Positions 1-64,000 of a DNA stretch of 64,000 bases are shown in pieces. A model generated the notes under the pieces. That model was not told where the DNA came from. It ran no database searches and worked only from the letters and a program-made list of their open reading frames with translations. A program made the translations under genes and the position numbers. Source of the DNA: Alphaproteobacteria bacterium (GTDB taxonomy: Bacteria; Pseudomonadota; Alphaproteobacteria; Bin95); contig CBDBGH010000003.1 in assembly GCA_965205265.1 (NCBI GenBank), positions 2,752,001 through 2,816,000 of the forward strand, given 5' to 3'. Within the stretch, counting starts at the first letter, position 1. Every line of letters begins with the position of its first letter.

Positions 1-1055
1 ACGGTGTCGGCGCCGTCGAGGATGCGTACCTCCTCCAGTGTCGCGACCACGGTGAGGGTGCGCCGCGTATGGGTATGCGGGACGCTATAGTCATTGAGGT
101 CGAACCTGGCGTAGGGGGTCTTGCCGATCCTGACCTCGACCCTCTCGTCGACGGGGGGCCGGTCGTCGGGCAGCGCCATCAGGGAGCCGCGCTCGCGCTC
201 GAAGGCCTCGCGCACGGTGAGGGAGCGGTCGTCCGGCCAGCGACGGTCGGCGGCGACGCCGTCGCACCAGGCGCGGGCCCGGGCGTTCAGGTCGTCGAGG
301 TCGCGCCAGGCGCGGGCGGCGAAGAAGTTGTCGCGCACATAGCGTATGGCGCGCTCCACGCGCCCCTTCTCGTTGCCGCGCGCGACCGCGACCGGCTTGG
401 GCAGGAAGCGGTAGCGGGCGGCGAAGTCGAGGAGCCGGGGGTTGAACCGGATGGCGTCGCCCTGGCGCTCCAGCACGACGCTCTTCAGGTTGTCGTACCA
501 TAGCTCGCGGGGCACGCCCTGCCAGGCCTCGAAGGCCTCGACATGGCCGCGCAGGAAGTTGTCCATCGCGGCATTGAGGTAGAAGTGCAGGAAGATGCGG
601 CGCGAGTAGCTCAGCACCATCACGAAGCCCATCAGCGGGCGCTCCGCGCGCCCGATCCTCACCTTGCCGAAGTGGGCCCAGTCCACCTGGGCCAGCTCGC
701 CGGGCAGGGTCTTGAGGCGCAGATAGGCCTCGGCCACAGGCCGCGGGCGCTCCGGCGCGATCATGCGCCGGAAGTGGCTCTGGCTGCCCCGGTAGCCGCG
801 CTCGACCGCCATCTGGTAGAGCCGGCTGGCTGGCAGCCTGGGCCAGACCGCCAGGGTCTGGCGGATGAAGGGCCGGAACGGATCGATCATCGAAGCCCTG
901 CGCCGCCTCTCACGCGCGGGCGCCCCGGCGGCCGCTACCGCGCGCTCGACCGTGCCGTGGTGGACGCCGAGCTGGCGCGCGATCGTGCCGATCCTCCACT
1001 TCTCGGCAAAATACAGCCGCTGGATCTCGGCACGGGTCTGCTTGTCGATCGCCAT
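1..1055 (-). CDS. istA: IS21-family transposase IstA (runs off window start)
   Basis: Manual translation from ATG 1055: [40 protein letters not shown] (HTH), ...[12 protein letters not shown]..., [24 protein letters not shown], typical of IstA rve domain. Confidence 0.9.
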
Positions 1056-1056
1056 C

Positions 1057-1491
1057 TCACTCCCTTCGCGCCTGGCGCAGGCCCGGATAGACCGCCAGGC
1101 CGCAGAACCGACCGCAGCGCTCGCAGCGGAACACCCGGGCGGGACGGTCGGGCCCGAAGGGCCGGGTTCCGGACCGCCCCGCCGGTATGCGCGCCACATC
1201 AGGACGCCGGCGCGCGACGGTCAAAGGGTGATGCGTCACTTTCTGCGCGATGGCCCGAACTGCCGGCTGCCGCACACGGCGCCGTTCGCGGTAGCGCCGC
1301 TGGCGCTCGGCATGCTTGTGACGGCCCCGGCGGCTGTTCTGGTAGCGCTGCCCCGCAAGGCGCACCGACCGACGCCGCGCCCGCCCGCTGCAACGCGGCG
1401 AACAGTAGATATGGCCAGAGTCGCAGCGCCGGCAGAGAACCACCTGGCGGCGGCACAGGGCGCAGGTGAACAGGCGGGCGGCGTTCCTCAT
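1057..1491 (-). CDS. Cys/Arg-rich small protein inside the IS21 element, upstream of istA
   Basis: [34 protein letters not shown]...[13 protein letters not shown]; three Cys pairs; stop codon lies next to the istA start. Confidence 0.7.
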
Positions 1492-1720
1492 CGCGACCGA
1501 TGAGAACGGGGTGGACCCACGCCCGGACGCGCACGATACTGCGCTTCCGGGCCGCGCCTTGCATGGCTCGGGGGGTGCGGCGCCGGTCGTTGCCACCAAG
1601 CCAACGGGGCCGGCGCCGCATCGTTCTCAGAAGCCCCAGTCTACCCCCTGCCGCAGCCCGGGAACGGCCAACCCGGTCGCCAGGACGTCGCCGCCCTCCG
1701 GGAGGCGAAAATCTCAACGC

Positions 1721-1777
1721 GACGGGGGCCGAGGACTCCGGTCGGGCTACGCCCTCCTTCCGTCCTCGGCCCCCGTC
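1721..1777. other. 16-bp perfect hairpin enclosing a conserved 25-nt core (IS21 leader motif copy 1)
   Basis: GACGGGGGCCGAGGAC-[TCCGGTCGGGCTACGCCCTCCTTCC]-GTCCTCGGCCCCCGTC; same core at 39529-39553. Confidence 0.85.
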
Positions 1778-1785
1778 ATAAACCC

Positions 1786-1873
1786 GGCCGCGCCTGTCTC
1801 ACGCTGTTTGTCGTGCGCACCACAAAAGCGCGCTACGCCAGCAAATATGCGCCCTTTATGATAATCACCGACA
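1786..1873. repeat. 88-bp direct repeat copy 1 (IS21 terminal segment)
   Basis: Identical to 5133-5220. Confidence 0.95.
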
Positions 1874-2261
1874 CCTGGTCGAGGCCTTCGGCGAATGGCT
1901 GACGCAGCAGCGCGTCCGCGTCTCGCCCAAGTCCCGGCTCGGCGAAAAGCTCGCCTATATCGCCCGTCATTGGGACGGCCTCCGGATCTTCCTCGACGAC
2001 GGCCGCGTCGAAATGGATAGCAATGCCGTCGAAAACAGCCTGCGGCCCGTGGTCCTTACACGGAAAAACGCCTTGTTCGCCGGTCACGACGACGGCGCCG
2101 CCGCCTGGGGACGCATAGCATCCCTCATCCAGACGGCGAAGTTGAACGAGGTCGAGCCACACGCCTGGCTCAAGGCCACACTCGAAGCCATCGCAGCCGG
2201 TCATCCCAATGACCGCCTCGATGAACTGCTTCCCTGGAACTTCAAGCCGTCGTCAAGCTGA
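1874..2261 (+). pseudogene. tnpC: IS66 transposase TnpC C-terminal fragment
   Basis: LVEAFGEWL...HWDGLRIFLDDGRVEMDSNAVENSLRPVVLTRKNALFAG...LIQTAKLNEVEP...LDELLPWN; 5' part replaced by the IS21 end. Confidence 0.9.
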
Positions 2262-2374
2262 AAGCCGGCTGCCTCGCCCGCACCGCATACAGTGCACCTG
2301 CAAAGCCGCGCATGTTGCGGTAGAGGCACCATGCGAGGCTGTGTTCGCGGTGGGCGTTTCGACATGTCGAAGCC

Positions 2375-2886
2375 GAGAGACAGGGGCCAAGACCAACATG
2401 GCCCGCACCCACGGCTGGGCCCCGCGCGGCAAACGTCTGCGCATGGCCGTCCCTCACGGACACTGGAACACAACCACCTTCGTCGCCGGGCTCACGCCGC
2501 GCGGCATGATTGCCCCCTTCGTGCTCTCCGGCGCCATCGACCGCGATGCCTTCGAGGCCTACGTCAAAGTGGTCCTCGTCCCCGAACTGAGGCCCGGCGA
2601 TATCGTCGTCATGGACAACCTCTCAAGCCACAAGGGACCCAGGGTCCGCAAGATGATCGAAGACGCCGGCGCGCAACTCCTCTTCCTGCCGCCCTATAGT
2701 CCTGACTTCAATCCCATCGAACTCGCCTTCGCAAAGCTCAAGGCAAGGCTACGAAAAGCTGCCGAGAGAACTGTCGACAGCCTCTGGAACACCATCGGAC
2801 AAATCTCCCAGACCTTCTCACCGCAAGAATGCAAAAACTACTTCAATGCCGCAGGATACTCCGCAACATGATCGGATTCCGCTCTA
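2375..2886 (+). mobile_element. IS630-family transposase C-terminal remnant with right end
   Basis: ETGAKTNM...VVMDNLSSHK...FLPPYSPDFNPIE; terminal ATCGGATTCCGCTCTA ends in TA. Confidence 0.85.
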
Positions 2887-3074
2887 ATTGACCAATATCG
2901 TCCCAAAACAGAAACTACGACCAGCACGCTTCCACATATGGACAACATTGCTCCAAATTGTGTTCCGTCGAATTCCGGTTGGAAAAAAAGAACGGACAGG
3001 AGAAAAAGCATGCCACAACAGCGCAAAGCTGTAATTCTATTTCTCTGACGCACATAAGAACTGTCTCGACCCAT
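2887..3074 (-). pseudogene. N-terminal fragment of an isoprenylcysteine carboxylmethyltransferase/PEMT-like membrane protein, truncated by IS630
   Basis: Two hydrophobic segments ending in LGRYWSI exactly at the IS630 TA junction. Confidence 0.5.
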
Positions 3075-3591
3075 ATCCTCGCTCCTGACATCTGGCAGGC
3101 TATCGTCTCACGATGCTCCGGAATTGCAACGACGTCAAAACCTGATCGTGTCCCGAAAGGAGCTAAGCGATTTCGGAAGATTGTAGTTCCGTTTAGTTTG
3201 CGGGGGAACGGAGCCGCTTACGGTCCTTCAGGAAACCGCTTGTCGAGAGTATCGGCGCAGCAGTTTGCGTTATACGTACGATTTGACCGAGGGGGAACAG
3301 GGCGCGGTGGCGGAGCCGTTCTCGCCGCCGCCACGGTGCAGGAGTTTGCCGGTCCTCCCCGGATCGATGTCCCGGTTCAAGACCGTGCGGAAGCAGGCCT
3401 TTCGTTCATCCGGCAACGGCTTTGCAATGGGAGAGCGAGTCCGTCGATCACGCGCGCAATATGTGCGGGGCGCGAGGGTGCCGGAGGGGCGTTGCAACCC
3501 GCCCCTCCGGCGGCCGGCCCGGACTGGAAGGAGGCACGGGGAGTGCCTGTTCTGTCCGGGCCGGCCATTCTGCGCCGCCGCTGCCCCTGTG

Positions 3592-4857
3592 TCAGAATTG
3601 CTTGACGAAAGAAAGTTCGGCGCGATTGCGGTCGTAGTCGAGGGCCTGGGCGTTGGTCTCGCGCTCCTCGCGGATGAGGGAGAGGCGGGGGCTGAAGCCC
3701 GCCAGGGTGAAGGCGCGGTTGTGGACCGAGACGGAGAGCGTCCGGGTCTCGTCCTCGCGCGGCTCGCGGTCGATCGTGTTGTGGGCGAAGCCCCGGCCCT
3801 GGTAATCGGTGCGCCGCAGGGAGGCGCGCAGGCCCACCGTGAAGCCGGCCGGCAGCGCCAGAGTGGCGCCCAGGCTCGCCTGCGGGCCGGCGCTGCGCCA
3901 GTGTTCGGAGTTGGCGCGGCTCCAGTTCCAGCCGGCATTGCCGCTGAGGCGCAGGATCGGCAGCGCGGCCCATACGGTCCCGAGCAGGACATCCCCTTCC
4001 GGGCCGTCGAGATGGTTGCAGTCGCGGCAGTTGCGCCGGGCGGCGTTCGCGCGCGCGAACAGGACGAGGCGCGGCGTCAGCCGGTGCTCGCCCTCCAGGC
4101 GCAGGCCGAAGCGGTCGGTCTCGGGCACGCCGGCGGTCCACTGCCGGTCCACCGTCGCCAGCAGGCTCGCTTCGGTGCGTGCGTCGATCAGCCGGCGCGG
4201 GCCGAGATGGGCGGCGAGGAAATGGCGGTCGAAGTCCCCGCCCTTGTATTGGCGGATGTTGGTGTTCGCCCCGGAGCGCAGCCGCCAGCGCGGCCCGAGC
4301 GGATACTGGTATTCGCCGCCGCCCCAGATCGAGACACCGAGGCCGGATTCGGGCTTCGCGGGGTCGTCGAGGGTGAAGGGCAGGCGGCCGAAGGGCGTGT
4401 CGAGGAAGACCGTGCGCTCGCCCGAGGCGGCGTTGAGGTTGCTGTCGGGCGCCAGCGCCGCGCCGAACTGCGCCTCCCAGCGCCGCCGCGCGCGCATGAC
4501 GCGCAGGAAGCGCTGGATGTTGGCGGCCACAGCGGGGGGCACGTCGCCCGCCAGCACCTGCTCGAAGTGGCGGCGCGCGAGCGTGTCCTCCTCCTTCAGG
4601 AAGAAGGCGCGGGCGAGTTCGAGCCGCACGCGCACGAGCTCCGGGCTATTCACCAGGATGGCGCGGAAGGCGGCGATGGCCTCGTCCAGCTTTTCGTCGC
4701 GGGCCTCGCGGTCCGCGATGGCATGGGCGGCATTGAGGGCGTCCATGCCGGCGCGGAACAGCGTCCCGGTCCGGTCCTGGCCGTAGGCGACGGTGGCCGC
4801 GGCGAGCACTAGCAGGCCGGCGACGAAGGCGAATACGAGCATGCGCATGGAAACCAC
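3592..4857 (-). CDS. Slam-family (type XI secretion) outer-membrane translocon, TPR + DUF560 barrel
   Basis: Signal peptide; FRAILVNSPELVRVRLELARAFF TPR; APDSNLNAAS; C-terminal aromatic strand ELSFVKQF; lies downstream of a TbpB-like fragment. Confidence 0.85.
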   Translation of the reverse strand: MVSMRMLVFAFVAGLLVLAAATVAYGQDRTGTLFRAGMDALNAAHAIADREARDEKLDEAIAAFRAILVNSPELVRVRLELARAFFLKEEDTLARRHFEQVLAGDVPPAVAANIQRFLRVMRARRRWEAQFGAALAPDSNLNAASGERTVFLDTPFGRLPFTLDDPAKPESGLGVSIWGGGEYQYPLGPRWRLRSGANTNIRQYKGGDFDRHFLAAHLGPRRLIDARTEASLLATVDRQWTAGVPETDRFGLRLEGEHRLTPRLVLFARANAARRNCRDCNHLDGPEGDVLLGTVWAALPILRLSGNAGWNWSRANSEHWRSAGPQASLGATLALPAGFTVGLRASLRRTDYQGRGFAHNTIDREPREDETRTLSVSVHNRAFTLAGFSPRLSLIREERETNAQALDYDRNRAELSFVKQF

Positions 4858-4970
4858 CAGCGGTGCGGGACAAGAAAACCCCCGGCCGCTCGGGGAGCAG
4901 CCGGGGGAAGGTCTTCAGGAAGGGGCTTTGACGCCCCCTCCTTTGTGTGGAGAAGCCCGGAGGCCGCTCC

Positions 4971-5132
4971 CTAGTCCTTCGTTGCGCCGAACGCGCCGGC
5001 CACCGAGCCGTTGCTGAAACCGGCGTTGAATTCGCCGACCACAGCAGCAGGCTGGGGAAAGATCCCGTCCGCACCCGCCGTCAAGTCGCCATAGAGAGTG
5101 GCGCTGAACGAGCCATCGCCATTGCCGCCCTT
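4971..5132 (-). pseudogene. C-terminal remnant of a TbpB-barrel lipoprotein (Slam substrate)
   Basis: GSFSATLYG...PAAVVGEFNAGFSNGSVAGAFGATKD*; same C-terminal pattern as the other lipoproteins in the window; cut at the IS21-end repeat. Confidence 0.7.
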
Positions 5133-5220
5133 GGCCGCGCCTGTCTCACGCTGTTTGTCGTGCGCACCACAAAAGCGCGCTACGCCAGCAAATATGCGCC
5201 CTTTATGATAATCACCGACA
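5133..5220. repeat. 88-bp direct repeat copy 2 (solitary IS21 terminal segment)
   Basis: Identical to 1786-1873; no transposase adjacent. Confidence 0.95.
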
Positions 5221-5288
5221 CTCCTTTCAGCCCGGGCCGGATCGGCCGGGCAAACCTTGGATTGTTCCTTTCGTGGCTGCCGCACGGA

Positions 5289-6392
5289 TCAGAAGCCGAC
5301 CGTGATGCCGGTGACGAAGCCGGCGCCCTCGATGCTGCTGCCGGCGTTGGCCGCAGGCATGCCTCTTTGCGCCCCAGGCACGCCGAAGTCGAACCGACCG
5401 GGCATCGCGCCGCGCTCCCTCTCGACCGCAAACAGCGAGCTCCTCCAGGCGACGCCCGGCGCCAGGCTGTAGCTCGCGGAGAGCATCGTGCCCGCCTGCT
5501 CGGTGCCGTCGTCGGCATCGGTCGCCGTGTGGCTGAGGCTGACCGCCATCGGGCCGTCCGAATACATTACGCCCGCGGCCACGATGTCGACGTCGGCCGA
5601 GGAGTTCGTATCCATGCCGTCATCCGCCGTCGCATAGGCGACATCGAAGCTGAACGCCCCCATGCCAACCTGAAGGCCGACATTCGTGTGATCGAAGTCG
5701 TCGGCACCGGTCTGGCTCATGTTGTAGTGGCCGAGCGAGAACGCGACATTGGCGCCGCCGAATTCGCCCTTGAAGTTGCCGCCGACCGCCCAGGCGTCAT
5801 TGTCGGTATCTCTGGGGGCTCCGCCTCTGCCTTCCTGCGCCTCGTTCGGGATATAGGTCGCGCCGAACTGCACGCCGTTCACGCGCGGCGAGAAGTAGGT
5901 GATGTTGTTCCTGTCGCCGAAGCCATGGCCGGCAGTGCCCAAGCCGATGGGGCCGCACTCGTTGACGTTGCCGCCGGTCCATCTGCCCATATCGCCGCAG
6001 AGCATGCCGAAACCGGCATCGCGCACGCCGTGATGGGTCAGCACCGAAGCGCCGTCCTCGGCGCCGAGTGTGATCGAGCCGAAGTCGCCGCGAACCGTGA
6101 GCTGCGACTCGTCGATACCGGGGTCGTTGCCTTCGAGTTCGACCTTGATGGAGACGGTCAGGCCGTTGTCCGCTTCCAGCTTGCCCCGGAAATGGACTTC
6201 GGTATCGGAGTGCTGGGCCACGCCGCCCTCGATATCCGCATTTGCGGAATCCTCGACGCTGGTCATGCCGACCCACTGTTGCATGTAGCCGCTGATACCG
6301 ACGGTCACCTTGTCCGCCGCCATAGCCGAGCCGGCAGCCATCACGCCCGCGAAGGCGAGCGCCGTCGTTCCCAAAAGGATGCGTTTCATCAT
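5289..6392 (-). CDS. Gram-negative porin (alphaproteobacterial type)
   Basis: MKRILLGTTAL signal; EVHFRGKLEADNGLTVSIKVELEG; ITYFSPRVNGVQFGATY; C-terminal Phe (GITVGF). Confidence 0.9.
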   Translation of the reverse strand: MMKRILLGTTALAFAGVMAAGSAMAADKVTVGISGYMQQWVGMTSVEDSANADIEGGVAQHSDTEVHFRGKLEADNGLTVSIKVELEGNDPGIDESQLTVRGDFGSITLGAEDGASVLTHHGVRDAGFGMLCGDMGRWTGGNVNECGPIGLGTAGHGFGDRNNITYFSPRVNGVQFGATYIPNEAQEGRGGAPRDTDNDAWAVGGNFKGEFGGANVAFSLGHYNMSQTGADDFDHTNVGLQVGMGAFSFDVAYATADDGMDTNSSADVDIVAAGVMYSDGPMAVSLSHTATDADDGTEQAGTMLSASYSLAPGVAWRSSLFAVERERGAMPGRFDFGVPGAQRGMPAANAGSSIEGAGFVTGITVGF

Positions 6393-6492
6393 CGTTGTCC
6401 CTGTTGCCAGTTACCGCTCCCTTGCGAGCAGCGCGACAATACTTTCCGAGGTTCACTCTATGCGCAATACACTTCAAGCAATTTATGGATTG

Positions 6493-6561
6493 TGTTGCAA
6501 TATCGCAACAGTGCCCCGCCTGTATGCACCCGCCTGTATGCAATGGCACCCTGCCTGTATG
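6493..6561. promoter_or_regulatory. Divergent-promoter motifs: palindrome TGTTGC-N6-GCAACA and three GCCTGTATG direct repeats
   Basis: Palindrome 6493-6510; GCCTGTATG at 6518, 6532 and 6553; lies between the porin and the LysR-like gene. Confidence 0.5.
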
Positions 6562-6602
6562 TTGATGCCGCGCCAACTAGAGGCAAGGGTATCGGGAGCG
6601 CC

Positions 6603-7007
6603 ATGCCGGACCTGAACATCAAGAACGTGCGGGCCTTCGTGGCCGTGGTGAGAGAGCGGAGCACGGCGAAGGCGGCGCATCGTTGCGGCATTTCGCGCGC
6701 GGGGATCGTCAGCCGACTGCAGGCGCTGGAAGGGGTGCTGGGCGTGAAGTTGCTGGAGCGGAACTTCCCTCCGAGCAAGGCGGAGACGGGCAGAACGCAA
6801 TTGACCGAGGAGGGGATGGCTCTCCTGCCGAGGGCCGTGGAACTCCTTCGAGCGCACGACGCGCTGTTCGACGCTCCGACGGGTCCCGATCCGCGCGAGA
6901 CGGATCGCATCCTGGCCGTCGGGCTGCTGGAGCTTGCGGTGACCGCGCTGCGGCAGGACCTGTCGGACGCCGACAGGATCCGGATTCACGAAATCCTGCT
7001 GGACTGA
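6603..7007 (+). CDS. Short LysR-type winged-HTH regulator (no effector-binding domain)
   Basis: LNIKNVRAFVAVVRERSTAKAAHRCGISRAGIVSRLQALEGVLGVKLLER...QLTEEG is a LysR HTH_1 pattern; 134 aa only. Confidence 0.75.
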   Translation: MPDLNIKNVRAFVAVVRERSTAKAAHRCGISRAGIVSRLQALEGVLGVKLLERNFPPSKAETGRTQLTEEGMALLPRAVELLRAHDALFDAPTGPDPRETDRILAVGLLELAVTALRQDLSDADRIRIHEILLD

Positions 7008-7835
7008 AGATCACTCATGATTCGGGCGTTCCGCAGCTGTCCATCGACAGCCGCGCAGTGCGGCTTTTCATCTTCGGCGCCTTGCGAAGCAGGCGAAGTT
7101 GAAATCGATTGCGATGGACCTTTCTTTATGGTCGGTGATCGCGCCCTGGCTTTCGAAAATGGCCGGCAGGAAGCGAGTTCAGGCGGGCGAGCCGACTCTT
7201 CGAAATGGAAGGAGCGTGCGCTTCCGTTGGTCGGCATGATTTACCACGCGTATGGCTGCTTGTCGGTCGGCGCCTGTATCTGGAGCCGGGAGTGAGGACA
7301 GCGCTTGCGCCATGTCTGCGCCGGAGCGCCTTCAGGCAGCGCTGACGGAGGCTGAGCCCCTGCATTCGGAATATACCAGTGATATGGAATGCGGGATCGG
7401 CCGCGCCTGGCCCGATGCTCCCTTCCGGCATGGCGGCTGGCCGCGTTGCGGCGAGGACGGGTGTATCAGCACCGGAGGCGGTAATGCAGATTGCCGAGCA
7501 GGCGGCGACGGCGGCGTTCGTGTTCGATGCCGTGTTGCTGGTCATGGCGAGCCGGGGTCTCAGGCAGGAGCGGGATGCGCTACTTGCTACACATTGCGGG
7601 AGTGAGTGCCGGATGGAGATCGCGGCCGGAGCCGGCCGCAGGGCGGCGGAGTGCGGCCTCACGCCCTGAGATTATGGCGGTCAGGCGCCCGGTTCCGTGA
7701 GACGGGTCAGCCCCAGCATTGCCGTTGCCGCAGCATCGCAGGTTGACAATGTCCGATCCGCCGTGTTTCGCTTTGAATAGAGAGGTGGACGCGTTGACTG
7801 CGTGCGAGTTCGGAGGGCGTCGTCGGACCATGGCG

Positions 7836-7867
7836 TTGACATTGTCGGCATTGTCCGCGCGTATAAT
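7836..7867 (+). promoter_or_regulatory. Sigma70-like boxes TTGACA / TATAAT (20-bp spacer)
   Basis: TTGACA 7836-7841, TATAAT 7862-7867; spacer is longer than canonical. Confidence 0.4.
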
Positions 7868-7868
7868 T

Positions 7869-8001
7869 GAGCGCCGAGCGCCGAGCGCCGAGCGCCGAGC
7901 GCCGAGCGCCGAGCGCCGAGCGCCGAGCGCCGAGCGCCGAGCGCCGAGCGCCGAGCGCCGAGCGCCGAGCGCCGAGCGCCGAGCGCCGAGCGCCGAGCGC
8001 C
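7869..8001 (+). repeat. Simple sequence repeat (GAGCGCC)x19
   Basis: 133 bp of perfect heptamer repeats directly after TATAAT. Confidence 0.98.
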
Positions 8002-9561
8002 GGATGTTGTCCGGAGCTATCTGGCTCCGCTGAGTTTCCGCCGCCCGCACAGGGCGGATTTGCTTCCACAACACTCTGTACCGCCGTCGGGCTACCGGCG
8101 TTGCGGGCGGTTTTGCGCGCCTGCCGCCAGCCTGGGACGTTGGATGCTTTGCGACCGGTCCCGTTGGTCTCGCAAAACCTCGACGCCGTTCCGCAATCGC
8201 CGATCGGGCAGATCGGCAATCCCCCGAATTGTCAACTCGGAAATGGAGACACGGTTATGAAATTCACAACGGTCCTGAGGACCTCGATGGTCCTTCCGCT
8301 CGTCGCCCTGCTGGCGCTTGCCGGCTGCGGGGGCGGAGGAGGCGGAGGCACCGCCATGAACACCGGCGGGCCCGAATCGCCCGGCACCGGCGGACAACCC
8401 GGAACGGGAACCGGAGGACAGCCGGGCACAGAGCCTCCGACGCTGCCGCCTGCCACGCCTCGGACGCCAACCCTAGCCGAACTGGTTCCGGATCCGGCGA
8501 ACATGTTCGGGACCTTCTCGAAGGGGCTCCGTCTCGATAGCAGCGCCGGTCGGTCGTCTGTGAGCAATCGATTCTCGATCTCCTCTGTCGCGAGCGATGG
8601 CGATAGCGGGTTCCATGTGACCTATGTCGTCGACGGCACGGAAGAGACCGTTCATTTCTCCAAGGCCGACTTCGGAACCCGGGACTCAACCTCCTATACC
8701 AAGGATGTCGGCGGTCGACAGTACTGGCTCTGGGGCTATAGCGGCGGCTACGACGGTGTGGGCTACGGCATCGGGTCCGAGTTTCTCTACTTCGATCTTT
8801 TCGGCTCTCATCATCCGTCAGGAGGACGTATTCACACCATTTACGGGGTCCCGACCGGATCGAGCGGCATGCCCACAGGAACGGCAGCCTACTCGGGGCG
8901 GATGTTTGCCGATCAATACGACAACACTGTCGGCTCCACCTCCAGCCGTGTTGCCCGCGGTCGGGTTCAGGGCAATCTGGTCCTGACGGCGGACTTTGCG
9001 GACGCGACCCTGTCAGGGCGCATTTTCCGTCTCCGCATTCAACCACCGGGTGAATCGTCATACGAAAACATGCCCTCCACGACCCGGTTCGACATAGCCG
9101 ATGGCGCGATTGCCGGCGACGGGTTCACGGCCACTCTGACGGGCGTGGACGACGATGCGAACGCTCCGTTGGAAGACAGTATGCGCGGATTCACAGGCGA
9201 CATATCGGGCCGGTTCTACGGACCGAACGCGCATGAGTTCGGCGCGGTCTTCACCGCAGCCCGCGCCACGGACGCTACGGACGACTCGGCAATCCTAGGA
9301 CATTTGGGCGGCAGGCGCACCGATGTCGTCGGCGAGCACATGGACAACGAACCGTTGCAGGCCGGCGTCAACCGCCTCGACTACAGCTCGGCATCGCCCC
9401 GCGTTGTGGCCCAGGACGCGAACAACCGGATTACATCGATCGAAGCGGACGATGCTGGCGGATACACGGTCTCCTATCTTGTCGACGGGACGCCGCAGAC
9501 CGTGTCGCTGGGCGTCGATGACCTCGGTAGTTCAACTACTTCGCGCGACGCCTATCGCAAG

Positions 9562-10016
9562 AGAACTGGGACCCTCTCGGCGTGGCTCAGGCGTCCGGGG
9601 TGGTTAGTGCACAGGGTGCCGCAAGGGCTCCACTACAATGTGAAGGACTGGTCGCTCGTCGTTTATCCTGACGGGACTTCGACTTCGCTGGACTCTGGTG
9701 TCTGGGCGTCCGTTGTGCATGGCACCCGGACCGCCTCCACGAGCATGCCGCAGACGGGAATGGCGACCTATGCTGGCAGAGCGTCGGCCTATGTCTTCGA
9801 ACCCAGCCCGGGAGAGGGGCGCGCCTCGTCCAACTATGCTGAAGGCTACAGCGGCTCGCTGACGTTGTCGGCGGACTTCGCGGCGGGCAGCGTCTCCGGC
9901 CGGATTTCCGACCTCGAGCATAGCCCGACATACTTCAACAGCGGCACCTACAGTGCGGCCGCTGGCGAGTTCACGATCTCCAACGGAGCCATCCAGGGGA
10001 ACGCCCTGTCCGGCAC
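9562..10016. repeat. 455-bp direct repeat copy 1 (IS1634 target duplication)
   Basis: Matches 11933-12387 (offset 2371); the antisense ORFs 9587-9931 and 11958-12302 translate identically. Confidence 0.95.
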
Positions 10017-11932
10017 CCTGACTTCGACGGTTGGGCTGACTTCTGACCGATCTCGCGTCTGGAGTTTTCAGTAAAGCCAATGAGTTGGCAGTTGCGGTGC
10101 GGTCAAGCTGCGTTGTAGTGCCTAGTAAATCTTTGAGACTGTCAATGCCTCCGCCACGCGCTACACTCCCCCCATGTTCGTGCGCATCAAGACCTCCCCC
10201 AACAGCCCGCGACGCTCGGTCCAGATCGTCGAGGCCGTGCGCGACGGCGGCAAGGTCCGACAGCGCATCGTCCGCCATGTCGGCGTGGCCATGGACGAGG
10301 ACGAGCTCGAGCGCCTGAGGCAGCTCGGCGAGTACGTCAAGGCGAAGCTGGAGGACGAGCGTCAGCCGGCATTGTTTGCGCCCGAGAAGATCGCTGAGCA
10401 GGCGATCCGTGTCGGCCGCCGGGGGGACGGCAAGGAGGAACTCCCGGTCGACCTCAAGCAGCTTGAAGAGGAGCAGCGCCTGATCACAGGCATCCACGAG
10501 GTCTATGGCGAGATCTACCGGCTGCTGGGCCTCGACGCGCTGCTGCCGCGCTCGCGCTACCGGGCCTCCCATGACGCGCTGTTCCATGTGGTGATGGCGC
10601 GGGTAGCCAACCCCGACAGCAAGCGGGGCAGCGTGCGCCGGCTCGAGGAGGACTTCGGCGTGAGTCTTCCGCTCGAGAAGGTCTACCGGATGATGGATCA
10701 GCTCGACGCGACGGTGATCGAGCGACTGCGCACGCGCGTCGGCGAGGCGAGCCGGTCGCTGCTGCCGGAGCCGGTCGCGATCCTCTTCTTCGATTGCACC
10801 ACGCTCTACTTCGAGACGGCCGCCGAGGACGAGCTTCGCCAGCACGGCTTCAGCAAGGACGGCAAACACAAGGACTCGCAGGTTCTGCTGGCGCTGATGG
10901 TGACGCGCGAAGGGCTGCCGATCAGCTACGAGGTCTTCCCCGGCGCCACCTACGAGGGACACAGCATGGTCCCGGTCCTGCAGGACATGCAGCGCCGCCA
11001 CCAGGTGGAGCGCACGGTATGCGTGGCCGACCGGGGCATGCTGAGCGCCGACAACCTCGACGCCATGGACGCCATCGGCGGCGAGTATGTCGTCGGCGCG
11101 CGGCTGCGCAAGCTGCCGCTCGCGCTGCTGGGGCAGGTTCTCGACCCCGGGACCTATGCCCCGCTGGAGGGCTCACAGGACCGCCGGGTCGGCGAGTGGG
11201 AGTACAAGGGCCGTCGCCTGATCGTCGTCTTCTGCCCCCAGCGCGCACGCAAGGACGCGCACGAGCGCCGCCATCAGGTGGAACGCCTGCTCGACAGGCT
11301 GGCCCGCAGCGACAATCCCAGGGAACTGCTCTCCAATCACGGGGCGAAGCGCTTCATCGCCGTCGAGGGCGACGCACGGCTCACGGTGAACCCGGAGAAG
11401 ATCGCCGAGGCCGCACGATGGGACGGGCTCACCGGCGTCATCACCAATCTGCGCGACGCGCGCGTCACCGAAGTGATGGCTCACTACCAGGGGCTCTGGC
11501 AGGTCGAGGAGAGCTTCCGGATCACCAAACACGACCTGAAGATACGTCCCATCTGGCACTGGAACCCGGACCGGATCCGCGCTCACATCGCCATCGCCTT
11601 CCTGGCCTTCGCCTGCGTTCGACACCTTGCGTACCGCGTCGCCATCCAGAAGCGGCGGATGTCCCCGGAGGTCATCCGCTCCGCCCTCGTCCACCGCCAG
11701 TGCTCCCTGCTGCGCTGTCGGCAATCGGGCAACCGCTACGTCATCCCCTCGAAGCCGACACCGGCGGCGGAGCAGATTTACGCAACCATGGGGCTGCCCC
11801 TGACGATCACCCCGTATCAACTCGCCTGACCGTCGACGAAGCACGGCTCGAAGAAATGCCGGATGTAGTGCCTAGCCGAAATGAGAACCAGGCAATATCA
11901 ACTACTTATGCGAATCAACCGTCGAAGTCAGG
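10017..11932 (+). mobile_element. IS1634-family insertion sequence
   Basis: 17-bp terminal IRs CCTGACTTCGACGGTTG / CAACCGTCGAAGTCAGG; single transposase; long flanking direct repeat. Confidence 0.93.
10174..11829 (+). CDS. IS1634-family DDE transposase
   Basis: FFDCTTLYFE, GFSKDGK, VADRGM, WQVEESFRITKHDLKIRPIWHW...IRAHIAIAFLA. Confidence 0.93.
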   Translation: MFVRIKTSPNSPRRSVQIVEAVRDGGKVRQRIVRHVGVAMDEDELERLRQLGEYVKAKLEDERQPALFAPEKIAEQAIRVGRRGDGKEELPVDLKQLEEEQRLITGIHEVYGEIYRLLGLDALLPRSRYRASHDALFHVVMARVANPDSKRGSVRRLEEDFGVSLPLEKVYRMMDQLDATVIERLRTRVGEASRSLLPEPVAILFFDCTTLYFETAAEDELRQHGFSKDGKHKDSQVLLALMVTREGLPISYEVFPGATYEGHSMVPVLQDMQRRHQVERTVCVADRGMLSADNLDAMDAIGGEYVVGARLRKLPLALLGQVLDPGTYAPLEGSQDRRVGEWEYKGRRLIVVFCPQRARKDAHERRHQVERLLDRLARSDNPRELLSNHGAKRFIAVEGDARLTVNPEKIAEAARWDGLTGVITNLRDARVTEVMAHYQGLWQVEESFRITKHDLKIRPIWHWNPDRIRAHIAIAFLAFACVRHLAYRVAIQKRRMSPEVIRSALVHRQCSLLRCRQSGNRYVIPSKPTPAAEQIYATMGLPLTITPYQLA

Positions 11933-12387
11933 AGAACTGGGACCCTCTCGGCGTGGCTCAGGCGTCCGGGGTGGTTAGTGCACAGGGTGCCGCAAGGGCT
12001 CCACTACAATGTGAAGGACTGGTCGCTCGTCGTTTATCCTGACGGGACTTCGACTTCGCTGGACTCTGGTGTCTGGGCGTCCGTTGTGCATGGCACCCGG
12101 ACCGCCTCCACGAGCATGCCGCAGACGGGAATGGCGACCTATGCTGGCAGAGCGTCGGCCTATGTCTTCGAACCCAGCCCGGGAGAGGGGCGCGCCTCGT
12201 CCAACTATGCTGAAGGCTACAGCGGCTCGCTGACGTTGTCGGCGGACTTCGCGGCGGGCAGCGTCTCCGGCCGGATTTCCGACCTCGAGCATAGCCCGAC
12301 ATACTTCAACAGCGGCACCTACAGTGCGGCCGCTGGCGAGTTCACGATCTCCAACGGAGCCATCCAGGGGAACGCCCTGTCCGGCAC
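11933..12387. repeat. 455-bp direct repeat copy 2
   Basis: Matches 9562-10016. Confidence 0.95.
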
Positions 12388-12538
12388 CTTGTCAGGTCTA
12401 GGCTACAGCGGCACCGTCTCGGGCGCCTTCTACGGGCCGGCTGTCGACGAGGCCGCCGGCGTGATGCAGGCGGCGGGACCGGAAGGCAAGCTGCTTCACG
12501 GCTGGTTCGGCGGCGCCCGCCAGTAGCAACGCCCGCAG

Positions 12539-13849
12539 GTGCGCGCGGGCGCACTCCCGGCTGCGGTCGCGGCAGCGCTGCTGTTCGCCGCGACCGCGTT
12601 CGGTCAAACGGACGGTCCCCCGAACCGACCAGACGACATGCAGTTCGGCCGGCTTCTGTTCGAGGCCGGCCGTTTTCGTGACGCGCGCGCGTTCCTGGAG
12701 CAGGCCCGGCCGGGCGACGAAGAGGAGAAGGTCGAGCGGCTGTTCCTGTTGGGCCTCGTCGAGGCGCGGCTCGGCCACCTGCGGGAGGCCGCCGAGCGCT
12801 TCGAATCCATCCTCGCCCAGCGTCCCGAGCTGACGCGCGTCCGGCTGGAACTGGCCCGCGTCTATGGCCTGCTAGGACGCGACGAGAAGGCGCGCTTCCA
12901 TTTCGAAGCGACGCTTGCTGACGAACTACCGTCCTCGGTCGAGGAGGCGGTCGAGGCCTGGCTCGATCGCATCGACGCACGCAAGCGCTGGTCGGTTTCC
13001 GTCTCCGCCGCGATCCTGCCGGAGAGCAACCCGGCGAAGCGCACGGATGACGACGAGGTGCGCATTGGCGGCGTGCCGTTCCGGCTCGACGAGGATGCCC
13101 GTGAGGCCTCGGGTACGGGTCTCCTGTTCAGCGCGGGCGCGCAGTATTCGCCCGTGCTGGCCCACGACTGGCGCGGCGTTCTCGCCGTCTCGGCGGCGGC
13201 GAAGCTCTACGAGCAATCCGACTGGAACGATATTTCGGTCCAAAGCGATATCGGGATCGCGCGATTGTTCGACCGGGGCAGCGCAAGCGGTGGCATACGC
13301 CTCGGCCGGCGGTGGCTGGACGCAGATCGTTACAGCGACGGCATCGGTCCCTGGATGCGCGGCCGTCTGCGGCTGTCTCCGGCGTTGCGGATGGACGCCA
13401 CGCTAAATGCGGAGCGCCGCGACCATCCACAACATCCGGGCCTTGACGGCTGGACCGTTACATTCGGCCCCGGTCTGGACTACGCTCTCAGCTCCCGGAC
13501 GACCCTCCGGGCCGAACTCGACCTCGAACATGTAGAGGCCCGTGAAGATCGCCACGGCAGCCGGCTCGTGGGTCTGACCTTCGGGGTCTCCCATGCCTTC
13601 GAAGGCGGCCTCTCCGTGTCGCCCAGGGGGGCCGTCCACTGGCGGCGCCATGCAGGCCGGGACCCTCTCTTCGGGACGACGCGCTCGGACCGGCAGACAC
13701 GCCTCTCCGTGAACCTGCTCCACCGAGCGCTGCGATATCGCGGCTTTGCGCCCTATGTTGGCTTCTTCGTCGAGTGGAACCGGTCCAATATTCCGGTCAA
13801 CAGCTACAGCAACCGGGGCGGCATTCTCGGGGTCTCCAGGTCCTTTTAG
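12539..13849 (+). CDS. Slam-family (type XI secretion) translocon
   Basis: Signal peptide; TPRs (FESILAQRPELTRVRLELAR); PESNPAKRT; barrel ending GVSRSF; 12 bp after the TbpB-like gene. Confidence 0.87.
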   Translation: MRAGALPAAVAAALLFAATAFGQTDGPPNRPDDMQFGRLLFEAGRFRDARAFLEQARPGDEEEKVERLFLLGLVEARLGHLREAAERFESILAQRPELTRVRLELARVYGLLGRDEKARFHFEATLADELPSSVEEAVEAWLDRIDARKRWSVSVSAAILPESNPAKRTDDDEVRIGGVPFRLDEDAREASGTGLLFSAGAQYSPVLAHDWRGVLAVSAAAKLYEQSDWNDISVQSDIGIARLFDRGSASGGIRLGRRWLDADRYSDGIGPWMRGRLRLSPALRMDATLNAERRDHPQHPGLDGWTVTFGPGLDYALSSRTTLRAELDLEHVEAREDRHGSRLVGLTFGVSHAFEGGLSVSPRGAVHWRRHAGRDPLFGTTRSDRQTRLSVNLLHRALRYRGFAPYVGFFVEWNRSNIPVNSYSNRGGILGVSRSF

Positions 13850-14011
13850 CGCCGCGCCCCGAAGACAAAAGAGAAGAGAAGCCCCGGATTTCGGTAAGGT
13901 CGCGTCATGGCCCCAGTTGTACCATGTATGGCTATGGGCAGAAACCGAAAATGCCAACTCGATCAGGGGAAGCGCTTTTGAAGATTCTGTAACGGCTTCG
14001 GCGTTTGGATT

Positions 14012-14110
14012 GTAAGCGATGGTGGGCCGCTTGGCTTTCGGCTTGACGGGGGACGAAATTCCAGGGAGCAAGTCGTCGATGCGGCTGTTTGGATGCAAGC
14101 CTCCGAGGTA
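14012..14110 (-). mobile_element. Degenerate IS66 right-end remnant
   Basis: GTAAGCG terminus at 14012; frameshifted HPNSRIDDLLPWN-like tail similar to the tail of 1874-2261. Confidence 0.55.
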
Positions 14111-14177
14111 ACCCGCCCAGTGGGAGAGGACCCCAACGGCACGCTCCAAACATGAGCCTGTATTGGACGCCTTGGCA

Positions 14178-15077
14178 TTACTGCCGTTTTGCGCCGAACG
14201 CGCCGACATAGGCCCCGGTGTCGAACACGCCCCAGGCCTCCTCGTGGGCGGGACCGTGGAAGTGCCCGTCGATGCGGTCGGTTCCGGCCGTGCCCTTGCC
14301 GAACCCGCCGTCGGACGGTGTCATGCCGATCCATCTGAGCGCCACGCCGGCGCCGCCGTCGTCGAGGTCAATGTCGACATCGACGAGGGGCCGCGACAGG
14401 TCTGCGATCCGCAGTTCCGCGGTCCCGGTAAGGCGCGCGAAGTCGGCGGTCCGGGCCGCCTCGGCGATACCTCGCCAGGTGGCGCTCCCTGTCCCGGCGG
14501 GGCTCGTCCCCGACGCCTCGCCGGCTGCCCAGGCATACGCCGCGTCGAAGCGGCCGCTCCACAGCTGCCCATCGGCCTCGGCCGCCAGCGTGCCCGCGCC
14601 GATCTCCACCGCCGCATAGCCGTGCTCGCCCCAGAAGCCGTAGCGCGTGAACGACGCATTGGAGACCGTCGCGGAGGCCCCGGAGAAGACCCTCGTGAGC
14701 GGCGGTCCGCCTGTCGTTCTCGTAACCGTCCCGAACCCGTCCCGCGTTCCGGCGCCGCCGGTGTCCGACAGATCCCGCAGGTCGCTCGCCGCGCACCCCG
14801 CGGCCGGGCAGGACAGAGGCACGGACCCGTCCTCTTCGATCGACAGTGCGCCGTCGCGCTCGAGCGTGTAGCCGAAGTGAAGCCACGAGACGACTTGTGC
14901 TGCGGAAGATCCGGCAGCAGGCGGCCGGGGCTCTGTCACAGGCGGTTGGGGCCCGGTGACAGGCGGCTGGGGACCGTCGCCGGAGGGGGAGCCGCCCCCG
15001 CCGCCGCAGGCAGCCAGCGCCAGCGCAGCCGCGAGCGCGGCGGCGCGCAGGGCCCGGTTCTTCATCGGGGTCTTCAT
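14178..15077 (-). CDS. TbpB-barrel surface lipoprotein
   Basis: LALAAC lipobox, GGGGG linker, Pro-rich repeats; GSATWRG; GHFHGPAHEEAWGVF...VGAFGAKRQ. Confidence 0.82.
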   Translation of the reverse strand: MKTPMKNRALRAAALAAALALAACGGGGGSPSGDGPQPPVTGPQPPVTEPRPPAAGSSAAQVVSWLHFGYTLERDGALSIEEDGSVPLSCPAAGCAASDLRDLSDTGGAGTRDGFGTVTRTTGGPPLTRVFSGASATVSNASFTRYGFWGEHGYAAVEIGAGTLAAEADGQLWSGRFDAAYAWAAGEASGTSPAGTGSATWRGIAEAARTADFARLTGTAELRIADLSRPLVDVDIDLDDGGAGVALRWIGMTPSDGGFGKGTAGTDRIDGHFHGPAHEEAWGVFDTGAYVGAFGAKRQ

Positions 15078-15133
15078 TGCACCCGGCCTCCTTGCCGGCC
15101 GGCGGCCCGTCCGGATCGTCATGTCCGCCTCCC

Positions 15134-18100
15134 TCAGAACCGCAGCAGCAGGTCGAGCCGGAGCGCGTGCTCCGGCGTTGCCGCCGCGCGCTCGCGGCGC
15201 TCGCCCGCAAGTTCCAGGCGCAAGTCCGCGCGCGATGCGTCGAACCGGGTCCCGATCTTGAGACGCCCGCTGTCGCCCCCGGCAAGGCCCGCTTCCGCGA
15301 ACGGCGTCAGCACGCCCGCCGCCGCCAGGCCGAACCCGTAGCCGAGCCGCGCATCCACAGCGCCGCTGTTGCCGGACGCCGACGGGTTCGGCATCTCATC
15401 GCTCCACAGCGCCCGCGCGCCGCCCGCATCCGCGCCCCAGCGCGGGCTGAGCGCGAAGAACAGGCCGCGCCCGTCCGCCCCCGGACCGGCCCGCGCGGTC
15501 AGGCTCACGCCCTTCTCTTCCGCACCCTCCTCGCTGTGCGCCGTGAGCCAGCGCCCGCGCAGCTCCACCGCGATCTCCGGCGCAACCCAACGCAGCCCGC
15601 CGGCAAGCTCGACGCCGCTGCCCTCGAGGCCATCGCCGCCGTCCTGCCGCATCGCCGCCTCCAGGAACGGCTCGAACGCGGCATCGCCTTCCAGAGCGAA
15701 GCGCCGCGAGGCCTCCATGCCGGCACGCAGCCGCCAGCTGTCGGCGGACAGCCCGTGAATGGCGTCCGGGCCCTCTTCGATCTCGACCCGCGTGATGCTC
15801 GCATCCGCCCGTACCGCCAGCGCGACGCCGGCGAGATCGGGAAGCGCCCGCCTGGCCCCCAACGACGCCATGCGCATCGTGAGGCCGCCGGTCTCCGTCG
15901 CCCCGTCCTCCGGCTTGTGGCGCGCCTCGCCCTCGCCCGCGCCCACCACGCCGCGCAACTCAAGCCCGTCGCCCAGCGTCCAGCGCCCGTAGGGGTAGGC
16001 CGCCGTCAGCGATGTCTCCAGCCGGCCCCGGCCCGACGGGTCGTCGCCGGCAAAGGCGTAATCCGCCTCGCCCTCGCCGTGCGAGACCGCAAGCCCCGCC
16101 ACCCAGGGCCCGGCCCGTGCGTCAATCCCGAGCCAGCCCGTGCGCAACGCCCCGTCGTAGCTGAGCCCCGCCTCGCCGCGGCCCGCGAACGTCCCGAGAT
16201 CGCCCCGGCCCCACACGGCCCATAGCGGCGTCGTCGGGCTGGAACCGCTGCCCTCCGACGCGCCCAGATGCAGCGAGAAGGCGCTCGCGCCGAACAGCCG
16301 GCCGGCTTCCATCGTCCGGCTCCCTGCCGCCGCGCAGCCGGGGAGGCCGCCATAGCCGCCGCCGAACCGTTCCGCCGCGCAGGGCCGCAACCCGTTGTTC
16401 TCCGCGGTAGCCGTCGCGGCGCCGCCCTCCAGCGGCAGCCACTCGCCCGCCAGAGACAGGCCGCTCGCGCCGATGTCGCCGAACCTGGCGCCGATATTGT
16501 CCAGCGCGCCCGCCGTCGCGCGCCGCGCCACTGCCGCAAGCGCCTGCTCCACCGCAGCCTGAACCCGCGCCCGGCGCGGGTCCTCCGCCACGATTATGGC
16601 GAACGCGAGCTCAGCCGCGTCCCCGTCCTCGTCGGTCGCCCTGTAGGTGTAGGTCGTCGCCGCCTGGGTCGTCGTGGGTGTGCCCGTCAGCCTGCGCGTC
16701 AAGGGGTCGAACGACAGTCCCGCCGGCAGCGTCCCCAGCAGATCGTAGGTCAGCGTGCCGTCGCCGCCACTCGCCGCCGGAAGCAACAAATCCGCCATCG
16801 TCCGGTCCTGCGTCCAGGTCCGGTCCGGGATCGATGCATCGGCGGCAAAGCTCGGCGCCAGGTCCGTCACTGTCGGCCTCGAACTCGAGCCCGGCGGCGA
16901 ATTGGTCCTCGCGCGGCGTGTGCTCCGGGCCAGCCTGGGGGCGGGGTTGCCCGGACCGAGCGCGGTGACGGTAATGTCGTACTCGGTATTCGCCTCGAGG
17001 CCCGTGAATATGTGCGAAGTGGACGTGATGTCGTCTGACCCGGACAGGGTCGAGTTACTGACCTTCACGCTCCGGACCGCGTAACGCGTGGCGCCGTCCA
17101 CCGTGTCCCAAGTCGCCCGAAGCCGGTCGGTGGCGCCGTCCACCGCGGCCACCGTCAGGTTCGGGACTGCCGCCAGCGCCTCCTCCACCTCGATGGTGAA
17201 GGTCAGGGTCGCTCTGTCGCTGTCGGCGTCCGCAACCCTGTACGCGTAGGTCGTCGGGCCCTGCAGCGCCGTCGGCGTGCCGGACAGCGTCCGCGTCTCC
17301 TCGTCGAAGCTCAGCCCATCCGGCAGGAACAAGTTCCCGGGAGGGCCCAGAACCGAGTAATGCAGCGTCCCGTTGCCACCCGTCGCCGCCGGCAGAACCA
17401 GTGGCTCGATCTGCACGTCCTTCGTGAAGGACCGGTTCGCGATCGACGTGCCGGGCCGGAATGACGGCATCAGATCCTCCGCCACCACCGTGATCGAGAA
17501 CGTCAGCGATGCCGTGCGGTTCTTACGGTCCGTCGCCGTGTACGTGTAGGTCGTCTTGCCCTGCAGCGCCGTCGGCGTCCCGGTCAGAGCGCCGGGGTCC
17601 GGTCCGGCCGTTGACGCTCTGTTGGCTTCGAATGTCAGGCCCGCCGGCGGGGACGGACGCAGGGCGTAGGTCACCACGTCCCCGCTTCGCGCCCGCGGAA
17701 ACTTCAGCAACTCGATGTCAAGGCCCAAGGAGTAGATCTGGTCGGCGATCGACGCATCGGATGCAAAGCTCGGCGCGGCGTTGCCGTCGTCGTCCGTCAC
17801 CGTGACCCGCACGGAGGGCCCCCTGTTCACGTCGCCAAAGCCGGCGACCGCGTGGTCCACCTGCGCCCCGCGAGCCCTTTCGTTCACGAGGTTGTCGTTC
17901 ACTCCGGTCACGGTCACCGACTGAGGCATGTGCCAGTTCGCGGCCGTGAACCGAAGCGGCGTCGTGTCCACGCGCGCGTTCCCGGCTTGATCGGTGTGGA
18001 TGCTTGGCGTTACCGTCACCGTGCCCGTCGGCCGTCGGCCCAGAACCACCGTATAGCTCGCCTCGTTCTCCTTCGCTGACGTCGCCGGATCGTCAGCCTC

Positions 18101-18739
18101 CGCGACGACCAGATCCCGCGGCGTTACCGTCACGGCAGGGCCGTCATCGTCGAGCATTACCACTCGCACGACGTACTGCGAGCCCGGGCGGTAGCCTGCT
18201 CCGGACCTGACGATGAACTGCAGCCAGCCGTTCGGCTCATGGCTGTCGTCGCCGACAGTCCGGACGCGGATCGTCTTTTCGCTCTCTCCCCGATAGAAGG
18301 TGACGGTCCGTCTGCCGGTGTCCATCGGTTCGGCAATGTCGCTCCACTGGCTCTCGCCCACCGAGACGTTCACGGTCACGCCGCCCTGCGGCGCCGGGCT
18401 CGACAGCGTCACCGTGAAGGTCGCGTCCGTCCCCTCGAGTACCGGGCCTTCCCCTGCGACGCTGGCGCTCGGCACTGTCTGCGCGTGGGCCGGAAGCGAC
18501 ACGAGCGCGCCAAATGCAAACAGGAAGGCAAGGCGGCGGAAGTCACGGGACAACGCCAACGGAGCCCGGCGGGGCGCCCGCACCGTGCAAGGCACAAGCA
18601 CGCCCGGCGCTCCGTTCCGCGCCGGATTGTTCTCGGGATCGTTCGACATACGCGCGCGCCTCATGGCAGGGGATCGCTCCAGCATCCTGTTTGAAATTGA
18701 GCCCGCGACCGATCCGGTCCGATGGCATGCGCCAGTCAT
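15134..18739 (-). CDS. Autotransporter adhesin-like protein (Calx-beta-like, three putative-Ig repeats, FN3, C-terminal barrel); start uncertain
   Basis: VLEGTDATFTVTLS; LPAATGGNGTL..LPDGLSFD..RTLSGTPT repeats; FTGLEANTEYDITV; RQDGGDGLEGSGVELAGG; ends LLRF. Confidence 0.82.
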   Translation of the reverse strand: MTGACHRTGSVAGSISNRMLERSPAMRRARMSNDPENNPARNGAPGVLVPCTVRAPRRAPLALSRDFRRLAFLFAFGALVSLPAHAQTVPSASVAGEGPVLEGTDATFTVTLSSPAPQGGVTVNVSVGESQWSDIAEPMDTGRRTVTFYRGESEKTIRVRTVGDDSHEPNGWLQFIVRSGAGYRPGSQYVVRVVMLDDDGPAVTVTPRDLVVAEADDPATSAKENEASYTVVLGRRPTGTVTVTPSIHTDQAGNARVDTTPLRFTAANWHMPQSVTVTGVNDNLVNERARGAQVDHAVAGFGDVNRGPSVRVTVTDDDGNAAPSFASDASIADQIYSLGLDIELLKFPRARSGDVVTYALRPSPPAGLTFEANRASTAGPDPGALTGTPTALQGKTTYTYTATDRKNRTASLTFSITVVAEDLMPSFRPGTSIANRSFTKDVQIEPLVLPAATGGNGTLHYSVLGPPGNLFLPDGLSFDEETRTLSGTPTALQGPTTYAYRVADADSDRATLTFTIEVEEALAAVPNLTVAAVDGATDRLRATWDTVDGATRYAVRSVKVSNSTLSGSDDITSTSHIFTGLEANTEYDITVTALGPGNPAPRLARSTRRARTNSPPGSSSRPTVTDLAPSFAADASIPDRTWTQDRTMADLLLPAASGGDGTLTYDLLGTLPAGLSFDPLTRRLTGTPTTTQAATTYTYRATDEDGDAAELAFAIIVAEDPRRARVQAAVEQALAAVARRATAGALDNIGARFGDIGASGLSLAGEWLPLEGGAATATAENNGLRPCAAERFGGGYGGLPGCAAAGSRTMEAGRLFGASAFSLHLGASEGSGSSPTTPLWAVWGRGDLGTFAGRGEAGLSYDGALRTGWLGIDARAGPWVAGLAVSHGEGEADYAFAGDDPSGRGRLETSLTAAYPYGRWTLGDGLELRGVVGAGEGEARHKPEDGATETGGLTMRMASLGARRALPDLAGVALAVRADASITRVEIEEGPDAIHGLSADSWRLRAGMEASRRFALEGDAAFEPFLEAAMRQDGGDGLEGSGVELAGGLRWVAPEIAVELRGRWLTAHSEEGAEEKGVSLTARAGPGADGRGLFFALSPRWGADAGGARALWSDEMPNPSASGNSGAVDARLGYGFGLAAAGVLTPFAEAGLAGGDSGRLKIGTRFDASRADLRLELAGERRERAAATPEHALRLDLLLRF

Positions 18740-19236
18740 GCAAACCGCTGCAGGTAAAGAAGTTGTGCTGCCTCGCCGACCCGCGCCAGGCGCGGGGCGA
18801 AGTGGGCACCGGCATGGCTCCGCTCACGCCAAGTGGACGAATGCTCCTACCAGGACGCGTGGAGCCCCGGACCGGAATCCGGCGAAGTTGGGAAGGAAGA
18901 AGCAGGACCGTCGCGTGGCGGGTGGTGCGAACCGGTTAGGGCTGGCTCAAAGGAGCGGTCCCGGTGTGCGGACAGAGAGGCCGCGGAAGACAAGGAACAG
19001 TACCGCAGCGCCCTCATGGATATTCACCCTTCAGCCTACACAGCGCCGCACGCGCTGCTGTCAACCTCTGGTTGTCCGACAAGATAGACCTCTCGCTGTC
19101 ACGACCGCGTCCGGAAACTGCCCCAATATCCGAAGAGGCCCCACCCCGAAAGAAAAAAGTGAATAACCCTTCGGCATAGGCCGCCTGTCGCATTTCTCCG
19201 GGATCGGGGAGGATGCGCGCTCGGGGTGGCGCGCCG

Positions 19237-19830
19237 TAAGTGCCCATCGAGGATAAGTGGGCACTATGCGGATGTCGGACGCAGAGCGGACGGGTTCGGG
19301 GGTCGATGGCCTGGGGCGCCGCCGTTGGTGTCGGTGGAGCAAAGCGCAGAAGCGCCGGATCGTTGCGGAGAGTTGTCAGCCCGGGATTCCGGTTTCGGTC
19401 GTGGCGCGGCGGCATGACGTGATCGCGAACCCGGTTTTCAGCTGACGTCGCCAGTATCGGGACCCGGCGCGCGTAGTGGGCGGCTTCGTCCCGGTAGTTG
19501 TCTCTTCGACGAAAGGGGCGAAGTCGGCGAAGCTGTTGCCGGCGCCGAGGGATATCGAACCGACTGCCTCCGGACGGATCGGGATTGCCCTGGCGGATGG
19601 CTCGCGCGCAACGGGCGACCGGGATGTGGATGCGGTGGCGCTGTCGCGGGTGCTTGGGGTTCTGGGGTGGCGATGATCCCGGTTCCGAGCGGGGCGCGGG
19701 TGTGGCTTGCGACCGGCGTGACGGACATGCGGCGCGGGATGAACACCCTGGCGCTGCAAGTCCAGCGGGGTCTCGGGCGGGACCCGCATGCGGGCAATCT
19801 CTCCATCTTCCGTGGACGCAAAGGAGATGG
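19237..19830 (+). mobile_element. Degenerate IS66 tnpA/tnpB remnant
   Basis: RWSKAQKRRIVAESCQPGIPVSVVARRH (TnpA, broken); MIPVPSGARVWLATGVTDMRRG...IFRGRKGD (TnpB, truncated). Confidence 0.8.
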
Positions 19831-19895
19831 GCCGTTGAACACGAAAGCCCTGTGGGGGGGTCTGGGTCAGGGCGCGCGATGCAGCGGGGATCGTC

Positions 19896-20100
19896 GTGGA
19901 TGCACGGCTGTACGATCTGCGACATGCGCACGCATCGCACGCGGTCATGAACGGCGAGAGCCTGCATATCGCGGGACGCCTGCTTGGGCATCGTCGCGCG
20001 TCCACGACCAACCACTGCGTCCATCTCGACGATGCGACCCTGAGCGAAGCCTCCGAACGGGCGGCGATGGCGATTCAGGAGAAATTTGGCGGGAGTGTTG
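19896..20100 (+). pseudogene. Tyrosine recombinase C-terminal fragment
   Basis: RLYDLRHAHAS...LLGHRRASTT; catalytic His/Tyr positions altered; N-terminus absent. Confidence 0.75.
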
Positions 20101-20484
20101 AAGACGAAAGCTTCGATGTCGGCAAAACCCGCGGCGAGCCGATGAACGCTCTGTGCAGCCAGCACTGGCGCGTGCCCTCGTATCCGCTCCGCCATCTGGC
20201 CCAGCACCGACCAGCCTCCGAAGCCGGTCAGCTGAGCGTCAGTGAATCCCATCTGGACTTTGGGGCGGCCGAGGAAATACCTTAGCTCATTGTAAGTCTG
20301 CCTTTACGCCCCGGCTAGGCGCTGGGCGGAGCAACATCCGGTGACCCCCCAGCGGGGCGAGCCGGTTCGGGACAAATGGCTCAGTCTGAGCAGGAGAAGC
20401 AAGCTGTGGCCGCACGACGTTTTGATCTTGCAAGCCCGGTCTGGCCGGTGAAATTGAGCGCCCCAGCGCCTCTAGGACGGCGCC

Positions 20485-21906
20485 GTGGCTAATAAGCGGG
20501 TCATCGTTATCGGAGGGGGGGCCGCAGGACTGAGCGCGGCCTACACGGCAAAGAAGCGCGGCCTCGCCCCCCTTTTGTTGGAGGCTACCGACCAGATTGG
20601 CGGGCGGATGGGCGGCGAGAGGATCGACGGCTTTTCGACGGACAAGGCCGCGGATTTTTTCCCGATTTCCTACGACACAACGTTCCGGCTATGCGAAGAG
20701 CTGGGTGTGCCGCTGACTAACCTTAGTATGGACATTGGCTGGTATAGGCACGGACGCTGGGTTGTCACGACGCCGATTACCTCTCTGGGGTCCTTGTTCA
20801 GGAACATAGGGCCGTTCCGGACCATCGAATTTCTATCGCTCCGAGGGATATGGCCGACTTTCAAGTTGGTCAGAAACCTCAAGGCCGATGCAAAGCACCT
20901 GAACTACGCGAGTACGCACCGCATCGCGAACATGGATACAGACGAGACCTATAGGGAGTACCTCGATAGGCTCGGCGTGCCCGAACCGGTGCGGGTGACG
21001 TTGGAGGGATTTCTGGGTTTAACCATGGGAAATCCCGAAGAATTTGGGGCGACCTGGATTCGGGCGTTCCTGGCCGAAGTTCTGCTGAAGCCGGAAAAGC
21101 TCTACACGCCGGTGGGTGGGTGCAGCCATCTGTCGGAAGTGCTGGGGGAGAAGCTGGGCAACGCTATTCGCGTCTCGACGCCGGTGAAGCGAGTGGTCAT
21201 TGAGAACGGAAGGGCGGTGGGCGTCGTTACCGACGATGGCTTCATGGAGGCCGACGCGGTCATTTCCAGTGTACCGGCGACGAAGGCGCTGGAGATCATG
21301 CCGGACCTGCCGGAGAGGATTCGCGACGCGCTAGGCACGGTGCAGTATTCGTTCGGCATCCGTGTAGTACTGGGCCTCAACCATCGGCCCCTTCCTCCTG
21401 GGTGGAGCGTGGCACTATATCCCGAAGACGACACGCCGTCGCTGTTGGACCGCACCGTCAACCTGCCTGAATGCGCGCCGCCCGGCAAGGCTCTGCTCGA
21501 CCTTTGGGTTGGGGAGAGCCGCGCCAAAGACTTGCTGGAATTCGACGACGAGCAGATTGCCCGTACGCTGCTGGCGGATGCTCATGGCAAGGCGCCTCCA
21601 GGCTCGATGCTTCCGCAGTACGAGGACGTGCTCTTTGCGCGTGTGTACCGCTGGCACGAGGCGGTTTGCAAGGGGCTGCCCGGCATGTTCACTGCGGTGA
21701 AGCAAATGCGGCTGGATTTGGCGGAAGATCTGCAGAACCTCCGCATCGTGGGCGATTTCATGCGGTCGCCGATTGTAAACGGCGCCATCACGAGCGGCGT
21801 CGAAACGGCGAACGAAGTTGCTGATTTGCTGGAGACCCCCCAACCGCCTAACAGGCTGTGGAAGAACGGCCTGAGTGGATTATTTTGTGGACGCCTGTGG
21901 GCGTGA
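20485..21906 (+). CDS. FAD-dependent oxidoreductase (amine oxidase/protoporphyrinogen oxidase-like)
   Basis: VIVIGGGAAGLSAA; EATDQIGGRM; VGDF...VNGAITSG; last ~18 codons appear IS-derived. Confidence 0.85.
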   Translation: MANKRVIVIGGGAAGLSAAYTAKKRGLAPLLLEATDQIGGRMGGERIDGFSTDKAADFFPISYDTTFRLCEELGVPLTNLSMDIGWYRHGRWVVTTPITSLGSLFRNIGPFRTIEFLSLRGIWPTFKLVRNLKADAKHLNYASTHRIANMDTDETYREYLDRLGVPEPVRVTLEGFLGLTMGNPEEFGATWIRAFLAEVLLKPEKLYTPVGGCSHLSEVLGEKLGNAIRVSTPVKRVVIENGRAVGVVTDDGFMEADAVISSVPATKALEIMPDLPERIRDALGTVQYSFGIRVVLGLNHRPLPPGWSVALYPEDDTPSLLDRTVNLPECAPPGKALLDLWVGESRAKDLLEFDDEQIARTLLADAHGKAPPGSMLPQYEDVLFARVYRWHEAVCKGLPGMFTAVKQMRLDLAEDLQNLRIVGDFMRSPIVNGAITSGVETANEVADLLETPQPPNRLWKNGLSGLFCGRLWA

Positions 21907-22430
21907 TCGTATCGGTCGGATGGATTTGTTCGGAGTGAACGAGGCGGGGAATTTCAGCGCAGCAGTACGGCCCTGCGGACGGGAAGCCTTGCCGGCGCCG
22001 GCGTGACGGAGCGCCCAACGGCGGCCCTACGCCGGGTCCCGGCGGTCATGCGGCAGCCTTCAAGAGCTTCGGCAGTCGGATCAGGTCGTAGGCGGCCAGC
22101 GCCGGGGTGAACTGCCAGTCAACCCGGGCCAGGCCGCGATGTCGGGTCTTCGAGAGGCACGCCCCGTCTTCAACCAGCCGAAGACCTCCTCGATCCGTTT
22201 GCGGTGAACCTGGCTCGCTCGATATCCCTCGCTCGCCGCCATCTCTTCGCCGATATTCGAGCGCCGGCCCGCGGTGTTGCGCGCCGCATGTGCCTCGGCG
22301 CCGAAGGCTTTGCAGGTCCTGACGAACTCCGCCGTGTCATAGGCCTTGTCCGCTCCCACCGACACAGCCCGGTCGGGCTCCTCCCGGCGCCCTTCGGCAT
22401 GACCTCGCCGGCCAGGCATTTCGCTTGGCC
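21852..22430 (-). mobile_element. IS5-family transposase C-terminal remnant with end
   Basis: GADKAYD...GYRASQVHRKRIEEVFGWLKT...AAYDLIRLPKLL* (stop 22046), frameshifted; CAGGCTGTGGAAGAAC end-like sequence at 21852. Confidence 0.75.
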
Positions 22431-22847
22431 GCAGCCCGACATCCGCGCGGCCTCGGTCAGAACCGCGAACGTCGCAGCTCCGGCTATTGCTGTGCAAGCC
22501 CCAGCAACATGGCGTCCGGCGTATAGCTCGCAACGCCTTAATGGTCGCCAACGCACTTGCCCATGTCGCACATCGCCGACGCGGCCGACGCCTGCGGCCC
22601 GATACGCTGGCCGTCTTCCGGCGTGCAGAGCTGCGGCTTCTCCATGCCGAGCCGCTCCGCGACCTTCGCGCCGAAAGCGAAGGCGGTCCCGAATTCGACC
22701 TCAACATCGGAAGTCCGCAGAAAAAGTAATCGGCCGTCCTACCGAACGAAGATGAACTTATGGACCTCATATTAATTCGGTATTTGCCGGCGCAGTTGGC
22801 CGGCTCCATCCTGCCGCGAGTGCAATAGCTGCGAAAGGAGCAGACAG

Positions 22848-23342
22848 ATGCACGTCAGACGAATCGACGTACGGAGCCTGGCGGCCGCGGTCGCGGCGCT
22901 GGGCATCGTGGCGGCGCTGGCCGGTCCCGCGCTGGCTGGCGGGGACAGCGGTCCGCCCGCCCGTACGGGCAAGATCCACGACGACTGCGAACTGTTCAGC
23001 CTCACGGTGACGACCAGCAGCGTCACGATGAAGGCGGCCTGCAGGGTCAGCGATGAAAACACCAGCATGAAGTGGTCGACCGTCAACCTCAGCAACAATA
23101 TCAAGGTCGACACGAAGGAGACGGGCCATCTGAGGTGGGGCGGCAGCAACTTCCAGGACCACTGCAGCGGCATCGCCGTCGAGCAGCAGGACAGCGGCGT
23201 GAAGCTGAAGGCCACATGCAACTACTACTGCAATTTCGACAGAGGCCGGTATTTCGGCTGCCCCTCGGGGAGCACGAATACGTCGCTGCAGTTGGCCGAC
23301 TACTACGAGGCGAGTTCCAGCGGCACCCTGGCGGTCAAATGA
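22848..23342 (+). CDS. Secreted cyanovirin-N-like (CVNH) protein, paralogue 1
   Basis: Sec signal ...AGPALA|GG; four Cys spaced as in CV-N; STVNLSNNI..GHLRW.GSNF..HC; extra Cys pair. Confidence 0.72.
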   Translation: MHVRRIDVRSLAAAVAALGIVAALAGPALAGGDSGPPARTGKIHDDCELFSLTVTTSSVTMKAACRVSDENTSMKWSTVNLSNNIKVDTKETGHLRWGGSNFQDHCSGIAVEQQDSGVKLKATCNYYCNFDRGRYFGCPSGSTNTSLQLADYYEASSSGTLAVK

Positions 23343-23504
23343 GCCGGCGGCGGCTTGGGACCGGCAGGCTGGACAGGCGGCGTTCGCCGGAGAGGCGCCG
23401 AGGACAGGCTTAATCGGCGCGACAGGAATTCGGTATTGGCCTGCCGCAACCTGCCCGCCCCAGGCTTCGGGGCGTGCAACGACTGCGAAGAAAGGAGCAG
23501 ACAG

Positions 23505-23993
23505 ATGCGCACAAGACGAATCGGCATACGGAGCCTGGCGGTCGCGGTCGCGGCGCTGGGCGTCGCGGCGGTCCTGGCCGGCCCCGCATTGGCGGGGGGA
23601 GGCGGACCCTCCGCCCGGACCGGGAAGATCCACCAGGATTGCGACCAGTTCAGCACGCAGGCGTCGGGCGACAAGCTCCTGCTCAAGGCAAACTGCAGGA
23701 CCAGCGACGACAACGAGAACAAGAAGCAGACGAGCGTGAACCTCGCGGCCAACATCGGCAACGCCGACGGCTATTTGACCTGGAACGGAAACAGCTTCCA
23801 CAAGAGCTGCAACAAAATCGCCGCCGAGAAGCATAACGACGGCGTGAAGCTGAAGGCTTCATGCAGCTATCAGTATTGCAGGAAACCGAACCAGTTCCAG
23901 GACTTCGGCTGCCAGACCAAGAGACGGGATACGTCGCTGGAGCTGAACTCCTACTACGAGGTGAACTCGTCGGGCGACCTGACGGTCAAATAG
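23505..23993 (+). CDS. Secreted CVNH-like protein, paralogue 2
   Basis: RBS AAGGAG; TSVNLAANIGNADGYLTWNGNSFHKSC resembles CV-N SSIDLNSVIENVDGSLKWQPSNFIETC. Confidence 0.8.
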   Translation: MRTRRIGIRSLAVAVAALGVAAVLAGPALAGGGGPSARTGKIHQDCDQFSTQASGDKLLLKANCRTSDDNENKKQTSVNLAANIGNADGYLTWNGNSFHKSCNKIAAEKHNDGVKLKASCSYQYCRKPNQFQDFGCQTKRRDTSLELNSYYEVNSSGDLTVK

Positions 23994-24155
23994 GCCGGCG
24001 GCGGCTCGGGACCGGCAGGATCGGCAGGCGGCCTTCGCCGGAGAGGCGCCGAGGACAGGCTTAATCGGCGCGACAGGAACTCGGTATTGGCCTGCCGCAA
24101 CCTGCCGGCCCCAGGCTTCGGGGCGTGCAACGACTGCGAAGAAAGGGGCAGACAG

Positions 24156-24617
24156 ATGCGCGTAATGCGATTCAATGAACGGAGCCTGTTTGGCGCTATT
24201 GCCGCGCTGGGCGTCGCGGCAATGCTGGCCGGCCCTGCGCTGGCGGGGGGGTCGGGCCCCGACCCCCGGACTGGAAACATCCACGACGACTGCAACCAGT
24301 TCAGCCTGCAGGAGGACGGCGACAAGCTCCTGCTCAAGGCGAAGTGCAGGACGAGCGACAGCAACACCGACAAGAAGGAGACGAGCATCGACCTCGCCGC
24401 CAGTATCGGCAACGACAATGGCTACCTGAAATGGAACCAGAGCCTCTTCCACAAGAGCTGCGACACCCTCAGCCTCTCGCCCCACACCCAGGGAGTACTG
24501 CTGTGGGCCAGCTGCACCTACCTGCTGCAGCAGTACCACAAGCAGAAACGCAGAACGAAGATGGAGCTGGGTGACCGCTATCGGACCGACTCGTCGGGGG
24601 ATCTGGCGATCCGGTAA
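24156..24617 (+). CDS. Secreted CVNH-like protein, paralogue 3
   Basis: TSIDLAASIGNDNGYLKWNQSLFHKSC; only the four core Cys. Confidence 0.8.
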   Translation: MRVMRFNERSLFGAIAALGVAAMLAGPALAGGSGPDPRTGNIHDDCNQFSLQEDGDKLLLKAKCRTSDSNTDKKETSIDLAASIGNDNGYLKWNQSLFHKSCDTLSLSPHTQGVLLWASCTYLLQQYHKQKRRTKMELGDRYRTDSSGDLAIR

Positions 24618-24741
24618 TGGCGCTTCGGGCCGGGCTCCGAAGACGGGCTTATGGGAGCGATAGGAATTCGGTATTTGCGTGGCGCAACCGCCGGTTCCAC
24701 GCTTCGGGAAGTGCGGCAACCGCGAAGAAAGGAGCGGACAG

Positions 24742-25290
24742 ATGCGCGTAATACGATTCCATGCACGGAGCTTGGTCGGCGCTATCGCCGCGCTGGGCAT
24801 TGCGGCGGCGCTGGCCGGTCCCGCCCTAGCCGGCGGGGGCGGCGGTCCTCCCGCACGGACGGGGGCAATCCACGATGACTGCGAGGGGGTAAGCCTTCAG
24901 GAATCGGGCGGTAAGCTGGAACTTCGGGCCAACTGCAGAACCAGCGACGAAAATGAGGACAAGGCGCAGACAAGCATCGACCTTTCCGACATCAAGGCTG
25001 TCCCAAATCATCGAGTGGGCATCCTTCCGAACAGCGAGCGAATCAACCCCTTCCCCGGACTGGGATGGAGGGAATCGGGCTGGAGCCGCTTTTACGACGC
25101 CTGCCATAGCACCGAACTCCAAAAGCGTTCCGGCGGTGTCTGGGGAATAAAGACGCGGTGCAGAATTCAGATATGCGCTGCGGATTGGGGCGGCCGTATG
25201 ACCAACTGCAGCGATTCCGAAACCTGGGGGTATTTCGATCTGCACAGCAAGTACTGGGTGAACTCGGCAGGCAAGCTGGCGATCAGGTAA
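24742..25290 (+). CDS. Secreted CVNH-like protein, paralogue 4 (with insertion)
   Basis: Same leader and IHDDC..ANCRTSD..TSIDL core; Pro-rich insert before GLGW; extra Cys pair. Confidence 0.72.
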   Translation: MRVIRFHARSLVGAIAALGIAAALAGPALAGGGGGPPARTGAIHDDCEGVSLQESGGKLELRANCRTSDENEDKAQTSIDLSDIKAVPNHRVGILPNSERINPFPGLGWRESGWSRFYDACHSTELQKRSGGVWGIKTRCRIQICAADWGGRMTNCSDSETWGYFDLHSKYWVNSAGKLAIR

Positions 25291-25436
25291 GCCGCTCTGG
25301 ACTGGGTCTCCGTTACCGGGTGGACCGGGGTTCGAAGACGGACTTATGGGAGCGATAGGAATTCGGTATTTGCGTGGCGCAACCGCCGGTTCCACGCTTC
25401 GGGAAGTGCAACAACCGCGAAGAAAGGAGCGGACAG

Positions 25437-25901
25437 ATGCGCGTAATGCGATTCAATGCACGCAGCCTGGTCGGGGCTATCGCCGCGCTGGGCATTGCGG
25501 CGATGCTGGCCGGCCCCGCTGTGGCCGGAGGCGGATCGTCCGGCCGGACGGGGCATATCAACAAGGATTGCAGCGGGTTCAGCCTGCAGACCGACGGCGA
25601 CAAGTGCCTGTTCAAGGCGAGCTGCAGGACGAACGACGACAACGAGGACAAGAAGGCGACCAGCATCGACATCGCGGCCAATATCGGCAACTACGGGGGC
25701 AACCTGACGTGGAACTACAGCCGCTTTCACAAGAGTTGCGGCCAGATCAGCCTCGATGACCTGAGTGTGAAGGCATACTGTCCGTATTCGGTCTGTCCCC
25801 GGAATACGGGAGGCGAATGCCAAACGAGGTGGAAGTGGTCATGGTTCAACCTGACTACGAAATACAAGGTGAACTCGTCGGGCGATCTGGCCTTGAAGTA
25901 A
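25437..25901 (+). CDS. Secreted CVNH-like protein, paralogue 5
   Basis: TSIDIAANIGNYGGNLTWNYSRFHKSC; C-terminal YKVNSSGDLALK. Confidence 0.8.
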   Translation: MRVMRFNARSLVGAIAALGIAAMLAGPAVAGGGSSGRTGHINKDCSGFSLQTDGDKCLFKASCRTNDDNEDKKATSIDIAANIGNYGGNLTWNYSRFHKSCGQISLDDLSVKAYCPYSVCPRNTGGECQTRWKWSWFNLTTKYKVNSSGDLALK

Positions 25902-25943
25902 GCCGCCCGACGGCGGTGTCCCGTTCGGAAGGCGCGCGATAGC

Positions 25944-27665
25944 ATGGAACGCATCCCGGGGGACGGATCCCCGGCAGCCCGAACCTGCCATACGGAGCTT
26001 CCGGCGTCGGCTCCGCTCTCCGATAGCCCGGAGAGTGGAGCCCTGCCGCGAAGCGCCTTCAGGCTGCGCATTGCCGGCGGATTCGCCTCGCTCCGGGGCT
26101 GGCGCCGTTGGTGCGCGGCGACGCTGTCGGGCCTGTTGGCCGCAACCGCGCAACCGCCGCTGCTGCTGCTCCCTGCGCTCTTCGCCGGCTTCGCCGGGCT
26201 GCTCTGGCTGCTGGCCGGCGCGTCCGGGGCCCGGCAGCGGTGGTTCGACGGGTGGCTGTTCGGGATCGGGTATTTCGGCGCCGGGCTTTACTGGATTGCG
26301 GCCGCATCCGAGAACGACGCCAACCGGCTCCCGTGGCTGGTTCCGGCCATCACGGTCGGCCTGGTGCTGGTGCTTGCGCTGTTTCCCGCCGCCGCCGCGC
26401 TGGCGGCGGGCCGGCGGCCGCTGCGCCCGGCCGGGATCCTGGCGTTCGCGGGCGCCTTCACCCTGTTCGAATGGGTGCGCGGCTGGATCTTATCGGGATT
26501 TGCGTGGAATCCGGTCGGCAATATCTGGATCGAGGTCCTCCCGGTGCTGCAGGCGGCGTCGTGGTTCGGCGTTTACGGCCTGACCTTCGCGACCGTCTAT
26601 GCGGCCGCAGGCCTGGCCGCGCTCGCGTTGCGGGAACGCGGGGCAGGGGCGGCCGCGCTGTCGGGCGTCCTGCTTCTGGCCGGGTTAGCGGCGGCGGGCG
26701 CCGTCCGGCTGTCCGGAGCCCCGGCGGACTCTGGCGGCGGGGCGGCGCTGCGCATCGTGCAGCCGCATGTCGCCTCCCGCGGCAATTGGACTTCGAGCAG
26801 GCAGGCCGAGATCTTCCGGCGGTTGACCCGGATGACCGGACAAGACATGCCGGCGGGCGCCGTCGTCATCTGGCCGGAGGTGGCGATGCCCTATGTGGTG
26901 CAGATCGACGCGGAGAGCGACCCCCGGCTTGCCGGGCTGGCGCCGGAGGGCGGATACCTGATCACCGGCGCGGTCCGGTACCGGTATGAGAACGACCGGC
27001 AGGCGGAGGCCTGGAACGGCCTCATCGCGGTCGATGACGAAGCCCGCATCGTCGCCCAGTACCAGAAGCACCACCTTGTCCCGCTCGGCGAGTATGTTCC
27101 GTTTCCCGAACTGTTCGGCCTGCGGCGGGTCACCTGGGGCCGGCTGAACTTCTCGCCCGGCCCGGGGCTTGCCCTGCTCGACCTTCCGGGCCTGGTGCCG
27201 TTCGCGCCCCAGATCTGCTACGAGATCATCTTCCCGGACGCGGCGGTGGACCGGAGCGCTCCCCGTCCGGCCTGGCTGCTCTCGCTGACCAATGACGGGT
27301 GGTTCGGCGAGACCGCCGGCCCCTATCAGCATTTCGCATCGGCGCGGATGCGGGCGGTGGAGGAAGGCGCGCCGCTGGTGCGCGCGGCCAATACCGGCAT
27401 CTCCGCGGTCACGGACGCATACGGGCGCGTGACGCACCGCCTGGAACCGGGAGCGCGCGGTGTCATCGATGCGCGGCTGCCGCCCCCGTCTCCGTCCCCG
27501 ACGCTCTTTTCGCGGTACGGAAATGCCGCGGCGGCGATTCCTGTGCTCCTCGCCGGCCTGTTCCTGGCGGCGCGGAGGCTGCCGGCGATCTTCCGATACA
27601 GGCGGGCCATCGGATCGGGCAGAAAGGGGAACGGCGCGGACCCGGCCCTCGCCCGGGACAGGTGA
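25944..27665 (+). CDS. lnt: Apolipoprotein N-acyltransferase (Lnt/AatD-like)
   Basis: Multiple TM helices; nitrilase triad WPE, YQKHHLVPLGEYVP, ICYEIIFP; TNDGWFG, RAANTGIS. Confidence 0.92.
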   Translation: MERIPGDGSPAARTCHTELPASAPLSDSPESGALPRSAFRLRIAGGFASLRGWRRWCAATLSGLLAATAQPPLLLLPALFAGFAGLLWLLAGASGARQRWFDGWLFGIGYFGAGLYWIAAASENDANRLPWLVPAITVGLVLVLALFPAAAALAAGRRPLRPAGILAFAGAFTLFEWVRGWILSGFAWNPVGNIWIEVLPVLQAASWFGVYGLTFATVYAAAGLAALALRERGAGAAALSGVLLLAGLAAAGAVRLSGAPADSGGGAALRIVQPHVASRGNWTSSRQAEIFRRLTRMTGQDMPAGAVVIWPEVAMPYVVQIDAESDPRLAGLAPEGGYLITGAVRYRYENDRQAEAWNGLIAVDDEARIVAQYQKHHLVPLGEYVPFPELFGLRRVTWGRLNFSPGPGLALLDLPGLVPFAPQICYEIIFPDAAVDRSAPRPAWLLSLTNDGWFGETAGPYQHFASARMRAVEEGAPLVRAANTGISAVTDAYGRVTHRLEPGARGVIDARLPPPSPSPTLFSRYGNAAAAIPVLLAGLFLAARRLPAIFRYRRAIGSGRKGNGADPALARDR

Positions 27666-27764
27666 GAGTCCCGGGTCCGATTGGCTATCCAACTCCGACG
27701 GGCTATTTTGAACGCCGAATGGGCACTTCAGCGAATGCCGTCCGAGGACCGGCCCGGCAATGTC

Positions 27765-29261
27765 ATGAGGAAGGGAACGATCCTGGGTTTCGCCGCCGTG
27801 TGCCTCGTCGTTCTGGTGCAGGACAGGGAGGATGCGCTGGCCGCCGGGCAGCCGGAGACGGTCCGGCTCACTCTGGCCGAGGCGGTGGAACGGGCGTTGC
27901 GCCGCAACCCGAAGCTCGTGGAAGCCAGGCTCGACCGGACTCTAGAGAAGTTCGACCTCGAACAGGCCGAAGCCATGTTTGCGCCGGAGGTGAGTTTCGG
28001 CACAGCAGCTACCGGTTACAAGCTCGACCGGGGCGCGGACACAAGGAGCTACGAGTTCCGTGCAGGGCCCAGCGTGACTATGAAGCTGCCCACGGGCGGA
28101 GAGATCGGCGTCAAACCGGCCTGGACCGCGACGCTCGACCGTACCGGCGAACCCGGCCAAGTTTACGATGCGACGATGGAGTTGTCCTTCTCGCATCCGC
28201 TGCTGAAGGGCGCGGGGCTGGACGCCGGCCTGGCGCCGATCAGGCTCGCGCGCATAGCGGAGGAGAGCAATGTCCTGAAACTCAGGGCCGACGCGATGGA
28301 TGTCGTCACCTCGGTGATCGAGGCCTACCGCGCGGCGATCCGGGCGGAGAAACAGGTCGAGATCGACGAGGGCGCGCTGCAGCGCGCAAAGGAAACGCTT
28401 GAGGTCAACCGGCTGCTCGTCGACACCGGCAGGATGGCGCGGGCGGATATCGTTCAGACCGAGGCCGACATCGCGAGGCGGGAACTGGACGTGGTCCGCA
28501 GCCGGGACCGCATGGACGACGCCGGGAGGAAGCTGAACGTCCTTCTCGATCTGGACAGCGGCATCCGGCTCGTGCCCGTCGATCCGCTGACCGTCGAACC
28601 GCACCGGCCCGACCTGGAGGCCATCCGGGCGCTGGGCCGGGAACGCAACCCCGGCTATCTCGGGGCGCGGCTGGCCCTGCGGGCCGCCGAGATCCGGCTG
28701 GAGCAGGCGGAGGACAACTCGCTCTGGGACCTGTCGTTCACGGCCAGGGCCGAGTTCGGGGGACAAGGCGGTTCGTTCGGTTCGGGGCTGGGAGACCTGG
28801 CCGGCGATAGCAGGAACGAGGGCGCCTATTCCCTCGGCCTCGCCCTGAGCGTACCGCTGGGCGACACGGCGGCGAAGGCCGCCAAACGGGCGCAACTGGC
28901 TGCGCGGCTGGACCGCCGGAAGGCGGAGCGCGCGCTGGCGACGGCCGCGCGCGAGTTGGACACCGGCCTGCTCAACGCGGTGCGCGCGGTGGAGCTGGGG
29001 CTGACGCAAATGGAGCTGGCGCGCCAGGCGCTGGCGCTCGCCGAGGAAAAACTCCGGATCGAACAGGGGAAGCTCCGGCTGGGCCTGACGTCGAATTACC
29101 GGCTGGCCTCCTTCCAGACCGATCTCGTCAATGCGCAGGTCAGCGAGCTCGATGCAAAGGTCGGGTATCTGAACGCGGTTGCGGCGCTCGACAGGGCGGC
29201 GGGCACGGTCCTCGATACCTGGAATATCGATATCCGCAGCCTGTCCGAGGACCGGAAATGA
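27765..29261 (+). CDS. TolC-family outer-membrane channel
   Basis: LTLAEAVERALRRNP; two OEP repeats; GRMARADIVQ / GLTSNYRL; start may lie upstream (27681). Confidence 0.88.
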   Translation: MRKGTILGFAAVCLVVLVQDREDALAAGQPETVRLTLAEAVERALRRNPKLVEARLDRTLEKFDLEQAEAMFAPEVSFGTAATGYKLDRGADTRSYEFRAGPSVTMKLPTGGEIGVKPAWTATLDRTGEPGQVYDATMELSFSHPLLKGAGLDAGLAPIRLARIAEESNVLKLRADAMDVVTSVIEAYRAAIRAEKQVEIDEGALQRAKETLEVNRLLVDTGRMARADIVQTEADIARRELDVVRSRDRMDDAGRKLNVLLDLDSGIRLVPVDPLTVEPHRPDLEAIRALGRERNPGYLGARLALRAAEIRLEQAEDNSLWDLSFTARAEFGGQGGSFGSGLGDLAGDSRNEGAYSLGLALSVPLGDTAAKAAKRAQLAARLDRRKAERALATAARELDTGLLNAVRAVELGLTQMELARQALALAEEKLRIEQGKLRLGLTSNYRLASFQTDLVNAQVSELDAKVGYLNAVAALDRAAGTVLDTWNIDIRSLSEDRK

Positions 29262-31060
29262 GCGCGCCGGTTCACGAGGCCATTCTGGATGACATGGACG
29301 ACGGCGTCGTGTCGATCGCGAAGGACGGCAGCATCATATTCGTCAACGCGGCCGCCGCGCGCATTCTCGGACTGGAGGGCGCCCGGGTCGAGGGCCGCAA
29401 GTTCGGCGAGGTCTTTGCGGCGCTGGAAGGCCTGGACCCGTTCACCGAAACCGTTCTCGACGCGGTCGGCGAGGAGCAGGATATCGGCCGGAAGGCCATC
29501 GAGATCCACGCCGGGGGCGAACGGCGCCTGCTGAAGATCGGCACGTCCTGGCTGCATTCCGGCAAGGGGGCGGACAGCCGGCGCGCGGGCATCGTTGCGG
29601 TCTTCTCGGATATCACGGAAATCCAGGAGTTGCGCGAGACGGAAATCAGGCTGGGCGAGAGGATCAGGGAGCAGTACGGCGAGCTCCAGGACGCCTACCG
29701 CAAGATCGAGGAGAGCAACAGCGAACTGTCGTCGACGCTTCGGCGCGTGCAGGCGATAAAGGTCGTCGCCGCCGCGGTGGCCGCGATTATTCTCGGCGCC
29801 GGATACTACGCCTGGCGAACGACCCAGGGCCCCATTGCCGCCGAGGCGGCGGCGCCGGCGGGAGAAGGCGGGCAACCCGCCACCCTGGTCGTCCAGCCCC
29901 GGCAATTGCGCTCGACCGTGTCCTTCCCCGGTCGGCTTGGACCGCGGCGGCAAACGAATGTCGTCAGCCCGGTCCCCGGCGTTGTGAGCGCGCTGCATTT
30001 CCAGTACGGCGACAAGGTCGAGAAAGGGCAGGTTCTGCTTGAACTCGACATTTCGAAGATCGTTCGGGAACACCGGTCGGTGCGGGCGAAATACATCGAG
30101 ACCGTCAAGCGCGCCAAGGAACTTGAGGACTGGGAGAGCGGCCCCGAAATGCTGGCCGCGCATCGCGCCCTGGACCGGTCCCGGCGCACCCTCGACAGGC
30201 AGAAGCGGAAGCTGGAGCAGACCGCCTTTCTGCTCGAAAGCGGCGTGATCCCCGCATCGGAACACGAAGCGGCCCTGGAGCAGTACGAAAGCCTCAAGGT
30301 CGAGCACCGGACGACGGAGGAGAAGCTCGAGGCGGTGCGGGAACGGGGCGGCGCTGCGGCCAGGGAGGTGTCGAAGCTGGAATTGCAGACGGTGGAGGAG
30401 CAGCTCCGCGAGTTGGAGGCTGCGATGGAGCTGTCTGCTGTGCGGGCGCCGATATCGGGCATCGTCGCGCAACCGGCTCAGGACCGCCTGGGCTTCCCGG
30501 GACAATCGGATGGGGGCAGGCTTCCCCTGAAGGGAACGCAGGTATCGCGCGGGCAACTTCTGCTGACCGTTGCGGATGTCGAATCCCTCTCCGTCAAGGG
30601 GTCCGTCGATGAAGTGGAGGTGACGAAGCTGCGTGTGGGGCAACCGGTCGCCGTCACCGGGGATGCGTTCGCCGGCGTTGCGCTCTCCGGCGCCCTCAGC
30701 AGCGTCTCTTCGCAGGCCGCCAATGCCGTGTCGCATGGCAACCAGCCCGCGCTTTTCAGCTTTGTCGCCGCGCTCGACGAATTGGGCCCGGGGGTCCGGC
30801 AACGGTTGCGGCTGGGCATGACGGTCGATGTCGAGGTCGTAATCGAGGACATGCCCGAAGCATTGCTCGTCCCGCTTCGGGCGGTGCAGCGGCGAGGCGA
30901 TTCGCTGTCCGTCCGGGTCCTGGACCGGGCCACCGGCGAAATACGGGCCGTGGAGGTCGAAACCGGGACGACGACCCGCGACTCGGTGCATGTCAGGCGC
31001 GGGCTCTCCGCCGGCGATACGATCGTTCTCGACGACAGGGACAGCGGGCCCCGCGGATGA
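29258..31060 (+). CDS. Membrane-fusion (MacA/HlyD-type) adaptor with N-terminal PAS domain
   Basis: ILDDMDDGVVSIAKDGSIIFVNAAAARILG...VAVFSDITE (PAS); coiled coil; TM; VVSPVPGVVS...GDKVEKGQVL; VRAPISG; GLSAGDTIV. Confidence 0.88.
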   Translation: MSAPVHEAILDDMDDGVVSIAKDGSIIFVNAAAARILGLEGARVEGRKFGEVFAALEGLDPFTETVLDAVGEEQDIGRKAIEIHAGGERRLLKIGTSWLHSGKGADSRRAGIVAVFSDITEIQELRETEIRLGERIREQYGELQDAYRKIEESNSELSSTLRRVQAIKVVAAAVAAIILGAGYYAWRTTQGPIAAEAAAPAGEGGQPATLVVQPRQLRSTVSFPGRLGPRRQTNVVSPVPGVVSALHFQYGDKVEKGQVLLELDISKIVREHRSVRAKYIETVKRAKELEDWESGPEMLAAHRALDRSRRTLDRQKRKLEQTAFLLESGVIPASEHEAALEQYESLKVEHRTTEEKLEAVRERGGAAAREVSKLELQTVEEQLRELEAAMELSAVRAPISGIVAQPAQDRLGFPGQSDGGRLPLKGTQVSRGQLLLTVADVESLSVKGSVDEVEVTKLRVGQPVAVTGDAFAGVALSGALSSVSSQAANAVSHGNQPALFSFVAALDELGPGVRQRLRLGMTVDVEVVIEDMPEALLVPLRAVQRRGDSLSVRVLDRATGEIRAVEVETGTTTRDSVHVRRGLSAGDTIVLDDRDSGPRG

Positions 31061-31788
31061 TCCGGCTCGAAGGCATCCGCAAGAGCTATCGGGTCGGCCC
31101 GGTGATGGTGGACGTCCTCAACGGCGTCTCGCTCGAAGTGCGGGCAGGCGATCTGCTGTCCGTCATGGGTCCTTCGGGATGCGGCAAGTCAACGCTCATG
31201 AACATCATCGGGCTTCTGGACCGGCCGACGAGCGGCTCCTATTTCCTGAACGGGCGCGATGCGGCCGGCATGGGCGACGACGAAGTCTCGGCGGTGCGGA
31301 ACGCCAATATCGGGTTCGTGTTCCAGTCCTTCCACCTGCTGCCCCGGCTGACGGCGGCGCAAAATGCGGGGCTTCCGCTCATATACAGGGGCGAGCCGGA
31401 GGACCGGATCAGGCGGCAGGCCGTCGAAGCGCTGGACCGGGTGGGCCTGGCGGACCGGGCCGGGCATCGGCCCAACCAGCTTTCCGGCGGCCAGCAGCAA
31501 CGCGTCGCGGTGGCGCGCGCCCTCATCGGGAGCCCGTCCGTCATCCTCGCCGACGAGCCGACGGGCGCTCTCGATCCCGATACCGGCCGGGAAATCATGG
31601 ACATGTTCGAACGGCTGAGCTCCGAGCAGCAGATGGCCGTGGTGATCGTCACCCACAGCCCGGAGGTTTCCGAGCGGTGCCGCCGGCGCGCCCGCGTCGA
31701 GGACGGACTCGTGCGGGAAGAGCGAGCCGACGGGGCTGCGGCGCAGCAGGACGGGCGCAGCGGCGGCGGTCGTGCTTTCCAGGGCTAA
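31057..31788 (+). CDS. ABC transporter ATPase (MacB/LolD type)
   Basis: GPSGCGKST; IGFVFQSFHL; LSGGQQQRVAVARAL; ILADEPTGALD. Confidence 0.95.
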   Translation: MIRLEGIRKSYRVGPVMVDVLNGVSLEVRAGDLLSVMGPSGCGKSTLMNIIGLLDRPTSGSYFLNGRDAAGMGDDEVSAVRNANIGFVFQSFHLLPRLTAAQNAGLPLIYRGEPEDRIRRQAVEALDRVGLADRAGHRPNQLSGGQQQRVAVARALIGSPSVILADEPTGALDPDTGREIMDMFERLSSEQQMAVVIVTHSPEVSERCRRRARVEDGLVREERADGAAAQQDGRSGGGRAFQG

Positions 31789-32962
31789 CGTCAAGGAAGC
31801 CGTCGCCAGCCTTGCGGGCATTCGCGGCCGCAGCATTCTTGCGCTGTTCGGCATCGTGGTCGGCATCGGCTCGGTGATCGCGATGATCTCGACGGGCGAG
31901 ATCGTGAAGGAACAGGCGCTGAAGCAGTTCGAGGGGCTCGGCACCGATATCCTGGCGATCCGCCGGGTGCATACCCGGGTTCGGGGGAAGACCCTGAAAT
32001 TCTCCGAGGAGAACGTCCGCCGTCTCGTGCTGGACACGCCGGAAGTCTCGGCTGCCGCCACCTGGCTGGACGTGGGCGGGGACCCCCATTTCGCCGGAAA
32101 GAGGATACCGGGCGAAATCGTCGTGATGGGAGCGACGGAGTCCCTGGCCGCGATTAACAGGCTCAGGATGGCGGCAGGGCGTTTCGTCTCGCATCTCGAC
32201 CTGCACCAGCACTATTGCGTGCTGGGCGACGCGGTGGCGCGCGCCTTGCGCCGCGCCGGAGCCGGCGACGTGCTCGGAGAGAAAATCCGTCTTCAGGGGC
32301 GCCTCTTCACCGTCGTCGGCGTGCTGGAGCCGACTCCCCCGCGGCGCTTCGGGCAGGACCTCCGGCCGGATAATACCGTGTTCCTGACCCTCGGCGCCGC
32401 ACAGCGCCTCTCATCCCAGAATGTGCTCCGGCGCATCGTGGCCCGGATCTCGCCCGGCGTGCTTCCCGAAGCCGCGACGCCGGCCGTCCATTCCTTTTTC
32501 CAGCATCACGTGCCGGGCCTGCGCTTCGAAATAACGGCCGCCGAACAGCTTATCGAACGCATGCGCAACCAGGGCCGGCTGTTCACGCTTCTGCTCGCTG
32601 CGGTTGGCAGCATCTCGCTGATCGTCGGCGGCGTCGGGGTGATGAACCTGATGCTCATCTCGGTCAGCGAACGGCGCGCCGAGATCGGGCTTCGGCGCGC
32701 CGTGGGCGCGCGGCGGAGCGACATCCTCCAGCAATTCGTTACCGAGTCGGTAGTGCTGTGCCTTCTCGGCGGCGTGCTCGGCATTCTCCTGGGCGTCGGA
32801 GCCTCCTGGGGCATCTGCCAGTTCGCCGGCTGGCCGTTTTCGGTGTCGACGACATCCATGGTCCTGGGCGTGGGCGTATCCACGGGCGTCGGGGTCCTGT
32901 TCGGCCTCTACCCGGCGCACAAGGCGTCGCGGCTCGATCCGATTGCCGCGCTGCGCTCGTAG
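31772..32962 (+). CDS. MacB-type ABC permease (type VII)
   Basis: RSILALFGIVVGIGSVI; large periplasmic domain; ISLIVGGVGVMNLMLISVSERRAEIGLRRAVGA; PAHKASRLDPIAALR. Confidence 0.93.
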   Translation: MLSRANVKEAVASLAGIRGRSILALFGIVVGIGSVIAMISTGEIVKEQALKQFEGLGTDILAIRRVHTRVRGKTLKFSEENVRRLVLDTPEVSAAATWLDVGGDPHFAGKRIPGEIVVMGATESLAAINRLRMAAGRFVSHLDLHQHYCVLGDAVARALRRAGAGDVLGEKIRLQGRLFTVVGVLEPTPPRRFGQDLRPDNTVFLTLGAAQRLSSQNVLRRIVARISPGVLPEAATPAVHSFFQHHVPGLRFEITAAEQLIERMRNQGRLFTLLLAAVGSISLIVGGVGVMNLMLISVSERRAEIGLRRAVGARRSDILQQFVTESVVLCLLGGVLGILLGVGASWGICQFAGWPFSVSTTSMVLGVGVSTGVGVLFGLYPAHKASRLDPIAALRS

Positions 32963-33108
32963 GCGCCTGTTGTCGGCCGGGAACAGGCGAGCGCATCCGG
33001 GATGCCCTCCCTGCCGGTGTCCGCCGTCGCATCGACACGCGGAACCCCCTGAATTGGCAGAATGTCACGGGTCCTTCGACTCCGTGAAGATAATCTCATG
33101 GGTGCCAT

Positions 33109-33126
33109 AGGAAATCGGTATTTCCT
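33109..33126. promoter_or_regulatory. Palindromic operator-like motif AGGAAAT-CGGT-ATTTCCT (degenerate copies before paralogues 1-5)
   Basis: Copies at 22771, 23424, 24075, 24662, 25357 and 33109, each 77-81 bp upstream of the ATG. Confidence 0.65.
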
Positions 33127-33187
33127 TACGCAAACGGCTGGCTCCAGCATTCAGCGCGCCAATAACGGCAGCGAAAGGAACGGACGG

Positions 33188-33688
33188 ATGCGTATGAGAC
33201 GACCCGACATACGAAGCTTGATCGGCACCGTGGCCGTGTTGGGCATTGCGGCGATGCTGGCCGGTCCTGCATCGGCCCAGCAGACCGTCGAGGCCCGCAC
33301 GGGAAAGATCCACGAGGACTGCAGCGGATTCGGCGTGAGCGAGGTCGACAGAGTGGTCAAGATGAACGCGCAGTGCCGGACCTCCGACGACAACAACGAC
33401 AGGGCGAAGACGAGCATCAGTCTCACGAACGAGATCAGCGCGAACACCGAAACCGGCGAGCTGATTTTCGGCGGGACCGCCTTCAACTACAGTTGCAATA
33501 ACATCGGGGTCGTGAAGCACCAAACCGGCGTGAGGCTGGAGGCCGGTTGCCTGTACATCGTCGAGTGCAAAAGGAGGAGCACCACGCAGGGGAACTGCCT
33601 GGTAGGGACCACCGGCAGGAAACAGGCCACCCTGGAGTTGGCGGGTTACCTGCAGGTGAACGATGAGGGCGAGATCGAGGTCAAGTAG
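33188..33688 (+). CDS. Secreted CVNH-like protein, paralogue 6 (mature N-terminus QQ)
   Basis: Leader ...AGPASA|QQTVEARTGKIHEDC; CRTSDDN; extra Cys pair. Confidence 0.72.
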   Translation: MRMRRPDIRSLIGTVAVLGIAAMLAGPASAQQTVEARTGKIHEDCSGFGVSEVDRVVKMNAQCRTSDDNNDRAKTSISLTNEISANTETGELIFGGTAFNYSCNNIGVVKHQTGVRLEAGCLYIVECKRRSTTQGNCLVGTTGRKQATLELAGYLQVNDEGEIEVK

Positions 33689-33778
33689 CCTGCCCTCGGG
33701 CACGACGGCGGCAGGCGTGGGCGGTACGGAGCCTTCCCCCCGCCCCGCATGCCGCCGTCGAGAGAAAGGAGCAGACGG

Positions 33779-34258
33779 ATGTACCCAAGACGCTTCGACA
33801 TACGAAGCTTGATCGCCATCGTCGCCGTGTTGGGCATTGCGGCGATGGCGGCCGGCCCGGCATCGGCCCAGCAGACCGTCGAGTCCCGGACCGGGGAGAT
33901 CCACCAGGACTGCGACCGGTTCGACTACAACCTGCCCACCGACCTCTCGAAGTTCCAGCTCCTGGCATACTGCAGGACCAGCGACGACAACTCCGACCGG
34001 AAGCAGACCAGCATCGACCTCGGCGCCAACATCGGCAATAGCAGCGGTCGCCTCGTGTGGGGCGGGAACAGCTTCCAGGAGAGCTGTACTACCTTCAAGG
34101 TCGAGCAGCATACCGGCGGCGTGAAGCTGACGACCGATTGTCCCGGCCGCAGGATATATGTGGGGACCAGCAAAGAGACCGTCGAGAGGGTCACGTCATC
34201 GCTGGAGCTGGCCACATACTACAAGGTGAACGCGGACGGCGAGTTCGAGGTCAAGTAG
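33779..34258 (+). CDS. Secreted CVNH-like protein, paralogue 7 (mature N-terminus QQ)
   Basis: TSIDLGANIGNSSGRLVWGGNSFQESC; four core Cys. Confidence 0.8.
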   Translation: MYPRRFDIRSLIAIVAVLGIAAMAAGPASAQQTVESRTGEIHQDCDRFDYNLPTDLSKFQLLAYCRTSDDNSDRKQTSIDLGANIGNSSGRLVWGGNSFQESCTTFKVEQHTGGVKLTTDCPGRRIYVGTSKETVERVTSSLELATYYKVNADGEFEVK

Positions 34259-34348
34259 GCCGCCAACAGGGGGTGCACGTCCTGATTTTGCGAGGTTGAG
34301 AAATGCCATGGTTTCGCCACGATATCTGTTTCTTATATTTGGGGACAG

Positions 34349-34780
34349 ATGGAGGCGGACATGGCCAGGACCGATCACGACGGCCTCGTCGAACAGCGTG
34401 GCGAGCTGCTGCGGGAGATTGCGGGCATCGGCGACCTCCGTCAGGGTTCGCTCAGGGCACAGTACCGCAAGTGCGGCAAACCGAACTGCCATTGCGCGGT
34501 CGAGGGGGCGCAGGGGCATGGCCCCTACTGGTTGTTGACTTGGCCGGACAGGGAGACAGGGAAGTCCCGCGGCCGCACCGTTCCCGCCGACGCCATTGAG
34601 GGAACGCGGGCGCAGATCGCGGAATACCAGCGGCTTCGCGGTCTGGTGCGCGCGCTTGTCGAGGTCAGCGGCCGGATATGCGATGCCAGGCTGGACGCGG
34701 ACAAGCCGGCCGCGCCGGGAAAAAGGGGGGTCTCGACGCAGCGATCGCGGAGGAGGTCGAGGCCGAGGTCGAGTGGCTGA
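34349..34780 (+). CDS. IS-associated small Zn-finger-like ORF (DUF6788-like)
   Basis: GSLRAQYRKCGKPNCHC...HGPYWLLTW; overlaps the transposase frame at GGGAAAAGGGGGG. Confidence 0.75.
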   Translation: MEADMARTDHDGLVEQRGELLREIAGIGDLRQGSLRAQYRKCGKPNCHCAVEGAQGHGPYWLLTWPDRETGKSRGRTVPADAIEGTRAQIAEYQRLRGLVRALVEVSGRICDARLDADKPAAPGKRGVSTQRSRRRSRPRSSG

Positions 34781-36060
34781 TCGGCGCGGGCGTCGTCGAT
34801 GACTTCCAGGCGATCGAGATCGAAGCGCGGCGGGTTGCGTTGCAGATCATGGGGCAGGCCGTCGCCCACAGGCTCAATGCCGACCGTTCCGACAACCGGG
34901 GACCGTGGCTGTCGTGTGCGTGCGGCGGCGAGGCGCGCTTCGCCGGCCGCCGGCCCAAGACCTTCACCACCGCTCTCGGCCCTCTGACGCTGGAGCGCGC
35001 CTGGTATCACTGCGACCGTTGCCACCGCGGCTTCAGCCCGCGTGATCGAACCCTCGGCATGCAAGATACTTTCCTCTCACCGGCGGCGCTGCGCATGATC
35101 GGCGTTGCTGCTGCCCGTACCAGCTTCGAGGGCTCCAGCGCCCTGTTGCGCGAACTGGCAGGCCTGGCTGTCGCGCCGAAGACGGTCGAACGCCATGCCG
35201 AGGCGCTCGGGCGAGAGATCGCAGGCGACGAATGCCGCGTGATCGAACCCGAGCCGTCCGACGCCCCCACCCTCTATCTCGGCCTCGACGGCACCGGCGT
35301 GCCGGCGCGCAAGACCGAGGTCGAGGGCCGCGCGGGCAAGCAGCCCGACGGCTCCGCCAGCACCCGCGAGGCCAAGCTCGCCGTCGTGTGGTCGGCGGAG
35401 ACCGTCGACAGGGAGGGGCGTCCGGTGCGCGACCCCGGCTCCGCCACCTACAACGCCGCCATCGAATCCATCGCCACCCGCGAGTTCGACCCCGAGCCCG
35501 CGCCCTTCGCCCGGCGTGTCATCCGCGAGGCCGAACGCCGCGGCTTCGACACGGCCGAGCGCCGGGTCATCCTCGGCGACGGCGCGCCGTGGATCTGGAA
35601 CTTCGCCGATGAGCACTTCCCCGACGCCATCCAGATCGTCGACATCTTCCATGCCAAGGGCCACCTGTTCGACGCAGCCAAGGCGATCTACGGGACCGGC
35701 AGCGAGATCGGTGAGCGATGGGCCGGGAAGCGGCGCGAGGAACTCGACGAGGGCCGCGTCGACGAGGTGATCGCCGCCCTCAAGGGCCATGCCGAAACTT
35801 GCGAGAACGCCCGCAAGAACGCCGAGTATTTCACCAACAACCGCGAGCGCATGAACTACCCGAAGTTCCGCGCGATGGGCTTGTGCGTGGCCAGCGGCGT
35901 GGTCGAGGGCGGCTGCAAGAACATCGTCGGCGCCCGCCTCAAGCAGGGAGGCATGCGCTGGACCGTCAACGGCGCCAACGCCATCATCGCCCTGCGCTGC
36001 GCCGTCGAGAGCAATCGCTTCGACGACTTCTGGGAACGACGAGCCGGCGCAATACCATGA
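34678..36060 (+). CDS. ISKra4-family transposase
   Basis: CACG..RAWYHCDRC; LYLGLDGTGVP; ILGDGAPWIW; DIFHAKGHL; ASGVVEGGCKNIV..RLKQGGMRW. Confidence 0.88.
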   Translation: MRCQAGRGQAGRAGKKGGLDAAIAEEVEAEVEWLIGAGVVDDFQAIEIEARRVALQIMGQAVAHRLNADRSDNRGPWLSCACGGEARFAGRRPKTFTTALGPLTLERAWYHCDRCHRGFSPRDRTLGMQDTFLSPAALRMIGVAAARTSFEGSSALLRELAGLAVAPKTVERHAEALGREIAGDECRVIEPEPSDAPTLYLGLDGTGVPARKTEVEGRAGKQPDGSASTREAKLAVVWSAETVDREGRPVRDPGSATYNAAIESIATREFDPEPAPFARRVIREAERRGFDTAERRVILGDGAPWIWNFADEHFPDAIQIVDIFHAKGHLFDAAKAIYGTGSEIGERWAGKRREELDEGRVDEVIAALKGHAETCENARKNAEYFTNNRERMNYPKFRAMGLCVASGVVEGGCKNIVGARLKQGGMRWTVNGANAIIALRCAVESNRFDDFWERRAGAIP

Positions 36061-36097
36061 ATCTCACAAATGCGACGTGCACCCGCCAACAGGCCGC

Positions 36098-36126
36098 CCG
36101 GGCGCAACGATGGTTGTTGCGCCCGG
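36098..36126 (+). terminator. Hairpin, probably the terminator of CVNH paralogue 7 displaced by ISKra4
   Basis: CCGGGCGCAAC-N7-GTTGCGCCCGG immediately after the right TSD; weak U tract. Confidence 0.4.
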
Positions 36127-36457
36127 TCATGCATGTGCGAGACTGTCTTTGTGTTCAACCCCCATCGCGGCGGCGGACCCGGCCCGGGTCGAACCAAAGC
36201 CGAGCGCGCCGGATTCATCCAGTAAATCTGTCCGAGGCGCCCGAGGACATGATTGGCATTGCCGGGGGCAGTTCGGCTGAATGCATTTCTCCCGGTTCCA
36301 GTGGCAATCGGGAAGCCGGAAGTTGCGACTCCGGCTCCAAGATCGCTATGTTTTCGGGAGATAAAACGTATGCATCCGGCGAGGATCGCAGGGATATGTG
36401 GCTCGGCTTTGGTCGGCGAGTTCAAGCAGGGCGGATTGGTTTTGAGCGGGAGCCGGC

Positions 36458-36833
36458 TTATGCGGCATGATCGGGCTTCTGCTCCGGAACCCAGTTCCAT
36501 GGGAGGAGTTCGTCGAGCCGGTTGTGTGGCGTCCTGGCGATGCGGCCGAGCACGTCGGCGAGCCAGGCCTGGGGATCGACATCGTTGAGCTTGGCGGTGC
36601 CGATCAGGGTGTACATGGCGGCCGCGCGCACGCCGCCGCGGTCGGAACCGGCGAACAACCAACTGCGTCTTCCAAGGGCCAGAGGCCTGATTGCGCGCTC
36701 CGCGGCATTGTTTGACAGGCAGATACGTCCGTCGTCGAGGAAACGGGCGAGGCCGTCCCAGCGTTTCAGCATATAGTCCATGGCCCTGGCCACCGGGGGA
36801 ATGGCGCGAAAGCCCGGCGCGCTCGGTGCGCAT
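36458..36833 (-). pseudogene. tnpC: IS66 TnpC C-terminal part (split by IS21)
   Basis: AMDYMLKRWDGLARFLDDGRICLSNNAAERAIR...LLPWNW. Confidence 0.9.
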
Positions 36834-37094
36834 TATAGCGCGACAATCTGGGTGAGAGCCGCGCGTCAATCAGGATGAGATTCCCCGGCGGCATCGGCGA
36901 GTTGATGATTGTCGCGCGGGGCGCGGATTGCAAGCGGTTTCGGATTTTGATTGTCGCGGCGCGACAAACAAGGTTTTCGGAGAGCGTTTTGATTGTCGCG
37001 GGGGGGCCGTCGGGTCGGAGAAGAGACGGCCCGCGGAGGCGATTCCCGCGGGCCGTGAGTGTTGTGGCCGCTGGGCCGATCTGGCGGCAGCGGT

Positions 37095-39442
<2,348 letters not shown>

Positions 39443-39511
39443 CTACTCGGAAAAACGTCACCGTTCGCCCAGCCGACCGACCCCGCCAGAAGGTCCAGGA
39501 AAAATTTTTTG

Positions 39512-39570
39512 AGGCGGCGGCCCGGAACTCCGGTCGGGCTACGCCCTCCCTCCGTTCCGGGCCGCCGCCT
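39512..39570. other. 17-bp perfect hairpin enclosing the conserved 25-nt core (IS21 leader motif copy 2)
   Basis: AGGCGGCGGCCCGGAAC-[TCCGGTCGGGCTACGCCCTCCCTCC]-GTTCCGGGCCGCCGCCT. Confidence 0.85.
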
Positions 39571-39624
39571 TCCCCCGTCTCATCCTGATTGTCGCCAGCG
39601 TCTCAAGCTGATTGTCGCGCCGCA

Positions 39625-40255
39625 GCGCATCCAGTTCTCGAGGTCGACGAGGAGCGGTGCGCTCTGCTCGCGGCGCATGGCGAGGGGGCGCTCGGCGGTC
39701 TCGCCGTCGATGGAGCGCTCGATGTCGAACAGCGCATCGATCCGCTTCACAGCCTCAATCGCCAACGGCGAGATCGGCGGCGCGTTCCTGCCGCGCCTCT
39801 TGCCGGCCGCGATGTCGGCGAGTTCGTAGAACTTGCGCCTGGAATGCGCGAAGCAGGCAGCTTCGGTCACGGGCCCCGGCGGTCGGCCGGGCTCGTAAAG
39901 CCGATTGTATCCGGCAAAGGCGTCGGCCTGCAGGATGCCGGCATAGCCGCGCAGATGATCGCCCGAGCGGTTCCGCGAGTAGCGGAACAGGGCCGCCGGC
40001 GGGTCCGGACCGCCGAACGGCCTGTCGTCGCGCACATAGACCCAGGCCCGCGCAGTGTCGGCCTTGCCCTTGGCTACCAGCACCGGCATAAGCGTGTCGT
40101 CACCGCGCAGGCGGGCCGCCGCCAGCACATGGGCCGCGATCAGGTCGTGCAGCGGGCGCATGCCACGGTGCGGGCGCCGACCTAATCAGCCAGGGCCGAC
40201 AGGCTGAGATCGACGCTCTCGCGCGCGTAGCAGTCGCGCTGGCGGATCGCGCCGT
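39625..40255 (-). pseudogene. tnpC: IS66 TnpC central part (degenerate, 5' truncated)
   Basis: AWVYVRDDRPFGG..; GILQADAFAGY; ACFAHSRRKF; joins 36833 as LENWMR|TERAGLS. Confidence 0.88.
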
Positions 40256-40265
40256 GGCGCCCGCT

Positions 40266-41537
40266 CTAGACCCCATTCGCGTTCTCGTAGAAGAGCCCGT
40301 CATAGACAAAGGCGGACGCCACCGCGTGGCAGTCGTGCTCGCTCGCTCCATTGCGCTGCATCCTGGCATGCCACCCGTCGCGCACTGTGCTCACGATCCG
40401 CTCGAACATCGCCTCCGCCTCGTGTCGATCAAGCAGAAAACGCGCATGACCGCTCAGCAGGTTGGTTCTGTTCGCATAGCGCCCGAACGGACCACATGCC
40501 ATCGCCAGATCGCGGCGCTCTCGGGCTACCGCTGGCAAGGGCGTCAGGTCGAAGGCCGGGCTCAACCTCCATTGACGCCCCCTCGCAAGCATCGCGTGAT
40601 TGCGCGGGTGATCGTCGAGATTGGACACGGCCGCGTTGAAGCACATGCGTGCGAACAACTCCCGCAGATCGTCCACCGGCCGCGCGCTCGCGCGCCGTAT
40701 CTCATCGGCGAGCAGCAGGTAGGACCAGCTTCCACGATCCGCCGGACCGTCTCCGGTGCGCAGCAGCGTCAGCGCGCTCACCATGCGATGCCGCCGGTAG
40801 TCGGCATCGGTCCGGTCGCGGTCGAATCGGCGCACCAGCAGCACGTCGCGCCCACCCACCGTTTCGATCCGGCTCTCGGCCACGTTCAGCCCGCACGCCC
40901 TGGCGAGCGCGAGCATGCCATGCTCGATGCGCGCATGGTTCCAGCGGTCGTTGCGGTGGGAAAACTTTGCAATCCAGAGCCCTTCCTCGGCCTCCACGAC
41001 CGCCTTGGGGCGCGCACCCCCCATCGACGTCCCGAGCAGCAGCAACTCCTCGACCCGCTCGCCGGCGGGACCGGCCCGCTCCCGGTCATCTTGCAAGACC
41101 GCGTCTGCTGCTCGCTGAAGCTGCTCCAGATCCAGGGTCCGGTTGAACAGCTGCCGCGGACCCGGCGGCTCGACGCCGAGACCGAAGCCGAGCGCACCTG
41201 CTCGGTCGTCCGGTCCCTGCATCAGGTAGTCGAACTCGCCGAGCTCGGCGACGCCTGCGTTGCGCTCGATCACCCGCCTCCCCCAGAAGTCGGGCATGGA
41301 GTCCCTGATTGCGCCAAAGAACCCGTCCATGCGGGCCGTCTCCTGGACCCGGTCCGAGAGACGGAGCTCGATCGGGTCGAACTCCACCGCATCGGCCCGC
41401 TCTCGATATGCACGGCCATACACGAATCTGCCAACTCCTCCGTTTCCGTCGTCCGTCCACCGGAAGCGCCCGGCGGTTACGAACGCCGTTGCTCCCGGCA
41501 GCACGATGTAGACGAAGCACTCGCGCTCAGAAGTCAT
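40266..41537 (-). CDS. hipA: HipA-family kinase toxin
   Basis: DSMPDFWGR; GTSMGGARPK; WIAKF; LLVRRFDR; NLDDHPRNH; LSPAFDL. Confidence 0.92.
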   Translation of the reverse strand: MTSERECFVYIVLPGATAFVTAGRFRWTDDGNGGVGRFVYGRAYRERADAVEFDPIELRLSDRVQETARMDGFFGAIRDSMPDFWGRRVIERNAGVAELGEFDYLMQGPDDRAGALGFGLGVEPPGPRQLFNRTLDLEQLQRAADAVLQDDRERAGPAGERVEELLLLGTSMGGARPKAVVEAEEGLWIAKFSHRNDRWNHARIEHGMLALARACGLNVAESRIETVGGRDVLLVRRFDRDRTDADYRRHRMVSALTLLRTGDGPADRGSWSYLLLADEIRRASARPVDDLRELFARMCFNAAVSNLDDHPRNHAMLARGRQWRLSPAFDLTPLPAVARERRDLAMACGPFGRYANRTNLLSGHARFLLDRHEAEAMFERIVSTVRDGWHARMQRNGASEHDCHAVASAFVYDGLFYENANGV

Positions 41538-41880
41538 CGCTCAGCACCCGGCGGCCTCCCGCTCGCCTGGGGCTGCGCGCGCGCTCGAGCGTCTTTCCTT
41601 CCTCGTCACGATCCGGATCGGCCACCTCACGCATCTGATCCAGCAGGCCGAGCGCCCACAGCGCGCCCAGATAGACCGCGATGCCGGTCGTCGGCTTGCC
41701 CCTCTCGACGTCAGCTATCACGAACCGGGAGACGCCTATGCGCTCCGCCAGCTCTTCCTGCCGGAGCTTGCGGCGCAGTCGTGCCGTGCGGAGGTTGCGC
41801 CCCATCCGTGCCAGTGCTTCCTCGACCGCTGCCGGGGGCGACTCGGAGATTTTCGTCGGTCTTGGCATGTGTATTTCCAT
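41527..41880 (-). CDS. XRE-family HTH antitoxin (HipB-like)
   Basis: LRTARLRRKLRQEELAERIGVSR...VERGKP; overlaps the hipA start. Confidence 0.88.
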   Translation of the reverse strand: MEIHMPRPTKISESPPAAVEEALARMGRNLRTARLRRKLRQEELAERIGVSRFVIADVERGKPTTGIAVYLGALWALGLLDQMREVADPDRDEEGKTLERARSPRRAGGRRVLSDDF

Positions 41881-42080
41881 CTACCTAAACACGATTTATA
41901 TTGCTTTCAAATAACATTTCCGATTTGTCGCGTCAACCGCTCAGCCCACAGCTATGTTGTCTAGCGTTTACTCAATTTACCGACATGTGGTCTATAATAC
42001 ACACAGCTGCACCACCGACAGATTCCAACCCTTGGGGCCCGGTCTTGCGCAGGTGACCCGCCAACCACCGGAAGCAACCC

Positions 42081-42400
42081 ATGACACGCCCCGCCGGCGC
42101 CGACCTCTTCGACCTTCTCGACAGATGGCGGCATCTTTCCTCCTACCGGCTGGAGCTGCGCGCCAATCCTGTGTTTGCACCGTTCCTGCCGCGCGGGCTC
42201 AACCGCCACCTGGGGCCGCACGGCATGGCTATCGATCCCCGGATCATTCCTGACTCCCCACTCAAGCAGGCGAAGACCCGGCGTTCCAGCAAGGCCGACT
42301 TCTTCGCAGTCTCGACCGACCGCCGGCACGCGTTCCTCATCGAGCTCAAGACCGACAAGCGATTGCTCCGCGAGCGCCAGAAGGCCTACCTGCACCGGGC
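42081..42400 (+). pseudogene. Truncated PD-(D/E)xK-like hypothetical protein
   Basis: KADFFAV...FLIELKTD...Q..YL; cut by the IS1380 remnant. Confidence 0.45.
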
Positions 42401-42710
42401 CAGCGTCGCCCCATCGTGCACAACCCGATCCGCCGCGCGACCGCCCGAAAAGCAACCCGCGAACCGGGCCACAGACCGATCGCGCGGTCGGTCGCGCCCA
42501 GCAGCAGCGCGCCGGCATCCGAGGCCATCGTCCCGCCCCAGAAATCCGCCACAACATCGCGGCCCTTCAGGCGTGCAAATCGCATTGAGGTAGGGTTACA
42601 CTCTGCGGGCATCGGTGAGCTCCTCTGCAACCGGACAAGTCTTTGTTGTAAAAGAACTTTCCTACATGAAGAGCCCCGATGCACCCAACCTTGGTGAGAA
42701 ATCCGGGTTA
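42400..42710 (-). mobile_element. IS1380-family remnant (left end and transposase N-terminus)
   Basis: MPAECN...VVADFWGGTMASDAGALLLGATDRAIGL; end CCCGGATTTCTCACCAAGG near 42707. Confidence 0.75.
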
Positions 42711-42737
42711 GCGTCGATTTCTGGACGGAGACTGCTC

Positions 42738-44216
42738 ATGCGCCTGGAATCCATGTTCAAGGGCCGAAAGGACCGGCCCTGTCGTTGCCCCATCATTTCG
42801 CTTGCCGCGACGACGGCTGTTTTTGCTCTCGGCGCCTGCGGCGGCGGGGGCGGCGGTGGGGCAACTGGAGCCGGGCCGAGCGTGCCCCGCCCGGTTCCAC
42901 CGGAGCTGCCGGCCCTGGCACGGCAGGGCCCGGCGATGGCCGGCAAGGCTCCTGTCCTCTACCGGGGGGCATCACTGCATGTCGGGGCCGATGTTGCGCC
43001 GGACCCGGACGCTCTTTCGCCAGTGGACGGCCATGGCGATGTCAGGGTTTTCCACGGCCGCGTTGCGGACGGGGAAGGCGCGGCGGAACTGATCGCCTAT
43101 CTCGCCGCAGACGCCAGGAACAACATCCGCGACCTCTGGCCCGACGGTTTCGTCTATCGTTTCGGCGGCGCGCCACCGACCGTGCGGGTGGCGGAAGGAA
43201 CCCCGGCCGGGCTTCTGGACGAGACGGTGCGGGCCGTCCAGCTCATCAATGCCGCCCTGCCGCTGACATGGCAGCTGGACTTCAGCGGCACTCCCCTGCC
43301 GGCATCGGTATTCCGTCCTTCGGACGGCGAAATCCTGGTGGAGTTCGTTCCCCGTGCGGACTGGTCCATTTCGCTTCCCGAAGAACACTATATCGGCTAT
43401 GGGCGCCGGTGGCTGGAGAGCGTCCGGACGGACGACCCGCAGCGGCCACGGGTCCTCCAGGTGATGGCCGGGCGCGTGTGGCTCGACCACACCCGCGTGA
43501 CCGGACAGGACAGGATGGAGGTTCTCGTCCACGAACTCCTTCACACCCTGGGCCGGCGTCATCCCGACCCCCGGCGCTTTCCGGACACGATCATGAACAC
43601 GCCGGCATCGGGACCGGAAGGGCATGTGCTTCATCCACTCGACCGCGAAGCGCTCCTCGCGGTTTACGGATGGCTGGAGCCGGGAGCGACGCCGGCGGAA
43701 CTGGCAATTGACCTAGGACCGTGGGAGGCCGGTTCGGTCCACATCCGGGGCGACCTCGCCACGGATGGCGGCGCCGTCTCCTTCGGCGTCGGCTTGCGGA
43801 ACGGGCAGGGTCAGCCCTGGGCGACCGGTCCTGCGCCGAGGGCGACACTGCGGGACAACCGGCAACTGACCGGCAGCGCGACCTGGTCGGGCCGGCTGCT
43901 CGGGCTGACGCCGGCCGCGGAGGCGGTTGCGGGCAGCGCCGAACTGACCGTTCGCCTCTCGACTCTCGATGGCGCTCTCGGCTTCGCCAATCTGGAGTCC
44001 TGGGCAAGCGGCGCCGGACCGGGCGCGCCCGGGACCGGATCGACCTGGCGAACCGGCACCCTGGACTATTCGGTCTCGGTGCGGGGCAACAGGTTTGTCG
44101 GCGCCGGCGGCGACGATGGCGAGGTCACCGGCGCTTTCTTCGGCGCCGCCCATCAGGGCATGGGCGGCGTCCTGCGCCGGGCCGACCTCACCGCCGCATT
44201 CGGGGGTAAACGGTGA
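42738..44216 (+). CDS. Surface lipoprotein: metzincin-like protease domain + TbpB-type C-terminal barrel
   Basis: ALGAC-GGGGG; HELLHTLGRRH (HExxHxxGxxH) and Met-turn DTIM; GSATWSG...GAFFGAAH...AAFGGKR. Confidence 0.8.
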   Translation: MRLESMFKGRKDRPCRCPIISLAATTAVFALGACGGGGGGGATGAGPSVPRPVPPELPALARQGPAMAGKAPVLYRGASLHVGADVAPDPDALSPVDGHGDVRVFHGRVADGEGAAELIAYLAADARNNIRDLWPDGFVYRFGGAPPTVRVAEGTPAGLLDETVRAVQLINAALPLTWQLDFSGTPLPASVFRPSDGEILVEFVPRADWSISLPEEHYIGYGRRWLESVRTDDPQRPRVLQVMAGRVWLDHTRVTGQDRMEVLVHELLHTLGRRHPDPRRFPDTIMNTPASGPEGHVLHPLDREALLAVYGWLEPGATPAELAIDLGPWEAGSVHIRGDLATDGGAVSFGVGLRNGQGQPWATGPAPRATLRDNRQLTGSATWSGRLLGLTPAAEAVAGSAELTVRLSTLDGALGFANLESWASGAGPGAPGTGSTWRTGTLDYSVSVRGNRFVGAGGDDGEVTGAFFGAAHQGMGGVLRRADLTAAFGGKR

Positions 44217-44423
44217 AGCTCTCCGGCAGGGCCGCGCCTCCCGGATGGTGGCAGCCTGGACGAGGCTGAAGGGTCAGTTCCGGTCGAAGCGGTCCCGAGA
44301 GCTGTCAGTCATGGGTGTGTCTTCCAGGTCGGGCCCGGGGACCCAAGGTCAGGCGCGCTCAGCGGGATACCAGCGTTCCTGGCATGCCCCGCCTTCGGGA
44401 CGGTGTTGTGTAGTTGTTCGGCC

Positions 44424-45959
44424 TCACCTCTTGCCGCCGAAGCCTGCCAACAGTTGAACCTCCCGGTCATCGAGAACCCCGGCCATCTCTTCATGGTCGG
44501 GACCGAAGAACCTTCCCCTGACGGCGCCCCTGTCATCCGAGAACCCGTTTCCGCCCACCGTCACGCCATATTGCAGGTCCGGCTGCCTGAAATTGCGGGA
44601 TACACCGTTTAGGTCGACCACGAGATTGTCGAAGCGGAAGTTACCTGAGAGGTCCGCGAGCGCGATCTTCAGTGTGGCGTCGCCGAAGACGGGCGGCAGA
44701 GCTGCGTGGCCCGTGTCGACGCCGAGCAGCGATCCGGTCCACGTGGCCTCGCCCCGAAGCACGGAAGAAGCCGCGAGAGGCGCGCCCGGCGCAACGCCGA
44801 ACGCGTCCGCGCCGGCCCGCAGTTTGTCGCCATTCTCCAGAATGCGCTCAACGCCGGCGCCCCAGGCGCTGTAGCGGGCCCAGGCGCCGTAGCCGTAGAG
44901 TTCCGGTTCCGAGGCGGTCGCACGGTCAAGGATTTCGTATCCGATGTCATCGAGAAACGCGAAATCGAGTTCGCTCGGAGCCGCCACTTCCCCCCGGTCT
45001 CTGCAATATGCCATCAGCGAAGTGCAAACGCCCAGGTGCCCATAGTCGACAGTCGCTCCCGGCGTCCCGGGGGGTACAGGCTCGTTGTCGGCATTTATCC
45101 ATTGGTACGGGACGGGGTTGCCGCCGTTGGCCGGCATGGCGTTCGGGCCCTCGAAGGTGCGGTCCTCGCGGTTCACGTAGCGCGCGCCGGACGGGAAGTT
45201 GGTAGCGGTGCCGATCCCCAGCACATGGCCGATCTCGTGCGCCATTACGCTTGTGTAGTCATGGTGCTTCGGGTTCAGCAGGATCGTGCCGAGCCAGGGC
45301 TCCACGTCGTCGGGCTCAATGCGAGCCTCCTGAAAGGTGGCCGAAGAGCTGTTGTCGGCAACGGGACCCTTGTCCAGCACGAAGACGATCACGCCATTCG
45401 TCGTCGTCTCCGCGGCAATCGTTTCCCGGACATCGCCATGGACGATGCTGGTTCCGCCCGGAGCCGTGTGCGTTCCGAAATCGTCCGCGATCCGGTAGGA
45501 CCACGATTTCCCGGCGCGGTCCATCCGGGCGCGCGCCTCGGCATCGACATTTTGCGCGAACCGCCAGTCGAATTCGATATTGAGCGTGCCCGCCGGTCCG
45601 CCCTTCCATTGGCCGTAGGCGATTCCTCCCTGCTCGCCGACGATGCTTATGTCCTCGGCGCGCACATTCCGCAGTAGCGTCCCGGTTTCGGCCGTCTCGT
45701 GTTGGACGGTGTCCAGCAGGCCGGCGATCGCCGCGCGACTTTCGCCTGGGCTGAGGACTGGCGACAGGCCCAGCGCTGTGCTGAGACGTTGCGGATCATT
45801 CCAGTGGTCGAGCAGGTCCTGCGCCGTCGGATTGTCGCGCTCGTATGCTCCGACAGTGGGGGCAACGGGTCCCCGTTCCTCCCCGGCCCCGCCGCCTCCA
45901 CCGCCGCAGGCTGCAAGTATCGAAATGGCCGTGGTTGCGGCCAGAATGCGCACTGTCAT
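44424..45959 (-). CDS. Surface lipoprotein: zinc metalloprotease (leishmanolysin-like) + TbpB-type barrel
   Basis: ILAAC-GGGGG; HEIGHVLGIG, FEGPNAM, distal GH and SLM; GEATWTG...GRFFGPDHEEMAG...AGFGGKR. Confidence 0.78.
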   Translation of the reverse strand: MTVRILAATTAISILAACGGGGGGAGEERGPVAPTVGAYERDNPTAQDLLDHWNDPQRLSTALGLSPVLSPGESRAAIAGLLDTVQHETAETGTLLRNVRAEDISIVGEQGGIAYGQWKGGPAGTLNIEFDWRFAQNVDAEARARMDRAGKSWSYRIADDFGTHTAPGGTSIVHGDVRETIAAETTTNGVIVFVLDKGPVADNSSSATFQEARIEPDDVEPWLGTILLNPKHHDYTSVMAHEIGHVLGIGTATNFPSGARYVNREDRTFEGPNAMPANGGNPVPYQWINADNEPVPPGTPGATVDYGHLGVCTSLMAYCRDRGEVAAPSELDFAFLDDIGYEILDRATASEPELYGYGAWARYSAWGAGVERILENGDKLRAGADAFGVAPGAPLAASSVLRGEATWTGSLLGVDTGHAALPPVFGDATLKIALADLSGNFRFDNLVVDLNGVSRNFRQPDLQYGVTVGGNGFSDDRGAVRGRFFGPDHEEMAGVLDDREVQLLAGFGGKR

Positions 45960-46131
45960 GGAAAGCCCCTCTCCAACCCAGCCTTTCGGCGCCGGCCGGG
46001 GCGCGGCAGGCGATGGCCGAAGCCATAACAAAGTCAGGTTCCGGACGCCGCCGTCACAGAGGCCGGAACGGCGGCAGCAAGCCCGCGTCGGGAGAGGGTG
46101 GAACTCGCCGCAGGCTGCGCCGCCGTTCGCG

Positions 46132-46520
46132 TCAGGGTTTCTCGCCGTAGAACACCAACCGGAGGTCGGGGCCCTTGGCGTGACCGACGACACCGGCCTG
46201 GTTGACGCCGCCGAACTGGCCGACAGCGTCGTATTTCTGCGAATTGGCCGTGGTGCCGCCCGAGAACCGTCCGTCGGTGACCGAGATGTCGTTCCATTGC
46301 AAGGTGGCGAGGACCGGAATGTTCTCCAGGGCGAGAGCCGCTTCGGTGGCGCCGGTGCCTGGCGTGACGGTGACGGTCGGTGCGCCGGTACTGACGGTCT
46401 ACCCGCTTCCATAGACCCCGGCCCATTCGCCCGTCCATGTCGCGTTCCCCGTCGGCCGGTGTTCCGGCGCGGGATCCGGGGACAGCGGGCCGGACGTCCC
46501 GTTTTGCCGGAAGGTGTCGC
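46132..46520 (-). pseudogene. Degraded TbpB-type barrel lipoprotein C-terminus
   Basis: PTGNATWTGEWAGVYGSG*TVST...GQFGGVNQAGVVG...VFYGEKP*; internal TAG at 46399-46401; no N-terminus. Confidence 0.55.
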
Positions 46521-47216
46521 TCAGGCCCGGGAACGACCCGAAGAATTCGCGTTCGCTGCCGTCGCCTTCCTTGAAATCGACGCCGTTTTCCGCAGGGCGA
46601 CGGTCCAGCCGGTCACGCCGGTGCCCCGGATATGGTCGCCATGCTCCTCGGCCAGCAGGTCGATCCGGCCGGAGGTCTTGAGAGTGTGCAATTTGTCGCT
46701 CATCGCGCCTTCGCCGTAGAAAGGCCCGTTCAGGCCGATGACGAGCGGCGCGCCGGGCGCCAGAACCCGCAGGATCTCGTCCAGCGCGTCCGGCCGGATC
46801 AGGCTGAAGCTGAAGACGCCGACGGCGACCGCAGCGCCGTATGCTTCGTCGGTGGCATCGAGGGGCGGGGCGTTCAGGTCGGCCTCGAAAAGGCGGCGGT
46901 AAAGGCCGGTTTCGCGCGCCTTTGCCAGCATGCCGGAGGAGAAGTCGCAGCCGTCGATGACGCTGTACCCTTCCTTCAACAGCGCGACGCCGGCCAGGCC
47001 GGTGCCGCAGCCGATGTCGAGGATTTCCGCCCGTCGGTCGGTCAGGTGGTGCGACAGCATTTCCGCGCAGCGGCGCGGCTGGACGTAGTCGTTCTCGTCG
47101 ATCAGTTCCGTGTCGTAGGTCTCCGCCCAGCGATCATACAGGTCACGGGTTTCGTCCGCGGTGCGCGCCTCGTAGGCGATCGTCAGGAAGCGGTGGTTAT
47201 GCGATGGTCCGGCCAT
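46521..47216 (-). CDS. Class I SAM-dependent methyltransferase
   Basis: LYDRWAETYD; ILDIGCGTGL; DFSSGML; VLAPG. Confidence 0.88.
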   Translation of the reverse strand: MAGPSHNHRFLTIAYEARTADETRDLYDRWAETYDTELIDENDYVQPRRCAEMLSHHLTDRRAEILDIGCGTGLAGVALLKEGYSVIDGCDFSSGMLAKARETGLYRRLFEADLNAPPLDATDEAYGAAVAVGVFSFSLIRPDALDEILRVLAPGAPLVIGLNGPFYGEGAMSDKLHTLKTSGRIDLLAEEHGDHIRGTGVTGWTVALRKTASISRKATAANANSSGRSRA

Positions 47217-47940
47217 GCGGCGTTCTCCTCCGTTCGGGCAAGTCCGACCCGGTAATGCCCATGCCTAGCGGACGGCGACCGTCCCGCCTGCCATGCCGCC
47301 GCCGTCGACAGGCTCGCCATGCTCTTCCGGGAGCCGTTCGGTCCGGTTGGCGGGATCGGGAGCGGCGTACTTTTTGGCCGGCGGACCAGGGGTGCCTTTC
47401 AACAACTATCGTCATCTCAAGTTCTGCGCGCCGCTTCCGCGGCAGTCTCAGGGCGCCCCTGCCTCGCGTGGGTATCCTCGTCGCAGTCAACATCCGGCAG
47501 CCATGTCGGCATGGTACCGGTCGCCGGGGATTTCTTCAATTTCGTGAAAGCCCGGGACAAGAGCAGGCGGACATGCGGCTACGGCGGATATCTGCCCGAT
47601 CCTGGTTTGAACAGGGTACTGGATTACGCCCTTTGCTTTGCCGGTCTCTTCCGCAAGGACCTCGGCCGGTAGGACGTTCAGATATCCAATCCATGGCGCA
47701 TGAACGAGGAAAGGCAGGCAGGAGGGGGCGTGCAGACTGTCCGCTATCGGTCACCACAGGCCGCGCTCAGGCCGAGTTGCCCGGCGCCGATCCGCAGGGT
47801 CCGGCAGAGCGCAATGCTGACCTCCGCCTTGTTCAGGGTATGCACCGCTGCGAGGGAGGCGGGACGGGCGAGGAGATCGCAGTGGCTACAGGCAGAGCGG
47901 CCAGTTGGACGCTTGGAGCAAAATCACGTGCCTGTCGGCC

Positions 47941-48198
47941 TCAGCCAGGCTCGACGATTACGCGCCTGTGGCCCCGCCGAATGACATAACCGCCCCGCGG
48001 GATCGTTAGCTTGCCTTCCTGAACCAAGGCCCACAATGCATCGGCAATGACTTCTTCTCCTCGGTCGACCTCTGGCAACTCAGCCGGCTGGGAGAGCCAT
48101 TTGGCAAATGCCTCGTCGGCAATTTCACGGCCTATCGACTTGCGCAATGCGTCGAGTTTTCGGAGTTGGCCCTTCGACAGGGCAGTTTCGTCCAACAT
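47941..48198 (-). CDS. Small hypothetical protein
   Basis: RBS AAGGAG; MLDETALSKGQLRKLDALRKSIG...GGYVIRRG; protein-like composition. Confidence 0.55.
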   Translation of the reverse strand: MLDETALSKGQLRKLDALRKSIGREIADEAFAKWLSQPAELPEVDRGEEVIADALWALVQEGKLTIPRGGYVIRRGHRRVIVEPG

Positions 48199-48638
48199 CT
48201 GGAAGTCTCCTTTTGACGCTTTACGCTGAACAGGAACGTCAGCAGTGAGCATGGGGCAACGTATTGCCATCTTGGCGCCCGTTTTACAATCTCGGAAGTA
48301 GAGTCATGACAACTCTCCGATATGCTGCGATCGGACGCCAATACTGAAACGGATAACCACGTCTTCCGCTCTCGTCAAATCCCCAAACCGGTCTTTCGGC
48401 ATGTCTCCGGCGCGATATGGGAGGCTGCCGTCCGATACCCCCTCCAAGCCGCAAGCTTGCGGTTTGCGGTCCCTTTCTCCCAAACCTCTCAAGCGGACGT
48501 TATACCATTGAATGAGTTCCTTGCACGGCACACTATTTGTCGGCAATGAAGGAGGCCGCCGAGACATCGCAAAGACGGGCATTGGGACGCTTGGCCAGGA
48601 GAGATGGCACCAGCGGGGCGGTCTTTTCCTCGGACGCA

Positions 48639-48870
48639 ATGCCCCGTATTGCGCTCATCGACTTCCTTCGGGGTGTGGCCCTTCTGGGCATGACCGTCTT
48701 CCATTTCGTTTACGACCTTGAGTTTTTCGGCTCGAAAGAGCCCGGCTATTCGGATCGGCTCCACTGGTGGACGCTTGCTATCATCGTTGCCGGGAGCTTT
48801 CTCTTTCTCACAGGCGCCAGCCTTTATCTTGCGCACAGCGGCGGAATTCGGTGGAGACCGTGGAGGCTTT
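48639..48870 (+). pseudogene. DUF1624/HGSNAT-like acyltransferase N-terminal fragment
   Basis: RIALIDFLRGVALLGMTVFHFVYDL...FLFLTGASLYL, then loss of frame. Confidence 0.75.
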
Positions 48871-49778
48871 TTTGCTCTTGGGAGCGGCCGCGCCCCGGAG
48901 GGCGCGGCAGCAAGAGACGTGGCTGCCGGATACCCGGGACGGAATTGCGCCGACCCGAAAGCTGTCGCGGCAGGAGTTCGAAGAGCTCGCGGTGGAGGCA
49001 TCGGTGGCGGTGCTGCCGGTCGAGGGTATGAGTACGCGCGGTCGCCGTGGCCATGGGGCGTGGGGAGAGCAGGGCCCGCGCGCATATGTCGCTGGAGAAA
49101 TGCATATCTCCCCATAATTGGGAAAGCGTGAAAGCGGGAAGTCGGCCCACGATAAGCTGCTAGCCTGTGCGAGATGCAAGACAGCTTCAAAATGTGTGTT
49201 GCGTGATCCCGTAAGCATCCGCGAAGGACCGCAGGGTATGTCGGGGTGAGTTTAACGGCGGCGCGCTTGTGATCGGTACGGATCTGTAAGGGGCCACAAC
49301 CGCTGAATTCCGTCGCTTCAATCAACATTCGGGATTGACATCGCACGGCCTCCCATGGTCAGATTCGAGGAGAGGGGCGAGCGGCGGAAGCCGCGCACGA
49401 GGGCTAGGGGGCGCCGTCGGGCCGTGACGTTGACATCGTTAGCTTGCTTGCGCCCAGAATTGAGCGCCATGCGCCGATTATTGCCCAGAGCTGGCTGGTT
49501 CCTTGAGGTTTCCATGCCGCAATCAAACACCTCATTGTTGATCGTAAAACGCTCTCGATTCACTCAATTGTCGTGTTGGAGGCACCGCATGCCGCATCGA
49601 CCTCGATCCCCATAATCTTGAGATCGCAGGTTCGATCCCAACCTGGACCGGAAACCCTGACCTCAACTCGCACAACCGCGTCATCGTCGCGCAAGCATTC
49701 GCCTGGGGATCGAACGGAGCCATCGGGTTGCGGCGAAAAGTACAGAAGCCAAACGGTTACAAGATTGGAATCCCTGTT

Positions 49779-51935
49779 ATGCATCGACTGCCAGTCCTTT
49801 GCGGTTCACGCCGACGGCTATATGACGGGCCGGGTTTCCGCTTCTCTTTCCGAGCTTTTCCAGGAATTCTGTCCGGGGCTGCATGGACCGTCGCCAGGGC
49901 GCTCTTCCCGATTCTCGCAAGTGCCCTTGTCTCGACGGCGCTGCTGTGCGGGACGGCTTCTGCAACGGACACTGCCGACGACCAGAACTACGGGTGCCCG
50001 GCGGGCACCGTGTTCGATGCCGATTGGCAGCCTCTCTGGAGAACGTATCCAGTCATATTCAAACCGTGCCGTCCCACCAATGGGCAGGATTCCCCACCAA
50101 CAGGGTCGCCGTCGTCGTCCGGCTCCGAACCGGCACGGACGCCTGACCTTGGCACGAGGCAGACTATGCCGGACAAGCCGGCAGCGCCGAAGGTGACGGA
50201 AAGGGCGAACACGCAGACTGTGCCGGGCAAGCCGGCGGCGCCGAGGGTGACGGAAAGGGCGAACACGAAGTCGGGCCTGGACGTGAGTTGGGAGGCCCCG
50301 TCGAATGCGGGCCCGGCAATCGCAAGCTACGATCTGCGCTACCGGACGGGGTCGAGCGGCGACTGGACCGACGGCCCGCAGGACGTAAGCGGCCTTTCCA
50401 CCTCTATCGGGGGTCTTCGGCCGGGTACGTCGTACCAGGTGCAAGTGCGTGCGTCCAATGCCGCGGGCGACGGGGCCTGGTCGGAGTCGGGGGAAGGGAG
50501 GACCCGGACGGATATCGGCTTCGACCGACGCCCGGTTCTCGAGGCATGGCAAGCCCGGTTCGGACGGACGATAGCAGGACAGGCCGTGGAAGCGGTGATC
50601 GGACGGCTCGACGGAACAGCCGGTCGGAAGCCGGCTCTGACGCTCGGCGGGCAGTCCGCTGCTGCCGGCGGATGGCTCGAGCCGGCGCTGGGTGCCGACA
50701 ACAAACGAAACTGGCGGGAGCACGACCGCGAGGCGCAGACACAAACCATGACTGCCCGGGAGTTCCTGCTCGGCACCTCGTTCCATCTTTCCGCCGACCA
50801 GAGCGAGACCGGTGGCCCGGGCATGGTTGCGTGGAGCCGGTTCGCGAGCACCGCATTCGAGGGCGAGGCCGATGGCGCCGCCATCGACGGAACCGCCGCC
50901 ACCGGATTCCTGGGGGCCGACGCCGAGTGGCACCGGGTGCTGGCGGGTTTCATGCTGTCGCACAGCCGGGGCGAGGGCACTTACGGCGGCTCTAAGGGCA
51001 GGGGCAAAGTCGAGAGCACGCTGACGGGGGTCCACCCCTACGCGAAGCTGGATGTGAGCAGACGGATGTCGGTCTGGGGTCTCGCCGGCATAGGCGAGGG
51101 CAATCTCGCGCTGAAGCCCGACGGACGGGATGCCATGGAGACCGATGTCAGCCTGCGCATGGGCGCGCTCGGCGTTACCGGCCGACTGCTCGACGACAAG
51201 GACAGTCTCGCGCTCGATGTCAGGTCCGACGCGATGTGGGTCGGCACCGGGAACGAGGCCGCGCCGGGCATGGCGGCGAGCCAGAGCGAGGTGACGCGGC
51301 TCCGGCTCGTGCTGGACGGCAGCCGGGCGTTCGACGTCGGCGACGGCGTCACCCTGACCCCGAGCGCGGATCTGGGCCTGCGGGTGGACGGCGGCGATGC
51401 CGAGACCGGGTTCGGCACCGAGGTCGGCGGCGGCGTGGCGTGGTCCGACCCGAAGCGCGGGCTCTCGGCCGAGGTGAAGGCGCGCGGTCTGCTGACCCAC
51501 GAGGAGTCGGGCTTCAGCGAGCGTGGGGTCTCGGGCGGCCTGACCTGGGACCCGCAATTGTCCTCGGAGCGCGGGCCGAAGCTGTCGTTGAACCAGACCC
51601 TGGGGGCCTCCGATGCAAACGGCGTGGATGCGCTGCTCGCGCGCGATGACCTGGCGGGTCTGGCGGCCAACGACGACGAGTCGGGCCGACGGCGGTTCGA
51701 GGCGCGGCTGGGCTACGGCGTGCCGGCGTTCGGCGGCCACCTGACGGGGACGCCCGAGGTCGCAGTGGGAGTGTCGAACACGAGCCGCGACTACATGCTC
51801 GGCTGGTGGCTGACGTCGCAGTGGAGCGGCCCGCAGGCCTTCGAACTCCGGGTGGAAGGGCTGCGGCGTGAGAGCGCGAATGACGACGGCCCGCCCGAGC
51901 ATCGGATAGGCTTCGACTTGACCGCCCGGTGGTAG
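49779..51935 (+). CDS. Autotransporter with FN3 domain (start uncertain)
   Basis: Long signal; duplicated PxKPAAPxVTERANT; GLRPGTSYQVQVRASNAAGDGAWS; AWQARFGRT linker; RVDGGDAETGFG; ends TARW. Confidence 0.85.
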   Translation: MHRLPVLCGSRRRLYDGPGFRFSFRAFPGILSGAAWTVARALFPILASALVSTALLCGTASATDTADDQNYGCPAGTVFDADWQPLWRTYPVIFKPCRPTNGQDSPPTGSPSSSGSEPARTPDLGTRQTMPDKPAAPKVTERANTQTVPGKPAAPRVTERANTKSGLDVSWEAPSNAGPAIASYDLRYRTGSSGDWTDGPQDVSGLSTSIGGLRPGTSYQVQVRASNAAGDGAWSESGEGRTRTDIGFDRRPVLEAWQARFGRTIAGQAVEAVIGRLDGTAGRKPALTLGGQSAAAGGWLEPALGADNKRNWREHDREAQTQTMTAREFLLGTSFHLSADQSETGGPGMVAWSRFASTAFEGEADGAAIDGTAATGFLGADAEWHRVLAGFMLSHSRGEGTYGGSKGRGKVESTLTGVHPYAKLDVSRRMSVWGLAGIGEGNLALKPDGRDAMETDVSLRMGALGVTGRLLDDKDSLALDVRSDAMWVGTGNEAAPGMAASQSEVTRLRLVLDGSRAFDVGDGVTLTPSADLGLRVDGGDAETGFGTEVGGGVAWSDPKRGLSAEVKARGLLTHEESGFSERGVSGGLTWDPQLSSERGPKLSLNQTLGASDANGVDALLARDDLAGLAANDDESGRRRFEARLGYGVPAFGGHLTGTPEVAVGVSNTSRDYMLGWWLTSQWSGPQAFELRVEGLRRESANDDGPPEHRIGFDLTARW

Positions 51936-52154
51936 CCGCCCGGCGGCAACCCGGGAGATGAGCCGCGTCAAGAGCACGGACCGGGAAGCGGGCTTCGGGG
52001 CCCATAACCGAGCCTGCATGCGGCGCAACCCGGTCTATTGCAAGCGCATGCCGCCCCGCCCCGATTTGAGTGCGGATTCCCAAATACTCGACGGCCGATA
52101 CCGACAAGAAACGCGCCGGCGGCGTTTCCTCTCTCGGAACGGAAGCCGGCCGGG

Positions 52155-52913
52155 CTACCGCAGCCCTCCGGTGACGAAGATCGTGTCGGCGGTGAGGTAG
52201 CTGGCGCCGTCGGAGCAGGCGAACAGCACCGTCTCGGCGATCTCCTCGGGCTGAGCCATCCGGCCCATCGGCGTCTGCCCGGCATAGCCTTCGAGCACTT
52301 CGGGCGGCGTGTTGTCGTGGAAGGGCGTGTCCACGACGCCGGGCGAGATCGAAAGGCAGCGCACGCCCCGGCTCGCGAACTCCCGGCCGATGCCGAGCGT
52401 CATGGTATGCACCGCGCCCTTGGACGAGGCGTAATGCACGGAATTGCCGGCCCCGCCGATCCTCGCCGCCACGCTCGCGATGTTGACGATCACGCCGCCG
52501 CCCTTCTCCAGCATGTGCGGCAGGACGGCCTGCGCGCCGTTGAAAGTGCCGCGCACATTGAGGGCGTAGGTGCGCTCCCAGAGCTCCTCGGTTATCTCCA
52601 GGAACGGCTTCCGGGCAAGTGCGGCGCCGACCGCGTTCAACTCGAAATCCACCCGCCCGAAATCCGAGACGGCCCGGGCGACGGCCGCGTCCACCTCGGC
52701 CCGGACGGTCACGTCGCAGGCAACGAAGGTTGCGCGCGCACCGAGCTGGATCGCCTGGTTCGCCGTGCGCTCGGCGGCCTCCGGGTCGATGTCGGCAGAG
52801 ACCACATTCGAGCCTTCGCGCGCGAACACCAGCGCCGTCGCGCGGCCGATTCCGCTGCCGGCGCCGGTAATCAGGATGGTCTTGCCCTTGAAGTAGTCCG
52901 GGTCTCTCGGCAT
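52155..52913 (-). CDS. Short-chain dehydrogenase/reductase
   Basis: TGAGSGIG; VNIAS; YASSK; PGVVDT. Confidence 0.93.
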   Translation of the reverse strand: MPRDPDYFKGKTILITGAGSGIGRATALVFAREGSNVVSADIDPEAAERTANQAIQLGARATFVACDVTVRAEVDAAVARAVSDFGRVDFELNAVGAALARKPFLEITEELWERTYALNVRGTFNGAQAVLPHMLEKGGGVIVNIASVAARIGGAGNSVHYASSKGAVHTMTLGIGREFASRGVRCLSISPGVVDTPFHDNTPPEVLEGYAGQTPMGRMAQPEEIAETVLFACSDGASYLTADTIFVTGGLR

Positions 52914-53000
52914 GGCGTCCTCCTCCGCCGGGCGCGTGGCGAATCTGTGTCCAGTGTCCTGATCGAGAAGTTTGAGTGCTTATCCGCCGCGTCCTTTCCC

Positions 53001-53460
53001 GTCATGCCCGGACTTGTTCCATTGCTGTCCGGTTCAGCCATTGGGTGAGGCTGAACGGGAGTCCGCCGGGGGGTTCGGGGGCGCGCGGCGTCTGCGATCC
53101 GCCCCTTGCCCGTGAGGCTCGAACGCCCCCCTTCGGCAGGCTCAGGGCAGGCTCTTTCGTCATACCCGGACTTGTTCCGGGTATCTCTCTCAAGCGGCTC
53201 CACCGGGCGGCCGTATGGATGCCCGGAACAAGTCCGGGCATGACGATATGGGGGTCGGGCATGACGATATGGGGGTCGGGCCGCCGAGCGTCGATCCGGG
53301 TCCCGATCCCGCCGAACCCCTCGAAACCCGGTTGAATCCAGGCCATGCGCCCTGCCCGCAAATCCTGAACCGGACAGCAATGGACTTGTTCCGGGCATCC
53401 ACGGGGCCACTCGGCGGGGTGGTTGAGAGAGATGCCCGGAACAAGTTCCGGGCATGACGA
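53001..53460. repeat. REP-like palindrome cluster with a nested MITE
   Basis: Several GTCATGCCCGGACTTGTTCCGGGCATC units in both orientations; IRs ATTGCTGTCCGGTTCAG at 53021 and 53381, flanked by GGACTTGTTCC. Confidence 0.85.
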
Positions 53461-53534
53461 TACGAGGGTCGGAACGCCGGGCCGAAGACGCCCCGCACCC
53501 CAATCGAAGTCATGAGAACTTCGAGACCGGAACA

Positions 53535-54326
<792 letters not shown>

Positions 54327-54365
54327 CGCCTCATATCCGGGCCGTCCGGTTGAAAATGGTCAAAG

Positions 54366-54388
54366 CGGCGGGGCCCTAAGGCCCCGCC
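54366..54388. terminator. Intercistronic hairpin after the substrate-binding protein gene
   Basis: GGCGGGGCC-CTAA-GGCCCCGCC-like stem followed by T-rich sequence on the - strand. Confidence 0.5.
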
Positions 54389-54411
54389 AAAGTCTGTCTT
54401 GGAGCCGAGCC

Positions 54412-55656
54412 CTACTGCCGGCTCGCATCCGCTTTCAGAAGCTCCACGACAGCGTCGCGGTAGCCCTGGAACCAGTCGGTCACCGGCACGAACTTGCCGC
54501 CCTGGACCTGGAAGACGCGGACCCAGCCGCCGCCCTCATGGTCGAAGCCGGTGATCTCCAGCGGCGGAACCAGGCCGCCAAGGGTGAAGCCCTTGATCTG
54601 CTCGAAGCCGTTCTTCACGTCCTCGCCGGTGATGTCGCCCGAACCCTTGGCCTTGATCGCGTTCTCGATGGCCTTGAGATGGATGGCGGCGACGAAGACG
54701 CCGCGGTTGTAATAGACCGTCGAAGCCATCGCGTCCGGCGCGTCCTTGCCGTCGGCCTCGTACATGGCGCGGATGTCGTCGAGCACCGGGTAGTCGCTGC
54801 CGACGCCCGCGAACTGGAGCGCCGAATAGCCCTCGACACGGTCGAAACCGCCCGCCGCCGCGATATCCGCCTCGCCGCCGGCCCACACGAAGCCGAGCAC
54901 CTTCTCCAGCGGATAGCCGGCGCGCTTGAACTCCTTCATCGACACCGACGGCGCCCGCCCGAACAGGTGCGAGAGCACGAAGTCGGCACGGTAGCGGCGG
55001 GTGATGTCGAGCACCTGCGCGGACATCTCGATGCCCGGAGGCGGCACGGCGAATTCCTTCAACTCGTAGCCGAGCTCGTCGCGCAGCTTGTGCAGCACCG
55101 GCAGCGGCTCGCGGCCGGCCGGGTTGTCGTAGTAGATGTAGGCGATCTTCTTGCCCTTGAGGTCTCCGCCGACCTGCGTGCGGACATATTCGAGACCCGC
55201 CGCCGCCTGGCTCCAGTAGGAGGCCGCGATCGGGAAGATGTAGGGGAAGTTCTCGCCATTGGCCGCGGCGGCGGTGCCGAAGCCCGGGGAGGTGCCGGGG
55301 ATCTTGTCTTCGGTCAGCTTCTGCGTCAGCGCCTGGGTGTGCGGCGTGCCGTAGAGGGAGATCAGGACCGCGCCTTCCTTCTTGTGCAGCGCATAGGCCT
55401 CGACGCCCGCCGGGACCTTGTATTCGTGGTCGATCTCCATGGCCCGTATCGTGTGGCCCTCGATCCCGCCCCTGGAGTTCACGAGGCTGACATAGTCGTG
55501 GTAGCCGGGGCACAGGAAGGTGCCCACGGTCTGTGTCGGCCCGGTGCGGTCGCACTGCAGGCCGATGACGATCTCGGCCGCATTGGCCGAAGTCGCCGCC
55601 CCCGCCGCGGCCAGTGCGAGGCCTGCGCCGAAGAGCAGTTTGTCGAGACGTCTCAT
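54412..55656 (-). CDS. HAAT-family ABC substrate-binding protein
   Basis: Signal peptide; DRTGPT; VNSRGGIEG; DHEYKV; DHEGGG. Confidence 0.9.
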   Translation of the reverse strand: MRRLDKLLFGAGLALAAAGAATSANAAEIVIGLQCDRTGPTQTVGTFLCPGYHDYVSLVNSRGGIEGHTIRAMEIDHEYKVPAGVEAYALHKKEGAVLISLYGTPHTQALTQKLTEDKIPGTSPGFGTAAAANGENFPYIFPIAASYWSQAAAGLEYVRTQVGGDLKGKKIAYIYYDNPAGREPLPVLHKLRDELGYELKEFAVPPPGIEMSAQVLDITRRYRADFVLSHLFGRAPSVSMKEFKRAGYPLEKVLGFVWAGGEADIAAAGGFDRVEGYSALQFAGVGSDYPVLDDIRAMYEADGKDAPDAMASTVYYNRGVFVAAIHLKAIENAIKAKGSGDITGEDVKNGFEQIKGFTLGGLVPPLEITGFDHEGGGWVRVFQVQGGKFVPVTDWFQGYRDAVVELLKADASRQ

Positions 55657-55684
55657 TCCACGTCCTCCCTTCGCGTTTCGAGGG

Positions 55685-56752
55685 CTAGTAGGAGAAAGGC
55701 CATACCCGGAAGTAGTTCCGGATATTGAGCCACAGGCGGTTGAGGCCCTCGGGCTCCACCACCAGGAAGAACATGATCAGCGCGCCGAACAGGATGAGGC
55801 GGAACTGCGCCGTCACCTGGGCGAGGATGACCGGGTCGAAGAAATATGCGCCGATATTGTCCATGAAGAGGCGGATCACGATCGGCAGCAGCTGGATGAA
55901 TACGGCGCCGTAGATCGAGCCCATCACCGATCCCAGGCCGCCGATAATGACCATCGCCAGATAGTCGATGGAAACGACGAGCAGGAACTGCTCGTAGTTG
56001 GCGATGCTGAAATAGTAGGTGTAGAGCACGCCCGCCACCCCGGCGTAGAAGGACGAGATGGCGAAGGCGTAGAGCTTGTAGCGGAAGACGTTGATGCCGA
56101 TGATCTCGGCTGCGATGTCATGGTCGCGGATGGCGATGAAGGCGCGCCCGACGCGCGAGCGCACGAGGTTCATCGTCGCGACGATGGCGATCGCCGCAAA
56201 CGCCATCAGGAAGTAGTAGAGCTCGATCTCGGTATCCAGCTTTTCGCCGAAGAAGGTCGGGCGCGGCACTTCGATGGACGCCTGCACGCCGCCCGAGATC
56301 GCCGGCGTGTGGTTGATGACCCACTCGATGATGAACTGGGCTGCAAGCGTCGCGATGGCGAGATAGAGGCCCTTGATGCGCAGCGACGGGATGCCGACCA
56401 GCGCGCCTACCGCCGCCGCCATGATGCCGCCCGACGGCACCGCCAGCCAGAACGGCCAGTCCAGCTTGGTAATCAGGTTCGCCGCCGTATAGGCGCCCAC
56501 CGACATGAACGCCGCATGGCCGATGGAGATCTGGCCCGTGTAGCCCAGCAGGATGTTCAGCCCGAGCGCGCCGACGATGGCGATGGCGATCAGGCAGAGG
56601 ATCGAGAGGTAATAGGGGTCGAGGAACAGCGGCACCACGACCAGGAAGAGGATGCCGATCAGCGCGACCGACCACCGCCCCACGGGCAGCGGATAGAAGG
56701 CCATGTCCCCCTTGTAGGTCGTCTTGTAATAGCCGCTCTCGCGATGGAACAT
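55685..56752 (-). CDS. livM: HAAT-family permease (LivM-like)
   Basis: GLNILLGYTGQISIGHAAF; LRIKGLYLAIATLA; MVIIGGLGS. Confidence 0.92.
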   Translation of the reverse strand: MFHRESGYYKTTYKGDMAFYPLPVGRWSVALIGILFLVVVPLFLDPYYLSILCLIAIAIVGALGLNILLGYTGQISIGHAAFMSVGAYTAANLITKLDWPFWLAVPSGGIMAAAVGALVGIPSLRIKGLYLAIATLAAQFIIEWVINHTPAISGGVQASIEVPRPTFFGEKLDTEIELYYFLMAFAAIAIVATMNLVRSRVGRAFIAIRDHDIAAEIIGINVFRYKLYAFAISSFYAGVAGVLYTYYFSIANYEQFLLVVSIDYLAMVIIGGLGSVMGSIYGAVFIQLLPIVIRLFMDNIGAYFFDPVILAQVTAQFRLILFGALIMFFLVVEPEGLNRLWLNIRNYFRVWPFSY

Positions 56753-56758
56753 GGGAGA

Positions 56759-57664
56759 TCAGATCCTCTCGATGATCGGCTTGCCGAAGAGCCCGTAGGG
56801 CTTGAACATCAGCATCAGGATCATGAGCACATAGGGCGTGAAGTCCTTGGTGCCGCCGCCCACCATCGGGTCGAGATAGCCGGCGGCGAGATTCTCCACG
56901 ACGCCGACGATGATGCCGCCGACGATGACGCCGACGATCGAGTCGAGCCCGCCCAGGATGACCACCGGGAACACCTTGAGGCCGATGATCGCAAGCTGCG
57001 TGTCCACGCCGAGCAGGCTGCCCCAGATGACGCCGCCGAGCGCCGCCACCACGCCGGCCATCACCCAGGCGAGCGCGAAATAGCGCTGCACGTTGATGCC
57101 CATGGCCATCGAGACCTGGTGGCTGTCGGCCACGGCGCGCATGGCGACGCCCTTGCGGCTCTTGAGGAAGAACCAGCCAAAGCCCAGCAGGAAGATCACC
57201 GCGGCGGCGGCGCCCAGAAGGTGGATGGGATTCAGGTAGATGAAGTGGTCGCCGATGATGATCGGCGCATCGTCGATGGGCAGGTTGAGCGGACGGGTTT
57301 CCGCCCCGAAGAAGAAGGGTCCCGCGCCGCGCAGGAGCGCCGCAAGCCCGATGGTCGCCATGATGATCGCCACGATCGGCCGCCCGATCATCGGGCGCAG
57401 CACGGTCCGCTCCAGCCCGACATTGAAGAGCACCATGAAGCCGACCGAGAGCGAAATCGCCAGCCACAGCGGCAGCCCGTAGGAAGCCGAGCATGCGCCG
57501 ACGATGATGCCTGCGATCATGACGAACTCGCCCTGGGCGAAGTTGATCGCGTCCGTGGCCTTGTAGATCAGCACGAAGCCGAGCGCGATCAGCGAATACA
57601 TCAGGCCGATCAGGACGCCGGAGACCAGCAGCTCCAGAAAAAAGCCCCAGTGGAAATCTGCCAT
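56759..57664 (-). CDS. livH: HAAT-family permease (LivH-like)
   Basis: YSLIALGFVLIY; INFAQGEF; VILGGLDS. Confidence 0.92.
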   Translation of the reverse strand: MADFHWGFFLELLVSGVLIGLMYSLIALGFVLIYKATDAINFAQGEFVMIAGIIVGACSASYGLPLWLAISLSVGFMVLFNVGLERTVLRPMIGRPIVAIIMATIGLAALLRGAGPFFFGAETRPLNLPIDDAPIIIGDHFIYLNPIHLLGAAAAVIFLLGFGWFFLKSRKGVAMRAVADSHQVSMAMGINVQRYFALAWVMAGVVAALGGVIWGSLLGVDTQLAIIGLKVFPVVILGGLDSIVGVIVGGIIVGVVENLAAGYLDPMVGGGTKDFTPYVLMILMLMFKPYGLFGKPIIERI

Positions 57665-57680
57665 GGGAGATGCGCTCCTC

Positions 57681-59567
57681 TCAGGCCGCGTCTTGGATCT
57701 GCATGCGGTTGTCGATGAATGCCTCCCGCCCGTCCTCGAAGGTGACGGCGGTGCGCAGCTCGACGGAAGTCCCGCCGGAATAGAACGCCTCGATCACGTC
57801 GGCGTATTTGTCGGCGATGAACGACCGGCGCAGCTTGCGCGTTCGCGTGATCTCCGCATCGTCCGCATCGAGGTCCTTGCCGAGCAGCAGGAAGCGCTTC
57901 ACACGGCTCGCTTCGGGAAGGCCGCGATTGATGCGCTCGATCTCGCTGCGGACGAGCTCGTAGGTCTCCGGCTTCTGGCTGAGGTCCATGTAGTTGGTGT
58001 AGGCGAGCGCCTGGCGCTCCGCCCAGTTGCCGACCGTGTTGAGGTCGATCGCCACCATCGCGCAGATGAAGGGGCGCTTGTCGCCGAACGACACCACCTC
58101 GCTGATATAGGGCGAGAATTTCAGCTTGTTCTCGATGAATTGCGGCGCATAGGCGGAGCCGTCCGAAAGCTGGCCGACATCCTTGGCCCGGTCGATCACG
58201 ACGATATGGCCGCGCTCGTCCATGAGCCCGGCGTCTCCGGTGCGGAACCAGCCCTCCTCGTCGAACGCTTCCTCCGTCGCCTCCTCGGCCTTGTAGTAGC
58301 CGTTGAACACGCCGGGGCTCTTGACGAGGATCTCGCCGGTGTCGGCGATGCGCACCGTCACCCCGTCGCAGACGGGCCCGACCGTGTCCGGATTGGCCTG
58401 CCCGTCCGGCTGCACCGAGATCACGCCGGTGACCTCCGTCGAGCCGTAAACCTGCTTCAGGTTGACGCCGAAGGACCGGAAGAAGCGGAAGGTGTCGGGC
58501 CCGAGCGGCGCGCCGCCGGTCAGCGCCCAGCGCGTGCGGCGGAAGCCCAGCTGGTCGCGCACCGGCCCGTAAACCAGGAATTCGCCGAGCCGGTAGCGCA
58601 TGTTGAGTCCTGGCGGGATCGGCTCCCCCTCCACCCGGCAGGTCTCCACCTGTTCGGCGACCTTGCGGAAATAGCCGAAGACCCGCCGCTTGAGCGCGGA
58701 GGAGTCGTTGGCGCGCACCAGGATGTCGGAGAGCATGGTCTCCCACATGCGCGGCGGCGCGATGATGCCCATGGGGCTGAGTTCGCGGAGGTCGCGGCGC
58801 AGGGTCTCCGGGCTCTCGGGACAGTTGATCGCCGAGCCGACCATCAGCGCAGCGCAGAGCCCGTAGAGCGAATCGCCGACCCAGGCCATCGGCAGATAGG
58901 CAAGGTAGTCGTCGCCCTCGCGCACGTCCTCGGCCTTGCAGTAGATCTCCGCCGTCCGGACGAGGTTCTCATGGCTCAGCATGACGCCCTTGGGGCGTCC
59001 GGTCGTGCCCGACGTGTAGCAGATGAGGCCGATATCCTCGGGCTTCACCTCCCTGCAGAGCGCCTCGAAATCGCCCTTCGCGCCCCGTCCTTCCTCCAGA
59101 AGGTCGGAAAACGAGGCCAGGATGTCCTCGTCGTAATCCGTCATGCCGCGCGGGTCGGAATAGACGAGCAGTTCGAGCGCCGGCAGCTCGTCGCGGATGG
59201 AGAGGATCTTGTCCGCCTGTTCCTGGTCCTCGGCGACGACGACCTTCGCCTCGGCATGGTTGAGCACGAAGGAGAGTTCGCGCGCGATCGAGTCCTGATA
59301 GACCGGCACGGCCGAGCCGCCGAGGCACATCGCCGCCAGCTGCGCCCAGTAGAGATGCGGGCGGTTGTCGCCGATCACGGCGAGCTTGTCGCCCTTGCCG
59401 AAACCGCGCGCGCTCAGGCCGAGCGCGCAGGCGCGCACATTGTCGGCATAGTCCCGCCAGTTCCATGTCTCCCAGATGCCGTAGAGCTTCTCGCGGATCG
59501 CCGGCCTGTCGGGCCGCGTCACGGTATTGGCGAGCAGCAGCGCGGGAACCGTCCTTGCCTCGGCCAT
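57681..59567 (-). CDS. Long-chain fatty acid-CoA ligase (AMP-binding)
   Basis: YTSGTTGRPKG; YGSTE; GWFRTGD; IDRAKD; TRKLRR. Confidence 0.92.
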   Translation of the reverse strand: MAEARTVPALLLANTVTRPDRPAIREKLYGIWETWNWRDYADNVRACALGLSARGFGKGDKLAVIGDNRPHLYWAQLAAMCLGGSAVPVYQDSIARELSFVLNHAEAKVVVAEDQEQADKILSIRDELPALELLVYSDPRGMTDYDEDILASFSDLLEEGRGAKGDFEALCREVKPEDIGLICYTSGTTGRPKGVMLSHENLVRTAEIYCKAEDVREGDDYLAYLPMAWVGDSLYGLCAALMVGSAINCPESPETLRRDLRELSPMGIIAPPRMWETMLSDILVRANDSSALKRRVFGYFRKVAEQVETCRVEGEPIPPGLNMRYRLGEFLVYGPVRDQLGFRRTRWALTGGAPLGPDTFRFFRSFGVNLKQVYGSTEVTGVISVQPDGQANPDTVGPVCDGVTVRIADTGEILVKSPGVFNGYYKAEEATEEAFDEEGWFRTGDAGLMDERGHIVVIDRAKDVGQLSDGSAYAPQFIENKLKFSPYISEVVSFGDKRPFICAMVAIDLNTVGNWAERQALAYTNYMDLSQKPETYELVRSEIERINRGLPEASRVKRFLLLGKDLDADDAEITRTRKLRRSFIADKYADVIEAFYSGGTSVELRTAVTFEDGREAFIDNRMQIQDAA

Positions 59568-59580
59568 CGCCTCGTCCTCC

Positions 59581-60378
59581 CTAATGCGCCGTGCCGAGAT
59601 AGGCCTGGATCACCTTGGGATCGGCGCGCACGTCGTCCGGCGTGCCCTCGGCGATCTTCTCGCCCATGTCCAGCACCGCCACGCGGTCGGAAATGTCCAT
59701 CACCACGCCCATGTCGTGCTCGATCAGCACGATGGTGGTGCCCCATTCGGCGGAGACGTCGAGGACATAGCGGACCATGTCCTCTTTCTCCTCCTGGTTC
59801 ATGCCCGCCATCGGCTCGTCAAGCAGCAGCAGGGTCGGGTCCGAGGCAAGCGCGCGGCCGAGCTCGACGCGCTTCTGCAGGCCGTAGGCGAGCGCGCCGG
59901 CCGGCGTCTTGCGCAGGTCGGAGAGCTTCAGGAAGTCGATGATCTCCTCGCAGCGCCGGCGATGGCGGATTTCCTCCCTCTGCGCCGGCCCCCAGTAGAG
60001 CAGGGAGGAGAACACGCCGGACTTGAGCCGCACATGGCGGCCGAGCATCAGGTTGTCGAGGACCGTCAGGCCGCGAAAGAGGGCGATGTTCTGGAAGGTC
60101 CGCGCAATGCCGAGCTCGGCGATCTCGTTCGGCTTCAGCCGGCCGATGTCCCTCTCCCGGAACAGGATCGCGCCCTCGTCCGGCTTGTAGAAACCGGACA
60201 CCATGTTGAGCAATGTGGTCTTGCCGGCGCCGTTGGGGCCGATAATGGCGAAGATCTCGCCCTTCCTGACGGCGGTGGAGACGCCTGCAACGGCGCGCAC
60301 GCCGCCGAAGTTCTTGCTCACCCCTTCGACCGACAGGGCCGGGCCGTCGTTCGGCCCTCCATTCATGCCGTCTGGCAT
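59581..60378 (-). CDS. livG: HAAT-family ABC ATPase (LivG-like)
   Basis: GPNGAGKTT; RTFQNI; LDEPMAGMN; IEHDM; AYLG. Confidence 0.92.
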   Translation of the reverse strand: MPDGMNGGPNDGPALSVEGVSKNFGGVRAVAGVSTAVRKGEIFAIIGPNGAGKTTLLNMVSGFYKPDEGAILFRERDIGRLKPNEIAELGIARTFQNIALFRGLTVLDNLMLGRHVRLKSGVFSSLLYWGPAQREEIRHRRRCEEIIDFLKLSDLRKTPAGALAYGLQKRVELGRALASDPTLLLLDEPMAGMNQEEKEDMVRYVLDVSAEWGTTIVLIEHDMGVVMDISDRVAVLDMGEKIAEGTPDDVRADPKVIQAYLGTAH

Positions 60379-60481
60379 CCTCCCCCCTTGCCGACTCGTA
60401 TCTGTCGCACTGACGCTAGACAGTTCCAGCGCAAACCGGAAGACAAAAATTCCCGGCCCGCTTCGGGAGAACGGCGGCCGT

Positions 60482-61222
60482 TCAGCCCAGACGGCGCCGG
60501 TAAAGGGCGAACAGGCGTTCCCAGTGCCGTTCCGCCGCCGGCAGGTCGTAGCACCAGCGTTCCGGGAAGGCGAAGCCGTGATGCACGCCCGGATAGATCT
60601 CCAGCTCGCCCGGATTGCCCGAAGCGTCGAACAGCCCCCTGAGCTCCGCCACCATGTCGGGCGGCGCCAGGTCGTCATGCTCTGCGCAGGCGATGTAGAG
60701 TTCGCCCTTCGCGCGGCCCAGAGACAGATGCGGGCTTTCCTCGGCGTCCGACACCAGCCAGGTGCCGTAGAAGGACGCAGCGGCCGCGACCCGGTCCGGA
60801 TAGCGGGCCGCCGCCGCAAGCGCATAGGGCCCGCTCATGCAATAGCCGTGCGCGCCCGCGGGGCCGGGCGCGGCGTCCGCCTGCCCGTCGAGCCAGGCCA
60901 GCATGTCGCCCACATCCTCCATCGCCGGCGGGATGGTCATGCCCGTGCGGACCGCCCGCATGGCGGTGTGGTCGGCGCTGCCGGCCGTCAGCACGTCCGG
61001 TCCGTATTTCGTGTCCCGCCCGGCGCGGTAATAGAGGTTCGGCAGCAGCACGAAATAACCGACCGAGGCCAGCCGCCGGGCCATTCGATACAGCTCCTCG
61101 CGGATGCCCGGCGCATCCATCAGGAACAGCACGGGAGGGAACGGCCCGCCCCGCTCCGGGCGGCAAATGAAGGTTTCCATCGCGCCCGCGCGCGTCTCGA
61201 TGTCTGCGATCGCCTCGATCAT
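60482..61222 (-). CDS. Dienelactone hydrolase family protein
   Basis: MDAPGIR; GYCMSG nucleophile elbow; YPGVHHGF. Confidence 0.9.
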   Translation of the reverse strand: MIEAIADIETRAGAMETFICRPERGGPFPPVLFLMDAPGIREELYRMARRLASVGYFVLLPNLYYRAGRDTKYGPDVLTAGSADHTAMRAVRTGMTIPPAMEDVGDMLAWLDGQADAAPGPAGAHGYCMSGPYALAAAARYPDRVAAAASFYGTWLVSDAEESPHLSLGRAKGELYIACAEHDDLAPPDMVAELRGLFDASGNPGELEIYPGVHHGFAFPERWCYDLPAAERHWERLFALYRRRLG

Positions 61223-61314
61223 GGCGGTCCCTCTCCGTCCGATCCCGGTGCACTATACAGCGGCGGGGAAATGGGCCACCATTTTCACCGGAACCGGACC
61301 GGAGGAGCAAACGC

Positions 61315-61872
61315 ATGCACGCCTCGGATATCGTCTTCGCCCTCAAGGAAGCCGCAGAAGGCCCGCATGCGCTCCAGAATGTCCGCCGCGTGCTGAACGG
61401 ATGGCGGGAACGCATCGACGAGATTGCGGCGGCGCTCGACTTCATTCCCGGCACCGACGGCAACGCTAACCAGGCCTTCTACCGCACGCCGGAGCTCAGC
61501 GTTCTCAAGGTGCTGTTTCCGTCCGGACGGCGGACGCCGCCGCACGACCACGGCTCCTGGGCGGCGATCCTGGTGCTTTCGGGCTCGGAAAAGAACACGA
61601 TCTACCGGCGCGGCGGCAGCGGCCTCGAATACGCCAATGAGGCCGTGCTGACGCCGGGCGCCATCCTGACCATGCCGGCCGACGCCGCGCATGTGGCCGA
61701 GTGCCTGGGCGAGGAACCGGCAATCGGCCTGCATGTCTATGGCGGCGACGTGCTGGGCGTCGAGCGCAGCATGTGGGACCCCGACACGCTCGAAGAGCAT
61801 CCGCTTACGTGGGACCATTACGAAGTTCTGGCGCAGAAGGCGTCCGGAGCCGAAAAGCCGCCGCTGAGCTGA
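61315..61872 (+). CDS. Cysteine dioxygenase-like cupin
   Basis: TPPHDHGSW; SGSEKNTIY; AHV; LHVYG. Confidence 0.82.
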   Translation: MHASDIVFALKEAAEGPHALQNVRRVLNGWRERIDEIAAALDFIPGTDGNANQAFYRTPELSVLKVLFPSGRRTPPHDHGSWAAILVLSGSEKNTIYRRGGSGLEYANEAVLTPGAILTMPADAAHVAECLGEEPAIGLHVYGGDVLGVERSMWDPDTLEEHPLTWDHYEVLAQKASGAEKPPLS

Positions 61873-61926
61873 CACGCGCTTCCTGCGTCTGTTCCGAATT
61901 TCCCTTTCCTGTGCAGAAGGAGAGCC

Positions 61927-62373
61927 ATGCCCATGGCTGAAACCGGCAAACCCGCCCCGGCGTTCCGGGTCGTCAACCAGGACGGCGCGCCCGTCGGCCT
62001 CGAGGACTTCGCCGGGCGGAATGTGCTGATCTGGTGGTATCCGAAGGCCGACACGCGCGGTTGAACCGTCGAAGGCAACGGGTTCCGTGACCGAATCCAG
62101 GACTTCGAGGCAAAGAACACCGCAATCGTCGGGTGCAGTTTCGACACGCCCGAGGACAACAGGGCCTTCCGGGACAAATTCTCCTTCCCGTTCGACCTGC
62201 TGAGCGACGCCGACCGGGCGATGTCGATGGCTTACGGCGCGGCGGCGGACACGGGAGCCGAGCGGCCGAAGCGCATCTCCGTGCTGATCGGCCCGGACGG
62301 CACGGTCGTGAAGCGCTACGACGCGGTAACGCCCGCCGACCACCCGGACGAGGTGCTCGCCGACCTCGGCTGA
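61927..62373 (+). CDS. bcp: BCP/PrxQ peroxiredoxin with in-frame UGA (probable selenocysteine)
   Basis: WYPKADTRG-TGA(62062-62064)-TVEGNGFRD...FPFDLLSD; TGA at the peroxidatic Cys of PxxxTxxC; frame open to 62373; hairpin downstream. Confidence 0.85.
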
Positions 62374-62388
62374 CCGGCCCCGCGCGCG

Positions 62389-63549
62389 TCAATCTAGGAT
62401 GAAATGCGGGACGAAACAGGCGTCGTCGGTGGTGACGGCGCCTTCGTCCTCGCGGATGCACATGCCGGCCGGCTCGCTTGCCACCAGCCAGACGCCGCAC
62501 ATCGGCCGCCGCCCGTCGAAGGACGGCAGCGGCGCCACCGCCTGGCGCACGAACCCCTCGGCGCCATAGGGTCCGTCGAGGCCTGCCGCGGCCCGCCCGT
62601 TCTCGACGATGGTGATGTTCGCGCCTTCCCGGGAGAGCAGCGGCTTGCGGACATAGCGCCCGCCGAGGGACGCCGCTTTCGGGTCGTGCTCGAAAAAGGC
62701 CGGCAGCAAGTTCGGGTGGCCCTCGAACATTTCCCACAGCAGCGCCAGCAGGCCCTTGTTCGACAGCACCGCCTTCCAGCCGGGCTCGATGAACTGCGCG
62801 CCCGAGCCGGGAATGCGGCTGCCGAACTCCTCCTCCATCAGCCATTCCCAGGGATAGAGCTTGAAAAGCCAGCGGACCGGTTCGTCGTCGAGATCGGTGA
62901 AGCGGCCATTGTCGGCGAGGCCGATATCCTCGACGAACAGGCGCCGGGTCGCGAGGCCGGCCTGCCGCGCGCAGTCCTCCAGATATTCGACGGTGCCGAG
63001 GTCCTCGTCCGTGTCGCGCGCGCAGGCGAGATGCAGCGGGCCTTCGATGCCGAAACGCCCGAAAGCGTCGGTCAGCCGTTCGTGCAGCGAGTTGAACTGG
63101 TCCGCCCCTTCCGGGATCAGGCCCTGTTCCATCGCCTGTTCCAGCCAGACCCACTGGAAGACGGCGCTTTCGTAGAGGGCGGTGGGCGTGTCGGCATTGT
63201 ATTCGTAAAGCTTCGCCGGGCCGTTCCCGTCATAGCGGAAGTCCATGCGCCCGTAGAGGTTCCGCTCCCGGTTCCGCCAGCTGTCGGCCACATAGCCCCG
63301 GAACATCTCCGGGATCGCGAGCCGCCTCAGCACCTCCTCGTCGGCCACGGCCCGCTCGACGACCTCGAAGCACATCTGCTCCAGTTCTTCCGCCGGGTCT
63401 TCCAGATCGTCCTCGATTTCCCGGAGCGTGAAGCGGTAGGCGTGCGTCTCGTCCCAGTAGCGCTCGCCATCGGGGGTGTGGAAGGTGAAGCCGTGCTCCT
63501 CCGCGACCTCGCGCCAGTTGTCGCGCGGCCGGACCCGCAGCCGCTCCAT
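62389..63549 (-). CDS. Glutathionylspermidine synthase-like ATP-grasp protein (YgiC-like)
   Basis: YWDE; LYGRMDF; EYNADTPT; FKLYPWEW; KPLLSREGAN. Confidence 0.92.
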   Translation of the reverse strand: MERLRVRPRDNWREVAEEHGFTFHTPDGERYWDETHAYRFTLREIEDDLEDPAEELEQMCFEVVERAVADEEVLRRLAIPEMFRGYVADSWRNRERNLYGRMDFRYDGNGPAKLYEYNADTPTALYESAVFQWVWLEQAMEQGLIPEGADQFNSLHERLTDAFGRFGIEGPLHLACARDTDEDLGTVEYLEDCARQAGLATRRLFVEDIGLADNGRFTDLDDEPVRWLFKLYPWEWLMEEEFGSRIPGSGAQFIEPGWKAVLSNKGLLALLWEMFEGHPNLLPAFFEHDPKAASLGGRYVRKPLLSREGANITIVENGRAAAGLDGPYGAEGFVRQAVAPLPSFDGRRPMCGVWLVASEPAGMCIREDEGAVTTDDACFVPHFILD

Positions 63550-64000
63550 CAGGCGCCGGCGCGGAACCCGGTGGCGCGCGCCCGCGCGCCGAAGCCGCCC
63601 CGCTGTTGCGTGTAGAGCTTCTGGGCGGGACGCCCGGCGGCGCGCTCGGCCACCTGCGTGCGCCCGATCGCCCCGCCGACGGAGCGGTTGTTCGCGGTGC
63701 GGAAGTTCTTGCTGTCGTCTCCCGAGCGGTAGAGCGGCTGCGTATGCGCCCGGCCGCCCATCATCTGGCCCATCATGAAGCCCGCCATGAGCGGCATGAA
63801 CACGCTGCCGCCGGCATTGGTCGTGTATGGCGAGACCTCGCAGCCCTCGGCGCCGAAATCGGCCTCGCAATCGGCGCGCGAGGCGTATTTGGGCGCGACC
63901 TCCGCATGCTGCGCCTTCGCCGCGTTGAACTCGCCGTAGCACTGCTCCGCCGTGATGCCCTGCTCGGCGACGCACTGCTCCACCGTCTCGAAGATCGCGG
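63549..64000 (-). CDS. DUF1190 (YgiB-like) protein, 5' partial
   Basis: C...C..APKYASRADCEADFG..C; FMPLMAGFMMG; RGGFG; stop overlaps the ygiC-like start. Confidence 0.85.
   Translation of the reverse strand, partial: AIFETVEQCVAEQGITAEQCYGEFNAAKAQHAEVAPKYASRADCEADFGAEGCEVSPYTTNAGGSVFMPLMAGFMMGQMMGGRAHTQPLYRSGDDSKNFRTANNRSVGGAIGRTQVAERAAGRPAQKLYTQQRGGFGARARATGFRAGA

Follow-up and report, generated by a model that had tools for sequence, protein, structure and literature searches.

To our knowledge, the Aat (Cex) system of enteric pathogens, whose cargo is a single small protein family, is the sole source of 'non-canonical lipoproteins' that are acylated on glycine. The system comprises AatP, AatA, AatB, AatC and AatD, has dispersin (Aap) or CexE as its cargo, and is controlled by a regulator of the AraC/XylS type (AggR/Rns). 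In the available portions of two reports, Aat is described only from Enterobacterales (PMC7478709, PMC7943197). In those of the second, uCexE starts with GGGNS, G20 is required for its acylation, and AatD requires an N-terminal glycine feature of CexE (PMC7943197).

The host of the locus described here is an alphaproteobacterium, and the stretch of its DNA that was analysed, 64,000 nt in all, is referred to as the window. An earlier note on this DNA had placed at 22771-34258 an Aat-type operon (lnt-tolC-(PAS)MFP-ATPase-MacB permease) preceded by five tandem lectin paralogues and followed by two more, all on the + strand. This layout is borne out by the ORFs and by Pfam and NCBIfam matches, and the span brackets the array correctly in ORF calling. 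Two blocks of paralogues, at 22848-25901 (five genes) and 33188-34258 (two), flank a transport operon at 25944-32962, with the whole of array and operon on one strand:

22848..23342, + strand: P1, CVNH-like lectin paralogue, GG type (Pfam CVNH 28.8 bits; signal ...ALA then GGDSGPPA)
23505..23993, + strand: P2, CVNH-like lectin paralogue, GG type (Pfam CVNH 38.8 bits; AF2 and Foldseek)
24156..24617, + strand: P3, CVNH-like lectin paralogue, GG type (Pfam CVNH 46.7 bits; family alignment)
24742..25290, + strand: P4, CVNH-like paralogue, GG type, ~20 residues inserted (Pfam CVNH 15.7 bits, below cut-off; family alignment)
25437..25901, + strand: P5, CVNH-like lectin paralogue, GG type (Pfam CVNH 35.5 bits)
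25944..27665, + strand: accessory Lnt-clade N-acyltransferase (LNT_N and CN_hydrolase in Pfam; TIGR00546 286.7 bits against a cut-off of 132.9)
27681..29261 (alternative ATG 27765), + strand: TolC-family outer-membrane channel (Pfam OEP 112.9 bits; TIGR01844 129.7 bits, below cut-off)
29258..31060, + strand: membrane-fusion (periplasmic adaptor) protein with N-terminal PAS (PAS at residues 7-121; HlyD/RND_mfp at 225-592)
31057..31788, + strand: ABC ATPase, MacB/LolD-like (ABC_tran; MacB N-terminal part 242.9 and LolD 216.9 bits, both below cut-offs)
31772..32962, + strand: MacB-type (type VII ABC) permease with periplasmic core domain (MacB_PCD 111.7 and FtsX 76.4 bits)
33188..33688, + strand: P6, Gln-type paralogue (aligns with the family; signal ...ASA, then QQTVEA)
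33779..34258, + strand: P7, CVNH-like paralogue, Gln type (Pfam CVNH 39.2 bits; close metagenomic relative P0009)
23343..23504 (before P2; the others end at 22847, 24155, 24741, 25436 and 33187), + strand: six conserved leaders of ~110-160 nt before P1-P6 (nucleotide alignment)
34271..36071, + strand: mobile-type element of 1.8 kb bounding the island (DUF6788 ORF 34349-34780 and UPF0236 ORF 34678-36060, Pfam)

The genes are closely spaced: lnt begins after a gap of 42 nt from P5 and is separated from tolC by 15 nt, and the remaining genes of the operon overlap successively by 4, 4 and 17 nt. The ORF listing of 22771-34258 includes no regulator gene, ORFs and Pfam reveal no lspA or metal genes at the locus, and no classical lipoprotein genes adjoin the window Lnt. 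ORFs of mobile elements border the island, and the surrounding stretch is rich in IS elements; the element at 34271..36071 is also found as a separate contig of 1801 nt in two other runs. Over the 120 nt upstream of the genes, the leaders of P2 and P3 are 97% identical and those of P4 and P5 91%, compared with 68% and 57%, respectively, for the mature coding parts.

All seven window paralogues carry the Sec signal and the four Cys that had been claimed for them. They align as one family with a 30-residue Sec-type signal that ends in A-x-A and with four invariant Cys, and the paralogues are 41-53% identical to P1; their resemblance reflects homology and not chance. A lipobox Cys is absent from every paralogue in the alignment. 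The curated Pfam cut-off for CVNH (PF08881), 24.5 bits, is exceeded by five of the seven, with P6 lacking a match to this family at E ≤ 1; the insertion of P4 recurs in the metagenomic relative P0005. An AF2 model of mature P2 (pLDDT 90.9, pTM 0.81) was compared with known structures by Foldseek, and the 24 rows listed (ranks 1-25 without rank 15) are all CVNH entries, the monomeric ones with a target-normalised TM-score (TMt) of 0.68-0.86. In addition, PDB chains of CV-N were matched by a family profile with E values between 3.4e-17 and 1e-7, and the equivalents of C34, C72 and C90, three of the four invariant Cys, pair with CV-N Cys in the printed alignments. As judged from profile matches and from a model that resembles only CVNH entries among the rows listed, the paralogues are CVNH lectins, in line with the original proposal, and would presumably bind sugars. 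The roles that the earlier note had suggested for them, host-glycan recognition or masking of viruses or phages, are speculative.

With CVNH lectins such as CV-N, Cyt-CVNH, microvirin and the fungal and fern CVNHs, the paralogues share the fold, the pseudo-repeat and a Cys pair per half at aligned positions. Nevertheless, they are just 18-29% identical to the solved CVNHs. Unlike known ones, they have a second half with a variable insert of 10-35 residues, which frequently brings an additional Cys pair, and a Sec signal peptide followed by a short linker that starts with Gly or Gln. Here, furthermore, they form a tandem array linked to an exporter. An eighth paralogue, of the Gln type, is located elsewhere in the genome (G000:C3:586102-586596).

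The paralogues fall into two types by their predicted mature N-termini. With cleavage sites placed by the -3/-1 rule only, P1-P5, which lie upstream of lnt, read ...A-L/V-A then GG, and P6, P7 and the eighth copy read A-S-A then Q; A-x-A followed by GG is thus found in five of the seven window paralogues and in five of the eight in the genome. Aap reads ...AFA then GGSG, and from their precursors P1-P5 should mature to Gly-Gly, like CexE and Aap. Most metagenomic relatives of the family begin with Gln or Asp, not Gly. The family tree shows at least two switches between the GG and Gln types; for instance, P1 (GG) is sister to the Gln-type P0004 with an SH-aLRT of 100.

As regards the acyltransferase, an objection foreseen by the earlier note, that this Lnt might be the only, housekeeping copy, does not hold: the genome has two Lnt genes, and the other one lies elsewhere, in the ybeY-corC-lnt arrangement known from E. 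coli. That housekeeping copy is itself divergent, with 14 of 109 conserved positions changed. The start codon of the window Lnt is uncertain, and conservation with its orthologues begins near residue 50. Like canonical Lnts, the protein matches TIGR00546 over its full length, has both Pfam domains, and keeps the Glu-Lys-Cys triad (equivalents of E267/K335/C387) and the other active-site residues tested (equivalents of W237/E343/Y388/E389). By contrast, it stands outside the ybeY-corC-lnt synteny, sits on a long stem branch and has lost residues that are conserved in ≥90% of canonical Lnts. Together with three metagenomic orthologues (68-77% identity), it forms a clade with an SH-aLRT of 100 and a stem of 0.87. 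Clade-specific changes were scored at positions kept in ≥90% of 40 canonical Lnts, and each is carried by most or all members: W132F, Q233S/A and T373L occur in all four, D334, which is next to the catalytic Lys, is replaced in four of four (the window Lnt alone has Q there), and K236, invariant in 40/40 canonical Lnts, is also among the positions changed. A housekeeping role for the window Lnt was rejected, as the ybeY-corC-lnt synteny belongs to the other copy and K236, Q233, D334 and other residues are changed.

The phylogeny proposed as a check places the enzyme, a true member of the Lnt clade, among alphaproteobacterial Lnts and AatD on a branch of ~8-10, and orthology with AatD was discarded on a BLASTP comparison with AatD of EAEC 042 (E 0.4). 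AatD likewise has Q at D334.

The pump resembles MacAB-TolC in its permease with MacB periplasmic core and FtsX domains, its adaptor and its TolC. The permease scores 157.7 bits against the C-terminal part of MacB in NCBIfam and just 31 bits against lolCE. Nevertheless, none of the MacB/MacA equivalog models in NCBIfam is matched at anywhere near its cut-off, so the pump is regarded as a relative of MacAB-TolC and not as an orthologue. It differs from that system in having the ATPase and permease split, a cytoplasmic PAS domain on the adaptor and an acyltransferase gene in the operon, and its Sec-delivered cargo would suit a route from the periplasm to the outside. The combination of PAS and adaptor is common to 47 of the 54 relatives among those listed. 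Distant PAS-adaptor pumps, 32-33% identical, occur in two other genomes, where no Lnt lies within 10 kb of them.

Compared with Aat, the locus has the same five functional parts, and the term 'Aat-type' is apt for its architecture and logic; it does not extend to descent, as BLASTP finds no component specifically related to Aat. In both cases, a Lnt-fold acyltransferase with a Glu-Lys-Cys triad is encoded with a pump made of a split type VII ABC permease, a LolD-like ATPase, an adaptor and a TolC-like channel, the cargo genes adjoin the operon, and the locus is on a mobile island. By the -3/-1 rule, the P1-P5 precursors would also resemble Aat cargo in having Gly-Gly after the predicted signal peptidase I site, and they likewise lack a lipobox. 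By contrast, the acyltransferase here split off only recently from alphaproteobacterial Lnts, and AatD belongs to a lineage far removed from them; the acyltransferase gene comes first and the permease gene last; the adaptor bears a PAS domain; and the cargo, set apart from Aap/CexE by its CVNH assignment, comes as an array of 7-8 paralogues, not all of which start with Gly. In BLASTP, the ATPase is 35% identical to AatC, a generic ATPase match, the permease is 23% identical to AatP (E 0.002) and more MacB-like than AatP-like, and TolC and the adaptor have no similarity to AatA/AatB. Aap gave only chance-level rows with the pump proteins.

Linkage of these genes in relatives, on which the earlier note had made its proposal depend, is apparent in other sequences, where co-location is deduced from the equal size and the source of contigs and not from observed gene order. 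A GG-type family member (P0024), an orthologue of the Lnt (P0193, 79%) and one of the adaptor (P0140, 70%) each come from a Logan contig that is 8,629 nt long; because of this equal size, cargo, Lnt and adaptor are apparently together on a contig of a second organism. Similarly, two non-Gly members (P0010 and P0020) and an adaptor (P0139, 71%) each come from a contig 89,255 nt long, a length at which no Lnt was found among the best 120 of 1,950 matches. Therefore, the pump can seemingly go without Lnt. A marine-metagenome run contains diverged fragments that span the lnt-tolC and MFP-ATPase junctions.

We lean, with modest confidence, towards a convergent, Aat-like system for glycine lipidation and secretion of surface lectins, built independently of Aat, in which acylation, export and display would proceed as follows. 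Lectin precursors would cross the inner membrane via Sec and be cut by signal peptidase I after A-x-A. P1-P5 would thereby expose Gly-Gly, and the accessory Lnt-clade enzyme would N-acylate that glycine. The MacB-type transporter, the PAS adaptor and the TolC-like channel may then pull the lectin, now monoacylated, out of the inner membrane and leave it exposed on the outside of the outer membrane. P6, P7 and the eighth copy, being of the Gln type, might pass through this pump unlipidated and be released, or they might not be substrates. The cytoplasmic PAS domain may sense a signal and open or close the export route accordingly. A bolder version is offered tentatively, as possible but doubtful: glycine lipidation would have arisen at least twice, a canonical alphaproteobacterial Lnt, duplicated and remodelled with loss of K236, Q233 and D334, would acylate the Gly-Gly lectins, a PAS-gated pump would put them on the surface, and the first residue, Gly or Gln, would be the switch that sorts lectins of one array into lipid-anchored and released forms. 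Several observations were counted against an Aat-like reading: the lack of a component specifically related to Aat, the Gln start of three of the eight genomic paralogues and the Gln or Asp start of most metagenomic relatives, the switching between GG and Gln, the apparent occurrence of the pump without Lnt, the absence of Lnt near the distant PAS-adaptor pumps, the service of accessory Lnts in other contexts elsewhere, and the divergence of the housekeeping Lnt (14/109).

The Lnt might instead act on ordinary lipoproteins, as a back-up or stress copy, or modify a pump component, with the MacB-type pump alone exporting the lectins. For instance, accessory Lnts on plasmids were found in metal-resistance islands with lspA in four of four contexts inspected. 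These lspA-lnt pairs of marine Alphaproteobacteria resemble the window gene in being a second Lnt on mobile DNA (~40% identical); the window enzyme, in addition, scores as a full Lnt, and the pump seems to occur with non-Gly members on the 89,255-nt contig, with no Lnt among the best 120 of 1,950 matches. However, the plasmid pairs adjoin genes for copper/heavy-metal ATPases, SCO and PCuAC, are without a MacB-type pump or lectins, and group apart from the window Lnt's clade in the tree. At our locus, lspA and metal genes are missing, and lnt is inside the operon directly after a GG-type paralogue, whose predicted N-terminus agrees with AatD substrates. Its clade lacks Lnt-invariant residues near the active site, and the sole other contig with a Lnt orthologue has, by inferred linkage and among the best 120 of 1,950 matches, a GG-type cargo. 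This explanation is considered unlikely.

It is quite unlikely, in turn, that the association is accidental, with an ordinary MacAB-TolC-type efflux or peptide exporter having landed in an IS-rich island by an amplified lectin family that reaches the periplasm via Sec. The mobile-element ORFs that bound the island would fit such an accident, as would the absence of the lectin family from 36/36 other genomes of the same taxonomic family and the presence of related PAS-adaptor pumps in housekeeping contexts without lectins. Nevertheless, paralogues on the same strand lie on both flanks of the operon, and the inferred linkages join three gene families on the 8,629-nt contig and the adaptor with two family members on the 89,255-nt one. 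The family is, moreover, very rare, with ~20 full-length representatives among 1.84 billion proteins, and repeated chance association with the pump is therefore improbable.

Finally, little probability is given to the paralogues being, instead of lectins that recognise host glycans, diversified proteins for antagonism or protection (bacteriocins of a lectin-like kind, or surface coats against predators or phages) with the pump as their dedicated exporter: the tandem copies are strongly diverged in their mature parts (30-55% identical) behind much better conserved leaders, they differ at positions aligned to CV-N residues 50-58, which in CV-N serve to bind Man-alpha-1,2-Man glycans, and an ABC exporter is present, but no immunity gene is evident, PADLOC matches no paralogue and returns just generic ABC ATPase and LolE-type permease-domain rows, and the idea concerns the role of the cargo and fits the mechanism of the lipidation reading too.

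If lipidation and secretion of the lectins proceed as proposed, a second, independently built system for glycine lipidation would show that the strategy is general, in a host that is probably a marine alphaproteobacterium, with an enzyme one step from housekeeping Lnt and folded lectins as cargo. The clade-specific substitutions could explain a shift of the Lnt acceptor from diacylglyceryl-Cys to Gly, and the presence of Gly-type and Gln-type paralogues in one array would amount to a natural experiment on the sorting rule. In addition, the paralogues would be a new bacterial branch of the CVNH lectins, which attract interest as antivirals, and the locus may offer a route to display of CVNH lectins on the Gram-negative surface.

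The genes of interest lie between 22848 and 34258 of the window, whose source-genome address is G000:C3:2752001-2816000:

22848-23342, +, P1, small ORF, first of five in tandem
23505-23993, +, P2, small ORF, tandem
24156-24617, +, P3, small ORF, tandem
24742-25290, +, P4, small ORF, tandem
25437-25901, +, P5, small ORF, last of the five
25944-27665, +, Lnt-like ORF
27681-29261, +, TolC-family ORF
29258-31060, +, adaptor with an N-terminal PAS domain
31057-31788, +, ABC ATPase
31772-32962, +, MacB_PCD and FtsX permease
33188-33688, +, P6, small ORF, after the permease
33779-34258, +, P7, small ORF, after P6

These coordinates, domains and strands, drawn from ORFs, Pfam and NCBIfam, establish that the structure described in the earlier note (five paralogues, a five-gene operon and two further paralogues, all on the + strand) is real. 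The transport genes are separated by a gap of 15 nt or overlap by 4, 4 and 17 nt, and the lnt ATG lies 42 nt past the end of P5.

P1-P7 can be aligned end to end, with 41-53% identity to P1, and all carry a 30-residue signal peptide ending in A-x-A; an R-T-G and four Cys are invariant among them. Five of the seven exceed the Pfam cut-off for CVNH, the cyanovirin-N-like domain; P4 falls below it (15.7 bits), and P6 gives no Pfam CVNH match at E <= 1. Both copies tested match the NCBIfam mannose-binding lectin model, with scores under its cut-off. In addition, a profile of eight mature domains recovers CV-N chains from the PDB (from E 3.4e-17, for tandem CV-N, to about 1e-7), with the Cys and the S-I-D-L...G-x-L-x-W...F...C core aligned to those chains. 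An AlphaFold2 model on the eight-domain alignment (pLDDT 90.9, pTM 0.81) has 20 Foldseek matches in the PDB at E <= 0.001. Among the matches listed (ranks 1-25, 24 rows without rank 15), every one is a CVNH entry, with identities of 11-29% (18-29% for single-domain entries) and target-normalised TM-scores of up to 0.86. Thus, the cargo identity proposed in the earlier note is upheld by both Pfam and the structural model, and the seven paralogues are predicted to be CVNH lectins. They differ from known CVNHs in their signal peptide and in a variable second-half insertion, which frequently carries an additional pair of Cys. Two other readings of the N-terminus were rejected: a Tat signal, since P3-P5 carry just one Arg and the twin Arg is thus not conserved, and a double-glycine bacteriocin leader, since the paralogues start with an ordinary Sec signal that includes A-x-A. 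PADLOC returned only rows for a generic ABC ATPase and a LolE-type permease domain.

Members of the lectin family are very scarce. When 1.84 billion protein representatives were searched exhaustively with a profile, 130 matched at E <= 0.001, of which 23 reached E <= 1e-10; about 20 matches are full-length proteins of the same build. No member was found in 36 other genomes from the same taxonomic family or order, or in 400 sampled genomes of the class; the class tallies, here and for Lnt, include two unpublished genomes, G076 and G275. A comparison of P0010, a metagenomic relative, with plasmids gave no lectin-family match. Likewise, no related lectin locus was retrieved by a signal-peptide pattern in genome contigs, by a smaller pattern from the family alignment in genome or metagenome contigs, or by a pattern based on P0011, another relative, in metagenome contigs.

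The paralogues are of two types at their putative mature N-termini. After ...A-L/V-A, P1-P5 would begin with GGDSGPPA, GGGGPSA, GGSGPDP, GGGGGPPA and GGGSSG, respectively; in P6, P7 and an eighth copy elsewhere in the genome, ...ASA is followed by QQ or QT. A lipobox Cys is absent from all the paralogues. The five GG-type genes immediately precede lnt, and the two Gln-type genes come after the permease. Among metagenomic relatives, P0002, P0005, P0024 and P0025 are also of the GG type; the others mostly start with Gln, and P0020 starts with Asp. On a 26-domain tree, the GG label requires four changes, at least two of them forced by well-supported branches, and P1 (GG) is sister to P0004 (Gln) with an SH-aLRT of 100. 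Consequently, the first mature residue is evolutionarily labile, which fits a sorting signal without proving one. For this tree and those below, the search was a quick one and branch support is limited to SH-aLRT. The eighth copy (L010 1501-1998, or G000:C3:586102-586596) is far from the island and directly adjoins a 373-aa transposase-like ORF, which we take to resemble an IS630-type transposase.

The non-coding leaders ahead of P1-P6 (22730-22847, 23343-23504, 23994-24155, 24618-24741, 25291-25436 and 32963-33187) are far more conserved than the genes that they precede. For instance, the 120 nt upstream of P2 and P3 are 97% identical, against 68% in mature coding DNA, and those of P4 and P5 are 91% identical, against 57%. 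Most of the leader is missing ahead of P7 and the eighth copy. This conservation may reflect gene conversion of an intergenic unit, or a regulatory element held in common while the cargo diversifies. The leader contains a GCUCC-like stretch able to pair with the GGAGC Shine-Dalgarno (alignment columns 78-82/115-119; e.g. 23460-23500), and in the P3 leader both sides of one GCUCC/GGAGC pair are altered. A structured RNA is not claimed, as the covariation term of the consensus fold was unfavourable (+2.22). Rfam gave no family in the whole window at gathering thresholds, a promoter and terminator scan did not rise above shuffles, and a sigma-54 reading was rejected by eye on hexamer spacing.

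The acyltransferase gene encodes a protein that scores 286.7 bits against the Lnt equivalog model (cut-off 132.9) and retains the residues equivalent to E. coli E267, K335 and C387 plus W237, E343, Y388 and E389, all presumably catalytic or essential in the E. coli enzyme. The Glu-Lys-Cys triad is named in PMC7478709. There are two Lnt genes in the source genome, 40% identical to each other; the one lying elsewhere is preceded by ybeY and a CorC/CBS gene, an arrangement shared with E. coli ybeY-ybeX-lnt. Hence, the window Lnt is not the sole housekeeping copy, a point on which the earlier note had made its proposal depend; the housekeeping synteny belongs to the other gene. An Lnt match at E <= 1e-40 occurs in 353 of 401 sampled class genomes, almost always singly, and identity to the window Lnt never exceeds 48% among the 401. 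Close relatives, among the matches listed from the large protein collection, are P0193 (79%) and P0194 and P0195 (70% each), the next being at 54%. In a maximum-likelihood tree of 43 Lnts, from which AatD and E. coli Lnt were omitted as very long branches, the window Lnt and P0193-P0195 form a clade (SH-aLRT 100, stem 0.87) nested within alphaproteobacterial Lnts. When those two were included, in a 35-row tree, AatD stood apart on a branch of about 8-10, so that the phylogenetic comparison went against kinship with AatD.

Positions with at least 90% conservation across 40 canonical Lnts, at which three or all four clade members differ (E. coli numbering, with the residues carried by the changed members), are W132F, P147A, Q233S/A, K236N/G/E (Lys in all 40 canonical sequences), S315G, D334Q/L/E (adjoining the catalytic Lys, and Q in AatD as well), D364N/Q, T373L, N409S/A and L438A. 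The housekeeping Lnt of the source genome is also divergent (14 of 109 conserved positions changed), and the argument is therefore about which residues changed and their sharing across the clade, not how many. On this evidence the window acyltransferase is a second, diverged Lnt and not an AatD. The N-terminal 50 residues of the annotated protein are not conserved in P0193-P0195, which makes the true lnt start uncertain. A marine-metagenome relative has 4 nt where the window has 46 nt, at the 5′ end of the ORF (25998-26045), a net in-frame difference of 42 nt. A predicted complex of this Lnt with mature P2 scored 0.00 and counts neither way.

The earlier note had called the system Aat-type, after the enteric-pathogen system that lipidates and exports Aap or CexE. 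BLASTP comparison with aatPABCD and aap of EAEC 042 pAA (NC_017627) gave E 0.4 for Lnt with AatD, no match for TolC with AatA or for the adaptor with AatB, 23% identity (E 0.002) for the permease with AatP, and 35% identity (E 1.8e-34) for the ATPase with AatC, a level typical of this ABC class in general. By score, the permease is closer to MacB (157.7 bits) than to LolC/E (31 bits), and the Aat gene order is unlike that of the window operon. Together, these results place the window system outside the Aat family in terms of descent. Nevertheless, the same five functional parts are present, and the cargo N-terminus of P1-P5 is of the same kind, which is counted as the most telling likeness; the label therefore holds by analogy, for the set of parts and the cargo start, and not for ancestry. 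In Aap, ...AFA is followed by GGSG. According to PMC7943197, processed CexE starts with GGGNS, and its acylation needs the first Gly and, to a lesser extent, the second.

The best-supported reading, and in our judgement a somewhat probable one, is a two-step route of lipidation and export. Lectin precursors would be exported by Sec and cleaved by signal peptidase I, and the accessory Lnt would then N-acylate the exposed Gly of P1-P5. The MacB-type transporter would extract the lectins and, by way of the adaptor and the TolC-like channel, deliver them to the cell surface; the Gln-type paralogues would either leave unlipidated or not take this route. That MacB-type transporters take periplasmic substrates is established, as is the Aat model (PMC7943197, PMC8689077). 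Everything beyond gene content and residues, namely acylation, export and surface delivery, we infer here.

It is unlikely that the accessory Lnt acts instead on ordinary lipoproteins. Among multi-Lnt genomes (at least two matches), five of six were examined (G249 was left out), and tblastn found no pump proteins within about 10 kb of five second-copy lnt loci (G139, G180, G377). Plasmid records matching Lnt number 285; on plasmids of marine Alphaproteobacteria (L041, L042, L062, L079), accessory lnt usually comes just after lspA, and all four contexts inspected are lspA-lnt copper/heavy-metal resistance islands. These other accessory Lnts differ in kind from the window's.

An accidental neighbourhood, in which cargo, Lnt and pump merely adjoin, is less probable still. 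On its side, the pump family is wider than its lectin link: the PAS and adaptor make-up occurs in 47 of 54 adaptor relatives among the matches listed, and pumps of 32-33% identity in two genomes of another alphaproteobacterial genus have no Lnt within 10 kb. Those distant pumps (L076 G724:C2, L077 G081:C2) are near ftsK, lolA and an Exo_endo_phos protein, with TolC and adaptor oriented one way and ATPase and permease the opposite way. On the other side stand cluster records in which homologues of adjacent genes fall on contigs of identical nt size, a measure of co-location and not of gene order. P0024 (GG), the Lnt orthologue P0193 (79%) and the adaptor orthologue P0140 (70%) are on Logan contig(s) of 8,629 nt; P0010 (Gln), P0020 (Asp) and adaptor P0139 (71%) on NCBI/Logan/ENA contig(s) of 89,255 nt; P0009 and P0314 on contig(s) of 16,175 nt; and P0011 and P0134 on contig(s) of 154,262 nt. 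As three adjacent-gene homologues on separate contigs of the same size are implausible, a second organism probably has cargo, accessory Lnt and adaptor linked. Of 1,950 Lnt matches, the 120 listed include none from a contig of 89,255 nt, which is consistent, in one case, with Lnt accompanying only GG-type cargo. Run X7, labelled marine metagenome, has pieces bridging lnt-tolC (27632-27922) and adaptor-ATPase (30928-31236) with 5-12% differences, and runs X4 and X5, under other organism labels, have contigs over the lectin array with 0-8 differences, most with none.

The surrounding stretch, with its TbpB-like, Slam/SlipAM and autotransporter genes, is an island rich in surface proteins. The TbpB-like beta-barrel-lobe protein (7867-10074) and the Slam/SlipAM outer-membrane protein (12539-13849) may together make up a surface-lipoprotein (type XI) export pair; between their genes is a DDE transposase (10174-11829) flanked by a 460-nt direct repeat (9558-10017 / 11929-12388, 99.8% identity). 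The autotransporter (15134-18739, -) has 1201 aa with He_PIG Ig-like and fn3 domains. At 34271-36071, DUF6788 and UPF0236 ORFs form a stretch that two other runs assemble separately as an 1801-nt contig, with much deeper coverage than the adjacent pump-gene pieces, which suggests a multi-copy mobile element at the right edge of the island. Further downstream, both on the - strand, are an IS21 IstB-like ATPase ORF (37095-37934) and a HipA-like kinase ORF (40266-41537).

Returning to lipidation and export, the least probable alternative, that the cargo serves antagonism or protection and not host-glycan recognition, is compatible with the same export mechanism. The pairing of cargo and system, which the earlier note believed undescribed, does seem to be so: a full-text literature search found no paper joining CVNH with MacB, TolC or an N-acyltransferase, and none describing an Aat-like system in Alphaproteobacteria. 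According to PMC7478709, AatD is confined to Enterobacterales; PMC7943197 has only enteric genera among 826 Aat accessions, although its supplementary list may include non-Enterobacterales, and the available parts of PMC13622617 and PMC8689077 add no lineage beyond those. The locus would thus follow the logic of Aat with different, independently recruited parts and a new class of cargo.

Follow-up and report, generated by a model that had tools for sequence, protein, structure and literature searches.

Acylation of an N-terminal glycine is known from the Aat/Cex system of enteroaggregative and enterotoxigenic E. coli, in which AatPABCD serves one small coat protein, dispersin (Aap) or CexE. 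Five functional roles make up this system: an Lnt-superfamily N-acyltransferase with an E-K-C triad, a TolC-like channel, a periplasmic adaptor, a LolD/MacB-like ATPase, and an FtsX-type permease. In the passages of Icke et al. (eLife 2021) on cargo recognition, the cargo needs a signal peptidase I site, the absence of a lipobox, and an invariant N-terminal glycine; its first five mature residues are rich in Gly and Ser, and more glycine gives better acylation. CexE is described there as maturing to GGGNS, its G20E variant as neither acylated nor secreted, and mCherry without an added glycine as not acylated. The same passages place Aat only in enteric pathogens.

Here we describe a region from a high-GC alphaproteobacterium that resembles this E. 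coli system. Within the window (the whole stretch of 64,000 nucleotides that was analyzed), an IS-flanked island carries seven secreted lectin-like genes (P1–P7) around an operon of lnt and pump genes, all on the plus strand. The resemblance makes lipid anchoring probable for the five copies whose predicted mature proteins begin with glycine. By analogy, we give about an even chance to the full proposal that P1–P5 are N-terminally glycine-acylated and anchored on the cell surface.

Organization of the cluster

The lectin genes P1–P5 lie upstream of lnt, and P6 and P7 lie downstream from the pump genes. The features are as follows.

22081..22809, minus strand: transposase (DDE) fragment, left boundary of the cluster (DDE_Tnp_1_2, a weak match below cut-off)
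22743..22847, plus strand: conserved leader of ∼105 nt upstream of P1 (leader alignment)
23400-23504, 24051-24155, 24637-24741, 25332-25436, and 33083-33187: further leader-like blocks (leader alignment)
22848..23342, plus strand: P1, secreted protein with CVNH fold; predicted mature start GGDSGPPA; CVNH 28.8 bits (cut-off 24.5); signal peptide 1–30
23505..23993, plus strand: P2, secreted protein with CVNH fold; predicted mature start GGGGPSA; CVNH 38.8 bits
24156..24617, plus strand: P3, secreted protein with CVNH fold; predicted mature start GGSGPDP; CVNH 46.7 bits
24742..25290, plus strand: P4, paralogue whose lectin domain contains a ∼20-residue insertion; predicted mature start GGGGGPPA; full-length alignment with the other paralogues
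25437..25901, plus strand: P5, secreted protein with CVNH fold; predicted mature start GGGSSG; CVNH 35.5 bits
25944..27665, plus strand: full-length Lnt-type N-acyltransferase (LNT_N + CN_hydrolase); TIGR00546 286.7 bits (cut-off 132.9)
27681..29261, plus strand: TolC-family outer-membrane channel; OEP 112.9 bits, with TolC-family models matched below their cut-offs
29258..31060, plus strand: periplasmic adaptor (HlyD/MFP) with an N-terminal PAS domain; start overlaps the channel stop
31057..31788, plus strand: ABC ATPase of MacB/LolD type; start overlaps the adaptor stop; 35% identity to AatC
31772..32962, plus strand: MacB-type permease (MacB_PCD + FtsX); start overlaps the ATPase gene; similarity to AatP weak (E = 4e-4)
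33188..33688, plus strand: P6, paralogue; predicted mature start QQTVEA; family profile search (as P0126) and alignment
33779..34258, plus strand: P7, paralogue with CVNH fold; predicted mature start QQTVES; CVNH 39.2 bits
34349..36060, plus strand: DUF6788 gene and UPF0236-like transposase gene, right boundary of the cluster (domain match)

The genes for the Lnt, the TolC-like channel, the PAS-fused HlyD adaptor, the ABC ATPase, and the MacB-type permease follow one another in this order, packed tightly between P1–P5 and P6–P7. Only 16 nt separate lnt from the channel reading frame, and three consecutive start/stop overlaps follow. The PAS domain of the adaptor is presumably cytoplasmic.

Every lectin gene begins with ATG, preceded 7–8 nt upstream by an AAAGGAG-like Shine-Dalgarno sequence. 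The leader of P6 is the same as those of P1–P5, and leader identity reaches 97% between P2 and P3 and again between P4 and P5. P7 lacks such a leader and probably shares a transcript with P6. Comparison of the leaders with Rfam matched no family, and no sigma-70-like site was found.

The paralogues form a rare branch of the CVNH fold

The seven paralogues fall together on a single rare branch of the CVNH (cyanovirin-N) lectin fold. The Pfam CVNH model (PF08881) scores above its gathering cut-off for five of the seven; P4 and P6 have no Pfam match at E ≤ 0.01, and their family membership rests on alignment. The insertion in P4 is shared with the homologue P0005. The AF2 model of P2 has a pLDDT of 85.9, with values below 50 for residues 1–31 and of 90–98 within the fold. 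When this model was compared with the PDB, the top 24 fold matches were all CVNH proteins, and target-normalized TM-scores against monomeric CVNH structures were 0.74–0.85. These results bear out the lectin assignment made in the initial annotation. In the model, the first ∼7 mature residues apparently form a disordered, low-confidence linker ahead of the confidently predicted fold.

A tblastn search of the window with family members finds seven loci, which are exactly P1–P7, and an eighth, Gln-start copy lies elsewhere in the same genome. The family is scarce: at E ≤ 1e-10 it has 22 representatives among 1.84 billion proteins, of which two are multidomain proteins with partial matches. Four cysteines are invariant, and their spacing is that of two disulfide-like pairs. 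Described CVNH lectins share with this branch the Pfam score above the gathering cut-off, the fold, and the paired-cysteine spacing. In contrast to them, its members share an invariant RTGxIHxDC start and have additional loops and cysteines, a dedicated signal peptide, and two N-terminal classes. Sugar binding by P1–P7 is putative.

Two classes of mature N-termini

Residues 1–30 align without gaps in all seven paralogues and form a signal peptide with a positive n-region, a core rich in Ala, Leu, and Ile, a G26-P27 pair, and a terminal A-x-A (ALA in P1–P4, AVA in P5, ASA in P6 and P7). A scan by the simple −3/−1 rule, which is not a trained prediction, finds 30|31 to be the sole A-x-A site C-terminal to the hydrophobic core in each protein. 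Cleavage at this rule-based site would give the starts GGDSG, GGGGP, GGSGP, GGGGG, and GGGSS for P1–P5 and QQTVE for both P6 and P7, exactly as first annotated. A shift of cleavage by +1 would still leave an N-terminal Gly on P1–P5. The initial annotation was also right that no paralogue has a lipobox Cys: the first Cys lies at precursor residue 45–47 in all seven, inside the lectin domain. With the cleavage site taken by rule, the Aat cargo features listed above are found in P1–P5 and not in P6 and P7. The start of P3 (ALA|GGSGPD) is close to that of dispersin (AFA|GGSGWN).

Because P1–P7 are paralogues, the N-termini of the copies are not independent events. Among 28 family sequences from several sources, nine start with GG, 17 with Q, and two with another residue (A or D), so that only two classes recur in the family, a pattern that looks like more than chance. 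The Gln start is the majority state (17 of 28), and the Gly start is the special class. The Gly label is clustered on the lectin tree, yet it switches between close relatives: P1 (G) and its sister P0004 (Q) are 61% identical and belong to opposite classes, with support of 96/92. Such switching would be expected of a functional tag. However, Gly-rich N-terminal linkers are common in the window, where four canonical Cys lipoproteins have Gly runs after the Cys, and the GG of P1–P5 may therefore be merely a linker.

A full-length Lnt on a divergent branch

The Lnt of the window has 573 residues as its reading frame is drawn, although the true start may lie downstream from the first ATG. Its alignment with Lnts of solved structure spans the full length of the chain. 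The alignment shows that E312, K375, E383, and C425 are kept; these correspond to Lnt E267, K335, E343, and C387 and to AatD E217, K278, E286, and C325. Equivalents of E. coli W237, N412, and W415 are also retained. In contrast, E. coli Q233 is replaced by S278 and K236 by N281. According to PMC7240156, both residues belong to the pocket in which the phospholipid head group is predicted to sit. In AatD of E. coli 042, the two positions are occupied by F and V. Equivalents of W132, P147, and N334 are absent as well (N334 is D in alphaproteobacterial Lnts), as is the hydrophobic residue at position −2 relative to the catalytic Cys.

We compared this protein within a set of 120 Lnts, which includes its own clade of four (the window Lnt, P0007, P0008, and P0009). 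Within the clade, the Q233 equivalent is S, S, A, and A and the K236 equivalent is N, N, G, and E, whereas the other 116 Lnts have Q in 111 cases and K in all 116. The clade sits on the longest of the 118 internal branches of the 120-Lnt tree (0.71, against a median of 0.075). In the other 116 Lnts, 138 alignment columns show at least 90% conservation; clade members deviate at 17–23 of them, against a median of 3 and a highest count of 16 among the 116. These columns were defined from the 116 sequences, which biases the count in their favor.

No second lnt was found in the window, and the best 120 relatives include no other Lnt encoded on its 5,463,552-nt contig. On sequence grounds, the window Lnt could serve the cell as its sole Lnt, in the housekeeping role. 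The description of this enzyme as an Lnt paralogue was thus an assumption in the initial annotation, and the protein passes the TIGR00546 equivalog cut-off. Its neighborhood contains no ybeZ-ybeY-ybeX-type genes, unlike the context of E. coli lnt.

Lnt, adaptor, and lectin combinations on related contigs

Co-location on related contigs was deduced throughout from equal nucleotide size and source of the contig, and was not seen directly. By this measure, an 8629-nt contig carries a clade Lnt (79% identical), a PAS-adaptor (70%), and a GGGG-start lectin, which suggests that a second organism combines the same three components. Contigs of 16,175, 154,262, and 89,255 nt would together hold the PAS-adaptor and six lectins with Q or D starts, none with G, and none of the best 120 Lnt relatives comes from a contig of any of these three sizes. 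With co-location again deduced, Gly-start lectins accompany a clade Lnt in two of two cases, and Q/D starts are the only ones on the three contigs that showed no clade Lnt. Of the three clade Lnts outside the window, the two from contigs of 8382 and 8862 nt have neither a lectin nor an adaptor listed on a contig of matching size. The lectin lists consist of cluster representatives, so absences from them are weak. The pairing of PAS-adaptor relatives with Q/D-start lectins only, on three contigs, suggests that the pump already carried Q-start lectins before lnt was recruited.

A possible route to surface display

The analysis establishes which genes are present and in what order, the two classes of N-termini, the CVNH fold of the lectins, the complete catalytic set of the Lnt, and how far its clade has diverged. 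In the scheme that we infer, from the cleavage site through every chemical and transport step to the location of the product, P1–P5 would be exported across the inner membrane and cut by signal peptidase I after residue 30, exposing Gly-Gly on a short flexible linker. The adjacent Lnt-type enzyme would transfer an acyl chain from phospholipid to C425 and then to the α-amino group of Gly31. The MacB-type ABC pump, with the PAS-fused adaptor and the TolC-like channel, would pick up the acylated lectin on the periplasmic side and carry it out to the surface of the cell, where one acyl chain would hold it. P6, P7, and the eighth Gln-start copy would not be acylatable by the Gly route and would stand for the older state of the family, which is still that of the majority; most likely, they would either be carried unlipidated by the same pump or remain periplasmic.

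The initial annotation had proposed two fates for this lectin family, and it holds in part. Its designation of P1–P5 as glycine-acylation candidates finds circumstantial support in the presence of all five Aat roles, the GG starts like those of dispersin and CexE, the linker, and the divergence of the Lnt clade. Its view that P6 and P7 are soluble, released proteins is plausible but has no direct support: in the only system studied, Icke et al., in the passages cited above, describe the nonacylated CexE G20E as not secreted. An indirect pointer comes from the three contigs on which the PAS-adaptor seems to go with Gln/Asp-start lectins alone and no clade Lnt was seen. Pyroglutamate capping of P6 and P7 is a matter of chemical plausibility only.

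Alternative explanations

The strongest rival is that an ordinary housekeeping Lnt lies by chance beside a MacAB-TolC-like pump, that all seven lectins are unlipidated and periplasmic or secreted, possibly as pump cargo, and that Gly and Gln starts are linker variants that arose through duplication. The TIGR00546 score (286.7 versus 132.9 bits), the intact E, K, E, and C, and the failure to detect a second lnt in the window or, from the same contig, among the best 120 relatives are all consistent with this account, as are the Gly-run linkers of the four canonical lipoproteins and the fact that most of the G/Q pattern tracks paralogue descent. It does not readily explain why the clade is the most divergent of the 120 Lnts, having lost K236 (kept in 116 of 116 others) and Q233 (111 of 116), or why this lnt sits in an IS-bounded island, outside a ybeZ-ybeY-ybeX context and tightly packed against pump genes. 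The two recurrent N-terminal classes, with a switch inside a 61%-identical sister pair, also argue against it, as does the pairing of Gly starts with a clade Lnt in two of two cases, the three contigs without one seen having Q/D starts only (co-location deduced). We regard this account as rather unlikely.

Somewhat less probable still is a mixed case in which P1–P5 are acylated and P6 and P7 are not pump substrates, remaining periplasmic like nonacylated CexE. The behavior of CexE G20E and of mCherry without Gly, as given in the cited passages of Icke et al., favors it; P6 and P7, however, directly follow the permease gene, P6 shares the leader of P1–P5, and PAS-adaptor relatives seem to co-occur with only Q/D-start lectins on the three contigs where no clade Lnt was seen. 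The N-terminal Gly of P1–P5 might instead be a nucleophile for attachment to peptidoglycan by L,D-transpeptidases, as in outer-membrane proteins of Brucella and Agrobacterium, which are joined to it by their N-termini. This process is known in Alphaproteobacteria, where the relevant part of PMC10787603 describes a conserved alanyl-aspartyl N-terminal motif, and P1, P0002, P0005, and P0144 all read GGD at the mature start. GGD differs from that motif, a scan of the cluster genes turned up no L,D-transpeptidase, and the neighboring lnt and pump would be left unexplained, making this reading very improbable.

Comparison with known systems

Canonical bacterial lipoproteins, made by Lgt and Lsp, differ from P1–P7 in having a Cys at mature position 1. 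The window enzyme is like canonical Lnt (TIGR00546; structures 5N6H and 5N6M, of E. coli and P. aeruginosa) in domain architecture and length; it can be aligned with Lnt along its entire chain, passes the equivalog threshold, and retains the catalytic E, K, E, and C. It differs in its lost Q233 and K236 pocket residues, its position on the longest internal branch, its lack of ybeZYX-type neighbors, and a presumed acceptor without diacylglyceryl-Cys. The plasmid lspA-lnt modules of roseobacters, matched by 211 plasmid records, are a precedent for an extra lnt on alphaproteobacterial mobile DNA. However, the lnt of Dinoroseobacter shibae pDSHI03 lies beside lspA in a metal-resistance island, keeps Q..KW, and has neither a pump nor Gly-start cargo.

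MacAB-TolC-type exporters handle periplasmic substrates. In NCBIfam, the ATPase and permease match MacB best and the adaptor matches MFP/MacA models best, with every score below the equivalog cut-off. Unlike in MacAB-TolC, the ATPase and permease are encoded by separate genes, the adaptor carries a PAS domain, and the pump is linked to lnt and secreted lectin genes.

Orthology to the Aat proteins was considered for each component and rejected. BLASTP of the window Lnt against E. coli 042 AatD gives E = 0.09 and aligns the ICYE motif alone; the channel and adaptor have no significant similarity to AatA and AatB; the permease matches AatP at E = 4e-4 with 23% identity; and the 35% identity of the ATPase to AatC is generic.

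The differences from Aat/Cex include the high-GC alphaproteobacterial host, a full-length Lnt of 573 residues with LNT_N where AatD has 404 residues, and the PAS domain of the adaptor. The cargo is a CVNH lectin family in seven copies instead of one small coat protein, and the Pfam assignment of the window proteins sets their family apart from that of Aap (a 117-residue translation, stop included). In common with Aat/Cex, all five functional roles are present, and the cargo genes adjoin the operon in an island rich in mobile elements. That the region is an IS-flanked surface-display module working like Aat/Cex is a reading on which we are evenly divided. If so, the cluster would be Aat/Cex-like in function while built from different, nonorthologous proteins.

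Seven secreted paralogues with two types of predicted mature N terminus

The seven lectin-like paralogues of the window (P1 to P7) are encoded in DNA of high G+C content (about 0.59–0.73 per 2 kb). Each gene has AAAGGAG-like bases 7–8 nt ahead of its ATG, and a tblastn comparison of family members with the window matched these seven loci and no more.

Lectin paralogue genes (all with ATG start) and first residues of the predicted mature proteins
22848–23342, +, P1, GGDSG
23505–23993, +, P2, GGGGP
24156–24617, +, P3, GGSGP
24742–25290, +, P4, GGGGG
25437–25901, +, P5, GGGSS
33188–33688, +, P6, QQTVE
33779–34258, +, P7, QQTVE

Residues 1–30 align without gaps in all seven proteins and have the features of a typical signal peptide: an n-region of positive charge, a core rich in Ala, Leu, and Ile, then Gly-Pro, and an A-x-A end. 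Under a simple rule-based (−3/−1) scan, cleavage between residues 30 and 31 is predicted at the sole A-x-A site past the hydrophobic core that is common to P1–P7. The residues that follow are those proposed in the initial annotation, namely Gly for paralogues 1–5 and QQTVE for 6 and 7. If cleavage slipped by one residue, Gly would still be first in P1–P5. The lack of a lipobox Cys was also borne out, since the earliest Cys in any of the seven is at residue 45–47. Twin-arginine export was considered as a family feature and rejected, because RR is present in P1, P2, P6, and P7 but not in P3–P5.

Four other ORFs in the window have a classical lipobox in which Cys is followed directly by four to seven Gly (8299–10071, +; 14181–15044, −; 42792–44213, +; 44427–45947, −). 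Save for the absent Cys, the Gly-start lectins resemble these lipoprotein tethers.

A rare branch of CVNH lectins

A cyanovirin-N homology (CVNH) domain scores above the Pfam cut-off in five of the seven paralogues. P4 and P6 give no Pfam match at E ≤ 0.01 but align over their full lengths with the others. The earlier assignment of all seven to one lectin family holds. P4, which scores under the Pfam CVNH threshold, has ∼20 extra residues behind the first half of its lectin domain; P0005, a Gly-start relative from another source, has this insertion too.

An AlphaFold2 model of P2, made from a 26-row alignment, has a mean pLDDT of 85.9, with values below 50 for residues 1–31 and of 90–98 for the domain. 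CVNH lectins make up all of its top 24 PDB matches, and TM-scores against monomeric CVNH are 0.74–0.85 (normalised to target). The low-confidence N terminus and the confident CVNH domain suggest that the mature protein is a short floppy linker joined to a compact lectin-type fold, which in this family starts at an invariant RTGxIHxDC.

A word-indexed search with P2 matched five proteins and is insensitive, because it failed to recover five of the copies in the window itself. When 1.84 billion representatives were searched exhaustively with a profile, 127 proteins were found at E ≤ 0.001 and just 22 at E ≤ 1e-10, two of which are long multidomain proteins that match in part. This CVNH branch is rare. 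Comparison of P7 with plasmid sequences gave no match. A genome scan with a signal-peptide pattern from 15 family sequences returned a single locus (L001, Nitrobacter sp. Nb-311A), which was rejected as a relative since the resemblance is confined to the signal peptide, without a lectin domain.

N-terminal classes across the family

Mature N termini were surveyed in 28 family sequences (the seven of the window and 21 others). More distant CVNH matches were left out; one of these, P0183, possibly has G as its first residue. Nine begin with GG after ALA, VLA, or AVA (P1–P5 and the relatives P0002, P0005, P0142, and P0144). Q is first in 17, mostly after ASA or ANA, with a less canonical cleavage site in P0130, P0136, and P0141; the other two start with A (P0138) and D (P0140). 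Intermediate forms were not seen among the 28. Gln is thus the common first residue, and Gly-Gly is the special state.

The lectin domain alone (RTG onward) gave a maximum-likelihood tree of low resolution, in which 5 of 25 branches are starred. The G label needs three changes on this tree, compared with a mean of 7.8 after shuffling, and one of 500 shuffles was as low. The starred branches force at least two changes. P1 and the Gln-start relative P0004 (ASA↓QQARTG) are sisters with support of 96/92 and 61% identity, indicating that N-terminal class can be exchanged between close relatives. Another Gln-start relative, P0129 (ASA↓QTSSVQARTG), is from a contig equal in length to that of the window (5,463,552 nt) and is not in the window; it appears to be an eighth paralogue encoded elsewhere on the same chromosome.

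An acyltransferase–pump gene block

Five genes occupy 25944–32962, between the Gly-start and the Gln-start lectin genes. The channel ORF starts 16 nt after lnt, and the three later junctions overlap.

Genes of the block, in order
gene 1, full-length Lnt-type acyltransferase (LNT_N + CN_hydrolase)
gene 2, TolC-family channel
gene 3, HlyD-type adaptor (PAS domain at the N terminus)
gene 4, MacB/LolD-type ABC ATPase
gene 5, permease (MacB_PCD + FtsX)

In the window, the pump genes are flanked by lnt and the Gly-start genes upstream and by the Gln-start genes downstream. Such an arrangement fits an older unit of pump and Gln-start lectin, which lnt and the Gly-start copies joined later. Transposase genes or fragments are present on both flanks of the cluster (22081–22809 and 34349–36060).

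The PAS domain of the adaptor (29258–31060) precedes the membrane segment, and the protein looks like a sensor-coupled pump adaptor for a putative signal. About 50 relatives have the same fusion, some of them named just as gammaproteobacterial MAG proteins. Among plasmid sequences, just distant relatives were found, aligned without the PAS part.

A conserved leader of ∼105 nt precedes P1–P6 (22743–22847, 23400–23504, 24051–24155, 24637–24741, 25332–25436, and 33083–33187, respectively) and is absent ahead of P7. Leaders are 97% identical for P2/P3 and for P4/P5, whereas the coding DNA behind them is just 57–68% identical, which points to gene conversion, or else to a common promoter or 5′ UTR under strong constraint. 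An Rfam scan of the window, leaders included, matched no family. A promoter scan of the window gave zero promoter-like (sigma-70-like) sites, no better than shuffles, and nine terminator-like sites were found compared with 7.7 expected from shuffles.

The neighborhood, as a whole an IS-rich island, also contains a cluster of mobile and addiction genes (36458–41880, −). In it, an IS21-type IstB gene and an ORF of 499 residues split the IS66 transposase pieces, and a gene for a HipA-like kinase with its HTH partner follows. Genes for Slam (surface lipoprotein assembly modifier) and TbpB-barrel proteins together make a second surface-lipoprotein display system of the window, and an autotransporter is a further surface protein of the same region.

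Other surface-protein genes of the region
3592–4857, −, Slam
8299–10071, +, TbpB-barrel canonical lipoprotein (LAGC then seven Gly)
10174–11829, +, DDE transposase, between the two TbpB-barrel ORFs
11978–12526, +, second TbpB-barrel ORF
12539–13849, +, Slam
15134–18739, −, autotransporter of 1201 residues (He_PIG + fn3 + beta-barrel domains)

Divergence of the window Lnt

The window Lnt scores 286.7 bits against the NCBI Lnt equivalog model (cut-off 132.9), and its alignment with the solved Lnt structures of P. aeruginosa and E. coli covers the whole chain. It was compared with its 119 best relatives, whose named sources are all alphaproteobacteria. These are ∼42–54% identical to it, except for P0007 (79%), P0008 (70%), and P0009 (70%), which together with the window Lnt form a clade. 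Of the 118 internal branches of the tree, the one leading to this clade is the longest (0.71 versus a median of 0.075; support 100). Over 138 columns that are ≥90% conserved in the other 116 proteins, clade members deviate at 17–23 positions, compared with a median of 3, a 95th percentile of 7, and a maximum of 16 for those 116, a set that is somewhat flattered because the columns were derived from it.

Catalytic residues are kept (E312, K375, E383, and C425, corresponding to E. coli E267, K335, E343, and C387). VQPHVASRGNW stands in place of the motif VQxxIxQxxKW. The equivalent of Q233 is Q in 111 of the 116 nonclade proteins and S/S/A/A in the clade, and that of K236 is K in all 116 and N/N/G/E in the clade. 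A passage of PMC7240156, the only one found on the role of K236 or Q233, places Q233, K236, W237, N412, and W415 around the predicted phospholipid head-group site. Clade-wide changes also adjoin the catalytic Lys (D to Q/L/E/E), lie two residues ahead of the catalytic Cys (L to Q), and fall at the positions that match W132 and P147 of E. coli. AatD, the E. coli 042 enzyme for N-terminal Gly, is so distant that motif-anchored columns alone are to be trusted; there it has F and V in place of Q233 and K236, and its residues at the two sites close to catalytic ones are Q and H. As a control, the accessory plasmid lnt of Dinoroseobacter shibae keeps Q..KW. Together, these features are compatible with an Lnt duplicate under changed constraint.

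The D. shibae gene (pDSHI03, L004) follows lspA inside a copper/metal-handling (metal-resistance) island. Roseobacter plasmids often carry additional copies of lnt (211 plasmid records, with the neighborhood taken from one plasmid).

Apparent co-occurrence of Lnt, adaptor, and lectin class

Co-location of relatives elsewhere was judged from equal nucleotide size and source of contigs, although equal size is no proof of identity.

Relatives on other contigs (clade Lnt; PAS-adaptor; lectins; percentages are identity to the window protein)
8629 nt: P0007 (79%); P0253 (70%); P0142, GGGG-start
16175 nt: none seen; P0314; P0128 and P0310, both QQ-start
154262 nt: none seen; P0315; P0305 (QQ) and P0131 (Q)
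89255 nt: none seen; P0252 (71%); P0130 (Q) and P0140 (D)
8382 nt: P0008; none seen; none seen
8862 nt: P0009 (N-terminally cut); none seen; none seen

P0314 belongs to the cluster of P0251, whose representative is 77% identical to the window adaptor. In two of two cases, namely the window and the contig of 8629 nt, a clade Lnt accompanies Gly-start lectins. Three contigs have the adaptor with no clade Lnt seen, and none of their six lectins is Gly-start. Such absences are weak evidence, because contigs have ends and the lectin lists consist of cluster representatives. The best 120 Lnt relatives include none from the 16175-, 154262-, or 89255-nt contigs, and no lectin or adaptor among the matches listed is from a contig equal in size to those of P0008 and P0009.

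Possible glycine acylation and its alternatives

Beyond gene content, each step of the following scheme is inferred. P1–P7 would be exported and cleaved between residues 30 and 31, and the Lnt-type enzyme would N-acylate Gly31 of P1–P5 via an acyl-C425 intermediate. The MacB-type pump, adaptor, and channel would then extract the acylated product to the cell surface. The outcome would be a set of diversified lectins, each tethered by one acyl chain, with the Gln-start copies left unacylated. For those copies, the Aat precedent would argue for retention in the periplasm, and the contig pattern argues for export in free form.

We regard acylation of Gly in P1–P5 as the most likely of these readings, at about even odds. 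It is rather unlikely that the enzyme is instead a housekeeping Lnt and the N termini are linkers only. The equivalog score and the retained catalytic residues would suit such an enzyme, and a second lnt was found neither in the 64-kb window nor, from the 5,463,552-nt contig, among the best 120 Lnt relatives; the long clade branch and the altered head-group residues point to changed constraint. Attachment of P1–P5 to peptidoglycan through the N terminus, a process known in alphaproteobacteria according to a passage of PMC10787603, is highly improbable here.

Building on Gly acylation, a broader reading is possible though doubtful: a second, independently assembled Gly-lipidation pathway outside Enterobacterales. 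It would employ a duplicated full-length Lnt, with the head-group pocket remodelled where that of AatD is, and a MacB-type pump with a cytoplasmic-PAS adaptor. The first mature residue would act as a binary sorting code (Gly-Gly for acylated and surface-tethered, Gln for unlipidated and exported or retained). A cassette of signal peptide and N terminus would be swapped among the paralogues, giving one lectin family in anchored and free forms. If the cluster does acylate Gly as proposed, then this modification is older and more widespread than thought, and an Lnt of canonical appearance can change its acceptor from diacylglyceryl-Cys to Gly, with few candidate specificity residues. The blanket annotation "apolipoprotein N-acyltransferase" would then conceal a group of lipoproteins that do without Cys. 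Because Gly and Gln versions of one family occur naturally beside the same pump, the acceptor rule could be tested on them directly.

Comparison with Aat/Cex and other known systems

The gene block has the same functional parts list as the Aat/Cex system of E. coli. The initial annotation had invoked AatD as acylating the N-terminal Gly exposed by signal peptidase I, and passages of Icke et al. (eLife 2021; PMC7943197) state this for the Lnt homologue AatD and its substrate CexE (mature GGGNS). According to the same passages, Gly and Ser make up the first five residues of all Aap/CexE proteins and position 1 is invariably Gly, the CexE G20E change abolishes both acylation and secretion, and one added Gly is enough for acylation of mCherry, with more Gly giving more labelling. 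They place the system in enteric pathogens only.

Dispersin of E. coli 042 (AFA↓GGSGWN) is near P3 (ALA↓GGSGPD). When the window proteins were compared with those of E. coli 042, Lnt matched AatD at E = 0.09 through the catalytic-Cys motif only, the permease matched AatP at E = 4e-4 with 23% identity, and the ATPase shared a generic 35% identity with AatC; the channel and adaptor matches to AatA and AatB were not significant. Judged by these comparisons, the likeness to Aat is one of architecture and cargo N terminus, not orthology.

Passages of a 2021 review and a 2026 Cex preprint confine Gly-acylated lipoproteins to Aap/CexE with AatD, and a passage of a 2025 paper still terms them "unique." In open-access literature and preprints, we found no paper that connects CVNH proteins, or Gly-start cargo beyond Aap/CexE, with enzymes of the Lnt type. 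Among the 12 listed of 873 open-access matches on Lnt, N-acyltransferase, MacB, or signal peptide together with CVNH, none contains CVNH. What would be new here is an Aat-like logic built from different parts, in a different bacterial class, and with lectins as the putative cargo.
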